Of a DNA stretch of 64,000 bases, positions 1-64,000 are shown piece after piece; positions within the stretch are counted from its first letter, which is position 1; every line of letters starts with the position of its first letter. The stretch is taken from NCBI GenBank assembly GCA_965248695.1, contig CBDFKD010000002.1:1696001-1760000 (forward strand), read 5' to 3'. Made by a program: the position numbers and the translations under genes. This DNA is from Acidobacteriota bacterium. GTDB lineage: Bacteria > Acidobacteriota > UBA890 > WLXD01. The notes beneath the pieces are model-generated. The model was not told where the DNA came from and did no database searches. It saw nothing but the letters and a program-made list of their open reading frames with translations.

Positions 1-211
1 CTGCTGCGGCTCCCGGGCTCACGTGGCCGACGCTGAGGCCACGGCTACCGCCCGAGAAACGGCCGTCGGTTTGCCCGGGGATGATGTCGATATAGCTGTT
101 GCAAACCGCGATGAACGGCTTGCGCATGTCGGCATCGGTCACCCCCGTCGCCTTCAGGAGCGCTCGGTGCGGAGCTCGCTCGAACCCCTGTTTGATACGG
201 TCAGATCTCAT
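1..211 (-). pseudogene. ilvD: Dihydroxy-acid dehydratase with large in-frame internal deletion (runs off window edge)
   Basis: Manual translation from ATG 211: [23 protein letters not shown]...[15 protein letters not shown] (IlvD N-terminus) joined directly to [19 protein letters not shown] (IlvD C-terminal catalytic motif). Confidence 0.8.
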
Positions 212-265
212 CGGGTTTTTTCCGGTCTCCGGCCCGCGGCGACGCAACGGACTCGAACTAGCTAC

Positions 266-294
266 AAAAAAGGCCCCCGCGTCCTGCGGGAGCC
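266..294 (-). terminator. Intrinsic terminator / attenuator hairpin upstream of ilvD
   Basis: Minus strand GGCTCCCGC-AGGAC-GCGGGGGCC followed by TTTTTT, about 55 nt before the ilvD ATG. Confidence 0.8.
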
Positions 295-320
295 GCGATT
301 CGCCTCGGTGTCTCCGGCGT

Positions 321-383
321 CTAGTCGGCTGCCCCCGCGTCCCCCGGCAGCGCTACGATGCCGAGGTAGTCGATGGGGCACAT
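321..383 (-). promoter_or_regulatory. Putative ilv attenuation leader peptide ([20 protein letters not shown])
   Basis: Short ORF with Ile/Leu/Val codons ending just before the terminator. It contains a second copy of GGACGCGGGGGC able to pair with the terminator 5' arm (antiterminator). Confidence 0.55.
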
Positions 384-829
384 AAGAAGGAGTACAGATG
401 ACCGGGCAGCCGCACGTACTCCACGCAGCTCCAACTGTCGCGCGTCGATATCGGCTCCGCAGCTCGTCACTTTCCACACCTCGTTCTTTGTCGACAAGGC
501 GGACGTTAGCAAGGCCCGAGAGCACCGGTCAATAGCGCCAGTGGTAGCCCGGGAAGAAAGATCTATGGCGACCGTGATCCCCACCTCCAATCCGGGCTGG
601 GGTAGCCCGCGCATGCGGTCAACTCTCGTGGCATTCACGGGTTATGCTAGCGTCACTTCCACTGCTCGGTCGGGGGCGCGCATTCGCGCAGGAGTAGCGG
701 CAAAGATCGATTCTCGCCAAGCTCGCTGATCCACGAGCGGGCGGACGCCCGGAACGCCACAGGTAAATGTGCGCTCGTGCTGCGCCTGACGTGGAGCTTC
801 CGTCAGGCAACCTCGGAGAAAGACACTCA

Positions 830-2794
830 GTGGCCTCCAACACCCACAACGGAAACGGTGCTCGCCCCCAGGATCTTGCCTGGCGAGTCGGCGGCGCCCA
901 GGGCAGCGGCGTCGACACCGCGGCGCTCATCTTCCAACGCGCTTGCGGCATCGCCGGTCTGCATCTCTACGGTCGGCGGGAGTACTACTCCAACATCATG
1001 GGGCGCCACAGCTACTACGACGTCCGTGCGTCGGAGCTGCCGCGCACGGGACATCGCGACACCGTGGACCTGCTGACCACGTTCGAGGCCGAGACGCTCG
1101 TCCGACACATTCTGGCGGTGCGCGAGGGCGGCGGAGTGATCCATACGGCCGCCGATGCCGACGTCCCGCTGAACAACATCACGTTCCTCGACGGACGCTT
1201 GACCAACGACCTCAGTGCGTACCTCGAGGAGCGCGGCCACGAAACGACCACCGCAGGCCTGCTGGAAGATGCCCGCAACCGCGGGGTGCAGTGCTTCGAG
1301 GTCGACTTCGACGACATCGTCAACCAGCTGGCGGAGCGGCTCGAGGTTCCTCAGGCGATGGCGGCGCGGACCAGAAACACGCTCGCGGTGGCAGTGTCCA
1401 CGGCGCTGCTCGACTTCCGGCGCGACTTCGTCAAGAAGGCGCTCGAGCGCACCTGGCCAGGCCGCCAGAAGATCATCGATCTGAACGTCGAGGCAGTGGA
1501 GCTGACGTACAACTTCGTCGACGAGCAGTTCGACCGTAGCGATTTCTCCATCGATCTGAACTCGGCAGAGACGAGCGAGAAGCGGATGATCATCAACGGC
1601 AACCAAGCCGTGGCGCTCGGGAAGCTCGCCGGTGGCATTGCCGTGCAGAGCTACTACCCGATCTCGCCGGCAACCGACGAGAGCACCTTTCTGGAAGCGC
1701 ACGAGGAGTTCGGTACCCGAGACGGTGGAACGACGAACGTGCTCGTGGTGCAGACCGAAGACGAGATCGCGGCGATCACGATGGCCGCCGGCGCGGCGCT
1801 GACCGGAGCACGATCGGCGACGGCGACGTCAGGGCCTGGTTTCGCGCTCATGTGTGAGGGTCTCGGGTGGGCGTGCATCAACGAGGTTCCGCTGGTGATC
1901 ACGCTGTGGCAGCGCGGCGGCCCGTCGACCGGGATGCCGACACGCAACGAGCAGGGCGACCTCCGTATCGCGACCGCCGGGGCACATGGCGACTTTCCGC
2001 TCATGGTCGTGGCGTCGGGTGACATCATCGAGGCCTTCTACGATGCCGCCGAGTGCTTCAACTACGCGGACCGTTATCAGACCGTCGTCGTGCACATCGT
2101 TGACAAAGCGCTATCGAGCTCGTCGCGGACGCTGCCCTACTTCGACCTCGATCAGGTCACGATCGATCGTGGCGACATCGCCGAGCCTCGAGGGGAAAGT
2201 GACGGCACGGCGTTCCCGCGCTTTCAGGTAACGGAGTCCGGTGTGTCACCCCGCACGCTGCTGGGGCAATCCGGCAACGCCCACTGGATGACCGGTGGCG
2301 AGCACACACCAGAGGGTCGGGTGACCGAGGATCCGGTCGTCCGTGAGCTGCAGATCGAGAAGCGCGCCCGCAAGATGGAGCTCGCGGCACGGGAGATCCC
2401 GCTCGAGGAGAAGATAAAGATCTTCGGTGATCGCGATGCCGCCCTTACGATTCTCAGCTGGGGCTCCAACAAAGGAGCCATCCTGGAGACGCTCGATGTG
2501 CTCGAGGAGGCCGGCGTGGCGGCGCGCTTCATTCAGGCACGACTGATGTTGCCGTTCCCTGCGGACGAGTTCAGCGAGATGCTCGATAACGCCGAACCGC
2601 TGGTCATCGTCGAGTCGAACTTCTCCGGCCAGTTCGCGCAACTGCTGCGCCAGCACACCGGAATCCAACCCGATCACCTCATCCTGAAATACAATGGCCG
2701 GCCGATCTCGGCCGAGGAGCTGGTCGTGGCCGTCAATGACGTTCGCTCCGGCGACGCGCCGCCGCGCATCGTGCTTCGCAACCCGCTCCAATAG
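830..2794 (+). CDS. 2-oxoacid:ferredoxin oxidoreductase alpha subunit (gamma-alpha fusion)
   Basis: GGAQGSGV, YYPISPAT, QTEDEIAA, TATSGPG and QRGGPSTGMPT motifs. GTG start at 830 after GGAGAAAG. Confidence 0.93.
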   Translation: MASNTHNGNGARPQDLAWRVGGAQGSGVDTAALIFQRACGIAGLHLYGRREYYSNIMGRHSYYDVRASELPRTGHRDTVDLLTTFEAETLVRHILAVREGGGVIHTAADADVPLNNITFLDGRLTNDLSAYLEERGHETTTAGLLEDARNRGVQCFEVDFDDIVNQLAERLEVPQAMAARTRNTLAVAVSTALLDFRRDFVKKALERTWPGRQKIIDLNVEAVELTYNFVDEQFDRSDFSIDLNSAETSEKRMIINGNQAVALGKLAGGIAVQSYYPISPATDESTFLEAHEEFGTRDGGTTNVLVVQTEDEIAAITMAAGAALTGARSATATSGPGFALMCEGLGWACINEVPLVITLWQRGGPSTGMPTRNEQGDLRIATAGAHGDFPLMVVASGDIIEAFYDAAECFNYADRYQTVVVHIVDKALSSSSRTLPYFDLDQVTIDRGDIAEPRGESDGTAFPRFQVTESGVSPRTLLGQSGNAHWMTGGEHTPEGRVTEDPVVRELQIEKRARKMELAAREIPLEEKIKIFGDRDAALTILSWGSNKGAILETLDVLEEAGVAARFIQARLMLPFPADEFSEMLDNAEPLVIVESNFSGQFAQLLRQHTGIQPDHLILKYNGRPISAEELVVAVNDVRSGDAPPRIVLRNPLQ

Positions 2795-2804
2795 GCAGGC
2801 TGCC

Positions 2805-3779
2805 ATGACCACCGCAACCGAGACGACATACAAGGCCAAGGATTTCCAGCAGGCGAGCCCCAATGATTGGTGCCCGGGCTGTGGCGATTTCGGCATCCTC
2901 AACGCTATGCACCAGGCATCCGCGAAGCTCGCGCTCGATCCCTCCAAGGTCGTAGCCGTCGGCGGTATCGGATGTTCCGGAAAGGCCCCGTACTACATGG
3001 GTACATACGGCGTGCATACGCTGCATGGTCGTCCGATCCCGTACGCCACGGGAATCAAGCTGGCGAATCCGGAGCTCACCGTGATAATCGCCGGCGGCGA
3101 CGGCGACGGCCTCGGCATCGGTGCGGGCCACTTCGTCAATGTAGGGCGCCGCAACGTCGATCTCACGTACGTCATGTTCAACAACGAGGTCTACGGGCTG
3201 ACGAAAGGACAGGCGGCGCCGACGATGGCGATGGGCATGCAGACCAAGAGCCTCCCTGAGCCCAATATTCAGATGAAGCTCAACCCGCTGATGATGGCGT
3301 ATGCCAGCGGATTCACGTGGATCGGACGCGGCTACTCGTTCAATGTCAAACAGCTGGTGGAGTTGCTCGTTCAAGCGATCTCACATCCCGGGCTGTCGTT
3401 TCTGGACGTTCTGCAGCCCTGTCCGACCTACAACGACCTCCACACCAAGGAATGGTTCGCCGGCAAGGATCTCGAGGAGGTGCGGCCTCGCGTTCAACCA
3501 CTGCCGGACGACTACGATCCGGTGATCGAGCCCGAGATGTCAGAAGACGAGCGCTGGGAGCACACACGCGACTTCATGGAGATGTCGCAGCGCTGGGGCG
3601 ACAGCATTCCCACTGGCCTGTTCTTCGAGAACCGCGCGGTCAGCACCTTCGCGACCCGTATCGAGAGCCGTCTGGAGAGCTATGCGGCAAACGCGCCAGC
3701 GGTAAAGAAGATCGCCGACGACAACGGCGTCAGCAACGCCTCGCTGGATCCGATCTTCGACGAGCTATCGGTCAACTGA
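2805..3779 (+). CDS. 2-oxoacid:ferredoxin oxidoreductase beta subunit
   Basis: WCPGCGDF, GIGCS, HTLHGR, GGDGD...NNEVYGLTKGQ (TPP motif), QPCPTYN. Directly follows the alpha subunit. Confidence 0.93.
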   Translation: MTTATETTYKAKDFQQASPNDWCPGCGDFGILNAMHQASAKLALDPSKVVAVGGIGCSGKAPYYMGTYGVHTLHGRPIPYATGIKLANPELTVIIAGGDGDGLGIGAGHFVNVGRRNVDLTYVMFNNEVYGLTKGQAAPTMAMGMQTKSLPEPNIQMKLNPLMMAYASGFTWIGRGYSFNVKQLVELLVQAISHPGLSFLDVLQPCPTYNDLHTKEWFAGKDLEEVRPRVQPLPDDYDPVIEPEMSEDERWEHTRDFMEMSQRWGDSIPTGLFFENRAVSTFATRIESRLESYAANAPAVKKIADDNGVSNASLDPIFDELSVN

Positions 3780-3788
3780 GCTACCGCT

Positions 3789-5798
3789 TCAGGCTTCGAG
3801 CGGCGCCACCTCGACCCGGGCATCGTTGAAGCAGGCGCCGTCGCCAACATCGGTGTAGTCGTCGGGCACGAGCGCGTTGGTAGTGCGCCCGTTCAGGGTG
3901 TTGTGCTTCCACAGCCCCTTGGGCATGAACACGACGCCGGCTCGCACCCGGCCGGTGATCTTCGCCAAGCAGTGCATCTCGCCGATCTGGTTGTACACTC
4001 GCAGGCGCATGCCATCGATGATGCCGCGCGATGCCGCGTCGTCCGGGTGAATGCTGAGCGCCACCTGACCGCGATGCAACTGGCCGAACATGGAGCTCAT
4101 GCGGCGGCTGGTGGCCGGAGATACCAACGCCAGCGGATGCGCCTCGGTACGGGGGTCGGGTCGGAACGCATAGAGGCCCCCGGGGGCGGCGTCGTCGAGG
4201 GCCTCGGGCACGAGGTGCGCCCTGCCGTCCGGCGTACGCGGGGCTAGATCCCCGAACTGCACCGCCCCGGTGTTGCAATCGAGAATCGCGATACCCGCCC
4301 TGGCGATCGGCTCGCGAAGAGCACTGTCGGCCAGGATCGCGGCAGACAGGTCGTCTGGGCCGTGCGCATCGCCGTCGCGACTCAGGCCCAGCCGCTCGCA
4401 CAGCTGATCGAAGACCTCGTAGTTCGGTCGTGCTTGTCCGGCTGCACGGACCACCGCGTCAGCCTGCTGAACAACCAGCGCCCCGTAGCCGCTGCGGAGC
4501 TCGGTGTGTTCCAGGAAAACGGTGGCCGGTAGCACGACGTCGGCATACAGAGCGCTGTCGGTCATCACCTGCTCGAAAACCACCGTGAAGAGATCCTCGC
4601 GCCGCATGCCTTGGAGCACGCGCTCCTGATCCGGGAGAATCGACGCCGGGTTGCAGTTGTACACGAACAGGACCTTGACCGGCGGATCGTCGGTCTCCAG
4701 CAATGCCCGTCCGATACGGTTCAGGTTGATGGTGCGCGCGGCGGTCGGTGCGGCATTGGCGGCACGCGTCGCCTCGAGCGGCATGGCGCCACCGTTGCTG
4801 AGCAGGTAGCCGCCGCCGAGGACTCCGAACTTACCCGCGACGGCCGGAAGCGCCAGCACCGCAGCCACCGACGAGCACCCATTGCGATTGCGTTCCATCC
4901 CCCAACCGGCGCGAATCACCGCCGGGCTCGAGTCGGCGTACCAGCTCGCCAGCGTCTCGATCTCTGCGCTGGAGATGCCGGCGACCGCAGCAGCGCGATC
5001 CAGCGGCCACTCGGAAGCACGGCGCCGGAACTCGTCGACCTGGCGCGCGTTCTCGGAAAGGAACTCGAGATCAGCCCTGTCGTTCTCGAACAACCAGTTG
5101 GCCACCGCCAGAGCCACGGCCACGTCGGTTCCGGGCTGCACCGCCAGATGCAGATCGGCCTGGCGCGCCAGTCGGTTGCGCCGTGGGTCGACGACCACCA
5201 GCCGAGCACCGCGGCGGCGTGCCTCCTGTACGTGTGGCAGCAGGTGAATCCCGGTGACCGCCGGGTTGCAGCCCCAGATGACGATCAGCTGTGCGTGCTC
5301 GAAGTCGGAGAACGCCACGCCGGGCATCTTGCCGTACATGCCCATCAACGCCATACCGGTCGGAACGGCGCAAACGTTGCGCGCCAGGTTCGAGGCGCCC
5401 AGCCGGCGGAACAACCTGGCGTCGGTGGTGTCCTGGGTCAGGGCGCCGTTCGAGCCACCGTAGCTGAGCGGAAGAATCGCCTCGCCGCCGAACTCCGAAG
5501 CAGTTTCGCGCATGCGTTCCGCGATCAGATCCAGAGCTTCGTCCCAGGTCGCGGTTCGAAAGCGGCCTTCGCCTTTCGCCCCGACGCGGATTGCGGGTTG
5601 CAACACCCGCTCGCTACCGTACATGTGCTCGGGCAGGGCGCGTACCTTGCTGCAAATGAACCCGTCGGTGAGGGGATTTCGACGGTCGCCGTCCACCGTG
5701 ACGACGCGGTCGTCCTCGACTTCGACGGTCAGGCTGCATGCGTCGGGACAATCGAGCGGACAGTGAGACTGCCTCTGCACGGTTACCTCCCCGGACAT
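3789..5798 (-). CDS. Molybdopterin (DMSO reductase family) oxidoreductase
   Basis: N-terminal CPLDCPDAC...C Fe-S motif, WDEALD, IWGCNP, VDPR, PGTD, DVVLPA, C-terminal HPDDA molybdopterin-dinucleotide domain. Confidence 0.9.
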   Translation of the reverse strand: MSGEVTVQRQSHCPLDCPDACSLTVEVEDDRVVTVDGDRRNPLTDGFICSKVRALPEHMYGSERVLQPAIRVGAKGEGRFRTATWDEALDLIAERMRETASEFGGEAILPLSYGGSNGALTQDTTDARLFRRLGASNLARNVCAVPTGMALMGMYGKMPGVAFSDFEHAQLIVIWGCNPAVTGIHLLPHVQEARRRGARLVVVDPRRNRLARQADLHLAVQPGTDVAVALAVANWLFENDRADLEFLSENARQVDEFRRRASEWPLDRAAAVAGISSAEIETLASWYADSSPAVIRAGWGMERNRNGCSSVAAVLALPAVAGKFGVLGGGYLLSNGGAMPLEATRAANAAPTAARTINLNRIGRALLETDDPPVKVLFVYNCNPASILPDQERVLQGMRREDLFTVVFEQVMTDSALYADVVLPATVFLEHTELRSGYGALVVQQADAVVRAAGQARPNYEVFDQLCERLGLSRDGDAHGPDDLSAAILADSALREPIARAGIAILDCNTGAVQFGDLAPRTPDGRAHLVPEALDDAAPGGLYAFRPDPRTEAHPLALVSPATSRRMSSMFGQLHRGQVALSIHPDDAASRGIIDGMRLRVYNQIGEMHCLAKITGRVRAGVVFMPKGLWKHNTLNGRTTNALVPDDYTDVGDGACFNDARVEVAPLEA

Positions 5799-5922
5799 AC
5801 TCGGACTATTATTTGATCCGAGCCGGTGCGTGGGGTCTGATAGCGACTGGCCGACATTCTAGCGAACGGCTCCAGGGCCCGTAACGGGGGCGTGCTGGTC
5901 CGGAGCCCAGTGGGGTGGTCCG

Positions 5923-7257
5923 ATGCAGGCATTCTCGTTTCTGCATTGCGCCGATGTTCATCTGGGGGCACCGGTACGTGGCCTCGGCCGTCTGCCGGCG
6001 CGTTTGCGCGAGCGTCTTCGCGATGCACCGACCGAGGCCCTCGCTCGTCTGGTGGCCACTGCGATCAACCGCGATGTCGACGCGGTGATCGTATCCGGCG
6101 ACCTGTTCGACGCCGATGACAGGAATCTGCGCGCTCACGCCGAGTTGCGCGAACAGCTCCAGCACCTCGACGAGGCCGGCATCCCGAGCTTCATCGCCTC
6201 CGGCAACCACGATCCGATCGGGACTCTGTCGCCCGGCGTGCGCCTGCCCGACTCGACCCACGTCTTCGGACCCGAAGTCGAGTCCGTGCCGTTACTGCGA
6301 AACGGCGATGAGCTGGCGCGGATCTACGGCGTCTCCTACACCAAATCCGCTACGTACGAGAACCTCGCGGCGGCCTTTCCGCGCAACCCTGACGGCGATT
6401 TCTCGATCGGTGTTCTCCACACCAACGTCGGCGACCAGGCGGGACACGATCCCTACGCCCCGTGCCAGCTCGGCGACCTCACGCAGACCGGTTTCGATTA
6501 CTGGGCGCTCGGGCACGTTCACACGCGCGCCACTCTGCACACCAGGGCACCGGTGGTGCACTACCCAGGCAATCCACAGGGGCTTCACACGCGGGAGCCC
6601 GGCGCGCGTGGCGCGACGCTCGTCGCGATCGACGACGGCGGCCGGGTCGAGCTCGAGCCGATCTGGACCGATGTTGCGCGCTGGCACCGCGTGCGGACGT
6701 CAATCGACGGGCTCGAGGCGATCGACGATCTCATCGGCGCGTTCGCCGAGCTGTCGGGATCGATCCGCGGCTGCGCACCGAATCGGATCCACCTGGTCCG
6801 CTGGACCCTGACGGGCAGCGGCCCATTGCACGCGGAGCTCAGCCGGCCGGCGACGGAGACCGATCTGTGCCACCTCCTGCGTACCGCGCAGACGATCCGC
6901 GCCGAGGGCGATCCGGTATGGCTCGAGCGACTTGATATCACCACCAGCGCGGCGCACGACGTGGAACGTCTCCGCCGGCAGCAGGACTACCTGGGGGACA
7001 TGCTGCGTCTGGCGGTGGAGATTCGCGACGCGCCCCCAGCGCCAAGCGCCGCGACCGTCGGCGACGAGCGTCCACCCGCTGTCGACCCACGAGGTGTCGG
7101 CGCCAGCGTGCGTGCCGACCTCGCCGAGTTGCTGGACAACCCACGGCTGACGCGTGCGATCGGCTCGGACCCGTGGCTCACCTTACGGTGGCAGGAGATC
7201 GTCGCCCACGCCGAGACACTCGCCATCCATCACCTAGCCCCCACCGAGGCCAACTGA
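5923..7257 (+). CDS. SbcD/Mre11-like metallophosphoesterase nuclease (YhaO-like)
   Basis: HCADVHLG, SGDLFD, GNHD, LH, YWALGHVH, YPGNPQG motifs. Confidence 0.9.
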   Translation: MQAFSFLHCADVHLGAPVRGLGRLPARLRERLRDAPTEALARLVATAINRDVDAVIVSGDLFDADDRNLRAHAELREQLQHLDEAGIPSFIASGNHDPIGTLSPGVRLPDSTHVFGPEVESVPLLRNGDELARIYGVSYTKSATYENLAAAFPRNPDGDFSIGVLHTNVGDQAGHDPYAPCQLGDLTQTGFDYWALGHVHTRATLHTRAPVVHYPGNPQGLHTREPGARGATLVAIDDGGRVELEPIWTDVARWHRVRTSIDGLEAIDDLIGAFAELSGSIRGCAPNRIHLVRWTLTGSGPLHAELSRPATETDLCHLLRTAQTIRAEGDPVWLERLDITTSAAHDVERLRRQQDYLGDMLRLAVEIRDAPPAPSAATVGDERPPAVDPRGVGASVRADLAELLDNPRLTRAIGSDPWLTLRWQEIVAHAETLAIHHLAPTEAN

Positions 7258-7259
7258 CG

Positions 7260-9881
7260 GTGATCTTTAGTCGCGTACACATCGATGGCTTCGGAGTCTG
7301 GCGCGACCTTGATCTGTCCGACTTGGGGCCGGGTCTGAACGTTTTCCTGGCACCCAACGAGGGCGGCAAGTCGACCTTGATGGCGTTCATTCGTGCGATG
7401 TTGTTCGGCTTCAAGCGACGCGGTGATCCGCATCGATACGAGCCCTTGCGAGGCGGTCAGCACGGGGGCTTCATCGGGTTCGAGACCGGCGGTGTCGGGT
7501 ATCGGGTATCGCGCCTCGACAACGGCACTTCACGCGGTGAAGCGACGGTAACCGGCGATGACGGGAGGAAGTTCGAACCCGGCAAGCTCGGATCGCTACT
7601 ACGCAATACCACCGAGACACTCTACGAGAACGTGTTCGCCTTCGGCCTCGAGGAGCTGCAGCGCCTCGATACGCTGCAGGCCGAAGACGTCGCCGGGCAC
7701 ATCTACAGTGCCGGGATGGGTTCCGGGGCGCTCAATCCGGTCGCTTTTCGCCAGCAGATTCAGGAGTCACTGGAGCGTTTCTACCGACCACGCGGCAAGA
7801 AACCGACCATCTCGCGTCTGCTGGGCGACATCGAGGCGACTCAGGACCGGATCGAGAACCGGCGCGAGAAGGCCGACGCCCATGCGGAGCTTGCCCGGCG
7901 GCGCAAGCGATTACACGAGCGACGCGGGCAGCACGACGCCACCCTGCGTCGGCGCCAGGACGAGTACGAAGACCTCAAACGCCTCGAAACAGCCTGGCCG
8001 CAGTACGAGAAGCTGCTGGAGTCCGAGGCCACCCTCGAGGCGGTGGGCGTCACCCCGCGGCGCCTACGCGCGGGGCACGCGGCCGCCGCAGAGGCCAGCG
8101 TCGCGGCCTCGGATGTGGCGGGGGGCAGTCAGGTCGCGGTCATCGCGGCAGCCCCCGGCGAGGTCGCCGACGACGAGACCGATGCGCTCGATCTGATGTC
8201 GGCCGCGCAGCGAACGTTGCTCACCCAGGCGAGCCGTATTCGCGGCCTGACGAGCAACGGCGAGCGACTGCGGGAGTTGCACGCCACGGTGGACGCCCGG
8301 CGGCGCGAGGCCCGACACTTACGCCACGCCCTGTTCAACGATCTCGAAGAAATGGGCGGCGAATGGTCCCTGGACCGCGTCAGGGCGGTACGGACGGACG
8401 TCACCATACGTGACGAGATTCGGCAATGGAGTGAGCGCTTCCAGGAAGCCGAGGCGCAGATCCGAACCGCGGACACACGCGCCACCGACGCCAACCTCGT
8501 CTACCAGGCCATGCTGGAAAACCGTGAGCAGATCGGCCGCGGCACACTGCTGACAACCTGGGGGCTAATCGCCGCTGCTGTCACAGCGACTGCGATTCTG
8601 GTGCCGGCCCCGGCACGCCTGACGAGCAGCCTGGGAATCCCGACCGTCGGACTGCTGCTGGGCGTTCTGATGACCTGGCTGTACCGGCGCGGCCTGACGC
8701 ACCGGCGTTCCGATCAAGGGATCGCTGCGCAGCGGGAAGCCGAGTTCTGGCAGCGGCACGACGACGCGATCGAATCCCTCGCAGCGGTGTCCGAGGAATG
8801 GAAGGACTGGTTGCGTGGCCAGGGAATGCCGACTGAGGTCAGCCCTCAGGGTGCACTGGACCTGCTGGATCGATTGCGGCAGAGCCAGGACAAGGATCGC
8901 CGCGCGCAGGCGGCGGAAACGACTGTCGACACCGCCATGGCCGAGCTGCAGCGAGCCTGCATGACGGTGCTCTCGGTGCTCGAGCAGCTCGACCGGCAGG
9001 CCATGGATCTCCGTTATGACACGCTCAAGATGGTGGATCCGTTGCTGAGCACGATCAGCGAGTTGCAGGCGGAAGTCGAGGCGGTAGAGGAGAATCGCGA
9101 GCGCATTCGACGGGTCCTCGACGAATACGCACGCGCCCGCGCCGGTCTCCGTGCGCTCGCTGGAGAGGAGGGAGCCGCGGCTTTCCAACGTCGTCTCGAA
9201 GCCACCAACCCGGAGAGTCTGGCGCGCGCGCTCGGCGAAGCCCAGGGCTTTCTGGCGTCGGCGCGGGCGGACCGTGACGCCATCAACGAGAGCCTCGGTG
9301 CACTCCGTCAGCAAAGCGACGACCTGGAGAATGACGTCGAGTTGGCGAACCTGCTGCAATCGCGCGAGACGCAGCGCACCGACCTCATCGAACAACTGCA
9401 GGAGTGGGCCGGACACGCCGTCTGCGCGGCGTTGTATGACGAGGCTAAACGCAAGTACGAGGCCGAGCGACAGCCGGAGGTCGTGCGCCTCGCGAGCCGT
9501 TATTTTCAGATGATGACCGACGGCCGGTACACGCGTGTCATCGCCCCACTGGGCGAGAACCGGCTGGAGGTCGAGCAGGACCGAGGTGACCGGCTACCGC
9601 CGAACGCCTTGTCGCGCGGGACCAGCGAGCAGCTGTACCTGGCCATGCGGCTGGCGCTGGCCAAGGTCTACGGCAACCAGGCTGTGCCCCTACCCCTCGT
9701 TGCTGACGACATCCTGGTCAACTTCGACGATGACCGGGCGCGGGCCACTGCCGCGCTGCTCGATCTGTACGCCAGTGAAGGGCACCAGATCCTGGCGTTC
9801 ACCTGCCATCGCCATCTGGTGAAGACGCTCGAGGGTAACGCCCCGGAAGCCCACATTCGCGCTCTGCCAGCCCACGCCTGA
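7260..9881 (+). CDS. SMC/SbcC-like AAA ATPase (YhaN-like) with coiled coils and central TM hairpin
   Basis: IDGFG, PNEGGKST Walker A, LSRGTSEQLYLAMRLA signature, VADDILVNFD Walker B, FTCH. GTG start 2 nt after the nuclease stop. Confidence 0.88.
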   Translation: MIFSRVHIDGFGVWRDLDLSDLGPGLNVFLAPNEGGKSTLMAFIRAMLFGFKRRGDPHRYEPLRGGQHGGFIGFETGGVGYRVSRLDNGTSRGEATVTGDDGRKFEPGKLGSLLRNTTETLYENVFAFGLEELQRLDTLQAEDVAGHIYSAGMGSGALNPVAFRQQIQESLERFYRPRGKKPTISRLLGDIEATQDRIENRREKADAHAELARRRKRLHERRGQHDATLRRRQDEYEDLKRLETAWPQYEKLLESEATLEAVGVTPRRLRAGHAAAAEASVAASDVAGGSQVAVIAAAPGEVADDETDALDLMSAAQRTLLTQASRIRGLTSNGERLRELHATVDARRREARHLRHALFNDLEEMGGEWSLDRVRAVRTDVTIRDEIRQWSERFQEAEAQIRTADTRATDANLVYQAMLENREQIGRGTLLTTWGLIAAAVTATAILVPAPARLTSSLGIPTVGLLLGVLMTWLYRRGLTHRRSDQGIAAQREAEFWQRHDDAIESLAAVSEEWKDWLRGQGMPTEVSPQGALDLLDRLRQSQDKDRRAQAAETTVDTAMAELQRACMTVLSVLEQLDRQAMDLRYDTLKMVDPLLSTISELQAEVEAVEENRERIRRVLDEYARARAGLRALAGEEGAAAFQRRLEATNPESLARALGEAQGFLASARADRDAINESLGALRQQSDDLENDVELANLLQSRETQRTDLIEQLQEWAGHAVCAALYDEAKRKYEAERQPEVVRLASRYFQMMTDGRYTRVIAPLGENRLEVEQDRGDRLPPNALSRGTSEQLYLAMRLALAKVYGNQAVPLPLVADDILVNFDDDRARATAALLDLYASEGHQILAFTCHRHLVKTLEGNAPEAHIRALPAHA

Positions 9882-9899
9882 GGAACCGTCTCCCGACAG

Positions 9900-12164
9900 C
9901 TACCAGGTGTCGGCGCCGAACAACGGGTTGGCTTCCTGGTCGCCGAGCAAGTGACGGTCGAACCAGGCCTTGTAGCGCCGCATTCGATCGATGTCGTGCG
10001 ACGGGGGGCCACTCGGATCGGCGTTGTCCGGGTAAACGATCAATGCAGTTTCCGGCCCGCCATCGGCCATTCGCCGTCGCAGCCGGACGAACATGCCCTC
10101 GCTCAGCGACGCTGGCGCATGCCATCCGTTGTCATCGAGCATGAACAGGGTCGGCACCGCGATATCGCCGACTGAGAAGGCCGGCGCCATGCGTTCGCTC
10201 ACCGCACGAACGGCAGGCTCGTAGGGAAGCCCCTGCTCGCGCTCGCGCCAGCGCCGCAACTCGTCGGTACCGCAGCACGCGAAGCTGCCAGTCTCGGAAA
10301 CGCCGGAGATCGCGGCGGCGAAACGCTCGCTTCCGCTGATCAGATGGTTGGTCAGGATGCCGCCGTAGGATGAGCCGCCGATGCCGATCCGCTCGGGGTC
10401 GATCACACCCCGTTGTTGCAGGTGATCGACTCCCGCTAGCACGTCGTCGGAGTCCGGTCCTCCCCATTCGGCCCACACGCTCTGGGCGAATGCTTGACCG
10501 TATCCGGACGAGCCGCGCGGGTTCAAGAAAAGGAGCGCGTACCCCTGCGCCACGAGCCACTGGCGCTCCCAGGAGAACGCCCAAGTGAGCTGATCGGCCG
10601 GCGCACCGGGGAGGCGAACAACGAGCGGGTGACGAACGCCGTCAGCAGCATCCAGTGGCCGCATGAGCCAGCCCTCGATGACCGCGTCTTCGGCGCTCGA
10701 AAAGCGCAGCGGCTCGGGCTCGGCAAGCCGCATCGTTCGACGCCACCGCTGATTGACTTCCGTCAGGCGCACAAGATCGAACGTCGGCGGCAAGGCGGTC
10801 GGTTGCATGTGGGCATTCGGATCCCGCAGCGGAACGGCGGTCCGCTGAGCGTCCGTGGCGACCGCATAGATCTCCGGCGGCTCCGTTCCCCAGGACAGCT
10901 CGGCCAGTACCTGAGATCCGTCGGCGGTGAGCGCAAACGCGCCCACCACGCGCGGCCCGGCAATGATCGCCCCGGCAGTGCCCGCCGGAACAGCTGGTGC
11001 GCGCCGGCGGCGTCCGATACCGAGAAAGCCTCGACGACGCTCGCCGACACGTGTCAGACCGGTCGACACCTGCAGTAGCGGCACGGTCCCACGATCCTGG
11101 ATCGTCACGTATATCGTCGCCCGATCGGGGGACCAGACGGGCCCCGAGGCGAGCGATCGGTCGATCTCGGACGTCAACTCCTGCACCTCCCCGATCTGCA
11201 GCTCGGCAGGCGGCGGATCGTCGTCCTCGACCTGCGGCGGGTACAGAGAGATCATGCGCAGCCGGCTGCTGGCGTAGACCGGTGGATCGGCGGGAATAAA
11301 CCGATACGCCAGAAAGCGTGCGTCCGGCGACCAAGCAGGAGCGGCTTCCACTCCGCGGCTGCTGGTGAGCTGAACCAAGTCGCCACCATCCGGGCTGACC
11401 AACCAGATCTCTGAGCCGGCGGCGGACCGGTGTTCGCGGGCATGAACGTCCCCGCCGTCCGGGCCCTCCCCGGCGCGGTTCGAGATGAACGCGATCCAAC
11501 GGCCGTCCGGTGACCAGGCGGGCGACGCATCGTCCCAGGCGCCATCGGTAAGTCGCTGGGGTGGCGTCGGCGTCGACAACGGGTCCGGAACCTGGACCAC
11601 GAAGAGGTGGTATTGACGAGCGCCCAGGTATCCTCCGCCGTCGGCTCTCGATTGCAGCCTGGTTACGACCTTCGGCAGCCCACGCTCGTCTGCCACCGCC
11701 GGACCGCGACTCACCAGGACGATCCGGTCGCCGGTCGGACTCCAGGCGAGATCGGTGACCCCTCCCGGGAGGGTAGTTAGTTGCCAGGGCTCGCCACCGG
11801 TCGACGGCAGCAACCAGATCTGTGCATCACGCAAGTAGGCCAGCCAGGCGCCATCCGGCGACAAACGCGGATGAGACCCCCGACCGACCAGGCGACGCAT
11901 ACCGCTCCCGCTGGGACTCATCTCCCACAACGACGTGACCCGAGCGTCGGAGGCACGGTCGATGCCGGTGCGCGAGAACACGACGCGGCTGCCGTCGAGG
12001 CTGATGTCGATGTCCCCGGTACGCGCCAGATCGTAGTAGTCGGCGAGCTCGAGCAGCCGTAGTGCGGCGGGTTGCTGCTGGGTCGCGAAACCGAACGTCT
12101 CGACCGCCGGCGGCATCACCAGCAGGAGCAACAAGGTCAGACGAGACGCGCGCCGGCCGCACAT
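9900..12164 (-). CDS. Secreted S9 (acylaminoacyl peptidase/DPP-like) protein with degenerate catalytic triad
   Basis: Signal peptide, repeated PAWSPDG propeller blades, NPRGSSGYG, GGSSYGG nucleophile elbow. The Asp and His triad motifs are altered. Confidence 0.85.
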   Translation of the reverse strand: MCGRRASRLTLLLLLVMPPAVETFGFATQQQPAALRLLELADYYDLARTGDIDISLDGSRVVFSRTGIDRASDARVTSLWEMSPSGSGMRRLVGRGSHPRLSPDGAWLAYLRDAQIWLLPSTGGEPWQLTTLPGGVTDLAWSPTGDRIVLVSRGPAVADERGLPKVVTRLQSRADGGGYLGARQYHLFVVQVPDPLSTPTPPQRLTDGAWDDASPAWSPDGRWIAFISNRAGEGPDGGDVHAREHRSAAGSEIWLVSPDGGDLVQLTSSRGVEAAPAWSPDARFLAYRFIPADPPVYASSRLRMISLYPPQVEDDDPPPAELQIGEVQELTSEIDRSLASGPVWSPDRATIYVTIQDRGTVPLLQVSTGLTRVGERRRGFLGIGRRRRAPAVPAGTAGAIIAGPRVVGAFALTADGSQVLAELSWGTEPPEIYAVATDAQRTAVPLRDPNAHMQPTALPPTFDLVRLTEVNQRWRRTMRLAEPEPLRFSSAEDAVIEGWLMRPLDAADGVRHPLVVRLPGAPADQLTWAFSWERQWLVAQGYALLFLNPRGSSGYGQAFAQSVWAEWGGPDSDDVLAGVDHLQQRGVIDPERIGIGGSSYGGILTNHLISGSERFAAAISGVSETGSFACCGTDELRRWREREQGLPYEPAVRAVSERMAPAFSVGDIAVPTLFMLDDNGWHAPASLSEGMFVRLRRRMADGGPETALIVYPDNADPSGPPSHDIDRMRRYKAWFDRHLLGDQEANPLFGADTW

Positions 12165-12241
12165 GAGGGGCCTCCATCAGATTGTTCGATTCGGGGAGGC
12201 TGAGTTTGCCGTGCTCGTAGCGGCTCGTCCATCCTATCGGT

Positions 12242-12955
12242 ATGCCCTTCGAACTCCAGCGCGTCGACGCTGTTTTCTTCGATCTCGACGATACCCTGGC
12301 CGATACGTTCGGCACCCTGGTCGGCCCGGCCCTATATCGGGCGGCCGAGCAGATGGTCGCCGGCGGACTCGACACCGACGCCGAAACAGCAGCAGAGTTC
12401 ATGCACCGCTTGGCGGATCGGGGCGAGGGGGCCGACTACTTCGCCAGCGCGCTGGACCGGTTCGGCTCGACGTCCGGGAACGAGTCCGCGATCGCGGCGA
12501 TCGGCCAGCGAACATACTTCACGACCGATGTAGCGGCGATACAGCTGTTGCCCGGCGGACGGCGGCTACTGGAAGCTCTCACGACGCGGCACACGTTGTT
12601 CCTGGTTACCGCGGGCGACCCACGGACGCAGCGACAAAAACTCGAACGACTGGCGATCGCCGACCTGTTCCGCGACATGCGGCTGGTTTCAACCATCGCT
12701 GGCGAACGCAAGCGTGATGCGTTTGCAGAACTGGTTGCGCACCACGCGCTCGCACCGCAGCATTGCATCTGCGTCGGCGACCGTCTGGTCGGCGAGATCC
12801 GCGACGGCAACGAGCTCGGGATGACCACGATCTGGGTGCGGCGTGGCGAGTTTCGCCACCTGCAGCCGCTGACAGACAACGACCGGCCGACTCACACCGT
12901 CGCGAACCTCGACGAGCTTGCGACCCTACTCGGCGTGGAACAGGCGATCATCTGA
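12242..12955 (+). CDS. HAD-superfamily hydrolase
   Basis: FFDLDDTL motif I, LVT motif II, K, VGDRxxxE motif IV. Confidence 0.88.
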   Translation: MPFELQRVDAVFFDLDDTLADTFGTLVGPALYRAAEQMVAGGLDTDAETAAEFMHRLADRGEGADYFASALDRFGSTSGNESAIAAIGQRTYFTTDVAAIQLLPGGRRLLEALTTRHTLFLVTAGDPRTQRQKLERLAIADLFRDMRLVSTIAGERKRDAFAELVAHHALAPQHCICVGDRLVGEIRDGNELGMTTIWVRRGEFRHLQPLTDNDRPTHTVANLDELATLLGVEQAII

Positions 12956-13326
12956 TGTCCGAGATGCTGGAGCCAGTCAGCAGACGAACGTACGCGCGCA
13001 TCGAACAGCTCGTGCGAGAGGACGTGGTGTGCGGTCAGACGATCCGCTTCTGCCCCTGCCGGTTGCTACCGGAGACAGTGCTGAATCTCAAGGGAGTGAT
13101 CGTCGAGATCCACCGGCTCTGGATCGAGAGCCTGGGTCGGGCCGCCTGGGACGAGCTGCAGTCGCACCCGGACGGTCGTCGGTTCTTCGGCGGGCAGGTA
13201 CAGCTCGTCGATGTCCAGGAGGGCCGCCCGCAGATGGTGGCCGTCTGGCTGCGACTGCCCGCCGACTACCCGCGCCGCTTCAAAGTGCAGCTGGTCGACA
13301 CGATAGAGCCCTGGGAGCTTCCCTAG
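12955..13326 (+). CDS. Hypothetical protein (123 aa)
   Basis: ATG overlaps the HAD stop (TGATG), protein-like composition. Confidence 0.65.
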   Translation: MSEMLEPVSRRTYARIEQLVREDVVCGQTIRFCPCRLLPETVLNLKGVIVEIHRLWIESLGRAAWDELQSHPDGRRFFGGQVQLVDVQEGRPQMVAVWLRLPADYPRRFKVQLVDTIEPWELP

Positions 13327-13545
13327 CAGGCCGTAGTGAAAGTGTGGCGGGCCTGGCGACAGGGTCTTGCGAGGTGGAGGCAAGGAGAGAGGAGGAGGCG
13401 ATGGCTACCCCATCGTTGACGACGAACGACGCAGTATACGCGCGCAACCCCCTGTCGCCCAAAGGGTTGCGGCGATGTTTCGTTAGCCGCCGCCGCCGAG
13501 ACGGGATAGGCTCAACGGCGAGGAGGCGTACGCCAATGGTGTACC
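13323..13545. repeat. Intergenic repeat / MITE-like element, copy 1
   Basis: CTAGCAGGCCGTAGTGAAAGTGTGGCGGGCCTGG matches 18779-18812 at 30/34 positions. Two GAGGAGGC-led hairpins (CGATGG/CCATCG; GTACGCCA/TGGTGTAC). Confidence 0.55.
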
Positions 13546-13603
13546 AGCACAGGTCGGTCCGGACCGTCGCAGGGCTACCGAGCCCGCCGCCGGAGCCCTG
13601 CAC

Positions 13604-15103
13604 GTGAATCGGTCCGTCGGGCAAACACGCCGAACCAAGATCGTCTGCACGATCGGTCCGGCAACGCAGGACCCAGACCAGCTGGCGGCGCTGGTCGACG
13701 CCGGCATGGATGTGGCCCGGCTGAACTTGTCGCACGGCGAGCCGGAATGGCATCGTCGGACGATCGAGCTGGTCCGACGCATCTCGGCGGAGCGCAAGCG
13801 TCCCGTCGGCGTCATGCTGGATGTTCCCGGTCCCAAGCTCCGGATCGGAAAGATTCCCAACGGACCCGTCTTTCTGGACAGCGGCTCGGTGATACGCCTG
13901 GTGCCTGGCGACGCACCCGGCGACGCCGGCGAGATCTCGGTGAACTACGCGCCGCTGGCAGACGAGGTCGAGCCGGCCGATCGGATCTTCGTCGGCGACG
14001 GAGATGTCGAGCTCCAGGTGGAGTCGATCGAACGACACGCGGTCAGCTGCCGTGTGATCTCCGGCGGACCGGTGTCCAGCCACAAGGGCATGAACTTCCC
14101 TACCAGAACCCTGTCGATACCCACCATCACACCGGCGGACCGAGCCGCGATTCAGCTCGGTGTGGAGGCCGGGGTCGATTTCGTGGCGCTTTCGTTCGTC
14201 CGCACGGCGGAGGATATCGACCCGGCGCGAGGCGTCATTCTCGAGTGCGGCGGCAACCTGCCGGTGATCGCCAAGATCGAGAAGCATGAGGCCATGCAGC
14301 ACCTGGAGGAGATCATCGAGGGGTCCGACGGTCTGCTGGTGGCGCGCGGCGATCTGGCGCTGGAGATACCGCTCGAGGAGGTACCCCGGGCCCAGAAGCG
14401 CATCATTCGCAGCGCCAATGCGGCCGGGAAGCCGGTGATCACGGCAACGCAGATGCTGCGATCGATGGTCACCGCCAGCAGGCCCACCCGCGCCGAAGCC
14501 ACCGATGTGGCGAACGCGCTCTATGACGGGACCGACGCCGTGATGCTGTCGGAGGAGACCGCGGTGGGCTCCAATCCGGTAGGTGCGGTGAACATCATGC
14601 GCCGCATCTGCATGGCAACAGAGCGCGACATGGAGCGGCACGCGCTCGACAGGAGTCTGCCGACAGAGCGTCGCGACTCGGTCCCCGATGTGGTTGCGGC
14701 GGCTGCGGGGCTGGTGGCTCGGCTCCTCGACGTGGCTGCGATCCTCGTACCAACGAGGACCGGCGGCACAGCGATCAAGATGTCCGAATTCCGGCCGCGA
14801 CAGCCGATCCTCGCCATCAGCACGCATCCGGCAACGGTTGGCAGGCTGACGCTCACATGGGGTGTGATCCCGCTGCTGGGCAACGAAGTACCGACCCATG
14901 AGGCCATGCTCGCCGAGGCAGAAGCGACGGCTCTCGATGAAGGCCTGTTGCAGGAGGGCGACCTGGTAGTCATCACCGCCGGGTTCCCCGTCGGCGGCCC
15001 GGGATCCACCAACACCGTCACGGTAAAGGCCATCGGCGAGGAACTAGCAGTGGGCGGATGGGATGATCAGCCGGCACTCTTCGCGGACCCCTGCGATGCC
15101 TGA
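13604..15103 (+). CDS. pyk: Pyruvate kinase
   Basis: RRTKIVCTIGPA, ARLNLSHG, IAKIE, VARGDL, VITATQML, PTRAEATDVANA, DAVMLSEETA. Confidence 0.97.
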   Translation: MNRSVGQTRRTKIVCTIGPATQDPDQLAALVDAGMDVARLNLSHGEPEWHRRTIELVRRISAERKRPVGVMLDVPGPKLRIGKIPNGPVFLDSGSVIRLVPGDAPGDAGEISVNYAPLADEVEPADRIFVGDGDVELQVESIERHAVSCRVISGGPVSSHKGMNFPTRTLSIPTITPADRAAIQLGVEAGVDFVALSFVRTAEDIDPARGVILECGGNLPVIAKIEKHEAMQHLEEIIEGSDGLLVARGDLALEIPLEEVPRAQKRIIRSANAAGKPVITATQMLRSMVTASRPTRAEATDVANALYDGTDAVMLSEETAVGSNPVGAVNIMRRICMATERDMERHALDRSLPTERRDSVPDVVAAAAGLVARLLDVAAILVPTRTGGTAIKMSEFRPRQPILAISTHPATVGRLTLTWGVIPLLGNEVPTHEAMLAEAEATALDEGLLQEGDLVVITAGFPVGGPGSTNTVTVKAIGEELAVGGWDDQPALFADPCDA

Positions 15104-15117
15104 GCAAGGACGCGACG

Positions 15118-15777
15118 ATGTCGACTGAGTCGATCGAGGACTACATCAAGGCGATTTTTCAGCTCGGCAGCCCTGATGGTCCGGTGCAGACGTCAGCGAT
15201 CGCCGAGCGGCTCGAGGTGCGTCCGGCCTCGGTGAGCAACATGTTGCGACGTCTGTCAAAGCTCGAACTGGTCGAGCACGAGCCCTATCGTGGCGTGATC
15301 CTGACCGACGACGGGGAGCGTCTCGCACGGCGAATGATCCGGCGGCATCGGCTGATCGAGCGGTTCCTGAGCGAGTATTTGGAGTACCCGTGGGACGAGG
15401 TGCACGCCGAGGCGGAACGTCTCGAGCACGCCGTGAGTCAGCGGTTCGTTGCCGCCCTCGACCGCCTGCTTCAGAATCCGGGCACGGACCCTCATGGAGA
15501 TCCGATCCCGGCAAGCGACGGCTCGATGGCGGAGTCCGAATACCCGCCACTGTCGGAGCTGAAAGTTGGTGAGGAGGCGACCGTGCGGCGCGTGACCGAT
15601 ACCGACGCGGACCTCCTGCGCTACCTCGGCGAGCTCGGGATCCGGCCAGATGTCGACCTGCAGCTGGTCGAGCGCGGCGCCCGAGGAGACACCATCACCG
15701 TGCGGATTGGCGACCGACTCTGCCACCTGGGCCAAGCGGCCACAGGCGGCGTATTCGTGGAACGGGTCTCGGGATAG
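15118..15777 (+). CDS. DtxR/MntR family metal-dependent repressor with FeoA-like domain
   Basis: EDYIKAI, RRHRLIERFL, EAERLEH, DPHGDPIP, C-terminal SH3-like domain. Confidence 0.92.
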   Translation: MSTESIEDYIKAIFQLGSPDGPVQTSAIAERLEVRPASVSNMLRRLSKLELVEHEPYRGVILTDDGERLARRMIRRHRLIERFLSEYLEYPWDEVHAEAERLEHAVSQRFVAALDRLLQNPGTDPHGDPIPASDGSMAESEYPPLSELKVGEEATVRRVTDTDADLLRYLGELGIRPDVDLQLVERGARGDTITVRIGDRLCHLGQAATGGVFVERVSG

Positions 15778-15833
15778 ACTCTCCGCAACGAGGTTCTGTT
15801 CGAGCACCCCAACGAGCAACAAGGTCTTCTCAG

Positions 15834-16229
15834 ATGCCCGTCTTGCGACAGATCAGCGTATTCCTGGAGAACGTTCCCGGCCGTCTGGCAACCCTGTGCA
15901 ATACCCTGGAGTCGAACGGCATCGACCTGCGGGCAATGACGACCTCGGAAGGGAGCGACTACGGCGTCGTGCGGATGCTGGTAGACGATGTCGATGCTGC
16001 CGAGGAGGTCCTACGGGCCGCAGACCTACCGTTCTCAACCGTTGAAGTGCTGGCGCTGGAGGTGTCCGACGAGCCCGGCGCGCTGGGAAAAGTCGCGGTA
16101 CGGCTAGCGGAGACCGGCATCAACGTGGAGTACGCATACGCCACCGCCGTGTCCGGAATGTCTCGCGCACTCTGCGTGTTCAAGGTGGCGGATCCACAGG
16201 GCGCCGCGGCGGCACTCGACCAGGACTAG
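15834..16229 (+). CDS. Tandem ACT-domain protein
   Basis: QISVFLENxPGRL and DEPGAL...GINVEYAY. Confidence 0.88.
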   Translation: MPVLRQISVFLENVPGRLATLCNTLESNGIDLRAMTTSEGSDYGVVRMLVDDVDAAEEVLRAADLPFSTVEVLALEVSDEPGALGKVAVRLAETGINVEYAYATAVSGMSRALCVFKVADPQGAAAALDQD

Positions 16230-16253
16230 CGTCCTGTAGCAGAGGTTTCAGAC

Positions 16254-16679
16254 TTGGTACCGCACACCGTGGTTGTCGACTTCGCGGTGGCGCTGCTCGC
16301 CACGTCGGTTGTGTGCGACTTGCTGGCGAGCACCGTAGACGAGAAGGAGCTGCGCATCGTCGCCTCCTGGACGCTGATCTTCGGAGCGGTGGCGGCAGTG
16401 TTCGCAGTGCTCTCGGGCTACGCGGCGCACAGCGCCGCTTCGCCCACGGGCGCCGCCGATGCCGCCGTGATCCGCCACCGGCTGGCGGGCTGGATCGTGC
16501 TTTCGACCTTCGTCCCGCTCGCCGGCTGGCGACTCATGTCCCGAGGACAGCTTCCCGTTCGTGGCGCCAGCTTGTATTGGCTGCTGGCTCTGATCGGCGC
16601 CGGCGCACTGGCGATCACCGCCTACCTGGGCGGCAACGCGGTGTTCAGTCACGGCGTCGGAGTGACCCTGGCTAGCTAA
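16254..16679 (+). CDS. Four-helix membrane protein (DUF2231-like)
   Basis: PHxxxVxF, SG, H, AYLGGxxVFxHGVGV pattern. Start uncertain. Confidence 0.7.
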   Translation: MVPHTVVVDFAVALLATSVVCDLLASTVDEKELRIVASWTLIFGAVAAVFAVLSGYAAHSAASPTGAADAAVIRHRLAGWIVLSTFVPLAGWRLMSRGQLPVRGASLYWLLALIGAGALAITAYLGGNAVFSHGVGVTLAS

Positions 16680-16797
16680 CTCGCACCCGACAGTGCCCCC
16701 CGACTTCCGTGCGCCGGCCAACGCTGAGCGGTCCAAAGGGGTGCGGTGATGGGCACGAGGTTTCTCAGGTTGCTACAATCTCGTGCGGAGGAAGGCG

Positions 16798-17178
16798 ATG
16801 CGCTTCACGGAATCTGAGATTGCGATGGCCGCCCGTCTGCGTGGTGCCGGCCTTCAATGGGATCCACAGCCGGGTCATTACATCTTCGACATTGACGGCG
16901 TCATGAAAGCTGGATCGCCATTCCAGGCCAGCGTGTACCTGATCACCAGCCCGAATCAGACGGCCGCTGAGGCCGGCGGTGAAGAGGCGCTGGCGACCGG
17001 GTTTTCGTGGCTCCCGACGTGGGAGGACGCGCGCGCCTGGCTCGTCGACCGTGGAGTCACCCCTGCACAGCTGGCCGACGCGCTTAGAGGCGGGTTGGAG
17101 GATGGTCTCAGCGACCGAGAGTCGCTGTATACGCTGATCATCGAGCACCTCGAGAAGGACGCGCAGGGAAGCCCATAA
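16798..17178 (+). CDS. Hypothetical protein (WLPTWED motif)
   Basis: GGAGG RBS before ATG 16798. Stop overlaps the next start. Confidence 0.7.
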   Translation: MRFTESEIAMAARLRGAGLQWDPQPGHYIFDIDGVMKAGSPFQASVYLITSPNQTAAEAGGEEALATGFSWLPTWEDARAWLVDRGVTPAQLADALRGGLEDGLSDRESLYTLIIEHLEKDAQGSP

Positions 17179-18104
17179 TGTCCGTGAAACGTATCGGGGC
17201 GCTCCGCCTCCTAATCATCGTCTGCGCCGCGCTGGTGTCTGCCTGCAACCAGACGCCGACGGAGATCACCGCGCTCCCGCGCGCTGTGGGCGAGATCCAG
17301 GCGATGCTGGTAGATGTGTCCTCGCTGCAGCCACTGGACCCGGCGAGCGAGGGTATCTACTACCTCTGGGCACTCCTCGAACGCAACGAGTCACGCAGTC
17401 TGGGAGCGTTCAACGTCGGGGCTGGCGGTCAGATAGTCGACACGACGGGGGCTGCGAAGCGCGAATTCAGCTCGGACCAATTCTCCATGCGCAAGACGCT
17501 GGGAATTCTCATTACGGTCGAATCCGACGCCGTGGCGCCGGAGTCGCCCAGTGGCATGCAGATCCTCTCCGGCACGTTCATCGAGGGAGTAGCGCGGCTC
17601 TCCGTACCGATCTCGACGGCGATCACGAGCTCCAACGGCGCCGTACGCATCTTCACTCCGACGGACGGACCGAACACGAACGAGACTTCAGGATTCTGGA
17701 TGGTCGATGGCAACGGTGATCCCCTGGTCAACGTTCCGGACACCACTGCCGCTCTCGTCTACGAGACATTCGTCGAGATCAACGGTCAATCCGTGAACGT
17801 CGGACGGTTCGATCGCCCCGACCAGAGCGACGATTTCTGCCGCTTCTGCGCTGACTTGGATCCGGCGCCCGACCGCCCGGGCGACGACCTACTGGTCAAC
17901 CCGCCCGACGGTCTGGCTTTCCCTGCCGACCTTTCGGGTGCACGCATCAGCGTGAGCCTCGAGGGCAGGTCGAACGACTTCGTAAGCCAGTCACAGTTGA
18001 TCGTGCTGGAGGGATTCGTTCCGATCGGTGTCACACCGGAGACAATTGTCTCCCTGATCAATCGCGCCGACTCCTTCCCGTCCGGCCAAGCCGTCCTTTT
18101 CTAG
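17178..18104 (+). CDS. Putative lipoprotein
   Basis: Lipobox LVSA-C after a hydrophobic stretch. Beta-rich acidic body with one CxxC. Confidence 0.75.
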   Translation: MSVKRIGALRLLIIVCAALVSACNQTPTEITALPRAVGEIQAMLVDVSSLQPLDPASEGIYYLWALLERNESRSLGAFNVGAGGQIVDTTGAAKREFSSDQFSMRKTLGILITVESDAVAPESPSGMQILSGTFIEGVARLSVPISTAITSSNGAVRIFTPTDGPNTNETSGFWMVDGNGDPLVNVPDTTAALVYETFVEINGQSVNVGRFDRPDQSDDFCRFCADLDPAPDRPGDDLLVNPPDGLAFPADLSGARISVSLEGRSNDFVSQSQLIVLEGFVPIGVTPETIVSLINRADSFPSGQAVLF

Positions 18105-18113
18105 GAGCTCCGC

Positions 18114-18782
18114 GTGAACCAGCCCGTGCTTCGTGCAGTCTTGCTCCTGGCAGCGGTGGCGCTCACACCGGACCTGGCGCACGCTGCGACGCGATCCGAC
18201 GACGAGAACGAGCGCAGCGCGGCAGGCACGGTTGGCGCGTTCGACCTTCAGCAGACCATTCGACGCGACGACCGACCGCCTTCCGATCCCGTCGGTGGCT
18301 TCCAGATCAGCGTCATGGGCGGAGTGCAGATGCGCGGCTCGGCATCCGGGCAAGCCGGTCTGGCTCTCAGCTACTTCAAACGCTCTACCGGCAACGTCGG
18401 CATCGAGCTCGAAGGCGGCATCACGCGAGGCCCGAACGGCCAGATCAACCATGGCCTGCTGAGTTTCATCTTCCAGTCCGGCGGTCGGGCGAGCAAGCTG
18501 GCCCCGTACCTATCGGTGGGCGCTGGCATCTACCACGCCAACGAGCACTTACGTGACGGCGTGGCGGCGGCGCTACCGACGTTCGGCATCCAGCCCGAGG
18601 AAGGGCTCGAAACAGGGGCGCTTGTCGCCTTCGGATTAGGGTTTCGCTTCTATCTGTCGGAGGGCGTCTCTTTCCGCGCCGACTATCGGGAGATGCGCGC
18701 CATCACGACCGGCAGCGGCGGTCTGTTCGACCGCCTGTTCTCGCTGCGCCGGATCGGTGGCTTTCTGTCATTCCATCTCTAG
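18114..18782 (+). CDS. Outer-membrane beta-barrel protein (OmpA-like, ~8 strands)
   Basis: Signal peptide, PYLSVGAG, FGLGFRFY, FRADYR, amphipathic terminal strand. Confidence 0.78.
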   Translation: MNQPVLRAVLLLAAVALTPDLAHAATRSDDENERSAAGTVGAFDLQQTIRRDDRPPSDPVGGFQISVMGGVQMRGSASGQAGLALSYFKRSTGNVGIELEGGITRGPNGQINHGLLSFIFQSGGRASKLAPYLSVGAGIYHANEHLRDGVAAALPTFGIQPEEGLETGALVAFGLGFRFYLSEGVSFRADYREMRAITTGSGGLFDRLFSLRRIGGFLSFHL

Positions 18783-18845
18783 CAGGCCGTGGTGGAAGTG
18801 TGGTGGGTCTGGTTACGACGAGTTGGGGCCAGATACAAGGCAGCC
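18779..18845. repeat. Intergenic repeat, copy 2 (shorter)
   Basis: CTAGCAGGCCGTGGTGGAAGTGTGGTGGGTCTGG, near-identical to 13323-13356. Both copies begin at a TAG stop within CTAG. Confidence 0.55.
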
Positions 18846-18849
18846 TGAC

Positions 18850-19037
18850 GCAGGTGATGCCCTAGCATGCTAGCGACGGCGATCTCGCCGAGCAGAGAAT
18901 CCGCCCTCAACAGAGAATCCGCCGGACACCTGCCGGGCTAGCTCACCGGGTTCAGAGCGAGGGTCCCCTGTTTCCCCTTCCGTCCGACGTTGTCCCGGTT
19001 CCGCGAGCCAGCCCGACTGATGCCCGGCGGCCTCTTG
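18850..19037 (-). ncRNA. Candidate sigma-54-dependent small RNA
   Basis: Lies downstream of a -24/-12 promoter with no convincing ORF plus RBS. Eight GGA triplets, a 13-bp direct repeat and several hairpins. Boundaries approximate. Confidence 0.35.
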
Positions 19038-19048
19038 CCCTCCTACAG

Positions 19049-19065
19049 AGCAAGGAGGATGCCAA
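19049..19065 (-). promoter_or_regulatory. Sigma-54 promoter (-24/-12)
   Basis: Minus strand TTGGCATCCTCCTTGCT (GG-N10-GC), ~180 bp downstream of a sigma-54 activator gene. Confidence 0.75.
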
Positions 19066-19243
19066 ACCGCCGTCCGCCAGACCAAAGAGACCGCTCCAGG
19101 CTGCGCGAGCTCCGCAAAGTCCCTTGTTGTCAGCAAGTTCTGCGGCCGGCTCTGAAATCCAAGAGGTCCGGCAGGGCCGGGCGCGGACGAGCACACCGAC
19201 CGGCGTACTTCAGGATCGACCGTGGACCGACGACGAGCCGTGG

Positions 19244-20770
19244 TCAGCGTCGATCCGCCGACGCCTCTTCCTCGGGCACATCGATGCCGTGCCGGCGCAG
19301 CTTGTGGTACAGAGACGTACGTGGGATCCCGAGCACGTCGGCGGCGCGCGTCTTGTTGCCTTTCACCGCGGCGAGCACACGCCGAATGTGCGTGGCCACG
19401 ACGCTATCGAGCCGCGCTCGGCCCAGATCAGCCTCCGACAGCTCGGCCCGCTCCACGGCGACGGCAGGCCCGACCTCGCTCATGGACGCTCCGATAGCCG
19501 GGGGCAGATCTTCGACGATGATCTGCGAGGTTTCCGACAACACCGCTGCCCTACGCACCGCGTTGCGTAGCTCGCGTACATTACCGGGCCAATCGAACGC
19601 TGCCAGCGCGGCCGAGGCCTCATCGCTGAACCCGGTCGGGCCGCCGCCGTTTTCCTCAACGAAATCGCGGCGAAAGTGCTCGGCGAGTAGCGGGATGTCC
19701 TCGCGGCGCTCGCGCAGTGCCGGCACACGCAGGCCGAAGACGTTGAAGCGATAGTAAAGATCCTCGCGAAAGGAGCCGTCGTCGACCAGGCCTCGCAGGT
19801 CCTGGTTGCTGGCCGCGATGAAGCGCACATCCACCCGCCGAGCGGCGCGATCTTCGCCTACTTTCTGGATCTCGCCGTACTCCAGTGCCCGCAGCAACAT
19901 GACCTGCAGCCGTGGGCTCATCGCCTCGACCTCGTCGAGAAAGAGGGTGCCCCCATCGGCGAGCTCCATCTTGCCGGCCTTGTCGCGATGGGCACCGGTA
20001 AAAGAGCCCCGCACATGGCCAAACAGCTCGGATGCGAGCAGCTCCTCGGCAAAGGCGCCGCAGTTGACGATCATCAGCTGGCGGTCGCGGCGCGGCGAGA
20101 AATAGTGCACCGCGTGGGCCAGCAGTTCCTTGCCGACACCGCTCTCTCCCGTTACGAGCACGGGCTCCTTGGTGGGTGCGACGCGCTTGACGAGCGCCTC
20201 GATATTCCGAATCTGCTTGGAGACGCCGACGATCTCGACGTTGTAGCCGCGGCGTCGTGAGTACCGCGTCAGCCACAGACGACCAATGACCATTGAGATC
20301 GCCTCGGCGAATTCTTCTAGTCGCTCCTGATGCTCGCTCGTGTAGTGATTGCGTTCGCGGGACTCGACCGACAGAACGCCGATGGCCTCGCCCTGCAACC
20401 GGATCGGAACCACCAGGTCGGCCTGGACATCCTTGAACGCCGGGAAGTAGTACGGATCCTCGCTGACATCGTTACTCATGTAGGTCTGGTTGTTGTGGTA
20501 GACCCACGTGATGATGCCTGGCGATTGGGTATCGAGCTCGAGCAGGTTCGGCAGGTCAGCCAGCAGCTCGCCTTCCTCGCGGTGCGCGACGAGTCGAACG
20601 TCTCCGTCTTCGTTTTCCATGACGAAGATCGAGCCGTAGTCGCTCTCGGTCAGCGTCTTGGCAACGTCGACGAAGTCCGCCAGCACAGGCTCGAGCACCT
20701 GGTCGCTGGGATAGGCCTCGAGGCACACCTTCTGCAGGATGTCGCGCGACAGCGCGTCGGTTGTCGACAT
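19244..20770 (-). CDS. GAF-domain sigma-54 enhancer-binding protein (GAF-AAA+-Fis HTH)
   Basis: GESGVGKE, ASELFGHxRGSFTGA, LFLDEV, FREDLYYR, WPGNVREL, GNKTRAADVLGI. Confidence 0.93.
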   Translation of the reverse strand: MSTTDALSRDILQKVCLEAYPSDQVLEPVLADFVDVAKTLTESDYGSIFVMENEDGDVRLVAHREEGELLADLPNLLELDTQSPGIITWVYHNNQTYMSNDVSEDPYYFPAFKDVQADLVVPIRLQGEAIGVLSVESRERNHYTSEHQERLEEFAEAISMVIGRLWLTRYSRRRGYNVEIVGVSKQIRNIEALVKRVAPTKEPVLVTGESGVGKELLAHAVHYFSPRRDRQLMIVNCGAFAEELLASELFGHVRGSFTGAHRDKAGKMELADGGTLFLDEVEAMSPRLQVMLLRALEYGEIQKVGEDRAARRVDVRFIAASNQDLRGLVDDGSFREDLYYRFNVFGLRVPALRERREDIPLLAEHFRRDFVEENGGGPTGFSDEASAALAAFDWPGNVRELRNAVRRAAVLSETSQIIVEDLPPAIGASMSEVGPAVAVERAELSEADLGRARLDSVVATHIRRVLAAVKGNKTRAADVLGIPRTSLYHKLRRHGIDVPEEEASADRR

Positions 20771-20801
20771 GTGGTCATTCTATCGCGGCGGCGGAACCGC
20801 C

Positions 20802-22229
20802 TCAGCGCGTCGAATCGTCCAGGCCCAGAAGGACCAGTTGACGCTGCTTCGGCGACCATCGCAAGCCCCACGAGCGCGCAAAGTCGGCGCCCAGAACAGA
20901 TTGGGGTGTCACCAGTCCAGAACCGACGAGCGTCTCGAACCGGGGCTCGATTCGATATGCATGCTCGGTCCGGAAGCCGCCGAGTCGTGTCGAGAGTACA
21001 ACGCTCGCTTCCGCCCGGCGCGCCGTCGGCTCCGGATCGTGAACCGTTGCCAGAGCCAGGCCACCGTAACTGATGCGCGATGCCCCCCCGAGATCGAGGG
21101 CTGCGGCCACCGACACCGTCGACAGTCGTGGCAGGAGCAGCAGTTGCGTTTGCAGTCCGTCGACCGGCATGCGCACCTCGATCCAGTACACCTGCTCCGC
21201 TGACTCGTTCGACCGTGGTCGGGCGATGGTGCTCGCCGTCGCCTGGGTCGGTCTGCTGACCACCATTCGCTCGTCTCTGAGCCAGAGCTCCCACCCGAAG
21301 GTCGACAGCACGTCAAAGCCGAGCTCGCCGTCGGCGCCCTCCACCGGCTCCAGCACGAACGGAATCGCGGGGGCTGACAGGCGCCCGAGCGCGACCGGGG
21401 TCACCGCAACGCCGCCGGCGTCTGGGCTACCGTGCACTACCAGGCCAACCCTACCCACGAGCCGGGGAGACAACGTCGAATGCGACGAAGACAACGACAG
21501 CCGCAGGCGCGCAGTGGTATCACCCATGCGTGCGACGACGATCGGCTCGCCCGCCGCACCGCGCTCCAACGGCAGCGTCCCGCCCGCACCGCTCCACAGG
21601 ATCGGCGTCTCGCCGGGGTTCGACGGCACGGTCGCTGCGACGGCCGCGCGTGTTTCCAGATAGGCGCGCGTGGCGTCATCGTCCGAGGCCTCGGCGGCGG
21701 CGCTGAGATAATCGGCTGCGATGGCCGAGTCTCCCTGCACCCAGCCGATGGCGGCCAGCAACCGCAGCGCCCGCGCCCGCGTCGGGTCGTCAGCCATTGC
21801 CTGTTCCGCCAGCAACCGCGCCGCCTCGAGTCGTCCACGCGCGGCCGCAGCGCGTGCCTGGCCCAGAAGGCCCTCCGCAGCTCCCGACCTCGCAGCGCGG
21901 CGATGATAACTCTCTGCCTCGAGCAGCTCCCCCGAGCGCCACAATGCGCGTCCCAATAGGCCCCAGGACAGGGGCCCCGGAGAGCGCCGCTCGTACGACA
22001 CTGCCCGAGTCAGCGCCGCGCTGATCTCGCCAGCCTCCAGCAGCGCTCGGATCTCGGACTCGACGATGATCGCTGTGCTGTTGATCCCCGCCCCTGCCCC
22101 GGCGCAACCGTACGACCCGAGCATGAACGCGAGCGTCGCCACGGACGGACCGATTGTCCCTCCTTGGCGGCGCAAAAGCCGGCCCAGGCCACTTCTGTCG
22201 CCTCGGGATCCGATGCTATGATCTCCCAT
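20802..22229 (-). CDS. Putative lipoprotein: TPR repeats plus tandem retropepsin-like domains
   Basis: Hydrophobic stretch plus SYG-C, TPR-like helices, DGELGFD and VLGADF retropepsin-type motifs. Start uncertain. Confidence 0.6.
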   Translation of the reverse strand: MGDHSIGSRGDRSGLGRLLRRQGGTIGPSVATLAFMLGSYGCAGAGAGINSTAIIVESEIRALLEAGEISAALTRAVSYERRSPGPLSWGLLGRALWRSGELLEAESYHRRAARSGAAEGLLGQARAAAARGRLEAARLLAEQAMADDPTRARALRLLAAIGWVQGDSAIAADYLSAAAEASDDDATRAYLETRAAVAATVPSNPGETPILWSGAGGTLPLERGAAGEPIVVARMGDTTARLRLSLSSSHSTLSPRLVGRVGLVVHGSPDAGGVAVTPVALGRLSAPAIPFVLEPVEGADGELGFDVLSTFGWELWLRDERMVVSRPTQATASTIARPRSNESAEQVYWIEVRMPVDGLQTQLLLLPRLSTVSVAAALDLGGASRISYGGLALATVHDPEPTARRAEASVVLSTRLGGFRTEHAYRIEPRFETLVGSGLVTPQSVLGADFARSWGLRWSPKQRQLVLLGLDDSTR

Positions 22230-22242
22230 GAAAGGGAGGCAC

Positions 22243-22488
22243 ATGAAGATCGACAACTATCTGTCTCGCTGGCACGAGTTTCGCGAGTGGTCAGCGACGA
22301 ATCGTCCCGAAATCGTAGCTTCGGTCGAGAACCTCGGCACCGAGCTTCGCGGCGCAATCACCCAGTACCGCCAAGCCACCGACCCCGACCAGCGGCAGAT
22401 CCGCATGGATCTCATCAAACAGCACTACGATCGCGTGGTCCAGTGGCATATGGAAGAGATCCTATCGAAGCTCGATCGTGAGCCTTAG
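22243..22488 (+). CDS. Small helical hypothetical protein (81 aa)
   Basis: Strong GGGAGG RBS, protein-like composition. Confidence 0.7.
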   Translation: MKIDNYLSRWHEFREWSATNRPEIVASVENLGTELRGAITQYRQATDPDQRQIRMDLIKQHYDRVVQWHMEEILSKLDREP

Positions 22489-22542
22489 CAGGACCTCCTC
22501 GCGCCCGGCACCCCATTAGCAGCCCCAGACCACCGTGTACTG

Positions 22543-22866
22543 TCAGTCTGCCCGCAGGTAAACCTGCGCTACCGACGGGTGCTCGGCGCGACCCACTGAT
22601 CGGACGCGACGCTCGACTCGCTGATAAAGACCGTGGGCGACGTCCTCGAATTCGTCGAGTCGCTGCATCTCGACGCCGCTGAGCTCGCCGAATAGCAACC
22701 CGATAATCTGGTGGCCAGCCGCCGAGCGGGCACGGTAGTACCCGGTCGCTGGGTCTAGCTCGCGCACGTGATCCGGCAGAAGCGCCAGGGCGCAAACAGG
22801 CATGCGGCCCAGCAAGCCGACAACGATCTCGGCCCGACACAGCTCGCCGTAGGCGAACAGATTCAA
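22543..22866 (-). CDS. Gamma-glutamylcyclotransferase (AIG2-like) family protein
   Basis: LFAYGxL start, LDEFE, YQR, AQVY. Confidence 0.78.
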   Translation of the reverse strand: MNLFAYGELCRAEIVVGLLGRMPVCALALLPDHVRELDPATGYYRARSAAGHQIIGLLFGELSGVEMQRLDEFEDVAHGLYQRVERRVRSVGRAEHPSVAQVYLRAD

Positions 22867-23213
22867 TCGTCGCTGTCCGTGGCGGCCTGCAGTCGATGCG
22901 CCAGTTTCTTGATCTCGCGTCGTTGCGGGAAGCTGAGATGCTGGCCCAGATCCGACTCGACGCGCAGCAACATCGTCGCCGCATCCGTGGCCGTAGCAAT
23001 CAGCTCACCCGAGGCCGAAGCCCCGTTGGTATCGGGCTCGGCACCACCGGTTCCCGGTTGCGACTCCACCCAGCGCTCGAGCTCATCCCGATCGAATCGA
23101 ACGTTGAAGCCCAGCTTGCGATGCGGAATCTTCCCGGTCCGGACCCACTCGTACAGTGTCTTGGGCCGAATGCCCAGGAAATCGGCCGCCTGATCGACGC
23201 GCCAGAGAGTCAT
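22863..23213 (-). CDS. Excisionase/MerR-like HTH (HTH_17) protein with C-terminal helical extension
   Basis: VDQAADFLGIRPKTLYEWVRTGKIPHRKLGFNVRFDRDELERW. Stop overlaps the GGCT start. Confidence 0.88.
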   Translation of the reverse strand: MTLWRVDQAADFLGIRPKTLYEWVRTGKIPHRKLGFNVRFDRDELERWVESQPGTGGAEPDTNGASASGELIATATDAATMLLRVESDLGQHLSFPQRREIKKLAHRLQAATDSDD

Positions 23214-23375
23214 GGATGCCCCCACCCGATGCCGGTTGCCCCCAACCGACACCCCCAAGCTATCGTTGTAGCGGACGCTTGGCAACTGACACGCGTGACC
23301 ATTTGCGCCCTTTCGGCGGCCTCCCTATACTTACTCGCCTATCTGGCTTCTCAAACTACACTGAGCCTCCGCACG

Positions 23376-23900
23376 ATGGACTCTGCGCCTACCCAGCGCC
23401 CGCGCAAGCTGCGACCGACGGACGTGCTCAAACACGAGCACCGACAGATCGAGGAGCGCCTCGAGGTGCTGTCGTCGGCCCTCAAGTCGCTAGGCAGCCA
23501 GGGAGCAGCGCCCGAGATTCTGGATCGGATCGAGGAGGTGGCGCGCTACATCGATCGCGAGATGGCAGCGCACCATCGCAAGGAAGAGGAAGGACTCTTC
23601 CCGTTGCTGGCGCAGTACCTGGACGAAGATCTTCATCTCGACGGTCGCATCGCCGATCACGAAGATCTCAAGATCATGAGCGGCAAGTTCAAACAGACCC
23701 TCGAGGATTGTCGTAGCGCCAGCGACCACTTCGCGGCCCAGATGCTCAGAGGCTATGGGCTGTACATCGTCCACCTCGTGCTCGAACATTTGCTCAAAGA
23801 GGACGAGATCCTCTTCCTGGTCGCCGACCGTTATCTGAGCGACGAGCAAGAGGCGGAGATCTTCCAGCGCTTCGGCGAGATCGACGCCGCCGTCTCCTGA
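23376..23900 (+). CDS. Hemerythrin-like domain protein
   Basis: HEH, HHRKEEEGLFP, DHE and HLLKEDEILF metal-ligand motifs. Confidence 0.85.
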   Translation: MDSAPTQRPRKLRPTDVLKHEHRQIEERLEVLSSALKSLGSQGAAPEILDRIEEVARYIDREMAAHHRKEEEGLFPLLAQYLDEDLHLDGRIADHEDLKIMSGKFKQTLEDCRSASDHFAAQMLRGYGLYIVHLVLEHLLKEDEILFLVADRYLSDEQEAEIFQRFGEIDAAVS

Positions 23901-23974
23901 TCGCCGCGCCAGCGACGCGCTTTCGCCCCTCGGTCGCCAAACGCTGTGTCCTTGTGTCCGCTCGCTTCGGAGTT

Positions 23975-23996
23975 ATACCATACCCCCCTATGGTAT
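23975..23996. promoter_or_regulatory. CsoR-type operator
   Basis: Perfect inverted repeat ATACCATA-CCCCCC-TATGGTAT with a C/G-tract spacer, 28 bp upstream of csoR. Confidence 0.85.
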
Positions 23997-24024
23997 TTAG
24001 ATTTCACCGACATCGAGACGAGTC

Positions 24025-24309
24025 ATGAACAGCCCAAGTCAGGGAGCGCCACATCACGACGAGATCCGTCGGCTACGTCGCATCGAAGGACAGATCCGAG
24101 GTCTGCAGCGCATGATCGAGGATAATCGATACTGCATCGACATACTCACGCAGACGCGCTCGGCGCAGCGCGCCCTCCAGCGCGTCAACGACTCCATCCT
24201 CGCGCGCCACCTGCGGCATTGCGTCATGCAGGCGGCCAAGAGCGGCAGCGCACGCGTGCGCGACGAGCGTGTCGACGAGGTCATGCAAGTACTGGAGCGC
24301 GGACGATGA
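24025..24309 (+). CDS. csoR: Copper-sensing repressor CsoR
   Basis: [25 protein letters not shown] (C-H-C ligands). Coupled to copA. Confidence 0.9.
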
Positions 24310-26555
24310 GCGCCGCGGCAACCGTGCGCACCTTGCCGGTGCGCGGTATGCACTGTGCCTCCTGCGCTGGCAATGTGGCGCGTGCCCTGCAGGCGCTTCC
24401 AGGCGTGGGAGATGCCACCGTCAACCTGGCGACCGAGAGAGTGCGCGTCGAGTTCGACGCCGCCAGCGTCGAGCTCGCTGCCCTTGCGGACGCGGTGTCA
24501 GCGGCCGGGTTTGAGCTCGTGACGGAACCCACGGGCGCTCCCTCGTCAGTCACCGAGAGCGGCGGTCGGACAGCACTGCGCGAGGCCCAGGGGCGCGTCT
24601 TCTTCGCGTGGCTGTTCACCCTGCCGATCATGCTGATCATGGCGGGCAGCTGGGCGTTCGGCAGCCCGTGGCCCGATCCTCTACTGCATCGGCTGTTGAT
24701 GCTGGTCTTGGCGTTTCCCGTACTGTTCGTGGTCGGCAACGAGACCCTCTCCAGCGCTGCGGCGGCGGTACGCCGACGCGCCCCCAACATGGACGTGCTC
24801 ATCGCCCTCGGCACCCTGGCGGCCTATACCAGCGGGCTGCTGGCGCTATTCACGCCAGTCGCCAGCTTCTCGGGTATCGCGGCGATGATCATGGCTTTCC
24901 ACCTAACCGGTCGTTACATCGAAACCAAGGCTCGGGGACGCGCCTCTGACGCCATTCGTCGCTTGGTGGAGCTCGGTGCCAAGAGCGCCCGCGTCGAGAT
25001 CGACGGGCAGGAACGCGAAGTCGACATCGAGGACGTCGGTGTCGGCGACGTGATGATCGTACGGCCGGGCGAACGCATACCCACCGACGGTATTGTGGTC
25101 GAAGGCAGCAGTGCCATCGACGAATCGATGGCAACGGGTGAGCCGCTGCCCGTCGCCAAGCAGCCGGGCGACGAGGTCATCGGCGCGACGCTCAACCAAC
25201 GTGGCCGCCTACGAGTTCGGGCTACACGCATCGGCAGCGACACCTTCTTGGCGCAGGTCATCCAGCTGGTCGAGCAATGTCAGTCGACGAGGGTACCGAT
25301 CCAGCTGCTCGCCGATCGCGTCACCGCCGTGTTCGTGCCGACCTCGCTGTTGATCGCGTCGCTGACCTTCATCGGCTGGATTGTGGCCCCCGGCGTCCTC
25401 GGCGCCGGGGCCCGCGCCGCGGCTGCCGTCCTCCCCTGGGTAAACCCCGACCTGGGGGTCGTCTCCCTGGCAGTGTTCGCCGCCGTCGCGGTGCTGGTCA
25501 TCGCCTGCCCTTGCGCCCTCGGCCTCGCCACCCCGACAGCACTGATGGTGGGCACCGGGCGCGCGGCGGAGAGCGGCATACTCTTCCGCTCCGGAGCGGC
25601 GCTGCAAGCACTCGTGGACGCCGACGTCATCGCTTTCGACAAGACGGGTACGTTGACCGCCGGTCGCACGCAGTTGACCGGCATGACGGTCGCCGCCGGT
25701 GGCGATGAGAACGAGAGCCTACGCCTGGCGGCAGCGGTCGAGAATGCGTCAGAGCACCCGCTTGCCGCTGCCGTCGTCGAGGCGGCGCGTACGCGGGGTC
25801 TCGACCTTCCAGCCGCCGCCGAGTTCGAAGCAATCGTCGGGCGAGGCGTAGTGGCACGGGTACTCGACAGACAGGTGGTCGTGGGGAGCCCGGTCCTGAT
25901 GCGCGAGCGCGACATCGCGCTCGGACCGCTCGAAGCGGAAGCGACCCGAGTCGAGGAATCCGCCGAGACCGCGATCATCGTCAGCATTGATGGACAGGCC
26001 AGCGCGCTGCTGGCGATCAGCGACCCGCTGAAGGACGATTCCGCCGCCGCCGTGGCACAGCTGCGCGCCCTCGGTCTGGAGCCGTTGATGCTCACCGGCG
26101 ACAACGAGCGCACCGCCGCTGCGATCGCGGCGCAGGTCGGGATCGTCGAAGTGGAGGCCGGCCTCCTTCCCGGCACCAAGCTCGATCGGATTCGCCGCCA
26201 TCAAGAGGACGGCAAGAAGGTCGTCATGGTTGGCGACGGCATCAACGATGCCCCCGCTCTCACCCAGGCCGACGTTGGGGTGGCGATCGGCACCGGTACC
26301 GACATCGCCATCGAGGCGGCCGACGTGACCGTGGTGCGCGGCGATCTCGAGTCGGTTGCCCGCGCCGTTCGGATCGCGCGCCGAACGTTCGCGATCATCC
26401 GGCAGAACCTGTTCTGGGCGTTCTTCTACAACGTCGTCGCCATCCCGGTGGCAATCCTGGGGCTGCTGCATCCGGTGCTGGCCGAGCTGGCGATGGCGCT
26501 CTCGTCGTTGACCGTTGTCGGCAACGCGTTGCGTCTACGGCGCGGGAGCTTCTGA
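24306..26555 (+). CDS. copA: Cu(I)-translocating P1B-type ATPase
   Basis: GMHCASC, TGE, CPC, DKTGT, SEHP, GDGIND, YN and MALSS motifs. Confidence 0.93.
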
Positions 26556-26573
26556 CCCGAAGCGTCGTCGCTC

Positions 26574-27203
26574 CTAGTGCAGGCGGACACCGTCAACGCG
26601 CTGGCGGTAGCGGTACAGCACGCGACGCACGTAGTTCTGCGTCTCGGCGTAAGGGGGTATGCCGTCGTAGCGGCGAACCGCGCCCTCGCCGGCGTTGTAG
26701 GCCGCGAGTGAGCGCTCCAGATCCCCGTCGTACTTTCGTAGCAAGCCGCGCAGATGACGCACGCCCGCGTCAAGGTTCTGCCACGGATCGAACGGTGCAT
26801 CGACGCCGTACTGACGCGCCACCTCCGGCATGAGCTGCATCAACCCCATGGCGCCCTTCGTAGACACGGCCCGTGGGTTGAATCCGGACTCCATCTCGAC
26901 GAGCGACTCGACCAGCCGATGATCCACGCCGCCGCGCTCGGCAACGTCGTGTGTCAACGAGATCAGCTCCGCGACCGCGAACGTGAGGCGCAGTCGGCCC
27001 GGAGGCCGGAACTCGGCGCGAGATCGCGTATGGTCGCAGCCTGGGTCGGTGGCGCTGTCGGTAATGACCATGACGCCATCGTCACCGGTACGCACACAAG
27101 GCTGGCGCAACCCCTGGGCCTCGGCAGCGACTGGAGTCAAGTAGCCGGTCAAGGCAACCAGGTAGGCCAGCCTACCGACCCGACTAGCGACGAGCCCCAC
27201 CAT
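26574..27203 (-). CDS. Lytic transglycosylase (SLT domain)
   Basis: ESGFNPRAVS, GAMGLMQLMP, AAYNAG, PPYAETQNYV. Last gene of the assembly operon. Confidence 0.92.
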   Translation of the reverse strand: MVGLVASRVGRLAYLVALTGYLTPVAAEAQGLRQPCVRTGDDGVMVITDSATDPGCDHTRSRAEFRPPGRLRLTFAVAELISLTHDVAERGGVDHRLVESLVEMESGFNPRAVSTKGAMGLMQLMPEVARQYGVDAPFDPWQNLDAGVRHLRGLLRKYDGDLERSLAAYNAGEGAVRRYDGIPPYAETQNYVRRVLYRYRQRVDGVRLH

Positions 27204-28515
27204 TCGCTCGTCCCTCGAGCCAGCTGAGGTGCTGTGTCAGGTACCGAGCGATGCGCGGATGATCGCTGCCACCGGAAGTGAGGAAGCGATAGTAGTGGTC
27301 GATGGCACGCTCGACTTCGTCGATCTCCTCGTAGACCAAGCCGAGGTTGTAGTTTGCCAGCGCGTCGTTGGGATTCAGTGCCAGGACCTGCATGAAGGCA
27401 CGCTGCGCGTCCTCGTAGCGTCCCCAGCGAGTGAAGATCAAGCCCTTGTTGGTGTAGGCGTCGAGGCGTCCCGGGTCGAGCGACAGGGTGCGGTTGAGCT
27501 CGATCAGCGCGGCATCGTGTTCGCCCATGCGATACAGCACGACGCCGAGGTTGTTGTGCACCGAGGCGTTGTCGGGCTCGACCGAGCTCGCCTGACGCAG
27601 ATGGCGCTCGGCGTCCTCGAGGCGGCCGAGTTGCTCGTAGATAACGCCCAGATTGGCATTGACCTTGGCGTTGTGCGGATCGTAACGCAGCGCCCGCTTG
27701 TAGGCCTCTTCAGCGCGGGCGTGGTCGCCTTCCTTCTGAGCTCGTACGCCGCTTTCGAACGCCGAACGAACGCCCGGATCAACGAGCGCTCCGCCGGCAG
27801 CGGGTACGCCGCGGGCGCGGTCAGCGGTCACATTCTCCCTGGCTGACTCAACGGCACGACCCGGCGGCGGGCGTCGGGTGGTGGGAGCGACCGGGCCACT
27901 GGCATTCGGCGATGTCGGGCGGCTGGTCAGATCGATACCGGCACCGGCACTCGGCGCCGGAGCTCTGTTCTCAACCTCGAGGCTGAAGCCAGAGTCGCTC
28001 TGGTTCCCGCCGCCGGCTACAGCCGCCGACGGCATATCGCGCGTCATCGGCAGATTCCCCGAAAGGTCGTTCAGCTCGCCGTCTGCGGCCGGCGCCGGTA
28101 CGGACTCCGCCCTGGTCATCAAAGCGCCGGAACCCAGATCTCTTTCGGTGGTGGCGAAAGTGCCGCCGTGCGTCGGGCTCGACGCCGGGAAGCTCACTGC
28201 GTCTCGTGGGACGGCAGTCAGGTCAGTCAATAGCGCCTGACCGTCATTGGCGCGCGGGCCGGAGAAGCTCGGTTGCATCCACCAAAGCACCGTCGCCACT
28301 ACCGCGATGCTGGCAGCGGCCAGCGCTCCGATCCAGACGGCCGGCCCAGCCTGGCGCCGTGCAGTCATGCGTGGCGCGTCGGTAAGTGGGGCGCTCAAGC
28401 GGCGCAACAGTGCGTTCGAGCCGTGCAACGGACCTGGCTCCGGGACTTTCGGAGCGACGCCGCGACGACGGTTCTCGTCCTGCACGCGCTTCAATGCATC
28501 GAGGATGACGCTCAT
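27184..28515 (-). CDS. GspB/ExeB-like N-terminus plus TM, linker and TPR repeats (MshN-like)
   Basis: MSVILDALKR start, one TM helix, Pro/Ala linker, ~5 TPRs (NNLGVVL, YNLGLVY). Confidence 0.75.
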   Translation of the reverse strand: MSVILDALKRVQDENRRRGVAPKVPEPGPLHGSNALLRRLSAPLTDAPRMTARRQAGPAVWIGALAAASIAVVATVLWWMQPSFSGPRANDGQALLTDLTAVPRDAVSFPASSPTHGGTFATTERDLGSGALMTRAESVPAPAADGELNDLSGNLPMTRDMPSAAVAGGGNQSDSGFSLEVENRAPAPSAGAGIDLTSRPTSPNASGPVAPTTRRPPPGRAVESARENVTADRARGVPAAGGALVDPGVRSAFESGVRAQKEGDHARAEEAYKRALRYDPHNAKVNANLGVIYEQLGRLEDAERHLRQASSVEPDNASVHNNLGVVLYRMGEHDAALIELNRTLSLDPGRLDAYTNKGLIFTRWGRYEDAQRAFMQVLALNPNDALANYNLGLVYEEIDEVERAIDHYYRFLTSGGSDHPRIARYLTQHLSWLEGRANGGARR

Positions 28516-28523
28516 TGGCTTTC

Positions 28524-29903
28524 CTAGCTCCCGGTGGCGTCGGCGACCGCGACCGCCTCGGCGTGAGCGAGACCCGACTCCCTTAGCTTCGAGGCTGTCG
28601 CTCGCGCCGCTGCCTGATCGTCGAATTCACCTACGGTGAGTCGATACATGGTGCCCATACCCGGAACGTCCGCCCCGATGAGGAAACTGACGTAGCCGGC
28701 TTCGTTCAAACGCCCGCGCAGCTCCAAGAGGTAGTCGTCATCGGGCTGCCGGAATGAGCTCAGATACACAGTGAACGGCTTCCGCGGCATCGTCAGATCG
28801 ACCGCGACGTTGCCACTGCCGAAGGTCTCCTGGTTCGGCGCCGCGTTGAGGCTACCGTCGGCGCGTACCGGCGGCGGGTCCACGAGGGCGACGGTGCGAT
28901 TCGCCGACCAGGCAGCGTAGCCTCCAGCGCTGACCGCTGCGGCCAGCACGATTCCTGCGAGCGCCTGCACCGGTTTCACCGACCGCGCCGCGGGCTGCGG
29001 GCTCGCGGCGATCGGCATCAGCCCGTGCGCCTGGACCGGCTCCGGCCGTTCGATCGGCGCCCCTCCGTCCTCGGCCAGATCGAGGGTGGTGGCGGCTCGG
29101 TCGATGATGCCAGCATCGATCAAGCGAGTTTGCTGGGCATAGCCCGCCAGCAGCGACCGATCACCGAGCAGATTCACCAGCCGCGGCACGCCCTCGGTAT
29201 AGCGATGCAAGCGGTCGAGCGCCACGTCGTCGAACACCACGTCGCCGTCGCTACCGGCGATGCGGAGTCGGTGATCAATGTAGCGGCCAATCTCGTCGCG
29301 GCCGAACGGCTGCAGCGTGTAGCGCACGGACACCCGTTGTGCCAGCTGGCTGAGCTCCGGAGCGGCAAGCAGGCGTCGCAGGCCGAGTTGACCGGCGAGC
29401 ACGATCTGCAGCAGCTTCTGCTTCGAGGTCTCGAGGTTCGACAGCAGACGGATCTGCTCCATCACCGGAAGCGGCAGGTTCTGCGCCTCGTCCACCACGA
29501 GAACCGCAGCGCGACCCTGCATGCTGAGTCCGATGAGATAGTCGTTGAGGCGATCCACGAGCTCTTGCTTGCTCGTCTGGCGCCCGGCCCCGGCCTCGAA
29601 CTCGGCGCGCGTGGCGACGCCGAAGTCCTGCAGGATGATGCGTAGCAGATCTTCCTCAGACAGATACGGGTTCAGGACGATGGCGGTGACGATGTCATCG
29701 CCGAAGCCATCGAGCACCGTGCGCAGCAGGGTCGTCTTGCCGGTTCCCGCAGCACCGACGAAGCACATGAAGCCCTCGCGCTCCCGCACGCCGTAGCGCA
29801 GCAGATCACGCGCCTCCGCATGGCATCCCGAGGCGAAGAAGTACTTCGGGTCCGGCGTCAGGCTGAAGGGCTTTTCAATGAGCCCGTGGAAGTCTAGATA
29901 CAT
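28524..29903 (-). CDS. GspA/ExeA (MshM-like) AAA ATPase with C-terminal SPOR-like domain
   Basis: MYLDFHGLxEKPFSLTPDP, GAAGTGKTT, VDEAQNL, IVLAGQ, GVPRLVN, TM, YRLTVGxF. Confidence 0.88.
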   Translation of the reverse strand: MYLDFHGLIEKPFSLTPDPKYFFASGCHAEARDLLRYGVREREGFMCFVGAAGTGKTTLLRTVLDGFGDDIVTAIVLNPYLSEEDLLRIILQDFGVATRAEFEAGAGRQTSKQELVDRLNDYLIGLSMQGRAAVLVVDEAQNLPLPVMEQIRLLSNLETSKQKLLQIVLAGQLGLRRLLAAPELSQLAQRVSVRYTLQPFGRDEIGRYIDHRLRIAGSDGDVVFDDVALDRLHRYTEGVPRLVNLLGDRSLLAGYAQQTRLIDAGIIDRAATTLDLAEDGGAPIERPEPVQAHGLMPIAASPQPAARSVKPVQALAGIVLAAAVSAGGYAAWSANRTVALVDPPPVRADGSLNAAPNQETFGSGNVAVDLTMPRKPFTVYLSSFRQPDDDYLLELRGRLNEAGYVSFLIGADVPGMGTMYRLTVGEFDDQAAARATASKLRESGLAHAEAVAVADATGS

Positions 29904-29922
29904 CGTTGGCCTCCGGAATCCT

Positions 29923-31725
29923 TCACTGACCGCGGCGTCCGCCCGTACGTGACCGGCGGCGCATCTCGAGGCGCTGCAGTTGGTCACGCATGAGCTCACG
30001 TACACGGTCGCCGTTGAGCACCGTCGGGGTGATCATGACGACGAGATCTGACTTGCGGCTGCTGCGATCCGTGCGCCGGAAGAGCGAGCCGATGAGCGGG
30101 ATGTCGCCGAGTATCGGGGTCTTGGACACGCTCTCTCGCGTGACGTCTTCGAGGAGACCACCGATGAAGATGGTCTCGCCCTCACGCACACGGATGACGT
30201 TGTCGGTCACCCGCACGTCCATGATCGGGAAGCGATCGCCGTTGGGCGAAATCGCCTCGCCAGCGAGGCTGGTGATTGCTGGCTGGATGCTCATCGTGAC
30301 CCAACCGTCGGCCGACACCTGCGGCGTGACCGAGAGGATGACGCCGTTGGTGACGGTGCCGGGGTTGGTAACCGTCTGAGCTAACCCACCCTGGTTGTTG
30401 AACACGGTCTGCGAGGTGAAGAACACCTCCTGCGTACCGACGGTCAACAAGGCGATCTGGTTGTTCAAGGTCACGACGGACGGCGACGACAGCACGTCGA
30501 CGTCACCCTGGTTCGACATCGCACCGAGGACGGCGTTGAAGTCCTGGCGCTGGATGCCTGCCTGGAAGATGTTCAGGCCGCTGGCACCGACGGTCTGAGC
30601 CGCGGTGAGGCCAAGATCACCGAACACGGTGCGCCAATCCACGCCGGCAGCGAACTCCTTGTGCATCAGCACCTCGACGATCTTCGCTTCGATCAGCACC
30701 TGGCGCTGAGCGATCTCCTCTACCGTCGCCAGGTACTCGCCGATCTCGTCGAGCACGTCCGGATAGTGGCGCACCATGACCGTGCCGGCGCTGCGGTTCA
30801 CATGCAGCGCGGGACCGTCGGTGCCGCCCAAGCCGCCGGCGCCGCCAAATCCGCCTAGTCCGCCGCGCAGCCGCCGGCGGTTGGGATCGAGCGGATCGAA
30901 TCCGCCGCCACCGAGACCGCCACCGTAGCCGCCCCCCATGAGAAACAGGGCGCCCTCTGTAATGTCGTCCCAGATGAAGCTCGGATCGTTGGACTGCACG
31001 GAAGCGGAGCCGCCGCCGTTGCCGCCGCCACCGCCACCGCCGACGCCACCGCCGGCAGCGCCTCCAGCGCCTCCAGCAATAGTGCCGCCGCCGAGGCCGC
31101 CAGCGCCTCCACCGCCCTGGCTGCCTGTGCTGACCCCGATCGTGCGGGATCCATTCCGGTCAGTCTGCACGATGTCGAGGAAGAAGAAGCGCGTCTCCAT
31201 CTGCCGCGGGCGGATCTTCAGCACCCGGTGCTCGACGCGATACTCGAGGCCAATCGGAGTTAGCAGGCTATCCAGCAGCACTGGCAGCGTTACGCCGACT
31301 ATGTCCTGTGTCACTACGCCGGCCACGTCCGGTTCGATGACGATCGACAGATCGGACTCGCGCGCGATCGCCAGCAGCACCGCACGCACGTCAGTGTCGC
31401 GCACCCTGAGGCTATAGGCGCGGCCGGGATCGTAGCCGGTGTCATCGAGCGACTCCTCGATCGAAGTTGCCGGGGCTGCCGCGATGCTCGCTTGTGGGCC
31501 GAAGTCGTCCACCGACGGACGCCCGGGATCCTCCCAGCGGGGCGGAGACGGCGCCGTCGCTGCCGACGCTGTCGGTCGCGCTTGGGCGTTGTTGTCGCCA
31601 CGCGACATGCAACCCGGCATCATCGCGACGACCAGCAGAAATGCCGCGGCCATCTTCCAACGGGGCGTTCGTACGCTTCGGTTCATCATCCCAGACCTCC
31701 TCGATCCGACTCGCAGTGGGTTCAT
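29923..31725 (-). CDS. Secretin (MshL/GspD-like), lipoprotein-type with Gly-rich inserts
   Basis: MMPG-C lipobox, QVLIEAKIVEV, LSSPSVVTLNNQ, VTPQV, GETIFIGGL, PILGDIPLIGSLF, ITPTVL. Start may lie downstream of 31725. Confidence 0.92.
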   Translation of the reverse strand: MNPLRVGSRRSGMMNRSVRTPRWKMAAAFLLVVAMMPGCMSRGDNNAQARPTASAATAPSPPRWEDPGRPSVDDFGPQASIAAAPATSIEESLDDTGYDPGRAYSLRVRDTDVRAVLLAIARESDLSIVIEPDVAGVVTQDIVGVTLPVLLDSLLTPIGLEYRVEHRVLKIRPRQMETRFFFLDIVQTDRNGSRTIGVSTGSQGGGGAGGLGGGTIAGGAGGAAGGGVGGGGGGGNGGGSASVQSNDPSFIWDDITEGALFLMGGGYGGGLGGGGFDPLDPNRRRLRGGLGGFGGAGGLGGTDGPALHVNRSAGTVMVRHYPDVLDEIGEYLATVEEIAQRQVLIEAKIVEVLMHKEFAAGVDWRTVFGDLGLTAAQTVGASGLNIFQAGIQRQDFNAVLGAMSNQGDVDVLSSPSVVTLNNQIALLTVGTQEVFFTSQTVFNNQGGLAQTVTNPGTVTNGVILSVTPQVSADGWVTMSIQPAITSLAGEAISPNGDRFPIMDVRVTDNVIRVREGETIFIGGLLEDVTRESVSKTPILGDIPLIGSLFRRTDRSSRKSDLVVMITPTVLNGDRVRELMRDQLQRLEMRRRSRTGGRRGQ

Positions 31726-32312
31726 CAGTACCTCCCAACGTTGCCGCTGCGAGAGCTCAGACCGATCGCGGCGTCAGCCATTCTCAAGACATGCCGTTGT
31801 CCCCCCGAGGCGAAGACCACGGTCTCATCGGTTACCTCGACTACCTGCATGCCGGCGAAGCTGTCGCCGACCGTCACGATCTCGTTGTTGATTACCGCCA
31901 CGCGGCGGCCAGTGCTGTCGGTCACGATCGCCGACAGATAGAGGCCCTCATCGAGCGCAACGCCGGCGTCGACATAGACGGGAGCGAAGTTGTCGATCGC
32001 CCAGATCTCACGCGGGGTGAAGAACGGATTGCGACCCCAGCTCGAGTCGATCGTCAGATCGGCAGCGCCGATCTCGCCGCGGCGCTCGACCTGTTGGACC
32101 TGCGCTCCGCCTGCACTTGGCACTGGTCGTTGACCGGGCGTAACACCTTGCTGGTCGAAGCCAGGCGGGGTCAGGCCAGGATCTTGAGGCAGGGGCCCGA
32201 GCTCAGAGTCGGCCCCGAAGCTCCCCACCACGCCGGTGAAGTAGAGCGCGTTGTACAGCAGTACTGCCACGAAAACGATGATCAGCACCATCAAGACGCT
32301 TCGGCTACCCAT
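31725..32312 (-). CDS. PilP/MshK/GspC-like single-TM protein
   Basis: TM helix, RNPF, LSAIV...AVINNEIVTVGD motif. Position in operon. Confidence 0.7.
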   Translation of the reverse strand: MGSRSVLMVLIIVFVAVLLYNALYFTGVVGSFGADSELGPLPQDPGLTPPGFDQQGVTPGQRPVPSAGGAQVQQVERRGEIGAADLTIDSSWGRNPFFTPREIWAIDNFAPVYVDAGVALDEGLYLSAIVTDSTGRRVAVINNEIVTVGDSFAGMQVVEVTDETVVFASGGQRHVLRMADAAIGLSSRSGNVGRY

Positions 32313-32970
32313 TGCCGCCTCCCTGAGCTCCGACGGATCCGCGGGAGCGACTCGATGCCCCGTCACCAGACGAGGCGCTGGTGGCGGCGGGGCGGAAATA
32401 AACGAGCAAACGGAGATCGGTCACCACCTCGGGAAAGGCGCGCTGCATCTCCAGCTCTGCCACCTCAGCAACCCAACCGAGGCGTCCAACCTGGGCAATG
32501 AAGCGGCTGGTGACAACGAAGTCTCCGAAGAGGCGACAGTTGAGCGGCACGTAGCGCGCGCCAGGCACGGCACCGATTACCCGAGCCGACTCGGCGAGCG
32601 GGCCGCCCGCGCCGGCTACGGGCGCTGCGTTCTCGCTCGTAATGAACAGCTCCACCCCCTCGGCCTCACCCAGCCGCACGAGTGACTCGATCATCAGGGT
32701 GAGCTCCGACTCCGGGCCGAGGCGGCTCAGCAGCTCGTCGCTCGAGCTCTGCCAGGCAGCGCGCTCGGCGGGTGCGGCGGGCGGCATGCTCTCGATCTCA
32801 CGCTCCATTTGGTCGAGCTGTGATTCAGCAGCCTCGATGTCACGTGTTGCAGATGATTCACGCGCCCGCATCGGCTGCACGAACCAGACCCACAGCAGGA
32901 TTACCAGGAGCAGAACCGCCATTCCCAGAATGGCAGCGCGAACCTGGGGTTGCAGATCCGACCAACTCAT
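32305..32970 (-). CDS. PilO/GspM/MshJ-like protein
   Basis: N-terminal TM, coiled coil, C-terminal ferredoxin-like GDFxxxxxF. Position in operon. Confidence 0.72.
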   Translation of the reverse strand: MSWSDLQPQVRAAILGMAVLLLVILLWVWFVQPMRARESSATRDIEAAESQLDQMEREIESMPPAAPAERAAWQSSSDELLSRLGPESELTLMIESLVRLGEAEGVELFITSENAAPVAGAGGPLAESARVIGAVPGARYVPLNCRLFGDFVVTSRFIAQVGRLGWVAEVAELEMQRAFPEVVTDLRLLVYFRPAATSASSGDGASSRSRGSVGAQGGGNG

Positions 32971-34742
32971 TGTCCGCCTCCGGCGATCGACTTGAGCTGA
33001 ACTGCGACCCTGAAGCCCACTGATGTAGCTGTCGGGCCGAAGGGTGGCAGGTCGTCCAGCGTGGTACGTACGGCTCCCTGACCCCGGGGAGCGCTCGCTG
33101 CGGCGCCGCGGCCAAGCGACAGTCGATCGAAGAACAGCCAGAGGCTGCTATCGCGATCGTAGCGCGTTTCCTGCGCCGGCTGATCGGACCTGCCGTGTAG
33201 GTGGTTGCTAAGGGGCCTGTTGTTGAACGACCCGCGCCGCACCGCCGGAGCGTTGCGCTGTGGCAACTGCCCGGCCCGCTGCAATACAGCCGGGCCACTG
33301 CGCGCACCCTCCGACCCGATCACGAGCGGCTCGATCAGATGGATGTCGTGCACGATCGGATCGCTCACGATCATGCTGTAAAAGCGGTTGAAGACAGCTT
33401 GCGAGGCCGACCGTGTGTCCCCGAGGACCAGGCCGGCGACGACAGCATCCCAGTAGCGCTCGCCCCGAGGGCCAACGACCGGGTGCCATGAGATGCTTTC
33501 GATGACCAGCTCTTCCGGGGCTCGCTGGCTGAGACGCTGCAGGACTGCGCCGATCAGCGTCGTCTCGAGCGAGCGCTGCTCCAGCAGTGCGCGCCGCTCT
33601 GTGTGGTTCGAGCGCTCCTGCGCTGTCGCGCGTACCTGCTGTAGCTCCTGCTGGCGCTGCGAGATCTGCTCCTGTACCTGCGCTATTCGGTTGCTGTTGA
33701 CCGCCGAGTTCAGCAGCGCTAGCAGCCCCCAACCAACCAGGAAGAGCACCAGGGCCGCGGCCGCGACACGGCCGATCGACATCGCTCGCGCGGTGCGCCC
33801 TTCGCTGACCTGCTCCGGAGACACCAGGTTGCCGCTGTCCACACCGACCATCGACGCAGCACCGAGCGCCACAGCAAGCGCCGGCTGCTCGACCGGGTCG
33901 ACGGCGCCGGCCAGGTCGAGGTGGTCGCTGACGTCGAAGAGCTCCACGTTGACACCGAGGGCCTCGCGCAGCGGCGGCACCAGACCGGTGAGATCCTCCA
34001 TGGGTCCGGCGAGCACCAGCGGCTGCACTGTCGCGCCCTGGGCTCGCTGCCCGAAGTACAGGAACGAGCGGCGCAGCTCGGTAGCGACCAGGTCAGCGGT
34101 CGAATCGCCGCCGCCGCGGAGCACGAAGTCACGCACCAGCTCGAGGTTGCCATCCTGAAAAACCAGCAAGTAGCAGCGGCCGGCCGACAGGTAGACGATG
34201 GCGGTCCCGCCAGCGATCGGTGGCAGCAGCTCCACCACGTGCGCCAGAGCTGCCGGAACCGTGGTCACCGAGTCAACCCGGAGACCGGCAGCCTCGACGG
34301 CGTCGACGGTGTTGCGCATCGTCGACTTGTCGATAGCGGAAATCAAGACCTTCTGCTTGGCCACGCCACCCTCGCTGGCGTAACCGACGGCCATGTGCGA
34401 ATAGACAAGCTGGCTCTCCGGCACCGGCGCCAACTTGCGCACCTCGGCACCGGCAGCGAGGTGGCGCTCGCTGTCGGACATCTCGGGCATGTTGACCAGG
34501 TAGTGGTAGAGGTCGCCCTCGACGACGACTGCACGCGCAGCCCGGCCGCTGATGCCCACGGTCTCGAGCCAACGACGGACCCAGTCACCCAGCTCGCGGC
34601 CGCTGAAGCCGGCGTGTACAGCATGGCCGGCGCCGACTACACGCGGCGGGTCGCCGCGTAGCTCAGCCGCAGCCACGCTGCGACCGAGCTCGATGCCGAC
34701 GCGACTTCCGACGCGCAAGTTGTCGATGAAACCCATGATCAC
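32967..34742 (-). CDS. PilM-PilN fused (GspL/MshI-like) protein
   Basis: VGIELG actin-like start, ELRRSFLYF, LAVALGAA, then TM, coiled coil and PilN-like domain. Confidence 0.78.
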   Translation of the reverse strand: MIMGFIDNLRVGSRVGIELGRSVAAAELRGDPPRVVGAGHAVHAGFSGRELGDWVRRWLETVGISGRAARAVVVEGDLYHYLVNMPEMSDSERHLAAGAEVRKLAPVPESQLVYSHMAVGYASEGGVAKQKVLISAIDKSTMRNTVDAVEAAGLRVDSVTTVPAALAHVVELLPPIAGGTAIVYLSAGRCYLLVFQDGNLELVRDFVLRGGGDSTADLVATELRRSFLYFGQRAQGATVQPLVLAGPMEDLTGLVPPLREALGVNVELFDVSDHLDLAGAVDPVEQPALAVALGAASMVGVDSGNLVSPEQVSEGRTARAMSIGRVAAAALVLFLVGWGLLALLNSAVNSNRIAQVQEQISQRQQELQQVRATAQERSNHTERRALLEQRSLETTLIGAVLQRLSQRAPEELVIESISWHPVVGPRGERYWDAVVAGLVLGDTRSASQAVFNRFYSMIVSDPIVHDIHLIEPLVIGSEGARSGPAVLQRAGQLPQRNAPAVRRGSFNNRPLSNHLHGRSDQPAQETRYDRDSSLWLFFDRLSLGRGAAASAPRGQGAVRTTLDDLPPFGPTATSVGFRVAVQLKSIAGGGQ

Positions 34743-35617
34743 CTCTGGCCGTTGACCGGCCGCTGCCGGTTCAGTTCAGCGTTCAATTCAGACGCGCCGT
34801 TCGCCGTCTCGGGGTTTTCAATCACGGTGTCGCCGAGCGGAACGTGCAGCTCGACCACTTGTTGTGCGCCGCCACCTCGGACCGTGACGATGCCGATCTC
34901 CTCGGCCACCCCGCCGTCGTATCGATCGCAGGCGACGTAGACGGCGTGGACACCGCGGTGCACGTTGGTGAACGAGTAGGGAGCGGTCTCGTCGACTGCC
35001 TCGCCTTCCTCGCCCTCCTCGGAGTAGAAGAGAATGACGCCACAACCCTCGGGGTCGCTGACGATGGCACCGTCGCCATGCCCACGGATGGTCACCACGA
35101 TGTTGCCGAACGGATTCACCGGATGGGGCGGGTAGACGAGGTCATCGTCATCGTCGAACTCGCCATTCGGCCCGGCGCTGCGAATCTGACCGTAGCCAAC
35201 GGCGCCGATGTCGTAGTAGCTGCCCCAGGCGTCGGTGGCCCAGTCATCGGTGTCGAGGCCGCGATTCAAGTACGGTCCGCTCCAGCCATAGCCGACGGCG
35301 GTCGCCTCCGAGATCCGGAAGGGCTCCAGATCAACCGTCTCGACCAGCTCCGCGAGCTGCGTCGGAAAGCGGCCGATGTCGCCGATGAAGCCGAAGGTCC
35401 TGTCGGACTCGTCACCGTTGAGGGCGACATGGATGGCCTTCATCTCCGAAATCACCTGTTCATGGCGCTGGTCCTGCAGCACACGCAGCAGTGAAGGGGC
35501 AACGGCTGCGGCGAGGATCACCATCGCGCCCAGCAGCAGCGTCACCTCCAGCATGCTGATGCCGCGCTCCGTGAGCCGCGCTTGCCTGGTGCTCGAGTTC
35601 AGATCGCTCATGCTCAT
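34739..35617 (-). CDS. GspG-like prepilin with extra C-terminal beta domain
   Basis: RG|ISMLEV class III signal, GWSGPYL, DAWG, RSAGPNGEFDDDDD. Confidence 0.82.
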   Translation of the reverse strand: MSMSDLNSSTRQARLTERGISMLEVTLLLGAMVILAAAVAPSLLRVLQDQRHEQVISEMKAIHVALNGDESDRTFGFIGDIGRFPTQLAELVETVDLEPFRISEATAVGYGWSGPYLNRGLDTDDWATDAWGSYYDIGAVGYGQIRSAGPNGEFDDDDDLVYPPHPVNPFGNIVVTIRGHGDGAIVSDPEGCGVILFYSEEGEEGEAVDETAPYSFTNVHRGVHAVYVACDRYDGGVAEEIGIVTVRGGGAQQVVELHVPLGDTVIENPETANGASELNAELNRQRPVNGQR

Positions 35618-36819
35618 TGGATCGTGGTCACCAGTCGGAGGAGCGGCAGGTAGAACGCCGTACCCATTAGCACTAGCACCGCCGCCAGGACGGTCAGCAG
35701 AATCGGACCCATGTAGGTGGTCACGCGCCGCACTGCGGCGTCGACCTCACGATCGAAGAAGCGAATAACGTTGGCGAGCGCTTCCTGCATCTTCCCGGTA
35801 CGCTCAGCGGTCGAGACCATCTGCACCACGACGCTGGGGAACTCGTGCGTCTCGCGCATTGCCGCCGCCAGCGCCTGGCCGCTGCGCACGCGGCGGTTGA
35901 CATACTCGATTACCTCGGCGATGTACTCGTTGCCCACCGCCCCCTTGACCACGTCGAGAGCGCGGGTCACACCGACCCCAGACGAGTGCATGGTCCCGAA
36001 GTGGTGGGCGAAACGCGAAAAGCAGACCTTGCGGAGCAGGCCACCGATAATCGGTAGCCGGAGCTTCAGCCGATCCCATCCGACGCGGCCGGCACGCGTG
36101 CCCGTCCACATCAGAAACGCGATCGTCGCGCCGAGCATCACCAGCAGCACTGCCGGCCAGAAATCGGTGAACAGCCGACTATACGCCATCACGATCTGTG
36201 TCGGGATAGGTAGCGAGAACTCCTCGTTGGTCTGCAGCGATGCGTACAGCTGCTGGAATCTCGGGATCGCGAACGTGACCATTACGACGTTCAAACCGAT
36301 CAGCGCGACGACGACCAGCAACGGGTACGCGAGAATGTTCCGGATGCGCTGCCGCAGGTCGAGGTTCCACTCCAGGAAGTCGCGCAGCTCCACCAGCGAG
36401 GCCTCGAGCTGTCCGGACTCCTCGCCGGCCCGAACGGTGTTCACGTAGATGTCGGAGAAAACGTTCGGATACCGCGCCATGGAGGCCGAGATGCTCTCGC
36501 CGCGCTCGAGCCCGGCACGCAGGCCGCGGACAACGCTCTTGAGCTTCTGTTTTTGCACTGCCTCCTCGAGATCCTCGAGACCCGTGAGCATCGGCACTCC
36601 CGTCGCCACGATGGGAATGAGCTGCGAGGTGAACAGCACCAGGTCCTTATTGGTGATGCGCTCGATGTGGATGGTCGAAATATCGCCGCCCTGCGCGCGC
36701 ACCAGAAACAGACCGCGACCAGCGAGCTGATCGGCCAGGCGCTCGCGCGTAGCGGCGCTCTCGATGCCCTTGACCGTGGCACCGGTGTCGTTCTTGGCGA
36801 CGTAGTTGAATCTCGGCAT
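35614..36819 (-). CDS. Inner-membrane platform protein PilC/GspF/MshG
   Basis: FTSQL..TGVP, AGEESGQL, AYP, LPIPT, FPxxVVQMV.TAERTG, FYLPL. Confidence 0.92.
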   Translation of the reverse strand: MPRFNYVAKNDTGATVKGIESAATRERLADQLAGRGLFLVRAQGGDISTIHIERITNKDLVLFTSQLIPIVATGVPMLTGLEDLEEAVQKQKLKSVVRGLRAGLERGESISASMARYPNVFSDIYVNTVRAGEESGQLEASLVELRDFLEWNLDLRQRIRNILAYPLLVVVALIGLNVVMVTFAIPRFQQLYASLQTNEEFSLPIPTQIVMAYSRLFTDFWPAVLLVMLGATIAFLMWTGTRAGRVGWDRLKLRLPIIGGLLRKVCFSRFAHHFGTMHSSGVGVTRALDVVKGAVGNEYIAEVIEYVNRRVRSGQALAAAMRETHEFPSVVVQMVSTAERTGKMQEALANVIRFFDREVDAAVRRVTTYMGPILLTVLAAVLVLMGTAFYLPLLRLVTTIQ

Positions 36820-36823
36820 GTTC

Positions 36824-38578
36824 CTACTCGCGCGCGACGCGCCCGAGCTCCTCCAGAGTCGTCTCTCCACGCTGAACCAGCTCGAGCCCGTGTCGCATCA
36901 AAGTGCGCATTCCTTCCTGTACGGCAACCTGGCGAATGGCGCGTGTGTCCGCCTGGTGCTTGATGGCTTCACGAATCGCGTCGCTGACCATCAGGATCTC
37001 GAAGATGCCGGTGCGACCGACATAGCCACTGTCGCCACAGTGGTGACAGCCGGCGCCGCGCAACCACTCGCCATCCACCGGCTCACCCTCGAGGCCCAGT
37101 CGTACGAGCATCCCCATGTCCGGTTGCGCGACTTCAGCGCAGTGCCTGCAGACCTTCCGCACCAGACGCTCGGCAACGGTCGAGATCATCGTCGAACCGA
37201 TCAGGTAGGGCTCCAGGCCCATGTCGACGAGGCGCGGGAAGGTTCCGGCCGCCTCATTGGTATGCAACGTCGACAGCACCAGGATGCCGGTAAGGGCGGC
37301 CCGCATGGCCAACCCCGCGGTCTCGGGATCGCGAATCTCACCGAGCAGAATGACGTCAGGATCCTGCCGCAACACCGAGCGCATCCCGGCCGCAAAGGTA
37401 AAGCCGGCGCGGTTGTTGATCTGGCTCTGGCGGATCTCCGGAACGCGATACTCGACCGGATCCTCGAGCGTCACGATGTTGTTGGCGAGCATGTTGATGT
37501 GCGCCAGCATCGTGTAAAGGGTCGTCGTCTTACCTGATCCTGTGGGCCCGGTGAGCAGCACGATGCCCTTGGTTCGCTTGACGGAGTCTTCCAGCAGCTC
37601 CAGCGTGGAGCCTTCGAGGCCGAGGTCGCCCAGCCCGCGGAACAGCATTTGCCGCTCGAGCAAACGCAGGGCGATCTTCTCGCCGAACACCGTCGGGAAG
37701 CAGGAGACACGAAGATCGACCTCGTTGGAGGCAGCGCGGTAGGTGAGATGGCCTTCCTGCGGCAACCGCTGCTCGGCGATGTCGAGACCGGCGATGACCT
37801 TGATGCGCGACATCAACGAGTGCTGGATCTGCTTGGGCAGCAACGGTCCTTGTTGCAGGAGGCCGTCGACGCGATAGCGAATGCGTACGACGTCCTCTTC
37901 CGGATCGATGTGCACATCGGTAGCCCGTAGGCGCAGCCCCTGATTGAGGATCTCGTCGACCAGGCGCACCATCGGCTCATCGGCCGAAGCGCCGGGGTCG
38001 GAGACGAATATGCCGCCGCGCGCCACTTTCTGGCGCTCGGCGTCCTGACGCTGCACGGTCTCGCTGACCAGTCCCTCGAGTACTCCGGCACCGCCGTAGA
38101 AACGGTCGATGGCCCGGCGAACGTTGCTTTCGGTGGCGCAGAACTGCTTCACCACGAGGTTCGTGCGCCGTTGGATCTCGTCGATCGCAAGAATGTCGAA
38201 CGGATCCGAGCAGGCGACCAGCAGCGTGCTGCCTGAGATCGCCACCGGCATAGCCTGGAACCGCGCTGGTACGTCGCGCGGAACCGCCTGCACCGCGGCG
38301 TGCTGAATCTCGTCCGCCCGGAGGGCGCGGAAGGGGACGCCGGCCATCTCGGCCAGGGCGCGCGCCAGATCCTCTTCGCTGAGCAACCCTTGGCCTACCA
38401 GCAGCTGTCCGAGAAGCGCACCGTCACCGGCGGTCTGCCGCGCCAGCACGGCATCCAACTGCTCGCGCGTGAGCTGGCGGCGATCGACGAGATAGTCTCC
38501 GAGACGCACCGACACCGAGCCACGGGGCGGAAGCCCGTTGGAGTCACCGTAGGCGCTCTCGTTGTCTCCGTGCTGCAT
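36824..38578 (-). CDS. Extension ATPase PilB/GspE/MshE with MshEN domain
   Basis: RLGDYLV...LLGQLLV, ATDVHIDP, GPTGSGKTTT, LEDPVEY, LRQDPD, STLHTN, CxxC/CxxC zinc motif. Confidence 0.94.
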   Translation of the reverse strand: MQHGDNESAYGDSNGLPPRGSVSVRLGDYLVDRRQLTREQLDAVLARQTAGDGALLGQLLVGQGLLSEEDLARALAEMAGVPFRALRADEIQHAAVQAVPRDVPARFQAMPVAISGSTLLVACSDPFDILAIDEIQRRTNLVVKQFCATESNVRRAIDRFYGGAGVLEGLVSETVQRQDAERQKVARGGIFVSDPGASADEPMVRLVDEILNQGLRLRATDVHIDPEEDVVRIRYRVDGLLQQGPLLPKQIQHSLMSRIKVIAGLDIAEQRLPQEGHLTYRAASNEVDLRVSCFPTVFGEKIALRLLERQMLFRGLGDLGLEGSTLELLEDSVKRTKGIVLLTGPTGSGKTTTLYTMLAHINMLANNIVTLEDPVEYRVPEIRQSQINNRAGFTFAAGMRSVLRQDPDVILLGEIRDPETAGLAMRAALTGILVLSTLHTNEAAGTFPRLVDMGLEPYLIGSTMISTVAERLVRKVCRHCAEVAQPDMGMLVRLGLEGEPVDGEWLRGAGCHHCGDSGYVGRTGIFEILMVSDAIREAIKHQADTRAIRQVAVQEGMRTLMRHGLELVQRGETTLEELGRVARE

Positions 38579-38668
38579 GTTCAGACCTCGCAGAAGCCGT
38601 GTTGATCACTATTGATCGTTATTAGCTAATATGTCAGAGATTAGCATCTTAAAACGTTCTGAAAAGCC

Positions 38669-40102
38669 TTATTTAACCTTCTTGACCATCATGAGGACGC
38701 CGGCAATCGCGGGTAGCGCCGGTAGCAGGATCACCAGCAGCACGAAGGTGAGTGCCTTCTGCCCCTCGGTGAGCAGCACCCGCTTGTTCGACACTTCTTT
38801 CGGCAGGATCGAGATGAGCTCCTCCTGCCCCGCCAGCCAGCTGACCGAGTTCACGAACAGGTCGCCGTTGCCCTGCCACTTGAAGAAGGCGTTGGAGGCG
38901 AACTCGGCGTCACCCGCGACGACCAAGATCGGATCTCCCACTGGTGCTGGCTCGCCGCTGCGGTTTCGCTCGCGAAACGCTCGGGGTGTTTCGTCGATCG
39001 TTTCCGAGACCGCCACGATGAGCGGCAGCGGACCCTGACGGTCAACTCCCTCGTCCCAGCGCGCTATCGACACGCGCTCGAAGTCGGTCTCGCCCCACGA
39101 CGACGGTGAGCTGCTGGCCAGCGGGCGAGCGTCGATACCGTCCGGCGGTGTACCCACGGTGATCGATCGCGGCATGCTGAAGAGCGTCATGGCGCCGAAG
39201 CCGTCGGTGATCGGGTGGGGCTCGTAGCTATCGACCATCGGCACCTGTACGCCAAGGCCGAACGCCTGCCCGTTGCGCCCGGTATCAATGACGAAGTCGG
39301 CATTGGCCTGCAGGCCATAGCCGGCGACCAGGGCCGCGAGCTCGCCGAGATCCGTATTGCTCTCCAGCATCGCCATCAGTCGTCCGCCGTTCTGGAGATA
39401 GGCCTCCAGCGCGACGCGCTCCTGTGGCAGAAGGTCTGTGCTCGGCCCTGCAATCACTATGACGCGGCAATCGTCGGCCACCTGACCGGCAGCAAGGTTC
39501 AGTTGCAGAGGCTCGTAGTTCACCTGTCGCAGGGCGGTGACGGCCGCCGAAAACCCGCCGCGGCCCTTGTCGAGCGGGACGCGCTCACCGTGTCCGGAGA
39601 GGAAGCAGACCGGTACCGCGTCGCCTCGCGTTGCCGCGAGGATCGCGTTGGTGATCGCCGGTTCGGTTGCATCGTCGGCTCGGCGCACCGAGTCGCCGGC
39701 CTCGATGATCAGCGTGCCGTAGGCGCGTACCTGGTGCGCCTGGGCAAGCGCCGGCTCGGCTTCGGGGTCGACGAGACGATAGTCCACCATCGAGGAGCTA
39801 TCTGCGTAGGCCTTGAGCAGTCGCTCGACGCCCGGATCCTTGGCACCCGGCACGAATGCGGTCATGACTACCGGTCGATCCAACGTGCCCAGCGCCGAGC
39901 GGCTCGTGGCCGACAGGCTGAACAACTGTGCCTCGGTGAAATCCCACGTGACGGGGTTGTAGCTGACTACCCAGCTCACCAGGAAGGCACACGCCAGGAA
40001 CAGGACGAGACGTAGGCCGGCGAAGGTCCACTCGGTTACTCGCAGGCTGGTGGTCAATAGCTGCCGGAGCCGCGCCATCGGTGACCGTGGGGCGTCGCTC
40101 AT
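38669..40102 (-). CDS. GldG-like ABC auxiliary component
   Basis: DFTxxxxFSLS, VDP, GHGE, IAGP, YLQNGG, GDAEF, NxDLFVNSVSWL, terminal TM. ATG overlaps the permease stop. Confidence 0.85.
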   Translation of the reverse strand: MSDAPRSPMARLRQLLTTSLRVTEWTFAGLRLVLFLACAFLVSWVVSYNPVTWDFTEAQLFSLSATSRSALGTLDRPVVMTAFVPGAKDPGVERLLKAYADSSSMVDYRLVDPEAEPALAQAHQVRAYGTLIIEAGDSVRRADDATEPAITNAILAATRGDAVPVCFLSGHGERVPLDKGRGGFSAAVTALRQVNYEPLQLNLAAGQVADDCRVIVIAGPSTDLLPQERVALEAYLQNGGRLMAMLESNTDLGELAALVAGYGLQANADFVIDTGRNGQAFGLGVQVPMVDSYEPHPITDGFGAMTLFSMPRSITVGTPPDGIDARPLASSSPSSWGETDFERVSIARWDEGVDRQGPLPLIVAVSETIDETPRAFRERNRSGEPAPVGDPILVVAGDAEFASNAFFKWQGNGDLFVNSVSWLAGQEELISILPKEVSNKRVLLTEGQKALTFVLLVILLPALPAIAGVLMMVKKVK

Positions 40103-40875
40103 GAGCTGCGCACTCCTCGCCACCGCAGGCTCTCGAGAGCCAGGTGGGTCATGAACAGGAAGAAGACGGTGAACCAGAGCAAGTAGTTCGCGTCGGGCAG
40201 GCTGACCACGCCGACGCGGAAGTCGCCGAAGTGGTGATGCAGCGACAGCCAGCGAACGCCGTCCTGCCAGATGCTGGGCAGCAGATTCGCCGGTGCGTCG
40301 ATGAACCAGAAGATCAGCAGCAGTCCGTAGCCACCGAACGCCGCCACAACCTGGCTCTCGGTGAGCGCCGATACCCACAGGGTCGCCGCCAGCATGGCCG
40401 CAGCCAGCAGCAGTAGTCCGAGGTAGCCGGTGATCCACACCGCCGGTTCGTTGGCGCCGAAGAAAGCCAGCACGTACTGGAAACAGAAGGTCGGCGCCAG
40501 CAACGCCACCAGGAACAGGTAAGCACCGAAGAACTTGCCCCACATGATGCCGGCGTTGGAAACCGGCGAGGTGAGCAGCAGCTCCATGGTGCGGCGTCGC
40601 TTCTCTTCCGCCAGCAGCGCCATCGCCACGATCGGCAAGATGAACACCAAGAGCCACGCCGTGATGTCGAGGAAGCTGGTGCCGATCATCGCCGGCACGT
40701 TCACCAGATTGCCCGCCGGCCCGAGTTGCTCGGCGCGTACGTCGGCGTCGCGACCCTGCACCACCCAGTAGTTCAGGATGGCAACGAAGAAAACGGACTC
40801 GGCAAGCCAGAACACAGCCATGAGCGCGTACGCCACCGGCGAAACGAAGCAAATTGCCCAGGCTCCGCGCATCAA
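40099..40875 (-). CDS. GldF-like ABC-2 permease
   Basis: FVSPVAY, MxLLAEEKRRRTMELLLTSPV, GKF, SALTESQVVA. Confidence 0.88.
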   Translation of the reverse strand: MMRGAWAICFVSPVAYALMAVFWLAESVFFVAILNYWVVQGRDADVRAEQLGPAGNLVNVPAMIGTSFLDITAWLLVFILPIVAMALLAEEKRRRTMELLLTSPVSNAGIMWGKFFGAYLFLVALLAPTFCFQYVLAFFGANEPAVWITGYLGLLLLAAAMLAATLWVSALTESQVVAAFGGYGLLLIFWFIDAPANLLPSIWQDGVRWLSLHHHFGDFRVGVVSLPDANYLLWFTVFFLFMTHLALESLRWRGVRSS

Positions 40876-40890
40876 CCTTCTCCTTCGCCG

Positions 40891-41862
40891 TCAGGCCACA
40901 CGCGGCTGTTCGTCGAGGTCATCAGAATCGGGCTCCTCTGTAAGTCGTAGGAATACCTGCTCGAGGCTGAGCTCGGTACGGGTCATGCCGAGAAGCTCCC
41001 AGCCGCCGTTGACGATCGCCGCGGCAAGTCGGGATCGGAGGTCTCTGTCGGCGGAGGTGGCAACCTCGCAGCGCCAGCAACCCGGCTCGGTATCGTCGAG
41101 CAGCACGACGCTGTCGGCGCCGACGACTGCTTGCAGCGAGCGCCGCATCGCATCCACGTCGCCACGCGCGTGCAGCACGATCCGTTGACCGCCGCTGAAC
41201 CGCCGGGTCAGCGCCTCGACCGTATCGGTAGCAACGACGGTGCCCCGGTGCACCACTACAAGCCGCTCGCAGGACGCGGCGATCTCGTTGAGAATGTGGC
41301 TCGACAGAATCACGGTGTGGTCGCCGGCGAGCTGACGAATGAGTTGCCGCACCTCGATGATCTGCCGCGGGTCGAGCCCCGAGGTCGGTTCGTCGAGAAC
41401 CAGTAGATCCGGCGAGTGAAGGATCGCCTGCGCCAATCCGACACGCTGCCGGTAGCCCTTGGAAAGCTGCTCGATCGGTTGCTCGGCTCGGTCCTCGAGC
41501 CAGCATAGGGTCAGGGCGCGATCGACTGCGTCGGCGCGCTTCGACCTGCGCATGCCCTTGAGCTCCGCCACGAACATGAGGTACGCGCGGACCCGCATCT
41601 CCGGGTACAGCGGCGGCACCTCAGGTAAGTAGCCCACCCGCCGCTTCACCGCCAGTGGCTCGCGAGCTACATCGTGTCCGGCAACCCGGACCACGCCCGA
41701 CGTGGGGGGCATCGCGCCCATCAGGATCCGCATGGCGGTGGTCTTGCCGGCGCCGTTCGGTCCCAGCAATCCCACGACCTCGCCGGCGGCGACGTCGAAC
41801 GAGATTCCGTCCAGGGCGGCAACCGAACCGAAACGCTTGGTGAGATTCTCGATGTGGATCAT
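40891..41862 (-). CDS. GldA-like ABC transporter ATPase
   Basis: GPNGAGKTT, LSKGYRQRVGLAQA, LDEPTSGLDP, SSHIL, SLEQVFL. Confidence 0.93.
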   Translation of the reverse strand: MIHIENLTKRFGSVAALDGISFDVAAGEVVGLLGPNGAGKTTAMRILMGAMPPTSGVVRVAGHDVAREPLAVKRRVGYLPEVPPLYPEMRVRAYLMFVAELKGMRRSKRADAVDRALTLCWLEDRAEQPIEQLSKGYRQRVGLAQAILHSPDLLVLDEPTSGLDPRQIIEVRQLIRQLAGDHTVILSSHILNEIAASCERLVVVHRGTVVATDTVEALTRRFSGGQRIVLHARGDVDAMRRSLQAVVGADSVVLLDDTEPGCWRCEVATSADRDLRSRLAAAIVNGGWELLGMTRTELSLEQVFLRLTEEPDSDDLDEQPRVA

Positions 41863-42080
41863 CGAATGTCCGGGGTGGGGGTGGCAGGGACAAGAAAGGC
41901 CGCCGGGAGGTCATTCGCAGCCTCCCGACGGCCAAATCTTCGCCAATCCGGACAGGTCGATGCTAGCTCATAATCACATAAGCCACTTTTTCATTCCCAT
42001 GACAGTACTTGTCCGTCCATGGCCCTCCTTGTCATATCCTGAGAGGTCAAGAACGGTCAAAACTAGCTTGAAGTGACTAA

Positions 42081-42578
42081 TCACCGAATTCCACCGACCC
42101 CGGCCAACACGGCAGTTTGATCGTCGCCACCCGTATGCCAGCCCCAGGGCTGATCAAAGCGAGTCTCGATCTGCTCGTTGGGCCCGGCAGAGTAGCAGAC
42201 TACAGCCGAGCTGAAGAACGGCTGGTGGCGCCTCCAATACGCATGCGTGTTGTACAGCGTAGCCGGCGGCAAGTGCAGAGCGAAGACGTTTGCCATATAG
42301 CGATTGCCCCACGGATCGGCGTTGATCCTGTCGGCGATGTAGGGGCCGCGCCAGTGGAACATGTCCATGGGATCCACCGTGCCGGGATAGCGACCCAGAT
42401 TGAGCGGACCGTTGCCGTAGCCGCTATAGCCGCCAGCCGCGAGGGCGTCGGAAGTGGTCACTACACCGTTGTGGATGAGTTGGTCGGCAAACCCATCGAC
42501 CAGAAACCTCAGGCCGACCTGGTAGTGCGCGTCGGTGGTGGCGCTAAACGAAGCCCCGCGCTCTAGCTGCCACTGGGT
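42081..42578 (-). pseudogene. 5'-truncated GspG-like pilin paralog
   Basis: Frame is open up to the IS end. Has WRGPY, DPWGNRYMAN, SAVVCYSAGPN and GGDD but no prepilin N-terminus on either side of the IS. Confidence 0.85.
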
Positions 42579-42612
42579 TGACCTGACCCCGCGGTTAGTA
42601 CCATGTCTTATC

Positions 42613-43500
42613 TCAGTAACTCGGTGCTGACAAGAGGTTGTTGAGGCCGGCGAAGCGGAGCGCAGCCGGCTTCAACAACGTCGCTTCGGGTGCGGGCGGC
42701 CGATAGCTCAGCGAGCTGTGCGGTCGCATGCGGTTGTAGTGCTGACGCCATCTCTCGATCAGAACCTTTGCCTCCTTGAGCGTGTAGAAGATCTCTCCAT
42801 CCAGCAGCTCGTCGCGTAGCTTGCCGTTGAAGCTCTCCACGTAACCGTTCTCCCACGGCGAGCCCGGCTCGATGAACAGCGTCCCCACGCCCAACCGGCC
42901 CAGCCAGTCGCGAACCGCCTCGGCGGTGAACTCTGGTCCGTTATCCGACCGGATGTGCTCAGGTATGCCCCGGTGTACGAACAACCTCCCGAGCTGCTCC
43001 AGCACGTCCTCAGAGTTGAGCTTCCGTGCTACATGGATCGCCAGGCTTTCTCGTGTGTACTCATCGACGATCGTCAGCAGCCTCATAGCCCGACCGTCGT
43101 GCGTCCGGTGGTGCAGGAAGTCATACGCCCAGACATGATCCCGGTGCTGTGGGCGCAGCCGGATGCAGGAGCCATCGCTCAGCCACAGCCGTGCTCGTTT
43201 GGGCTGTTTTCTCGGTACTTTCAGCCCTTCGCGCCGCCAGATACGCTGCACTCGTTTGTGGTTCACGGACCAGCCCTCCATGCGCAGCAACGCTGTCACC
43301 CTCCGATATCCGTAGCGCCCGTACTGTCGGGCTAAATCCACGATCCGCTCCGTCAAAATCTGCTCCTGTTGCGGCTCTCTTGGCACGTACCGGTGTGTCG
43401 TGCGTGGTTGTTTCAGTACCCGACACGCCCGCCTCTCCGAGACGCCCAGCCGCCCCCGTACATGTGCCACCGCCTCTCGCCGCCGAGCTGGGCTCAGAAG
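42613..43500 (-). CDS. IS3 transposase OrfB (DDE), probably expressed by -1 frameshift
   Basis: YGYRRV, WAYDF, VDEYTRE, RSDNGPEF, PWENGYVESFNG, RPHSSL. GGGAAAC slippery site at the orfA end. Start approximate. Confidence 0.9.
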   Translation of the reverse strand, partial: LLSPARRREAVAHVRGRLGVSERRACRVLKQPRTTHRYVPREPQQEQILTERIVDLARQYGRYGYRRVTALLRMEGWSVNHKRVQRIWRREGLKVPRKQPKRARLWLSDGSCIRLRPQHRDHVWAYDFLHHRTHDGRAMRLLTIVDEYTRESLAIHVARKLNSEDVLEQLGRLFVHRGIPEHIRSDNGPEFTAEAVRDWLGRLGVGTLFIEPGSPWENGYVESFNGKLRDELLDGEIFYTLKEAKVLIERWRQHYNRMRPHSSLSYRPPAPEATLLKPAALRFAGLNNLLSAPSY

Positions 43501-43772
43501 TTTCCCTCCGCCACTTCCTTCAGGATCGACAGGTCGAGTTCCTTTTCCGCCACCAGCCTCTTGAGCCGGGCATTCTCCTTCTCCAGTTGCTTGAGCTTTC
43601 TGGCCTGGTTGAGCTTCAGTCCGCCGTACTCTCGCCGCCACCGGTAGTAGGTGTGCTCGGTGATTGCTAGCTTGCGGCAGGCATCCTTGACCGTCGCCCC
43701 TCGAGCCAGCTCCACCTCAGCCTCCCGGAGCTTGCGTACGATCTGCTCGGCGCTGTGCCTCTTACTCGGCAT
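43494..43772 (-). CDS. IS3 transposase OrfA
   Basis: EQIVRKLREAE, TYYRWRREYGG, LEKENARLKRLVA. Confidence 0.92.
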   Translation of the reverse strand: MPSKRHSAEQIVRKLREAEVELARGATVKDACRKLAITEHTYYRWRREYGGLKLNQARKLKQLEKENARLKRLVAEKELDLSILKEVAEGNF

Positions 43773-43908
43773 TCTGACCTCCCGTTCTTGACCCAGATCG
43801 TGAGATTACATCCGGATCCGTTTTCGGGGGTCAGGTCAGTCCGCCGATGGCGCGTGCACCTAGACAAACTAGCTGCGCGGGCGAGAGGTTCGGCGCCGGC
43901 ACATTGAG

Positions 43909-43948
43909 AAAAAGGCCGCCCGCCGAGCTTGGAGCTCGACGGGCGGCC
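43909..43948 (-). terminator. Intrinsic terminator after pilin 44024-44800
   Basis: Minus strand GGCCGCCCGTCGAGCT-CCA-AGCTCGGCGGGCGGCC followed by TTTTT. Confidence 0.85.
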
Positions 43949-44023
43949 ATAGCGTCACATTGCGCCTCCTCTTCACCGATCGGTATGGGGCCCGGCCGGA
44001 TCCGAGGTGGTGCGACGCTCCAG

Positions 44024-44800
44024 CTACATGGGCCCACCGGCGCTGAGCACGACGGCGATGTCGTCGCCGCCGGTCATCCATCCCCATAACCCGTCCTCGT
44101 CATCGTCGGCGAGGGTCTGGTTGAAGAACGTATCGATGCCGCTGTCGGGGCCGGCCGAGTAGCAGACCACTGCTGAGGTGAAGATGCGCTGGCCGTCCTC
44201 CCAGAGCGCGTTGCCCCTGGGGTTGGCGTACAGCGCGAAGCTGTTGACAGCGTAGCGGTTCATCCAGGGATCGGTGCTGATCTTGTCGAAGTAGGGTCCA
44301 CGCCAGCCGAAGAACATGCTCCCCAACTCGGGATGGTTGATGGGATCGGGGTACTGCGTGCCCAAGTCGTCGCCGCCCGGATCGTTCTGCTGCAGGTGGT
44401 TCTCGAGCCGATCGACGTAGAAGCGCTGTTCGCCGATTCCACCGGTGTCGTAGTGCTCGGCGAAGTAGTTACCTACTTGCCGACGCCAGTGGCCGCCGAA
44501 CACAATGCCGTCGTCGAGCGATCCGCGCTTGGGCGTCGAGCCGGGGCCGACCAGCAGGCCGATCGGCTGCTCGAGGTTGCCCGGGTTGAGGTAGAGCGCG
44601 TTCCTTTGCACCTCGTCGAGCATCTTCTTGACGCTGGAGCACAGAACGGTGAGGTCTTCCTTGAACTTCACGAAGCGCGCCAGGCGATTGTAGTTGCCCA
44701 ACTGCGGCAGCATGATGGTCGACAGAATAACGAGAACGAGGAGGATGATCGTCACCTCTACCAAGGTGAAGCCATCCTGCCTACGAAGCGAAAGCTTCAT
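44024..44800 (-). CDS. Large GspG-like prepilin paralog (distal group)
   Basis: DG|FTLVEV, GLLVGPG, NHLQQN, GWRGPY, DPW, CYSAGPD, GGDD. GGGAG RBS. Confidence 0.88.
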   Translation of the reverse strand: MKLSLRRQDGFTLVEVTIILLVLVILSTIMLPQLGNYNRLARFVKFKEDLTVLCSSVKKMLDEVQRNALYLNPGNLEQPIGLLVGPGSTPKRGSLDDGIVFGGHWRRQVGNYFAEHYDTGGIGEQRFYVDRLENHLQQNDPGGDDLGTQYPDPINHPELGSMFFGWRGPYFDKISTDPWMNRYAVNSFALYANPRGNALWEDGQRIFTSAVVCYSAGPDSGIDTFFNQTLADDDEDGLWGWMTGGDDIAVVLSAGGPM

Positions 44801-45484
44801 GGTGGGTCTCCCTGTTTTGCTGCAGCGCTGCTCCCGCTCCGGGGCAGCGCCGGTGCTGTCGCGAGGCCCCCTGCGGGTGCCTCGCCCGGCCTCCCGACGA
44901 CGCGTGCCGTCTTCGCCTCCGATTCCCAGCTCGGAGCGGGTTGAGCCCGCCACAGCTAGCCGTCGGTGCTCAGCCGACGACCGGAGACCGGTCCCCATCG
45001 CGACCGCGTCCGCATCGGGTTTCGATGCGCTCGCCGCCGTGTGCGATGAGATGCGATCACTTTAGAGTCTGTGCTACGTAGGCCAAACCAGATCGGGCCC
45101 CACTTGGCCGCGGTTGCCGCTGCCTTCGGCCGCCCAAGGTCGTGGCATCGGCAAGGCAGTCCAAAAGGCGGCCGAGATTTGCAGGGCGAGGCGATGCGGT
45201 CCCGGGGCTTGCGGCGCCGGACCGTCGCGGGCGGCGACGGCCATCGCCGGCCGACACTCGACCGAGCCCCGGCACGCCCGGCAAGCAATCGCGATCCGCG
45301 GCGGGCGGCTGGGGAGCTCGCCCGCACGAGCGTGCCTACAGCGCCGCGGGCCGAACACACGCGGGCGCGATCGGCACCAGGGTTGAAACAAACAAGGAAG
45401 CCCGGCCATCGTGCGATGACCGGGCTTTCTCGGGGAGGCAGCGACTGCCGGGCACGGCAGTCGCCAACGACACGTGCTGGATCT

Positions 45485-46246
45485 TTAGAAGGGGCCCCCG
45501 GCGCTTAGAATCACCGCCAGGTCATCATCAGCGGTGCGCCAGCCGTTGAAGCCATCGCCATCGCCGTCGTTCATCGACTGGTTGAAGCTCGTATCGACGG
45601 CACCGTCGGGACCGGCGGACAGGCAGACCACCGCGGAGGTGAACAGACCCCGTCCCTCCTCGGCGTCCTTGTCGCGGTGCAGCGCGAATACGTTGGAGGC
45701 GTAGCGGTTGCCCCAGGCGTCGGTGGTGAACTCGTCGAAGTACGGTCCGCGCCAGCCGAAGAACGCCCCGGCTGCCCAGCGCTGCGGATTGTCGATCGGG
45801 TTCTTGTAGCGGAACGACGGATCCTGGCTGCCCTCTTCGAGCGGGTTGTTCTGCTGCAGATGGTTCTCGAAGCGGTCGACCTTGAAGTACACCTGTGTGC
45901 CGAGCACGTCGGTCTCCTCGCCGAAAGTCGCGCCGGGGTTCTCCAGCCAGTTGCTGTTGCCGCCAGAGGAGCCGCCCACCGGAGAGCGTCCCGGACCGAC
46001 GAGCAAGCCGATAGGCTGCTCGCGCCACCTGGGTTCCCCATAGAAGCCGCCCAACATCACCTCGTCGAGCATCTTCTTCATGCCCGAGCAGATCGCGCCG
46101 AGGTCTTCCTTGACCTTGACGAAGCGAGCCAGCCGATTGAAGTTGCCGAGCTGCGGCAACATGATCGTCGACAAGATCACCAGCACCAGCAAGATGATGG
46201 TGACCTCGATGAGAGTAAAGCCGCGATTGTCGTCGCGAAGCTGCAT
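45485..46246 (-). CDS. Large GspG-like prepilin paralog (distal group)
   Basis: RG|FTLIEV and the same motif set. GGGAGG RBS. Confidence 0.9.
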   Translation of the reverse strand: MQLRDDNRGFTLIEVTIILLVLVILSTIMLPQLGNFNRLARFVKVKEDLGAICSGMKKMLDEVMLGGFYGEPRWREQPIGLLVGPGRSPVGGSSGGNSNWLENPGATFGEETDVLGTQVYFKVDRFENHLQQNNPLEEGSQDPSFRYKNPIDNPQRWAAGAFFGWRGPYFDEFTTDAWGNRYASNVFALHRDKDAEEGRGLFTSAVVCLSAGPDGAVDTSFNQSMNDGDGDGFNGWRTADDDLAVILSAGGPF

Positions 46247-46674
46247 GGTTCTGGGCCTCCCTGTAGTGCCCGGCGTCCGGGGAGACGTCGCCCGAGCACG
46301 TGTCGTAGGGGAATCGTAGGGTTACGGGGCAGTCACCCCCAACCTGCCCGTCTCACTCGTGGCCGCGGTTGTCACCCCCGAACTGCGTTTCCGTGTGCAC
46401 CCGTGGCAGCCGGAGCCAGGCACAGTCGGGGCCGTGCGACCGGGCTCCAGAACTAGCTGCAGAGGCCAGGCACGTCCAATCGAGGCAAACTGCGGCGCGG
46501 ATCCGGGCCGCGAGAAGCTCACCGGAACGCCAACGCCGAACAAGCGTGCGCCGGCGGCGGCCAAGACAAGCGAAGGGCGAGGCACCTGAGTACCTCGCCC
46601 TCGTTCAGGAAGGTTCGATGCTAACGGTCGCGCGGTCTGGCAATCGAACCGTCGGCTTGTCCGTTGACCACTGA

Positions 46675-47442
46675 CTACATCGGCCCGCCACCGCTTAGCA
46701 GCGCCGTGAGATCGTCGTCGCCGGTGGTCCAGCCATAGGGCTGGTTGAAGTCTGTGTCGACGTTGCCATCCGGTCCGGCACTGAAGCAGACCACTGCGGA
46801 GCTGAACCGATCTAGCGGTCCCACCTCGGGTGGGCTGTAGAGCGCGAACACGTTCACCGCGTAGCGGTTGCCCCAGGGATCGGGCGAGATGTCGTCGTTC
46901 ATGTAGGGGCCGCGCCAGGCGAAGAGGCTGTTGAACCCCTGTTCCATGTCGTTGGGAGTACGCCAGCGGTTGCCGGCATCGCCCATCGGCGTGTTGGAGA
47001 TCAGATGGTTGCCGAGCATGTCGACCTGGAACGAGATCTCCTCGCCGGTGGCGGTCTCGACGTCGAACATGTCGAAGAAGTCGAGTCGCCACATGGAGCG
47101 ACCATCAGAATCCCCTTCCGGGCCGCTCGGCTTGTCACCCTCGCCGATCAACAGACCGGTGGCCCAGGTGCGCACCGGCGGATGATCGTAGCCGGCCTCC
47201 TCGAAGATGGCGCCCTCGCCGACGTCGTCGAGCATCGCCTTGATGACCGAGCAGATCGCACCGAGGTCTTCTTTGACTCGGACGAATCGGGCGAGCCGGT
47301 TATAGCCACCGATCTGCGGCAGCATGATGGTGCTGAGATTCACCAAGACAAGCAGGATGACGGTGACCTCGACCAGGGTGAACCCGCGCTCGGAAACAAC
47401 GTCCGGCGCCGTACGCGACTGCGCGACCTTGGGTGGAACCAT
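46675..47442 (-). CDS. Large GspG-like prepilin paralog (distal group)
   Basis: RG|FTLVEV, AWRGPY, DPWGNRYAVN, CFSAGPDG, GDDD. Start uncertain. Confidence 0.88.
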   Translation of the reverse strand: MVPPKVAQSRTAPDVVSERGFTLVEVTVILLVLVNLSTIMLPQIGGYNRLARFVRVKEDLGAICSVIKAMLDDVGEGAIFEEAGYDHPPVRTWATGLLIGEGDKPSGPEGDSDGRSMWRLDFFDMFDVETATGEEISFQVDMLGNHLISNTPMGDAGNRWRTPNDMEQGFNSLFAWRGPYMNDDISPDPWGNRYAVNVFALYSPPEVGPLDRFSSAVVCFSAGPDGNVDTDFNQPYGWTTGDDDLTALLSGGGPM

Positions 47443-47837
47443 TCGATTGGGCCTCGTTGGGGCCACGTCGTTTGCCCCGGGCTCGATCCGGAGCGACCTG
47501 CCGGGCGACCGCGATCTGCACCGGCAGTGCCGAGACCTGGCGACGTGCGCCACGTCGTTCTGCGTAGCGTCCAATGTAGATGCACCAGGAGGCGCTAACC
47601 AAACCCAATCGCATCCAGCGGCCGCTGCTGGCCGGCCGGTCGGCGGCCGGAATCGACTAGGCTGGCAACGGCAGTCAGCCCGCGCCAGAGCGCGTAGCCT
47701 GGAGGCTCAACGCGTGCCTGCCGGCCACGGCTTGGCGGTAGTTTGCCCGCACCGCCCCTGGGTCGCCATCGCGGCCACCGGCGGTCATGAACGCGCACCG
47801 ACGGCCGCAGGCGAGCGGCCGAGAAGGATGCCGGCGG

Positions 47838-48053
47838 TCAGCCGGAGTCGCGCTCGCTGACGAGCTTGAGACCGGGGTCGCGGCCATGGTTCTTCTGCCA
47901 ATGCTCGATGTCCACATCGCGGAAACGCCAATGGCCACCGACGTTGACATATGGCAGTCGACCCTCGACAACCTCGCGCACCACAGCGTCGCGCGTCATC
48001 TCGAGACGAAGTGCCAGGGTCGCGACCGTCTCCACGCGGATGCTGCTTCTCAC
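47838..48053 (-). CDS. Small excisionase/BldC-like HTH protein (5th in array)
   Basis: TVATLAxRLxMTxxxVxRE..GRLPYVNVGGHWRFRDVDIEHW. Confidence 0.78.
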   Translation of the reverse strand: MRSSIRVETVATLALRLEMTRDAVVREVVEGRLPYVNVGGHWRFRDVDIEHWQKNHGRDPGLKLVSERDSG

Positions 48054-48166
48054 GTGAGCTTCCCCAACTTGATCCAGGCTTGGTGGGCAACTGGGGGGAG
48101 CGTACGCGCGCTGGTTCACGGCCTCAACGACCGGTGGCCGCCGTTGGCCGCTCCTGTCCGGTCTTT

Positions 48167-48427
48167 TCAGCTGATGCCGCTTTCGACATCAGTCGACCGC
48201 TCGGCGTCAGGATGACGCTCGAGTCGCCCTCCGCGCAGCAACTGCAACCTGGGCAAGCCGCCGGCGCGTGCCATCCAGAGCTCGACGTCGCGCTCGCGAA
48301 ATCGCCAGTTCCCGGCGATGCTGACGTAGGGCAGGCGAGAGCGGATGACCTCGCGCTCGATGGTACGGCGCGGAAGGCCGAAACGCTCTGCCAGACTTTC
48401 GACGGTCTCTAGGCGCTGCCGCTTCAT
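48167..48427 (-). CDS. Small excisionase/BldC-like HTH protein (4th)
   Basis: TVESLAERFGLPRRTIERE..SRLPYVSIAGNWRFRERDVELW. Confidence 0.8.
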   Translation of the reverse strand: MKRQRLETVESLAERFGLPRRTIEREVIRSRLPYVSIAGNWRFRERDVELWMARAGGLPRLQLLRGGRLERHPDAERSTDVESGIS

Positions 48428-48647
48428 TACTTGCCAACCGGGGGTCAGGGACTTGCCTTGTCTGAGGGCAGAGCATGCCGGCAGCCCTGCTCACTCGCAA
48501 TAGAAGGCGGCCGCCGCTGACCATGCCCGTCCACAGACCTCGGGGGAACGTGGCGGAAGGGGTGGCGAGCGGTGGGACCCTGCACAGACTAGGGCCGCCA
48601 GGGACCCCGCGCCGGGTGGGTCAGTGCGGCGGAATGGCGCGATAGGC

Positions 48648-48911
48648 CTAGAGCGACGATTGAGCCTGTCGGCTCCGGCCGCCCTGGATCAGGCGGAATC
48701 GCGATCGCTGCAATCGGGCGCGCAGGTACGACTCGACGTCGACTTTCCGATAGCGTCGCCGTCCACCGACCTTGACGAACGGCAGCCGACCGCGGGCCAC
48801 TTCTCGCTGCACGGTTCTCGCACTGACCTGCAGATACTCTGCCAGCGAGAAGGTGGTGAACAGGTTCGTGTCCGACATCTGTGTCAATCCGACGTTGCGG
48901 CTCATTCCCAC
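48648..48911 (-). CDS. Small excisionase/BldC-like HTH protein (3rd)
   Basis: TTFSLAEYLQVSARTVQRE..GRLPFVKVGGRRRYRKVDVESYL. Start may be 48878. Confidence 0.82.
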   Translation of the reverse strand: MGMSRNVGLTQMSDTNLFTTFSLAEYLQVSARTVQREVARGRLPFVKVGGRRRYRKVDVESYLRARLQRSRFRLIQGGRSRQAQSSL

Positions 48912-49083
48912 AGTCTCTGCGCTTCGAGATCGACCCTACCGCCCCCTGCAAGAAGGCGCAATCGATGTCGTTGGGCGGTGGCCGCCGTTGTCCGACTACG
49001 GCGGGCGTTCTGATCAGGGAATCGACAGCCTTGGCCACGGACGCGAACCTGATCGGTCTCACAGCGCCCTGAAAGCGTCGCCG

Positions 49084-49764
49084 TCATTGGATCCGGGCGC
49101 TGATATCGAGGGGACTGGCAGCGGCGTTGCCGAGCAACTGCGCGTCGGCGGCCGGGTACAGCGTGTCGAAGACACCATCGGGTCCGGCCGACAAAGCCCA
49201 TACGGCACGTTTCTGCTGCGTGCCTCCGGCCTCGTACGCCCCAGGGTTCACCGACAGATGCTCGACATTGATGACGTAACGGTTACCCCACGGATCGCTC
49301 TGCATGTGCGCGTTGAGGTAGGGACCGTTCCAGCCTGAACCGCTCAGCGCCGTCTTCAGCGGGTAGCCGACATTGCCCGATGAGGGTCGGTTGTTCACCA
49401 GCTGGTTGGAGATGAAGTCGATGACGCTCGGGTCGGTAGTCAGCCAGGGCTCGGCGCCAGGACGCGCCTCGCCGACCGCGCCCGGCGAGACCAACAGCGC
49501 AATGTCGAGCTCGCGCTGGCCGTCGGCGAACTGGGCATGGAAGCCATTGTCGCGGAAGAACTCGAACACCGAATCCGCCAGGATCCGAACGTCGTTCTGC
49601 GCCCGCGCGAGGCGCGACTGGTTCAGGAAGTTGAACACCGAAGGCGCCAGGATCAGACCCAAGATCGCGATCACTGCCAGGATGATCGTGATCTCCAGGA
49701 GCGTGAACCCAGGCGCACTGCGAGCTCGCTCGCGGCCGCGACCGGGAGCCAGAGCATGGTTCAT
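49084..49764 (-). CDS. GspG-like prepilin paralog (proximal operon)
   Basis: PG|FTLLEI, GWNGPY, DPWGNRYVIN, LSAGPDG. Confidence 0.88.
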   Translation of the reverse strand: MNHALAPGRGRERARSAPGFTLLEITIILAVIAILGLILAPSVFNFLNQSRLARAQNDVRILADSVFEFFRDNGFHAQFADGQRELDIALLVSPGAVGEARPGAEPWLTTDPSVIDFISNQLVNNRPSSGNVGYPLKTALSGSGWNGPYLNAHMQSDPWGNRYVINVEHLSVNPGAYEAGGTQQKRAVWALSAGPDGVFDTLYPAADAQLLGNAAASPLDISARIQ

Positions 49765-50567
49765 CGGCTGCCCCCCGACACAACACGAATCAGGTCGTCG
49801 TCGCCCGGCACCACGCCGTCGACCTCGTACGGAGTGTCGACCTCCTCGTCCGGACCGGCGGACATCACGAAGATGTCGTAGCGGTAGCCGGCGTTGTCCT
49901 CGGTGGCGCTGTCGGCGATCGGGTCGAGGTACAGGACGTTGACCGCATAGCGATTTCCCCACGGATCGGAGCGCACCGGCGCCGAGACGTACGGACCGCG
50001 CCAGGCAAAGCGCGCGCCGAAACCCTGCTGACTCGCAAAAGCCGCGGTGCGCGACGGCACGTCGGCGATCAGGTCCTCCGGAGTCCGGTAGCCGGCGGTC
50101 GGTTCGTTGCCCGGCGTGTTCTGCACCAGATGGTTCGCAAGCGTATCGACCACATGCCCATCGTACGGCCGTCGCCAGAGCCATGCGTCCCCGCCTTCAC
50201 CCTCGTCCGGCGTGTCGCCGTCGCTGATGAGCATTCCGACGGTGAAGTAGGGATCCGGGTTCGAGGGCTCGTAGTCCTCGCCCGAGGAAGTATCGCGGTT
50301 CCCCTTGCCGAGACAGCGGAACACGCCCTCGCCAGTGTCGCGCATGAAGACCAGGATGGCTTCGTGGATCGTGCCGATGTCCTGCCGCGCACGCGCTAGA
50401 CGCGCGTCGCGCAGGTAGTTGCCGATCCCCGGGAGCAGGATGAGGCTCAGCACGGTCAGCACCAGGAGGATGATCGTCACCTCCACCAGCGTGAAGCCGC
50501 GCTCTCCCTCCCGTCGCGTCCTACCGTTGCGGGTCGTCGTCTTGTGTTGAGGTTGAGTGCCGGTCAT
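49761..50567 (-). CDS. GspG-like prepilin paralog (proximal operon)
   Basis: RG|FTLVEV, NHLVQNTP, AWRGPY, DPWGNRYAVN, SAGPD, GDDD. Confidence 0.88.
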   Translation of the reverse strand: MTGTQPQHKTTTRNGRTRREGERGFTLVEVTIILLVLTVLSLILLPGIGNYLRDARLARARQDIGTIHEAILVFMRDTGEGVFRCLGKGNRDTSSGEDYEPSNPDPYFTVGMLISDGDTPDEGEGGDAWLWRRPYDGHVVDTLANHLVQNTPGNEPTAGYRTPEDLIADVPSRTAAFASQQGFGARFAWRGPYVSAPVRSDPWGNRYAVNVLYLDPIADSATEDNAGYRYDIFVMSAGPDEEVDTPYEVDGVVPGDDDLIRVVSGGSR

Positions 50568-50577
50568 GGAGATCTCT

Positions 50578-51429
50578 TCAGCGCAGGGAGCCATAAGAAA
50601 CCGGAAACGCGATGTCGTCGTCACCAAGCACAAAGCCGCCGACGGAGGCAAACGGCGTATCGACTTCCTCGTCGGGTCCGGCCGAAAGCACGATCACGGG
50701 CCGGATGAAACCGACCGAGTCACCACCCTGGGGCACGGTGAGCCAGGCGACGTTGGCCATGTAGCGGTTGCCCCACGGATCGGGTCGCAACCCGTCGAGG
50801 TAGAAGCCGCGCCAGGCGAACTCGGAATTGAAGCCCTGACCACCGCTACCGTCGAACTGCAATCCGCCGGGAACGCCGGAACTGTGATCCCCCGACACCA
50901 TGTCGGCCGGCGTCCGATACCGCTTCCAGTCCGGGCCGGTACCACCACCGCTGTCTCCGGGGTAGTTCTGAATCAGATGATTGGCAAACGTGTCGACGAT
51001 GCCGCCGGTAAGCCACACATCCGGGAAATCGGTGCCGGCATCGGCCACCGTCGAACCCAGCGGCGCCCGCCAGTCGTAGAACTCGCTGTGACCGTCCGGC
51101 GTGTCGCCGTCGCCGATCAGCAGGCCGACGGGCGGCGCAGAGCCGTCCTCGGAATAGCGCTCCGGCGATCGCCAACTCGAGCTCCCCATAGGCTTGGAAT
51201 GGAACGAGCTCTCGCCGGTGTCCTTGAGCATATGCATCATGGCAGCGCCGATGGCGGCAACATCTTCGCGGACGCGAGCAAAGCGCGCGTCGCGCAGGAA
51301 CACGCCGATTTGCGGCAGCAGAATGGCCGACAGGATCGCCAGTGCCATCACGATGATCGACACCTCGACCAGCGTAAAACCGCGATCATCGACGTCTTTC
51401 CAGCGCCGTCCCTGGCCCAGTTTCGTCAT
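50578..51429 (-). CDS. GspG-like prepilin paralog (proximal operon)
   Basis: RG|FTLVEV, GLLIGDGDTP, NHLIQN, AWRGFY, DPWGNRYMAN, SAGPD, GDDD. Confidence 0.88.
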   Translation of the reverse strand: MTKLGQGRRWKDVDDRGFTLVEVSIIVMALAILSAILLPQIGVFLRDARFARVREDVAAIGAAMMHMLKDTGESSFHSKPMGSSSWRSPERYSEDGSAPPVGLLIGDGDTPDGHSEFYDWRAPLGSTVADAGTDFPDVWLTGGIVDTFANHLIQNYPGDSGGGTGPDWKRYRTPADMVSGDHSSGVPGGLQFDGSGGQGFNSEFAWRGFYLDGLRPDPWGNRYMANVAWLTVPQGGDSVGFIRPVIVLSAGPDEEVDTPFASVGGFVLGDDDIAFPVSYGSLR

Positions 51430-51473
51430 CGTTGTCTCCCTGCGTTTGCGGGCGTTGCCAGCTCGACACATCG

Positions 51474-52337
51474 TCATCGTCCCGGCACGCTGTCGGGCCC
51501 GGTCGAGAACAACACTGCGATGTCGTCGTCCCCGGGAACGAACCCGTCTATTTCAAAGCTCGAATCGATCTCCTGGTCCGGACCGGCCGACAAGACCACC
51601 ACGTCGACCCCCTCTGTTTGACTCAGGAAGTACACGTTGGCGGCATAGCGGTTGCCCCAGGGGTCGCCTTGACCGAGGTTGAGATAGGCGCCGCCCCAGG
51701 CGTGCAGCTGCGACAATGCACCGGCCACTGGATCGCTACAGTCAAGGAGGTTCGCGAAGGCGCGGCGGGGGTCGTTTCCTGGGGTGTTGGAAATCAGGTA
51801 GTACTCGAAGAAGTCCACCCAGGTGCCGTCGACCGGCTCGGCCCAGCGCTCGCCGCCCTCGGGTCCCATTGCCGGAATGTCACCGGCGGTGACCAGAATC
51901 TCGACGGCGTCGCCGTAGCACAGGTCGGGGTTGCCGCAACCGACACCGAGCGCCTGTGCGTTGACGCGACCGCCTTCCAGAGTCCCGTTGCCACCTCCAG
52001 GCGGCAGCAGAGGAGGCGTCACGACCGGCGCAACAACGACACTGCTGGCCGCGCTTCGACTGCGACCGCTGGTGCGCCGCGTGGTCGCAGAGCTCGAGAG
52101 CGACGAGTACGCCTCGTTCTGGGGCACGAAGACGCAGCCGATATCTTCAATAAACTGCTGCAGCGCCCTGCCGATGGCGATCATTTCGGCGCGCGCCGTC
52201 GTGAGTCGCGCGTTGGCTACGGCGCCGGTGAGCACCGGAGCGATGGCAGCCGACAAGACAACCACGACCATGAGGATGATCGATACCTCAACGAGCGTGA
52301 AGCCACGACTCTCTCGGAGACTACGCATGCTTCTCAT
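51474..52337 (-). CDS. GspG-like prepilin paralog with Ser/Pro/Gly-rich insert
   Basis: RG|FTLVEV, AWGGAY, DPWGNRYAAN, SAGPD, GDDD. Confidence 0.87.
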   Translation of the reverse strand: MRSMRSLRESRGFTLVEVSIILMVVVVLSAAIAPVLTGAVANARLTTARAEMIAIGRALQQFIEDIGCVFVPQNEAYSSLSSSATTRRTSGRSRSAASSVVVAPVVTPPLLPPGGGNGTLEGGRVNAQALGVGCGNPDLCYGDAVEILVTAGDIPAMGPEGGERWAEPVDGTWVDFFEYYLISNTPGNDPRRAFANLLDCSDPVAGALSQLHAWGGAYLNLGQGDPWGNRYAANVYFLSQTEGVDVVVLSAGPDQEIDSSFEIDGFVPGDDDIAVLFSTGPDSVPGR

Positions 52338-53023
52338 TGCAATCGAAAACCGATGTCATCTCCGTACAGACGAGCGTTGTCGCGCGCCTGATAGAAGGGA
52401 GTTTCGATGATTCCGTTCGGACCGGCTGACAGCACCCATGCGGCGCCGAGCCGCGAGCCGTCAACCTCCTGTACGACGTTTCTCACATCAAGCCAGAAGA
52501 CGTTGACGATATAGGCGTGTCCCCAACCATCCCCACCCGCCGCTTGCGGCAAGTACGGTCCGGCCCAGCCCCGATTGTCGATCGGGCTTCGAGCGCGATA
52601 GCCCTTGCCGTTGAACGTCAGGTGCTCCGCCAGGAGTCCGAGATCCGATTCGATCCAGAATCCGGTCGAAGTCGTGCTTCCCGGCAGCGGAGCAGCGCTG
52701 ATGAGCGCGCCGACCTCCTGATCGCCGGGTCTGCCGTCGAACGTATCGTTGGTACGCGGGAAGTAGCCGGTATCGGCATAGAACTCCACGATCGCGCGCC
52801 CAATACGGTCGACTTCCTCACGCGTGCGCACGGCATGCGATTGCTCCAGCAGGTCGCCGGCAGCAGTAGCAACCAGACCCACTAGCAAGCCGAGCACGGC
52901 AAGGATCACCGTAATCTCGACCATCGTCATGCCATCGTTACGAGGCAAGAAGCTTTCCGGTTGCGGTCTCAGCCACTGCCGCCAACTTCGACGGCTGGCA
53001 CGCTGGTGCGAAGCGCAGGGCAT
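52334..53023 (-). CDS. GspG-like prepilin paralog (first in array)
   Basis: DG|MTMVEI, GWAGPY, DGWGHAY, LSAGPNG, GDD. Start uncertain. Confidence 0.85.
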   Translation of the reverse strand: MPCASHQRASRRSWRQWLRPQPESFLPRNDGMTMVEITVILAVLGLLVGLVATAAGDLLEQSHAVRTREEVDRIGRAIVEFYADTGYFPRTNDTFDGRPGDQEVGALISAAPLPGSTTSTGFWIESDLGLLAEHLTFNGKGYRARSPIDNRGWAGPYLPQAAGGDGWGHAYIVNVFWLDVRNVVQEVDGSRLGAAWVLSAGPNGIIETPFYQARDNARLYGDDIGFRLQ

Positions 53024-53024
53024 C

Positions 53025-53243
53025 TCAGCCGATCGCCGCAATACGCTCGTCGAACAGCGGGCTGGAGTTGTAGCGATCCTGCGACTGACTCTGCAGGTAG
53101 CTCTCCACGTCCTCCGGTCGATATCGGATGAGATCGCGAATACGGATGTAGGGCAGCCGGCCTGCCTCGCGCTCTCGCCGAACGGTATGCGGCGAAACCT
53201 GCAGGTAGTCAGCCAGGGACTCTGTCGTATGAAGACCCAGCAT
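53025..53243 (-). CDS. Small excisionase/BldC-like HTH protein (2nd)
   Basis: TTESLADYLQVSPHTVRRE..GRLPYIRIRDLIRYRPEDVESYL. GGAGG RBS. Confidence 0.85.
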   Translation of the reverse strand: MLGLHTTESLADYLQVSPHTVRREREAGRLPYIRIRDLIRYRPEDVESYLQSQSQDRYNSSPLFDERIAAIG

Positions 53244-53316
53244 TGTTTGCCTCCGTGTTCCCCGCCGATGCGGGGGTTGGCTCAACCTAGATGAAGCGAT
53301 AGATCCGCTTTGGGAC

Positions 53317-53535
53317 CTAGCGGTCACCCCAGTTGGCCTGCGAGGCAAATGCGTCGGTGTCCAGCGACATGCTTGCGTTGCGCTCGAGATAGGCGCGCAC
53401 ATCGCTCTCGCGATAGCGAATCTGTCCGCGAACGCGTACGAACGGCAGGCGGCCCTCTTTGCGCTCGCGGCGGATCGTCCGCGGCGAGACCTGGAGCAGC
53501 TCTGCGAGCGTCTCGGTGGTGTACAGCTTCTGCAC
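53317..53535 (-). CDS. Small excisionase/BldC-like HTH protein (1st)
   Basis: TTETLAELLQVSPRTIRRE..GRLPFVRVRGQIRYRESDVRAYL. GGGGAG RBS. Confidence 0.86.
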   Translation of the reverse strand: MQKLYTTETLAELLQVSPRTIRRERKEGRLPFVRVRGQIRYRESDVRAYLERNASMSLDTDAFASQANWGDR

Positions 53536-53610
53536 GGTTGCGTACTCCCCTGTTGTTGGTAATCACCGGGGCTTGGTAGGCGCCGAGCCGAGCTCGACAC
53601 CTGGGGAGAG

Positions 53611-53627
53611 AGCAACCGCCGTGCCAA
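53611..53627 (-). promoter_or_regulatory. Sigma-54 promoter driving the HTH/pilin array
   Basis: Minus strand TTGGCACGGCGGTTGCT, a full match to TGGCACG-N4-TTGC(A/T), 75 bp upstream of the first HTH. Confidence 0.88.
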
Positions 53628-53862
53628 ACGCGGCCGCCTGTCGCTTGGGACGTCACACGATGGCCAGGTCGATCTACGCAAGTTACTGTTTCCATTGGTC
53701 TTACAGAATCTGCGTCAAATCACGAAAGCACCCGGCCGGCCAGCTTCGGCCACCACGGTACTGGTGGCGTCGCCCCCGTCCGGCCGTGCAGCCTGCCGAT
53801 CCAGACTGATCATTTTCCCGTAAACTATTGATCAGACTAGGGTTACGGACCAATCTACAAAA

Positions 53863-53882
53863 CGTGTAGCAACTCCTACACG
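53863..53882. promoter_or_regulatory. Candidate upstream activator sequence
   Basis: Inverted repeat CGTGTAG-CAACTC-CTACACG containing TGT-N10-ACA, ~240 bp upstream of the sigma-54 promoter. Confidence 0.55.
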
Positions 53883-54039
53883 GTTTCGGGGGTTCCCGGT
53901 TGCCAAGCGGGGTCGAGAGGAGGCAGGCGGGTACAGTCGCGGGCGGCGGCGGACGGACGCGGCCAGGACTTGCGCACGCTCGTCAGCGGCGCGCGGAGGC
54001 GGCCGCGAGACCCTCGGGTGCGACGGAGGAGGCAACGCC

Positions 54040-55434
54040 TCAGCCTTTCAGCCGCTCCACGTCGATCCCGTGCTTCTTCACCTTGTGCCACATCGATCGC
54101 TCGGAGATCCCGAGTCGCCGTGCCGCGGTTGCCTGTACGCCGCTGGCACTCCGCAAGGCATCGGTCAATATCTGTCGCTCGATGCGGTACATGGTGATCG
54201 GCAGGCTGTCGTCGGTTCCGGTCCGCGCGGCGCGCTCGGCAACCAGCGAGCCACGCACGACCTCCGACGGCAAGTCCTGACGCCTCAGCTCGTCGGTCTC
54301 GCTCCAGATCACGGCACGCTCGATGGCGTGACGCAGCTGCCGCACGTTCCCTGGCCAGCCATAGCCGACGACGGCGTCGAGCGCCGCCGGAGAGATACGT
54401 TGCAGGCGTTTGTCGTGTGAGTCGTTGGCCTCGCGGATGAAGTGCTCCGTCAGCAGTGGGATGTCCGGCCCGCGCTCGCGCAACGGCGGTAGCGTCACCG
54501 TGACCACGTTGAGGCGGAAGTAGAGATCCTCGCGGAAGCGTCCTTCACGGACCTCGAGGGCGAGATTGCGGTTGGTGGCGGCCACCACGCGGACGTCGAC
54601 GCGCACCGGCGCAACGCCGCCAACACGCTCGAACTCACGTTCCTGCAGCACGCGAAGGATCTTTGCCTGAGTTTCCAGGCTCATGTCACCGATCTCATCG
54701 AGCAAGATCGTGCCGCCGTCGGCAAGCTCGAACTTACCGATCTTCCGTTGGTGCGCGCCAGTGAACGACCCGCGCTCATGTCCGAAGAGCTCGCTTTCGA
54801 GCAGCGTCTGCGGGATCGCGACGCAGTTCAGCTTCACGAACTGGCCCGCGGCTCGTTTGCTCTTGAAGTGAATGGCCTCGGCGACGAGCTCCTTTCCCGT
54901 ACCACTCTCACCGAGCACCAGCACGGTCGTGTCCGAACGCACCACCTTGCCCAACGTTTCGAAGACGTGCCCCATGGCCTGTGACTTGCCGAGCATGTTG
55001 CCGAAACCGACGTGGCCTCCGCCTTGGCTACGAATCCGCGTGCCTTCGCGCGCCAGCTTGCGGCGCTCCAGTGCGCGTGCCATAACCACGCGCAGCTCGT
55101 CGATCTGGATCGGTTTGGTGAAGAAATCGTACGCGCCGCGATCCACCGCAAGCGCCGCCGTTCGTCGGCTTCCGTACGCGGTCATCATCACCACGAGAAC
55201 GTCCGGCTGCAGTCGCCGCATCTCCTCCAAGATGTCGAGCCCCTCCGCGTCGGGCAGTCGCTGGTCGAGCAGAACGAAGTCGTAACCGACTTCTGGGTCG
55301 GCCAGTCGCTCGAGCCCCTCGGCGGCGGTTTCGGCTTCATCGATGGTCAAGCCTTCGCTCGCTAGCGCCGCGAGGAGCGTGTAGCGCACCTCGGGGTCGT
55401 CGTCGACGATGAGCAGACGCTTCATATCCGCCAC
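54040..55434 (-). CDS. NtrC/PilR-like sigma-54 response regulator
   Basis: REC domain (IVDDD, LLD, MTAYG, KP), [31 protein letters not shown], Fis-type HTH. Confidence 0.94.
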
Positions 55435-56937
55435 CTACGCCGCTCCTGCCGCAAGCGGCTCGCCGGCAGCCACCGGGATCGTTGAAACGACGGCCGTGTC
55501 GCAGACGGGCAGTCGAATCACGAAGGCCGTGCCCCGCTCTACCGTACTGGTCACTTCGATCGCGCCTCCGTGGGCGTAGACGATCTGCTGCGCGATGGCC
55601 AGGCCCAGCCCGGTGCCGCCACGACCCGAAACAAAGGGCTGAAAGATCCGCTCGCGGTCCTCGGGCGCCACGAATGAGCCCGTGTTGGCAACCGTGACCT
55701 CTACCTGGCCGTCGCGGACGCGGGTTGCCACGTCGATGCGCCCAGCCGCCGGCGTATGGTTGTAGGCATTGCGCAACAGGTTCTCTACGGCGCGGCCGAG
55801 ACGGTCCGGATCGACCAGACAAGGGGGCATGGAGTGCTCGTAGTCTTCGGCGACAACGATGTCGTCGGATTCCGGTCGGCCCATGGTCACGAACTCGACC
55901 GTGTCGCTGACCAACGAGTTGAGATCGCGTTGCTCCAGGTCGTGGATCTCAGTTGGCACCAGATCCAGAAGCTGTCCTACGAGGCGCTCGATGCGTTGTG
56001 CCGCACGCGACAGAACATCCAGGTGCCGATGGCCCTCGTCGCCCGGTGGCAGGCGCTCGTGTAGCAACTGAACCAGCCCGAGCACCGAGCTCAACGGGTT
56101 GCGGATCTCATGCGCGAGCTCGGCCGCGAACCCTCCGATGACCATCAGTCGATGGGCACGGCTGACCTCACGCTGGACCTTCTCGGTGTCGTCGGCGCGC
56201 TCGAACAACACCAGTACCGAGATGATCGACTCTTCGCCCGCCAGCACCGTTCCCTGCAAATCGACCGTGAGCCGCTGTCCGCGCCGGTTCACCCAAACCA
56301 GGCTTCGGAGGTCGAACGGTTCGCTGCGCTCGAGAGCTCCGACGAGGGCGACCGTGAGCTCGGCGTTGTCTGCAACGTCAGGGATCAGCTCGGAGAACTC
56401 GCGGCCGATCATCAGATCGGCATCCACGCCCAGCGCTACTGCGGCGCGTGGGTTGATCGAAAGTACGCGCCCGTCACGCGCGAAAGAGATCAGGCCCTCG
56501 ACAACAGAGCTGCGCGCGTAGTCACGGACGGATTCGAGCAGGTCATTGATGGCGCTGACCAGCGGCGCAACCTCCCCATCAGCCTCCAGTTCCACCGGAA
56601 AGCTGAAGTTGCGGCGTGCCAGGAACTCGGTTCGCTGCGCGAGCGTGCGCAGCTGACGGGTAAACGCCAGGGCGATCGACAGACCGATACAACCGCCGAA
56701 CGCCGTCAGCCCGAGCAGCCACAGCCAGGACTCTGGTGGCGTAGCCCAGACTCGGGTTGCGTCGCGCGGCGACATGAGGTGGGTGGCATCGGTGCGACCG
56801 ACCTCGAATGCATATAGGCCGACACCGAACGCCAGCAAGGCGGTGACGAACGGCAGTGCCACGGCGAGGCGTAGATGCGGCTTGCGGGCGGTACGACGCC
56901 CGACGCCTTTCAGTGCGCGCCGCCAGAGATCGAGCAT
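55435..56937 (-). CDS. PilS-like sensor histidine kinase (2 TM, HAMP, PAS)
   Basis: LAHEIRNPL H-box, NLLRNA, IFQPF, GTGLGL. Abuts the regulator. Confidence 0.92.
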   Translation of the reverse strand: MLDLWRRALKGVGRRTARKPHLRLAVALPFVTALLAFGVGLYAFEVGRTDATHLMSPRDATRVWATPPESWLWLLGLTAFGGCIGLSIALAFTRQLRTLAQRTEFLARRNFSFPVELEADGEVAPLVSAINDLLESVRDYARSSVVEGLISFARDGRVLSINPRAAVALGVDADLMIGREFSELIPDVADNAELTVALVGALERSEPFDLRSLVWVNRRGQRLTVDLQGTVLAGEESIISVLVLFERADDTEKVQREVSRAHRLMVIGGFAAELAHEIRNPLSSVLGLVQLLHERLPPGDEGHRHLDVLSRAAQRIERLVGQLLDLVPTEIHDLEQRDLNSLVSDTVEFVTMGRPESDDIVVAEDYEHSMPPCLVDPDRLGRAVENLLRNAYNHTPAAGRIDVATRVRDGQVEVTVANTGSFVAPEDRERIFQPFVSGRGGTGLGLAIAQQIVYAHGGAIEVTSTVERGTAFVIRLPVCDTAVVSTIPVAAGEPLAAGAA

Positions 56938-57171
56938 TCGTTGCTCCGAGACAACGGAAACACGGGTACAGGACTGACAGGGCTGATTCTAGCGAGGCCC
57001 GAGTTACCGTCGAAGCGAAAACGCTCTTAACCGTCGCTGTAGCAATGTTCAGGACGTGTTTGACCATTTTTTCACTCTAAAACACGCAGTACGGCATTTT
57101 GGGGCTGACTTGGCGGGTTCGCGCTTATTACCATCGCGGCATCCAATGCCTTCCCGACCGGTCGAGAGACG

Positions 57172-58005
57172 ATGATGCGAAGAAATGCTGCCCTGACACT
57201 CTGCTGGATCGTCCTGTTGACGGCCGGAATCGTCGGAACCGCCCCCGAGGCGCAGTCCGAACCGCTGCCAGCCGCCATCGGCGGGCAGGCGCAAGAGGGA
57301 ACCTCCACGGATGGTGGTCCTCAGGTGAGCGTCACAACGCCGACAATCAACTGGGGAGACGACGCCAGCGGCAGCGTCCCGTACGACTGGAGCACGCGCG
57401 TTTCCAATCCCAACTCGCGCGCCGTCGTGGTGAGGGTAAAGCTCGATTTTGTCGACTCACAAGGACAGTCGGTCCACGAGGACTGGGTAAGCGGTCAGAT
57501 CGGTCCGAACTCGGACACCGTGCTGCAACAGGCCGGGTCTATCGATAATGCCTATCTCGACCTGGTGGCAGAAGCTCGTGGAGCGCCGTCGGCCTGGTGG
57601 GCGGATGAGGCTTACAAGTTCCGCACCGTCGCCGCCTTCGTTGACGGGCTGCAGCGCCTAGAGGTCTTCTTCGTTCTGGAAGATTGGGAAGGTCGTCCGG
57701 TAACTGCCGCCGGCACCCTCGACCTCTATATCGTCGAACGCGAGCGGCCACGGGCGAGCGGTGCCAGCGTGCGCCGCCCGTTGAACACCTTGTACGCACG
57801 GCGCTTCGACGTTGGCGGGCGCGACTATTCCAACCACCAGATCGGTTTCAAGAACAACGACTACACACCGCCGGCAGTGACGCTCGGTCCGATCCACTAC
57901 TCGCTCTTCGACCAGGAGCCGATCGGCGATGAGGGTCTCGTGCGGATCGTATTCCACACCGCTAGCGGCACGGAGATCGTCGGCGAGGACCGCGTCTACT
58001 TCTAG
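57172..58005 (+). CDS. Secreted hypothetical protein (two beta-rich domains)
   Basis: Signal peptide, good coding composition. Divergent from the kinase. Confidence 0.72.
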   Translation: MMRRNAALTLCWIVLLTAGIVGTAPEAQSEPLPAAIGGQAQEGTSTDGGPQVSVTTPTINWGDDASGSVPYDWSTRVSNPNSRAVVVRVKLDFVDSQGQSVHEDWVSGQIGPNSDTVLQQAGSIDNAYLDLVAEARGAPSAWWADEAYKFRTVAAFVDGLQRLEVFFVLEDWEGRPVTAAGTLDLYIVERERPRASGASVRRPLNTLYARRFDVGGRDYSNHQIGFKNNDYTPPAVTLGPIHYSLFDQEPIGDEGLVRIVFHTASGTEIVGEDRVYF

Positions 58006-58340
58006 TAAGCCGGCGCGCGTGCGCGCGGTCGGGGACCGGCACCGCCCAGTTTGCGGACGCGCCGTGCTGGCGCGCGACTGACTGTCCCTGCGAAGCCGTG
58101 AAGGCAGCAGCTGCATTCGAGACGCCAAGACAGCAGCTGCCCCGGGGATTCCAAGGCAGCAGCGCGCAGAATTGCGCAGCGTACCGCCTTGACAGTCTGT
58201 CCCGCAGCGCGTAGAGTGATCATCGTTGACTACGCTGAATCAGGATTCGCTAGTTCTGGCGAGACTTGGCCGGCGCTGACCGCAACATCGCTCCTGATCG
58301 ATTGGACGGAGCGCCTTGCGGGGATTCGAGGAGGGACACG

Positions 58341-58547
58341 ATGGCCGAACGCGAAACGCGTCCGACGATCATGACGCTGGATGAGGTCGCCCGGTACCTC
58401 CGCCTGCACAAGTCGACCGTCTACCGGATGGCCCGCGAGGGGAAGCTCCCAGGCAACAAGGTTGCCGGCCAGTGGCGCTTCAAGAAAGAACGCCTGGTGG
58501 AGTGGTTCGAGGAACAGCAGCGCGAGCTCGAAGACGCGCTCGACTAG
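58341..58547 (+). CDS. Small excisionase/BldC-like HTH protein
   Basis: MTLDEVARYLRLHKSTVYRMAREGKLPGNKVAGQWRF. GAGGAGG RBS. Confidence 0.9.
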   Translation: MAERETRPTIMTLDEVARYLRLHKSTVYRMAREGKLPGNKVAGQWRFKKERLVEWFEEQQRELEDALD

Positions 58548-58556
58548 CCCGACGAC

Positions 58557-60002
58557 TTAGCGGCGATACCCGGCACGGACGCGCTTCACCAGCGTCCCGC
58601 GCTCGATACGCGTGCCGGCATCCACGCCGTTCAACAGCAGCAGGGTGCCGAGGCTCGCCGCCGGTCCCGCATCGACGAATGAAGAGAGCGTACCGGATTG
58701 CGGCGCCGCAAATATCTGCAATCGGTCCGGCTGGTAGCGGTCTGCCTCGCTCCGAGGTAGCCGTCGGAAGCTGTGCTGCCAGCGATCGATGGTGCGCGCG
58801 TGGCGCTCGAAGGCCTCGGCGCGACCGTAGCCGATGAGGTCGTAGACGAGATCTCCCAGCCGCACGAAGACGTCGGTGGCACGGACCGCGATCTCGTTGC
58901 TGATGGCGCCATACCGTACTCTGTACGCTGGTATCCCGCCCACCGAAGTGGCCGCGCCATTTACCGAGGTCGCCGAACGCGCCTGCATTCCGGCGTTGAC
59001 GTGCGCCTCTAGGCTGTCGCCCTGCATCGGACCGGCCGTCAGCCCCGCGATCACGTCGCCGCTCTCCGGCGCGGCCACCACCGCGCGCTTGCCGTTCTCC
59101 AGCGCCCAGTCGCCGGGGAAGTCCACCTGAAACAACAGCTCCGGATGCTTGAATGTCCCGTTGACGATCACTCCCTGTCGCGGGTTCGGGCCGAAGACCA
59201 TGCCATCGAGCCGGCGCAAGTGGGCGTCGCGACCGATCTTCAGATCATCGCGGCCGGCGACCAGCGGACCCGAGCTCTGTAGCACGCGCTCGATGCGGTT
59301 CTCAGGATCCGGGTGGGTAGACAGCCACGCTGGAAGCCGCCCTCCGCCGGCGGCAGACAGCGCCGAGATCGTCCGAAAGAACGCCGCCAGCGGCCGCGGG
59401 TCGAACCCGGCTTCCACCGCGTACCGAACACCGAGCTGATCCGCTTGGAGCTCGTCGTCGCGACCGAACTTCAGAAACAACAGACCGACGCCAGTCTGTA
59501 GGATCCCGCCCAGAGCACGTACCTCCGACGACAGCACGCCGCCGACTCCCAGCCCGATCTGCGCCAGCGACGCACCCGTGTAGCGCTGCGCTCCGTGGCG
59601 CGCGGTGACATGGCCGATCTCATGGCCGAGCACCCCGACGACCTCAGCCTCCGAGTTCATGTATGCGAGGATGCCGCGCGTCATATAGATGTAGCCACCT
59701 GGGAGGGCGAAGGCGTTGACAATGGTGTCGTCGATGACGCGAAACTCCCAGGGCAACTGCGGCCGCTCACTCGCCGCGGCCATCGAGCTCGCCGCCTGCT
59801 CCATCCAGGCTGCTAGCTCGGGGTCGTCATAGAGGCCGTACTCCTGGACGACGAGGGCGTCATTTTCGCGCCCCAGTTCGACCTCCTGGTTCTCCGACAG
59901 CAGCATCAGCTCGCGCCGGCCGGTCACCGGATTGACCGCACAGGCCAGCGCTGCCAGCGCGGCCAGCAGCACCATCGGCGCTAGACCGACGAGCCGCTTC
60001 AT
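58557..60002 (-). CDS. M48 family zinc metalloprotease lipoprotein
   Basis: LAC lipobox, NAFALPGG, HEIGH, ELQAD, STHP. Confidence 0.92.
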   Translation of the reverse strand: MKRLVGLAPMVLLAALAALACAVNPVTGRRELMLLSENQEVELGRENDALVVQEYGLYDDPELAAWMEQAASSMAAASERPQLPWEFRVIDDTIVNAFALPGGYIYMTRGILAYMNSEAEVVGVLGHEIGHVTARHGAQRYTGASLAQIGLGVGGVLSSEVRALGGILQTGVGLLFLKFGRDDELQADQLGVRYAVEAGFDPRPLAAFFRTISALSAAGGGRLPAWLSTHPDPENRIERVLQSSGPLVAGRDDLKIGRDAHLRRLDGMVFGPNPRQGVIVNGTFKHPELLFQVDFPGDWALENGKRAVVAAPESGDVIAGLTAGPMQGDSLEAHVNAGMQARSATSVNGAATSVGGIPAYRVRYGAISNEIAVRATDVFVRLGDLVYDLIGYGRAEAFERHARTIDRWQHSFRRLPRSEADRYQPDRLQIFAAPQSGTLSSFVDAGPAASLGTLLLLNGVDAGTRIERGTLVKRVRAGYRR

Positions 60003-60601
60003 CGATCGTTGCTGCCCGTCATCGGTTCCGGCGGTGTCCTGCCCCAGATCGCCTCGGACAGCTCGGGGTCGGTCTCGGCGAGTCGTTCCGAGGCCAGCGC
60101 CGTCAGCTGATGTGGAAAGACGGGTCTATCGGCGACAGCGTGGAGGTAGTAGTGAGGACCCACGATGAAGGCGCGACGCTCGGGGCGGTAGTACACGGCC
60201 GCCACCCGGATTTCCGGCGTATTGCGGCGCGCGCGCCGCCGCAGGTACTCGATCACCTCATACATCGTCCGCCCGGTGTCGAACAGGTCGTCGACGATCA
60301 ACATCTGATGCGCAGACTCCACCTCGTCGATCACGTGCTTGAGGCCGCGGATGTCGTACCCGTCTCCTTGGGCCACTCCCTCCAACGACTGCGTTCGAAT
60401 CGCCGTGTGATAGAATTCATGGCCCTGACAGCGGAACAACTCGTGGATCGCGATACCGGGTGGAGTACCTCCGCGCCAAAGCGCGACGAGGAAGTCTGGC
60501 CGATACCCATCGTCCCAGATGTTCTTGGCAAGGCGGAAGCAGTCGGCCAGGTAGTCGTCGGGATCCAGAGGAGTGGACGCCTGGGTGTCGCTCATCGTCA
60601 C
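59999..60601 (-). CDS. Type I phosphoribosyltransferase
   Basis: LWRGG, LIVDDLFDTGRT PRPP-binding motif, VFP. Confidence 0.88.
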   Translation of the reverse strand: MTMSDTQASTPLDPDDYLADCFRLAKNIWDDGYRPDFLVALWRGGTPPGIAIHELFRCQGHEFYHTAIRTQSLEGVAQGDGYDIRGLKHVIDEVESAHQMLIVDDLFDTGRTMYEVIEYLRRRARRNTPEIRVAAVYYRPERRAFIVGPHYYLHAVADRPVFPHQLTALASERLAETDPELSEAIWGRTPPEPMTGSNDR

Positions 60602-61338
60602 ATAGCCGAAGGCGGTGGGGGTAGCCGGGGCGGACGGAGCTTGTGAGCGTTGGAGCGACGTCGCGATTCAACGCGCTCGCGCAGGCCCTCATCATCGAGA
60701 CTGCCCAGTACATACTCTTCCAGCTGCTCGTAGGTGAATCCGAGCTCCTTTTCGTCGGTCTGACCGCGCCAGATTTCCGCCGAAGGCGGCTTGACGACGA
60801 TCTCGGTCGGGACTTCCAGGTGCTCCGCGAGCGCCACCACCTCGCTCTTGACCAGGTGTCCCAAGGGGAGCAGATCAACCCCTCCATCGCCGTACTTGGT
60901 GAAATAGCCGAGAGACATCTCCGAGCGATTGCCGGTCCCGGCCACCAGATAGCGGAACTTGTTGGCGTGGTAGTAGAGCGCCGTCATCCAGAGTCGCGCC
61001 TTGAGGTTGGCGAGTGGCAGGTCGGGGGTTTCGTCAGGGTCGGGGTCAACCCCCAGCAAGCGAGCGAAGCTCTCATATACGGTATCCAACTCCATCAACT
61101 TGGAGTTGAGCCGAAACTCGTTCACCACCAGAAGTGCATGGTCGATATCCTGCTGGTCCGAGTGCACCGGCAGAATCAACGCCAGGTGCGTCTCCGGAAA
61201 CGCTCGTCGCGCCAGCTGCGCAACCACGGCGGAGTCCACGCCTCCCGACAGGCCGAAAACGATGCCCCGTGCGCTGGCGGACTCGGCCTCGGTTCGTAAC
61301 CACGCGACCAATTGCCCCGCGACCTGCTCAGTGTTCAT
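60598..61338 (-). CDS. nadE: NH3-dependent NAD+ synthetase
   Basis: GLSGGVDS, NLKAR, GTGNRSE, GYFTKYGDG, KPPSA, QTDE. Confidence 0.93.
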   Translation of the reverse strand: MNTEQVAGQLVAWLRTEAESASARGIVFGLSGGVDSAVVAQLARRAFPETHLALILPVHSDQQDIDHALLVVNEFRLNSKLMELDTVYESFARLLGVDPDPDETPDLPLANLKARLWMTALYYHANKFRYLVAGTGNRSEMSLGYFTKYGDGGVDLLPLGHLVKSEVVALAEHLEVPTEIVVKPPSAEIWRGQTDEKELGFTYEQLEEYVLGSLDDEGLRERVESRRRSNAHKLRPPRLPPPPSAM

Positions 61339-61395
61339 CCCCGAATGTTAGGGAGTCACGGCGGTCGGGTCAAAAACGCGGACTTTGCCGGCGGG

Positions 61396-63303
61396 TCAGC
61401 TGACGATCGTATCGATGGCGGCCTGGTCGATGGTCACCGAATAGCTCTCGCGCAGTGACTGGAGATAGGCCTCGAAGAGTCGATTGCGCCGCTCAACCGC
61501 CTGCTGCTCACGCAGCTGCTCCTTTTGTTCGTTGAACAACGCCCAATCCGGTTGCACGTGCTCGGCAACGCGAAACACCACGAACCGATCGTCGATCTTG
61601 ACCGGCCCGCCGGTCTGACCGCCGGCAAGCTCGAAGATCGCTTGCATCAGGTTCGGCGCGCGACCCAATGCCGGGACCACATCTTCACGAGCAACGAGCT
61701 CGCTGGAATCGACCGTGGCGCCTGCTTCCTGGGCGATGGTCTCTAACTCCTCACCGGCCATGAGTCGCTCGCCATACTCGGCGGCGCGCTCGGCGGCGCG
61801 CTCGGCGGCGCGCCGATCGGTCACATCGGAGCGCACTACGACAGCTACGACCTCGAGCTGTGGCGTGTGGGGAGCCACGATCTCATCGACGCGAAACACC
61901 AGATGACCCCGACGCACCCGGACCGGCTCGGCGACGCGGCCCGTGCCGAGAGCGAAGATCCTGCCCGTAAGATCGATGTCGGTGAACTCTCCGAATCCGG
62001 CGTCCTGGGCGAACAATGGGCTGACCTCTACCGTGAGGCCATACTGCTCGGCGACATCGTCCAGCGCCGTGCCGCGCAAGACGTCGCGGCGAATCTGCTC
62101 TGACGTGCTCTCGGCCTGCGCTTCCGCCTGATCCCAGGCGAGCCGTTGCTCGAGCTGACCGCGCACCTCGTCGAGAGGCTGTGCCCGCTCGTCGCGGCGC
62201 TCCTCGACGCGGACGATATGAAAACCGAACGCCGTCTCGACGACCGCCGACGTTTCCCCGGCTTGCAAAGCGAACGCGGCCTCATCGAAGCCTTCGACCT
62301 GTCGGCCACGCGTGACCCAGCCCAGGTCGCCGCCCGCCGCCGACGTCGGGTCATCGGAGACCTCTTGCGCCAGCTCGCCGAAGTCGGCGCCGGCGTTGAG
62401 ACGCTGGAGCACCTCCTCGGCGCGACCGCGGACGCCGGCCTTGTCCTCGTCGCTCGCCGTCGGCGGCACTCGCAGCATGATCTGCCGTGCCTTGATCTGT
62501 TCCTCGATGGTGAACTCGGCGATGCTCGCCTGGTACTCGGCCAGCAGCGCATCTTCGGCAACTTCGACGTTGTTGCGCAGCTCCTCCGTATCGATCAGCG
62601 CGTACGACACGCGCCGCTGCTCGGGCAGCCGGTAGGTGTCAGGTTCGGCCTCGTAGGCAGCCTGGACGTCCGCTTCACTGATCTCGTCGTCGACCTCGAA
62701 ACGGTACGCCGTCGGGCGTATTTGGACGAAATCGAAGCGCACCTTCTCACTCTGGCGCTGATACGCGTCTTGAACCTCGCGATCGTTGACCGCGATGCCC
62801 TCGGTGATCAGCCCGGTCACCCGTTCGACGAGGAGGTCGTCCATGATGGACTCCTCGAAGGACACCACGTCGAGCCCGTTGCGCTGCAGGATGTTTCGAT
62901 ACTCCTCGTCGCCGATCCAACGCCCATCCTCGCGGCGGAAGGCCGGGTACTGCATCATCCGGTCCTTGAGCTCTTGCCGCGCGATCGCGAACCCTTGATC
63001 TTCGGCCGCGGCGACAATCAGCCGACGCCGGATAAGTTGCTCCAGGACGACGCTTTGGAGCTGCATCTGCTGGATAAAGTTGTCCGGCAGCTCACCCTGG
63101 TTCAGGCCGCGGTAGTACTGCATCTGCTCGTTCATGGCGCGCTGAAACTCGGCCGCCTCGATCGGGTCACCGTTGACTCGGGCGACAACGTTCGCAGCAC
63201 CGCTGGTAAACAGGGCGGGCAGGTACAGGGCGATGAACGCCACGATGACCAGCCATAGCGTCCATGACAGGCGGCGCACGTTTCGGCGCAGGGTGTCCAG
63301 CAC
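61396..63303 (-). CDS. ppiD: PpiD-like membrane-anchored chaperone (SurA-N plus parvulin)
   Basis: MLDTLRR plus TM, VARVNG, FGELAQEVSDD, GGDLGW, VETAFGFHIV. Confidence 0.85.
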   Translation of the reverse strand: MLDTLRRNVRRLSWTLWLVIVAFIALYLPALFTSGAANVVARVNGDPIEAAEFQRAMNEQMQYYRGLNQGELPDNFIQQMQLQSVVLEQLIRRRLIVAAAEDQGFAIARQELKDRMMQYPAFRREDGRWIGDEEYRNILQRNGLDVVSFEESIMDDLLVERVTGLITEGIAVNDREVQDAYQRQSEKVRFDFVQIRPTAYRFEVDDEISEADVQAAYEAEPDTYRLPEQRRVSYALIDTEELRNNVEVAEDALLAEYQASIAEFTIEEQIKARQIMLRVPPTASDEDKAGVRGRAEEVLQRLNAGADFGELAQEVSDDPTSAAGGDLGWVTRGRQVEGFDEAAFALQAGETSAVVETAFGFHIVRVEERRDERAQPLDEVRGQLEQRLAWDQAEAQAESTSEQIRRDVLRGTALDDVAEQYGLTVEVSPLFAQDAGFGEFTDIDLTGRIFALGTGRVAEPVRVRRGHLVFRVDEIVAPHTPQLEVVAVVVRSDVTDRRAAERAAERAAEYGERLMAGEELETIAQEAGATVDSSELVAREDVVPALGRAPNLMQAIFELAGGQTGGPVKIDDRFVVFRVAEHVQPDWALFNEQKEQLREQQAVERRNRLFEAYLQSLRESYSVTIDQAAIDTIVS

Positions 63304-63628
63304 GATGACTTACTCCGAGGGATCGCCGGCGGCTTCGAGGCCGCGGAGTGAATGCGGCGGCGGTGGGCGCGGCGACCGTTGTGGTTTCCGTTCGTCGTTG
63401 ACGGGAGGAGATATGGTACCTGTCCGCGGCTCGCCCCGACAAGGTTCGACCCCGTGATACCATTGCGGCGCGTTGCGCTCGGCAAGTGGCGACGGCTTGC
63501 CGCTGGCCCCGGCCTCCCCGTGGCGCGCATTGGATCAAACCGATACCTCCCGTCTGTCCTGCTGCCTGCGGGCGCGACATCGGCCTCCGCTGTCGTGATC
63601 CAGCCGTCAGGACATCGAGTTCTTCTTC

Positions 63629-64000
63629 GTGTTCTCAGCCTTCTCCAACGACATCGCCATCGACCTCGGCACGTCGAACACCCTGGTGTTCATGCGCAAC
63701 AAAGGGGTGGTGGTGCGCGAACCTTCGATCGTGGCGATCAACAAGAACACGAACAGGGTCGAGGCGGTCGGCAAGGAGGCGAAGGAAATGCTCGGCCGGA
63801 CGCCGGGCCATATCGTCGCGGTCCGTCCACTGAAAGACGGCGTCATCGCTGACTTCGAAGTCACCGAGCAGATGCTCTCCTACTTCATCCGTCGAGTGCA
63901 CAATCGGCGCTTCCTGGTACGGCCGCGCATCGTCATCGGTGTCCCGAGCGGCATTACGAAGGTCGAAGAGCGCGCCGTGCGCGACACCGCATACCGCGCC
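63629..64000 (+). CDS. mreB: Rod shape-determining protein MreB (5' part, truncated by window)
   Basis: Manual translation: [49 protein letters not shown]. Confidence 0.95.

Follow-up and report, generated by a model that had tools for sequence, protein, structure and literature searches.

In Vibrio cholerae, pilin expression is controlled by ToxT, a transcription factor encoded within the tcp type IV pilus operon; it is a single AraC-family protein of a type IVb pilus operon and has no sigma-54 input. The BldC protein of Streptomyces binds direct repeats and bends the DNA, with Arg30 reading bases, Arg48 in the wing, and Trp31 key to the head-to-tail oligomer (PMC5859096). Multiple pilA homologs occur in some myxobacteria (PMC6060248).

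Here we describe a locus best explained as encoding the subunits and regulators of a type IV filament machine of T2SS/MSH-like kind, in a version specific to one Acidobacteriota family. In it, a relay of DNA-binding proteins appears, from sequence comparisons, to have taken the place of a direct action of sigma-54 on most subunit genes. A literature search found no paper with this HTH-pilin array layout, in keeping with the first-pass annotation of this DNA, which knew of no described system so arranged.

The pilin array and its setting

The window, the whole 64-kb stretch of DNA analyzed, carries on its minus strand a kinase/activator pair, a -24/-12 promoter, HTH1-HTH2, five coupled prepilins, and HTH3-5. 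Three spaced prepilins come next, each with a terminator, and the array closes with an IS3 element and the truncated gene of a ninth pilin. The first-pass annotation had read this array from the letters, and its reading held almost to the base, the elements lying at or near their minus-strand positions. The features are listed in transcription order, with prepilin gene starts picked by eye:

55435..56937, minus strand: sensor histidine kinase (HAMP-PAS-HisKA-HATPase; Pfam, syntenic in relatives)
54040..55434, minus strand: sigma-54-dependent response regulator (REC, AAA+ Sigma54_activat, HTH_8; Pfam, Sigma54_activat 237 bits)
53863..53882, minus strand: terminator-like hairpin 3' of the activator gene
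53611..53626, minus strand: sigma-54 -24/-12 promoter, exact consensus TGGCACGGCGGTTGCT
53317..53535, minus strand: HTH1 (H1), 72 aa, winged-helix HTH_17 (Pfam 59.9 bits)
53260..53276, minus strand: HTH1-HTH2 intergenic GC hairpin, conserved (alignment of 7 loci)
53025..53243, minus strand: HTH2 (H2), 72 aa, HTH_17 (Pfam 44.4 bits; positional clade in tree)
49084..53023, minus strand: five coupled prepilin genes P1-P5 (each its own starred clade across genomes)
52334-53023, minus strand: P1 prepilin, 229 aa
51474-52337, minus strand: P2 prepilin, 287 aa
50578-51429, minus strand: P3 prepilin, 283 aa
49761-50567, minus strand: P4 prepilin, 268 aa
49084-49764, minus strand: P5 prepilin, 226 aa
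48648..48878, minus strand: HTH3 (H3), 76 aa, HTH_17 (Pfam 52.1 bits)
48167..48427, minus strand: HTH4 (H4), 86 aa, HTH_17 (Pfam 31.9 bits)
47838..48053, minus strand: HTH5 (H5), ~71 aa, HTH_17 (Pfam 30.5 bits)
46675..47442, minus strand: P6 prepilin, 255 aa, then a terminator-like hairpin at 46573-46602
45485..46246, minus strand: P7 prepilin, 253 aa (structure model), then a terminator-like hairpin at 45398-45427
44024..44800, minus strand: P8 prepilin, 258 aa, then a strong terminator-like hairpin at 43914-43948
42579..43840, minus strand: IS3-family insertion sequence (Pfam HTH_Tnp_1, rve), with orfA at 43494-43772 and orfB at 42613-43641
42081..42578, minus strand: truncated ninth pilin, C-terminal 165 codons only (profile positions 104-230)
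26574..41862, minus strand: downstream partner genes (Pfam, NCBIfam, synteny)

The partner genes encode, in order, an ABC transporter trio, a GspE/MshE-type ATPase with an MshEN domain, GspF, a 292-aa pseudopilin-like protein, a PilM/GspL-like protein, a GspM-like protein, a T2SSB-like protein, a secretin, an AAA_22+SPOR ATPase, a TPR protein, and an SLT transglycosylase. No prepilin peptidase is found at the locus, and the genome's only one lies ~120 kb off.

The genes H2-P1-P2-P3-P4-P5 are joined by overlaps or by gaps of at most ~45 nt, varying with the P3 start used. Spacing at P6, P7, and P8 is 428-684 nt, with a terminator-like hairpin-plus-T site after each. The eight intact prepilin genes encode a G↓FTLVE-type cleavage site (G↓MTMVE in P1). 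The description of the pilins as large and GspG-like was borne out, in size by their 226-287 aa and in fold by the confident structure model of P7, to which the nearest structures are EpsG and PulG, both major pseudopilins of the T2SS; a Foldseek search with the pilin model gave no match at E <= 0.001. Relatives of these pilins are named 'PulG' by JGI pipelines.

The IS3 element has inverted ends of 12 nt and mismatched 3-bp flanks; contigs from four runs end at its ends, where depth is higher. The N-terminal part of the ninth pilin was not found beyond it. Among RNA runs, none contained the locus.

Conservation of the layout

A scan of genome contigs found the same layout in eight other assemblies. 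The HTH and pilin families are both present in 10/10 other genomes of the same family, from five genera, with positional HTH orthologs in every one, and both are absent from the sister family (0/15 genomes). Across 401 sampled genomes of the phylum, only the family gave strong HTH matches (E <= 1e-21); seven genomes outside it had single matches near 1e-13, within ORFs of 203-281 aa. All 8 metagenome contigs with close HTHs carry the same layout, and no pilin was found near the distant HTH_17 matches on 26 others (0/26). Because it is kept across genomes, the layout is above chance. The linkage of HTH and pilin genes is thus conserved, so the lack of linkage among relatives that the first-pass annotation had named as contrary evidence was not found.

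The HTH tree and the pilin tree both group by position, the five HTH paralogs being fixed in place across the five genera. Activator, pilins, and HTHs share one phyletic pattern within the class, so this pattern cannot separate them. Pilin gene number varies only among the distal genes, which probably encode the major subunits, since their number varies, they are monocistronic, and they have their own terminators. The genes P1-P5 are ancient, positionally fixed paralogs and probably form a low-abundance or priming set, although some contigs (L022/L041, L042/L043) have a first block reduced to two to three genes, which makes it less likely that a priming set must have all five members. The nine pilins had earlier been proposed to be interchangeable, which does not simply hold given the fixed positions of P1-P5 and variation in number confined to the distal genes.

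The HTH proteins

Short ORFs in DNA of 65% GC deserve suspicion, as spurious ORFs are common there, and the HTH ORFs might be nonfunctional hitchhikers or annotation artifacts. The conservation data contradict this reading, to which we give almost no credence: all five ORFs score above the Pfam HTH_17 cutoff of 27 bits, positional orthologs occur throughout the family, and dN/dS is 0.05-0.27 (25 pairs). The most conserved paralog, HTH1, shows 86-96% amino acid identity and dN/dS of 0.05-0.08 among five relatives. Grouping of paralogs by position and purifying selection mark both the HTH genes and the pilin genes as real. In the hairpin between HTH1 and HTH2, both stem sides show changes (7 loci, read by eye).

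The solved chains nearest to the HTHs are the BldC-DNA entries 6amk and 6ama (E 2e-5). Equivalents of BldC Arg30 and Arg48 are invariant in 37/37 HTHs, and the position of Trp31 holds an invariant Glu. Scores of H1-H3 against the BldC family are 21-31 bits versus a cutoff of 77, and H4 and H5 have no BldC match at E <= 0.01. The HTH_17 matches and BldC as nearest solved relative agree with the first label of excisionase/BldC-like. From HTH_17 membership, BldC kinship, and the invariant arginines, the HTHs look like DNA binders.

Beyond the winged helix, each paralog has its own conserved tail, with an R(F/L)x(L/V)(I/L)xGGR-like motif in H3 and H4 and a looser one in H5. Such tails would suit proteins working through protein contacts, for example chaperones of the pilins or the machine, or adaptors to RNA polymerase, and the MerR-like TnrA and GlnR bind their partner by C-terminal tails (PMC5859096). 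We nevertheless consider this very improbable: the DNA-reading arginines are invariant, and the HTHs have no signal peptide, while the pilins are membrane/periplasmic.

The HTHs could also be recombination directionality factors of excisionase type, whether intact or remnant, with pilins switched by a recombinase encoded elsewhere. The cutoff of TIGR01764 ('excisionase family') is reached by H1, H3, and H5; a sixth HTH gene, H1-like with 85% nucleotide identity along its length, is found in a mobile-element-rich region where the gene of a large serine recombinase is 3.6 kb away; and besides the variable number of distal pilins, one distal ortholog is inverted between genomes. However, a Pfam scan of 54 ORFs of the window found no integrase or phage gene besides the IS transposase, as first claimed, and no recombinase. 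The pilin paralogs are only 60-83% identical at the DNA level, neither long inverted repeats nor near-identical cassettes occur among them, and contigs of four runs from one sample tile the array colinearly without reliable joints. With the HTH paralogs also fixed in position across genera, we regard recombination as very improbable.

The sigma-54 promoter

The top NCBIfam match of the kinase is AtoS, and the activator matches AtoC, NtrC, and PEP-CTERM PrsR, every one under its cutoff, among models that included none specific to PilR; activator identity at syntenic loci is 74-93%. PilS has a multi-pass architecture, and the array kinase instead has HAMP and PAS domains. The names PilS and PilR, given to the pair at first, are backed by position only.

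The motif at 53611-53626 is the sole zero-mismatch -24/-12 match in the window, and it is kept at 11/11 match in the same place in 8/8 loci covering the region; rpoN is present in the genome. Matches with up to two mismatches are not above chance (31 versus 23.0 ± 5.4 expected; 12/100 shuffles reach 31). A consensus promoter at the array head, beside an NtrC-type two-component system, was therefore correctly recognized, but the description of the array as sigma-54-driven applies to its head: the promoter probably serves H1-H2-P1..P5 alone, not the whole array.

A direct-repeat box at the other units

New here is a conserved box of GGNCA direct repeats, 10 bp in period, just 5' of a sigma-70-like promoter at every unit that the sigma-54 promoter does not serve. 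The boxes are listed together with an inverted copy upstream of the sigma-54 promoter itself:

53738..53752, plus strand: inverted GGNCA box copy, with the -24 element ~112 nt downstream (reverse-orientation box upstream of H1 in 7/9 loci)
48979..48993, minus strand: box upstream of HTH3; -35-like 48956-48961, -10-like 48933-48938 (box in 10/10 loci; TTGnnn-N17/18-TAnnnT in 9/9)
48508..48522, minus strand: box upstream of HTH4, with a TTGCGA hexamer 8 nt away; -10 candidate CATGCT (10/10 loci)
48135..48159, minus strand: three-unit box upstream of HTH5; -35-like 48122-48127, -10-like 48099-48104 (9/10 loci; the tenth has a collapsed H4-H5 spacer)
47619..47633, minus strand: box upstream of P6; -35-like 47597-47602, -10-like 47573-47578 (9/10 loci)
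47541-47557: conserved palindrome in the P6 leader
46360..46374, minus strand: variant box TGACA-N5-GGCCA upstream of P7; -35-like 46337-46342, -10-like 46313-46318 (kept in 3/3 same-genus loci; strict box pattern 0/5)
45095..45119, minus strand: box upstream of P8; -35-like 45081-45086, -10-like 45059-45064, the least certain promoter assignment (2/3 loci)

A box also precedes P9 in 2/2 loci, and a solitary pilin paralog elsewhere in the genome has the same box-promoter arrangement. The pattern GGNCA-N5-GGCC occurs 13 times in the window versus 4.0 ± 2.1 expected (0/100 shuffles reach 13). Six upstream regions (2045 nt) contain six coding-strand matches versus 0.26 expected, a contrast inflated by the post hoc discovery of the motif. 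The hexamers match sigma-70 elements weakly, and a generic scan picked up none of them; at conserved upstream positions, TTGnnn-N16-18-TAnnnT is present in 9/9 loci for H3, 7/9 for H5, 9/9 for P6, and 4/5 for P7. For H4 the strict pattern is found at a conserved position in 0/9 loci, and L004 has a single match, 324 nt ahead of H4. The distance from box end to -35-like hexamer is 8-9 or 17-19 nt, the difference being one helical turn. Apart from one trivial case, no exact 9-mer was common to different upstream regions in at least three genomes.

Relative to a control, the two-unit box is 1.7-fold more frequent in genomes of the family (168 vs. 99) and 0.96-fold in the sister family (107 vs. 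111). Related Vicinamibacterales-type loci without HTHs (L023, L025, L026, L027) have an activator 50% identical to that of the array and a sigma-54-like promoter of their own at 7/12 pilin genes; of the other five, one is at a contig end, one is coupled, and three are of P1/P5 type. The sole box match upstream of their pilins is in L027, where it follows the sigma-54-like promoter and precedes the first of the pilin genes.

These boxes might instead be bound by the NtrC-type activator of the locus or by some unrelated regulator with affinity for direct repeats, for instance a response regulator of OmpR type, the HTHs being small regulators or architectural proteins with other, perhaps genome-wide targets and merely coexpressed with the pilins. 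The inverted box upstream of the H1 promoter has an enhancer-like position and would fit orientation-independence, and a multiunit box lies 38 nt 5' of a perfect -24/-12 motif at G000:C2:1809214, before an ORF whose N-terminal sequence suggests to us a sugar transferase. Multiunit boxes occur at ~14 loci genome-wide, mostly not at pilin genes, one preceding an ORF that, by eye, is presumably YjbQ-like and unrelated to pili. We know of no sigma-54 activator that activates sigma-70-type promoters, however, and the boxes stand at fixed helical phase beside -35-like hexamers with no -24/-12 element downstream. Genome-wide, a box lies within 250 nt upstream of 5/126 sigma-54-like sites (4.0%), equal to the background of 4.1%, and the HTH-less relatives, with their half-identical activator, lack a box at all but one pilin promoter. 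BldC itself is a global regulator (PMC5859096), which would favor wider targets for the HTHs. Taken jointly, we consider these two proposals unlikely, though worth serious attention.

Proposed regulatory scheme

We give a probability of about one half to the reading that the HTHs are BldC/Xis-like winged-helix proteins relaying the sigma-54 signal to distal promoters. The NtrC-type kinase/activator pair would fire the single sigma-54 promoter, producing HTH1, HTH2, and the five translationally coupled GspG-fold pilins P1-P5. The other three HTH genes (HTH3, HTH4, HTH5) and the distal pilin genes, from P6, P7, and P8 onward, would be separate units, each with a sigma-70-like promoter behind a two- to three-unit GGNCA box of 10-bp period. 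The five ~70-aa HTHs would most likely bind the boxes, passing the sigma-54 signal on to the distal promoters and possibly diversifying it; such a relay may, in this lineage, stand in for the per-gene sigma-54-like promoters of the HTH-less relatives. Counting against the scheme are the Glu at the Trp31 position, the low BldC family scores, the weak hexamers, the lack of a common 9-mer, the variant box of P7, and the boxes at genes unrelated to pili. Gene content, conservation, pilin fold, and the promoter and box sequences with their conservation are observed; we infer the box-binding protein, the order of the relay, and the major and minor roles of the pilins. The cascade from PilSR through sigma-54 to the HTHs first suggested gains support, save for the PilS/PilR names, from the box common to the six downstream units and the per-gene sigma-54-like promoters of the HTH-less relatives.

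Comparison with known systems

The array pilins share with T2SS GspG (EpsG 4lw9, PulG 5wda) a prepilin leader with Glu5 and a DPWGNxY core motif. The P7 model matches EpsG 4lw9 with Z 7.1 and rmsd 2.5 Å over 102 residues and PulG 5wda with Z 6.4 over 126 residues, the next match being at most 4.7. Unlike GspG, they have ~110 inserted residues, match the GspG profile TIGR01710 only in the N-terminal helix (30-44 bits versus a cutoff of 88.85), and number eight to nine paralogs per locus rather than one.

The MshEN-domain ATPase and GspF/MshG platform are like those of the MSH (mannose-sensitive hemagglutinin) pilus as modeled by Denise et al. 2019 (PMC6668835), the AAA_22 ATPase and TPR protein resemble MshM and MshN, and the peptidase is likewise absent from the locus. 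The secretin's top NCBIfam match is MshL, with the MshL and MshM-like matches under cutoff. In contrast to MSH, the gene order is not the same, and the pilin model matches MshA with Z 2.4 only. In the Myxococcus xanthus pilS-pilR-pilA-pilGHI region, kinase, activator, pilin genes, and an ABC trio adjoin as here, the ABC likeness being one of position; that system is a T4aP with PilT and without HTH_17 genes (PMC6060248).

Where the tcp operon has one protein in ToxT, the array has five winged-helix paralogs. Excisionase and RDF winged-helix proteins (TIGR01764; Xis; RdfS, PMC11963761) belong to the same Pfam/TIGRFAM superfamily as the HTHs, are small, oligomerize on direct repeats, and in some cases regulate transcription. 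The HTHs differ from them in having no linked integrase/recombinase or att-like repeats and in a chromosomal context kept across five genera. BldC, at ~70 aa and consisting of a MerR-like winged helix only, is built as the HTHs are, but its site is AT-rich with a 9-bp unit, (PMC5859096), versus a GC-rich box of 10-bp period here, and the HTHs are five paralogs set within a pilin array. The invariant CA of the box (TG on the opposite strand) would fit a BldC-like YpG contact.

As in PilS-PilR-pilA, a two-component kinase and sigma-54 activator adjoin the pilin genes and a -24/-12 promoter heads the array, and in the HTH-less arrays (L023, L026, L027) each pilin gene mostly has its own sigma-54-like promoter. 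Compared with both, the array has one sigma-54 promoter left and six downstream units with a sigma-70-like promoter and a box.

Layout of the array

Every gene between 42081 and 56937 lies on the minus strand. The first-pass annotation had described most of this stretch as a sigma-54 promoter followed by small helix-turn-helix (HTH) genes interleaved with large prepilins, an IS3 element and a truncated ninth pilin. That description was accurate: all five small ORFs (H1–H5) score above the HTH_17 cut-off, and the promoter, the pilins (P1–P8 intact), the IS3 element and the truncated pilin are present. In transcription order, the features are as follows.

55435-56937, minus strand: HAMP-PAS histidine kinase (Pfam)
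54040-55434, minus strand: REC/AAA+/HTH_8 sigma-54 activator (Pfam)
53863-53882, minus strand: terminator-like hairpin, 3' of the activator gene
53611-53626, minus strand: -24/-12 motif TGGCACGGCGGTTGCT, an exact consensus match
After the promoter, minus strand: H1 and H2, then P1-P5, H3-H5, P6-P8, the IS3 element and the ninth-pilin fragment
42579-43840, minus strand: the IS3-family element, with 12-nt inverted ends and non-matching 3-bp flanks
Downstream, same strand, in order (Pfam, NCBIfam): ABC transporter trio; GspE/PilB-type ATPase with MshEN domain; GspF
Next downstream: 292-aa pseudopilin-like protein; PilM/GspL-like, GspM-like and T2SSB-like proteins
Last downstream: secretin; AAA_22+SPOR ATPase; TPR protein; SLT transglycosylase

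The motif at 53611-53626 is the sole exact -24/-12 consensus match in the 64 kb; matches with at most two mismatches number 31 in the window, not above chance. The P1–P5 genes are linked through ATGA overlaps or short gaps, and H3–H5 are spaced by 110–220 nt. Non-coding DNA of 395–684 nt precedes each of P6–P8, and a strong hairpin with a T-run comes after each. The ninth pilin consists of its C-terminal 165 codons only, with no N-terminal part on the far side of the IS. Rfam gave no match at E <= 1 within 41500-57500. A GC-rich hairpin between H1 and H2 (53260-53276, minus strand) is kept in seven loci with both stem sides changed and might act in partial termination or in mRNA stability.

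Insertions were also seen in related loci. In the closest relative (L001), an IS3-family element at 12796-15004 (orfB 13164-14159, orfA 14156-14506) interrupts a distal pilin gene, leaving an N-terminal and a C-terminal fragment; since it differs from the IS3 element of the window, distal pilin arrays have been struck independently in two genomes. In locus L005, P6 and the pilin gene after it are separated by an insertion of about 8 kb (1700-9950), which encodes a 316-aa reverse transcriptase (RVT_1), a radical-SAM/B12 protein, a SpoIIE phosphatase and a MacB-like permease.

Small HTH proteins resembling excisionases and BldC

On the Pfam family HTH_17 (PF12728), H1–H5 score 30.5–59.9 bits against a gathering cut-off of 27. 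The excisionase family TIGR01764 (cut-off 28.8) is reached by H1 (44.7), H3 (45.4) and H5 (29.3), with H2 (28.2) and H4 (28.5) just under it. The IS3 transposase aside, our scan of 54 window ORFs revealed no recombinase, in agreement with the earlier statement that the window has no integrase, and a repeat scan of the array for attachment-site repeats and recombination cassettes found no long or near-identical repeats.

The closest solved relatives are the BldC–DNA entries 6amk and 6ama (E 2e-5), and the winged-helix fold assigned to the five proteins is a prediction from sequence. The BldC family model NF033787 is not reached (21.6–31.4 bits for H1–H3, cut-off 77), and H4 and H5 have no match to it at E <= 0.01. 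According to the available text of PMC5859096, Arg30 of BldC reads bases and Arg48 is a wing residue, Trp31 is central to the head-to-tail oligomer, and the hydrophobic core of the head-to-tail contact comprises Phe21, Trp31 and Leu43. We carried an alignment to 6ama and 6amk onto a 37-sequence HTH alignment and found that, as in BldC, the Arg30 and Arg48 equivalents (R23 and R40 in H1 numbering) are invariant, in 37 of 37 proteins, and that the positions matching 21 and 43 stay hydrophobic, whereas the position of Trp31 holds an invariant Glu. Each paralogue has a conserved C-terminal tail of its own, and dN/dS of the HTH genes is 0.05–0.27, a constraint equal to or tighter than that on the pilins.

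The source genome has a sixth, H1-like gene at G000:C2:2289503-2289709 (L039 7980-8429, minus strand), with 85% nucleotide identity over the coding region and lacking the promoter. Its neighbours are IS elements, a ParB-like/methyltransferase ORF and a 594-aa large serine recombinase, a setting that hints at a mobile-element origin of the HTHs. A genus mate (G018, locus L040) has an additional H1 copy that comes with some 400 nt of its upstream region. The window holds 7 of the 22 HTH_17 matches of the genome, counting a 58-bit match at 23058-23198 (minus strand) that adjoins a hemerythrin-domain gene. A generic HTH_17 gene of 93 aa at 58266-58547 (plus strand), between an M48 peptidase gene and a 277-aa ORF upstream of the kinase, has counterparts at the same relative place in loci L016, L041, L043 and L046.

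A large family of GspG-fold pilins

The nine pilin sequences have in common a G|FTLVE leader, an NHL-x-N motif, WRGPY, DPWGNRY and SAGPD, and all eight intact genes carry a class III signal, comprising the leader G|F(M)xxxE plus a hydrophobic helix at the N-terminus. Family models cover the N-terminal helix alone or score at or below cut-off: N_methyl gives 17–24 bits (cut-off 21.2) in six of the eight intact pilins, with none for P1 or P6; PF08334 gives 17.6–22.1 bits (cut-off 21) in six of nine, of which P1, P4 and P5 alone just reach it; and TIGR01710 (GspG) is not reached, at 30.4–44 bits against 88.85. A confident AlphaFold2 model of P7 from 81 family sequences (pLDDT 90.1, pTM 0.84) was compared against structure representatives, all-against-representatives, and matched best EpsG (Z 7.1, rmsd 2.5 Å, 102 residues) and PulG (Z 6.4), with every other entry at or below 4.7. 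MshA (9lab) gave Z 2.4, and the sequence match to 9lab covers the N-terminal helix only. With Foldseek the model had nothing at E <= 0.001, the top match being a GspG. As EpsG and PulG are the best matches, the earlier label of large GspG-like pilins holds at the level of fold, for a family without membership in the curated GspG equivalog. Among the candidates of a protein search, 187 were relatives at E <= 1e-5, under the pipeline names "pseudopilin PulG" or "hypothetical".

The lineage retains 8 to 14 or more GspG-fold subunit genes, and the copy number of distal genes beyond P7 varies. Two pairs of loci (L022/L041 and L042/L043) have two or three pilin genes between H2 and H3, not five, apparently from paralogue deletion or fusion. 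In L022 the array passes straight into the PilM/GspL-like gene, perhaps because of a deletion or an assembly error.

Affinity of the filament machine

The source genome, of 5.9 Mb, has seven T2SSE-family ATPases and one rpoN. Under the TXSScan final model criteria in the available text of PMC6668835, GspC is mandatory for a T2SS; its sole match here, in the T2SSB-like protein, has 16.8 bits against a cut-off of 150. P1–P5 are GspG-like paralogues, and the distinct minor pseudopilins GspH, I, J and K gave no family matches save GspH for P5 (E 0.0094). There is no prepilin peptidase in the locus; the only Peptidase_A24 of the genome, at C2:1871682, is some 120 kb distant, within an apparently separate T4aP cluster. 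The secretin has MshL as its best NCBIfam match (200 bits, cut-off 250); it, the ATPase with the MshEN domain, the T2SSF protein and the AAA_22 ATPase are candidate counterparts of the MSH-pilus genes mshL, mshE, mshG and mshM. The machine content appears closer to MSH than to T2SS by the criteria that the available text of Denise et al. 2019 (PMC6668835) gives. As a type IV filament locus of T2SS/MSH-like character, the system represents a variant particular to its lineage.

The kinase and the activator, called PilS and PilR in the first-pass annotation, best match AtoS/AtoC and NtrC, below cut-off, with no match to a PilR- or PilS-specific model. What they have in common with PilS/PilR is the position beside pilin genes and the sigma-54 promoter only.

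Conservation of the HTH–pilin linkage

A scan of genome contigs gave 32 loci, and the titles of all except four name Acidobacteriota, Acidobacteria or Vicinamibacterales; because the first pilin and HTH alignments were too divergent, the locus scans used smaller ones. In a profile scan, the order H1 H2, pilin block, H3 H4 H5, pilins recurred in eight other assemblies, where some arrays span two contigs and a few genes are frameshifted. Relatives have the kinase and activator upstream of the array and the ABC and GspE genes downstream. The GTDB class of the window comprises 26 species genomes. The HTH and pilin families occur together in 10 of 10 other genomes of the source family, spanning five genera, and in none of the 15 of its sister family. 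The HTH copy number is exactly five in eight of these ten, six in another and two in the last, a fragmented assembly. Strong HTH matches were limited to the source family in a phylum sample of 401 genomes.

A pattern-based metagenome scan added eight contigs with close HTHs, all eight with the same layout. The HTH–pilin linkage, whose lack of conservation in relatives would have counted against the earlier proposal, is conserved in genomes and metagenomes alike. No pilin was near the distant HTH_17 genes of 26 further metagenome contigs. In trees of the HTHs (omitting L005, a duplicate of L013) and of the pilins (FastTree), the sequences cluster by position rather than by genome, indicating that the paralogues are older than the radiation of the family. 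Five small Xis/BldC-like proteins have been fixed among pilins throughout the history of a five-genus family. The claim that no described system has this layout stands as far as full-text literature searches and the available text of the type IV filament survey (PMC6668835) extend.

A direct-repeat box upstream of the distal units

We compared the regions upstream of solitary pilin genes with the array by blastn-short and obtained short matches only, one of them leading to a coding-strand motif that precedes each unit outside the sigma-54 operon, namely H3, H4, H5, P6, P7 and P8. This box consists of two or three GGNCA direct repeats with a 10-bp period, with the consensus cGG(A/C)CA(A/G)nnnCGGCCA and a TGACA variant at P7. 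Boxes lie at 48979-48993 (H3), 48135-48159 (H5), 47619-47633 (P6), 46360-46374 (P7) and 45095-45119 (P8). The window has 13 occurrences of the pattern GGNCA-N5-GGCC, where 4.0 ± 2.1 would be expected, a number reached by 0 of 100 shuffles; the six upstream regions (2045 nt) contain 6 coding-strand matches against 0.26 expected, the latter a post hoc figure. Independent support comes from conservation across genera with diverged flanks: the box is kept upstream of H3 and H4 in 10 of 10 loci each and upstream of H5 and P6 in 9 of 10 each (L041, L042, L044–L046 and L048 omitted). The distance from the box end to a -35-like hexamer is 8–9 or 17–19 nt, a difference of one helical turn. The window has an inverted copy (53738-53752) some 112 nt upstream of the sigma-54 promoter, and this copy is found in seven of nine loci. 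Exact 9-mers common to different upstream regions in at least three genomes amounted to one trivial k-mer.

Genome-wide, the two-unit box is 1.7-fold as frequent as the control in genomes of the source family and 0.96-fold in the sister family. Multi-unit boxes number about 14 loci against 7 control matches and are not exclusive to pilin genes. Arrays of four or five GGNCA units lie at G000:C2:1344875-1344919, 1430490-1430524, 4437156-4437200 and 1809214-1809238. The last is followed 38 nt on by a perfect TGGCAC-N5-TTGCT sigma-54 motif and then by a 487-aa ORF that, judged from its N-terminus, looks like a sugar transferase; the ORF after the 1344875 array looks YjbQ-like by eye. At G000:C2:3750511 (minus strand), a three-unit box and a 288-aa ORF downstream of it are about 210 nt apart; the N-terminus of this ORF resembles that of a prepilin, and its first 50 residues gave a blank Pfam scan; the box is followed by a TGGCAC motif whose spacing to GC is non-canonical. 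Of two solitary full-length members of the large-pilin family outside the array, that at G000:C2:1044893-1045702 has a box of three units, separated by 9 nt from the hexamer TTGGTA, and that at 3342812-3343594 has no box nearby. An inverted box-like match at 41888-41901 (plus strand), 26–39 nt upstream of the ABC ATPase gene start, may be due to chance.

The sigma-54 motif is kept in all eight loci that include its region, and the array has no second conserved -24/-12 element; a candidate sigma-54 promoter before P6 (47517-47532, 9 of 11 positions) was not conserved in other loci. Upstream of H3, H5, P6 and P7, TTGnnn-N16-18-TAnnnT (sigma-70-like) sites occur at conserved positions; they are weak matches, none being detected by a generic sigma-70 scan. 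As predicted from these motifs, one sigma-54 operon comprises two HTHs and five fixed pilins, and the three other HTHs and the variable, probable major pilins are probably box-controlled sigma-70-like units. Two further candidates for a common element, a CCTACGA direct repeat upstream of P7 and CGAC(A)CGTG/CACGTG motifs, were limited to one or two promoters. A near-perfect palindrome, CGACGTG-N3-CACGTCG, in the predicted P6 leader (47541-47557, minus strand) is conserved within the genus.

Proposed control of the distal promoters

Loci of the Vicinamibacterales type, which are more distant, combine three or four pilins with the kinase and activator and the machine genes but lack HTHs. In these HTH-less loci, 7 of 12 pilin genes have a sigma-54-like promoter of their own, whereas the HTH-bearing family has one sigma-54 promoter left. 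One box match lies between the sigma-54-like promoter and the first pilin gene of the HTH-less locus L027, and no other pilin of these loci has a box upstream. We read the difference as a sequence-level signature of putative promoter rewiring, in which per-gene sigma-54-like promoters were lost and a common box beside sigma-70-like promoters was gained. Together with the box enrichment in the source family, this contrast leads us to favour a relay, in which the winged-helix proteins encoded in the locus would have taken over control of the distal promoters. The first-pass annotation had proposed either a cascade from the two-component system through sigma-54 to the HTHs or a role of the HTHs as DNA-architecture proteins; its interpretation is partly supported and sharpened, the cascade being the part that the box and the HTH-less loci favour.

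The sigma-54 activator is another candidate for the protein binding the box. It shows the same phyletic pattern within the class as the HTHs and so stays in contention, and the box lying 38 nt upstream of the perfect sigma-54 motif at 1809214 also speaks for it. Genome-wide, however, the box is found upstream of 5 of 126 sigma-54-like sites (4.0%) against a background of 4.1%, and a general tie of the box to sigma-54 promoters was therefore rejected.

The relay by the HTH proteins could be extended to a dedicated hierarchical transcription programme of the filament run by the five paralogues, similar to the flagellar gene classes, although we consider this full version improbable, with roughly a one-in-five chance of being correct. 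A two-component signal would fire the sigma-54 operon and yield H1/H2 and priming pilins, and H1/H2 would then open the box-controlled promoters of H3–H5 and the major pilin genes. With divergent recognition helices and paralogue-specific tails, H3–H5 would choose the alternative major subunit, such that filament composition would be set by transcription and not by recombination. The circuit would derive from a domesticated mobile-element excisionase and would have displaced the ancestral per-gene sigma-54 promoters. Contigs of four DNA runs from one sample tile the array colinearly and break at the IS; the sides of the contig joints are all at most 43 nt, mostly under 30, and the joints are therefore uninformative about rearrangement or expression. 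A search for RNA runs containing the locus listed none.

If true, the relay would provide a compact, testable case of an excisionase-type protein becoming a dedicated transcription factor, and one of subunit choice in a filament without DNA rearrangement. The defined DNA sites and proteins of about 70 aa make it testable in vitro and culture-free.

Comparison with known filament loci

Type IV filament loci are usually described as having a single major subunit gene that is controlled directly by PilR/sigma-54 or by some other single factor. The locus described here differs from these in its many GspG-fold subunits, in the five HTH genes embedded among them and in the apparently rewired promoters of the source family.
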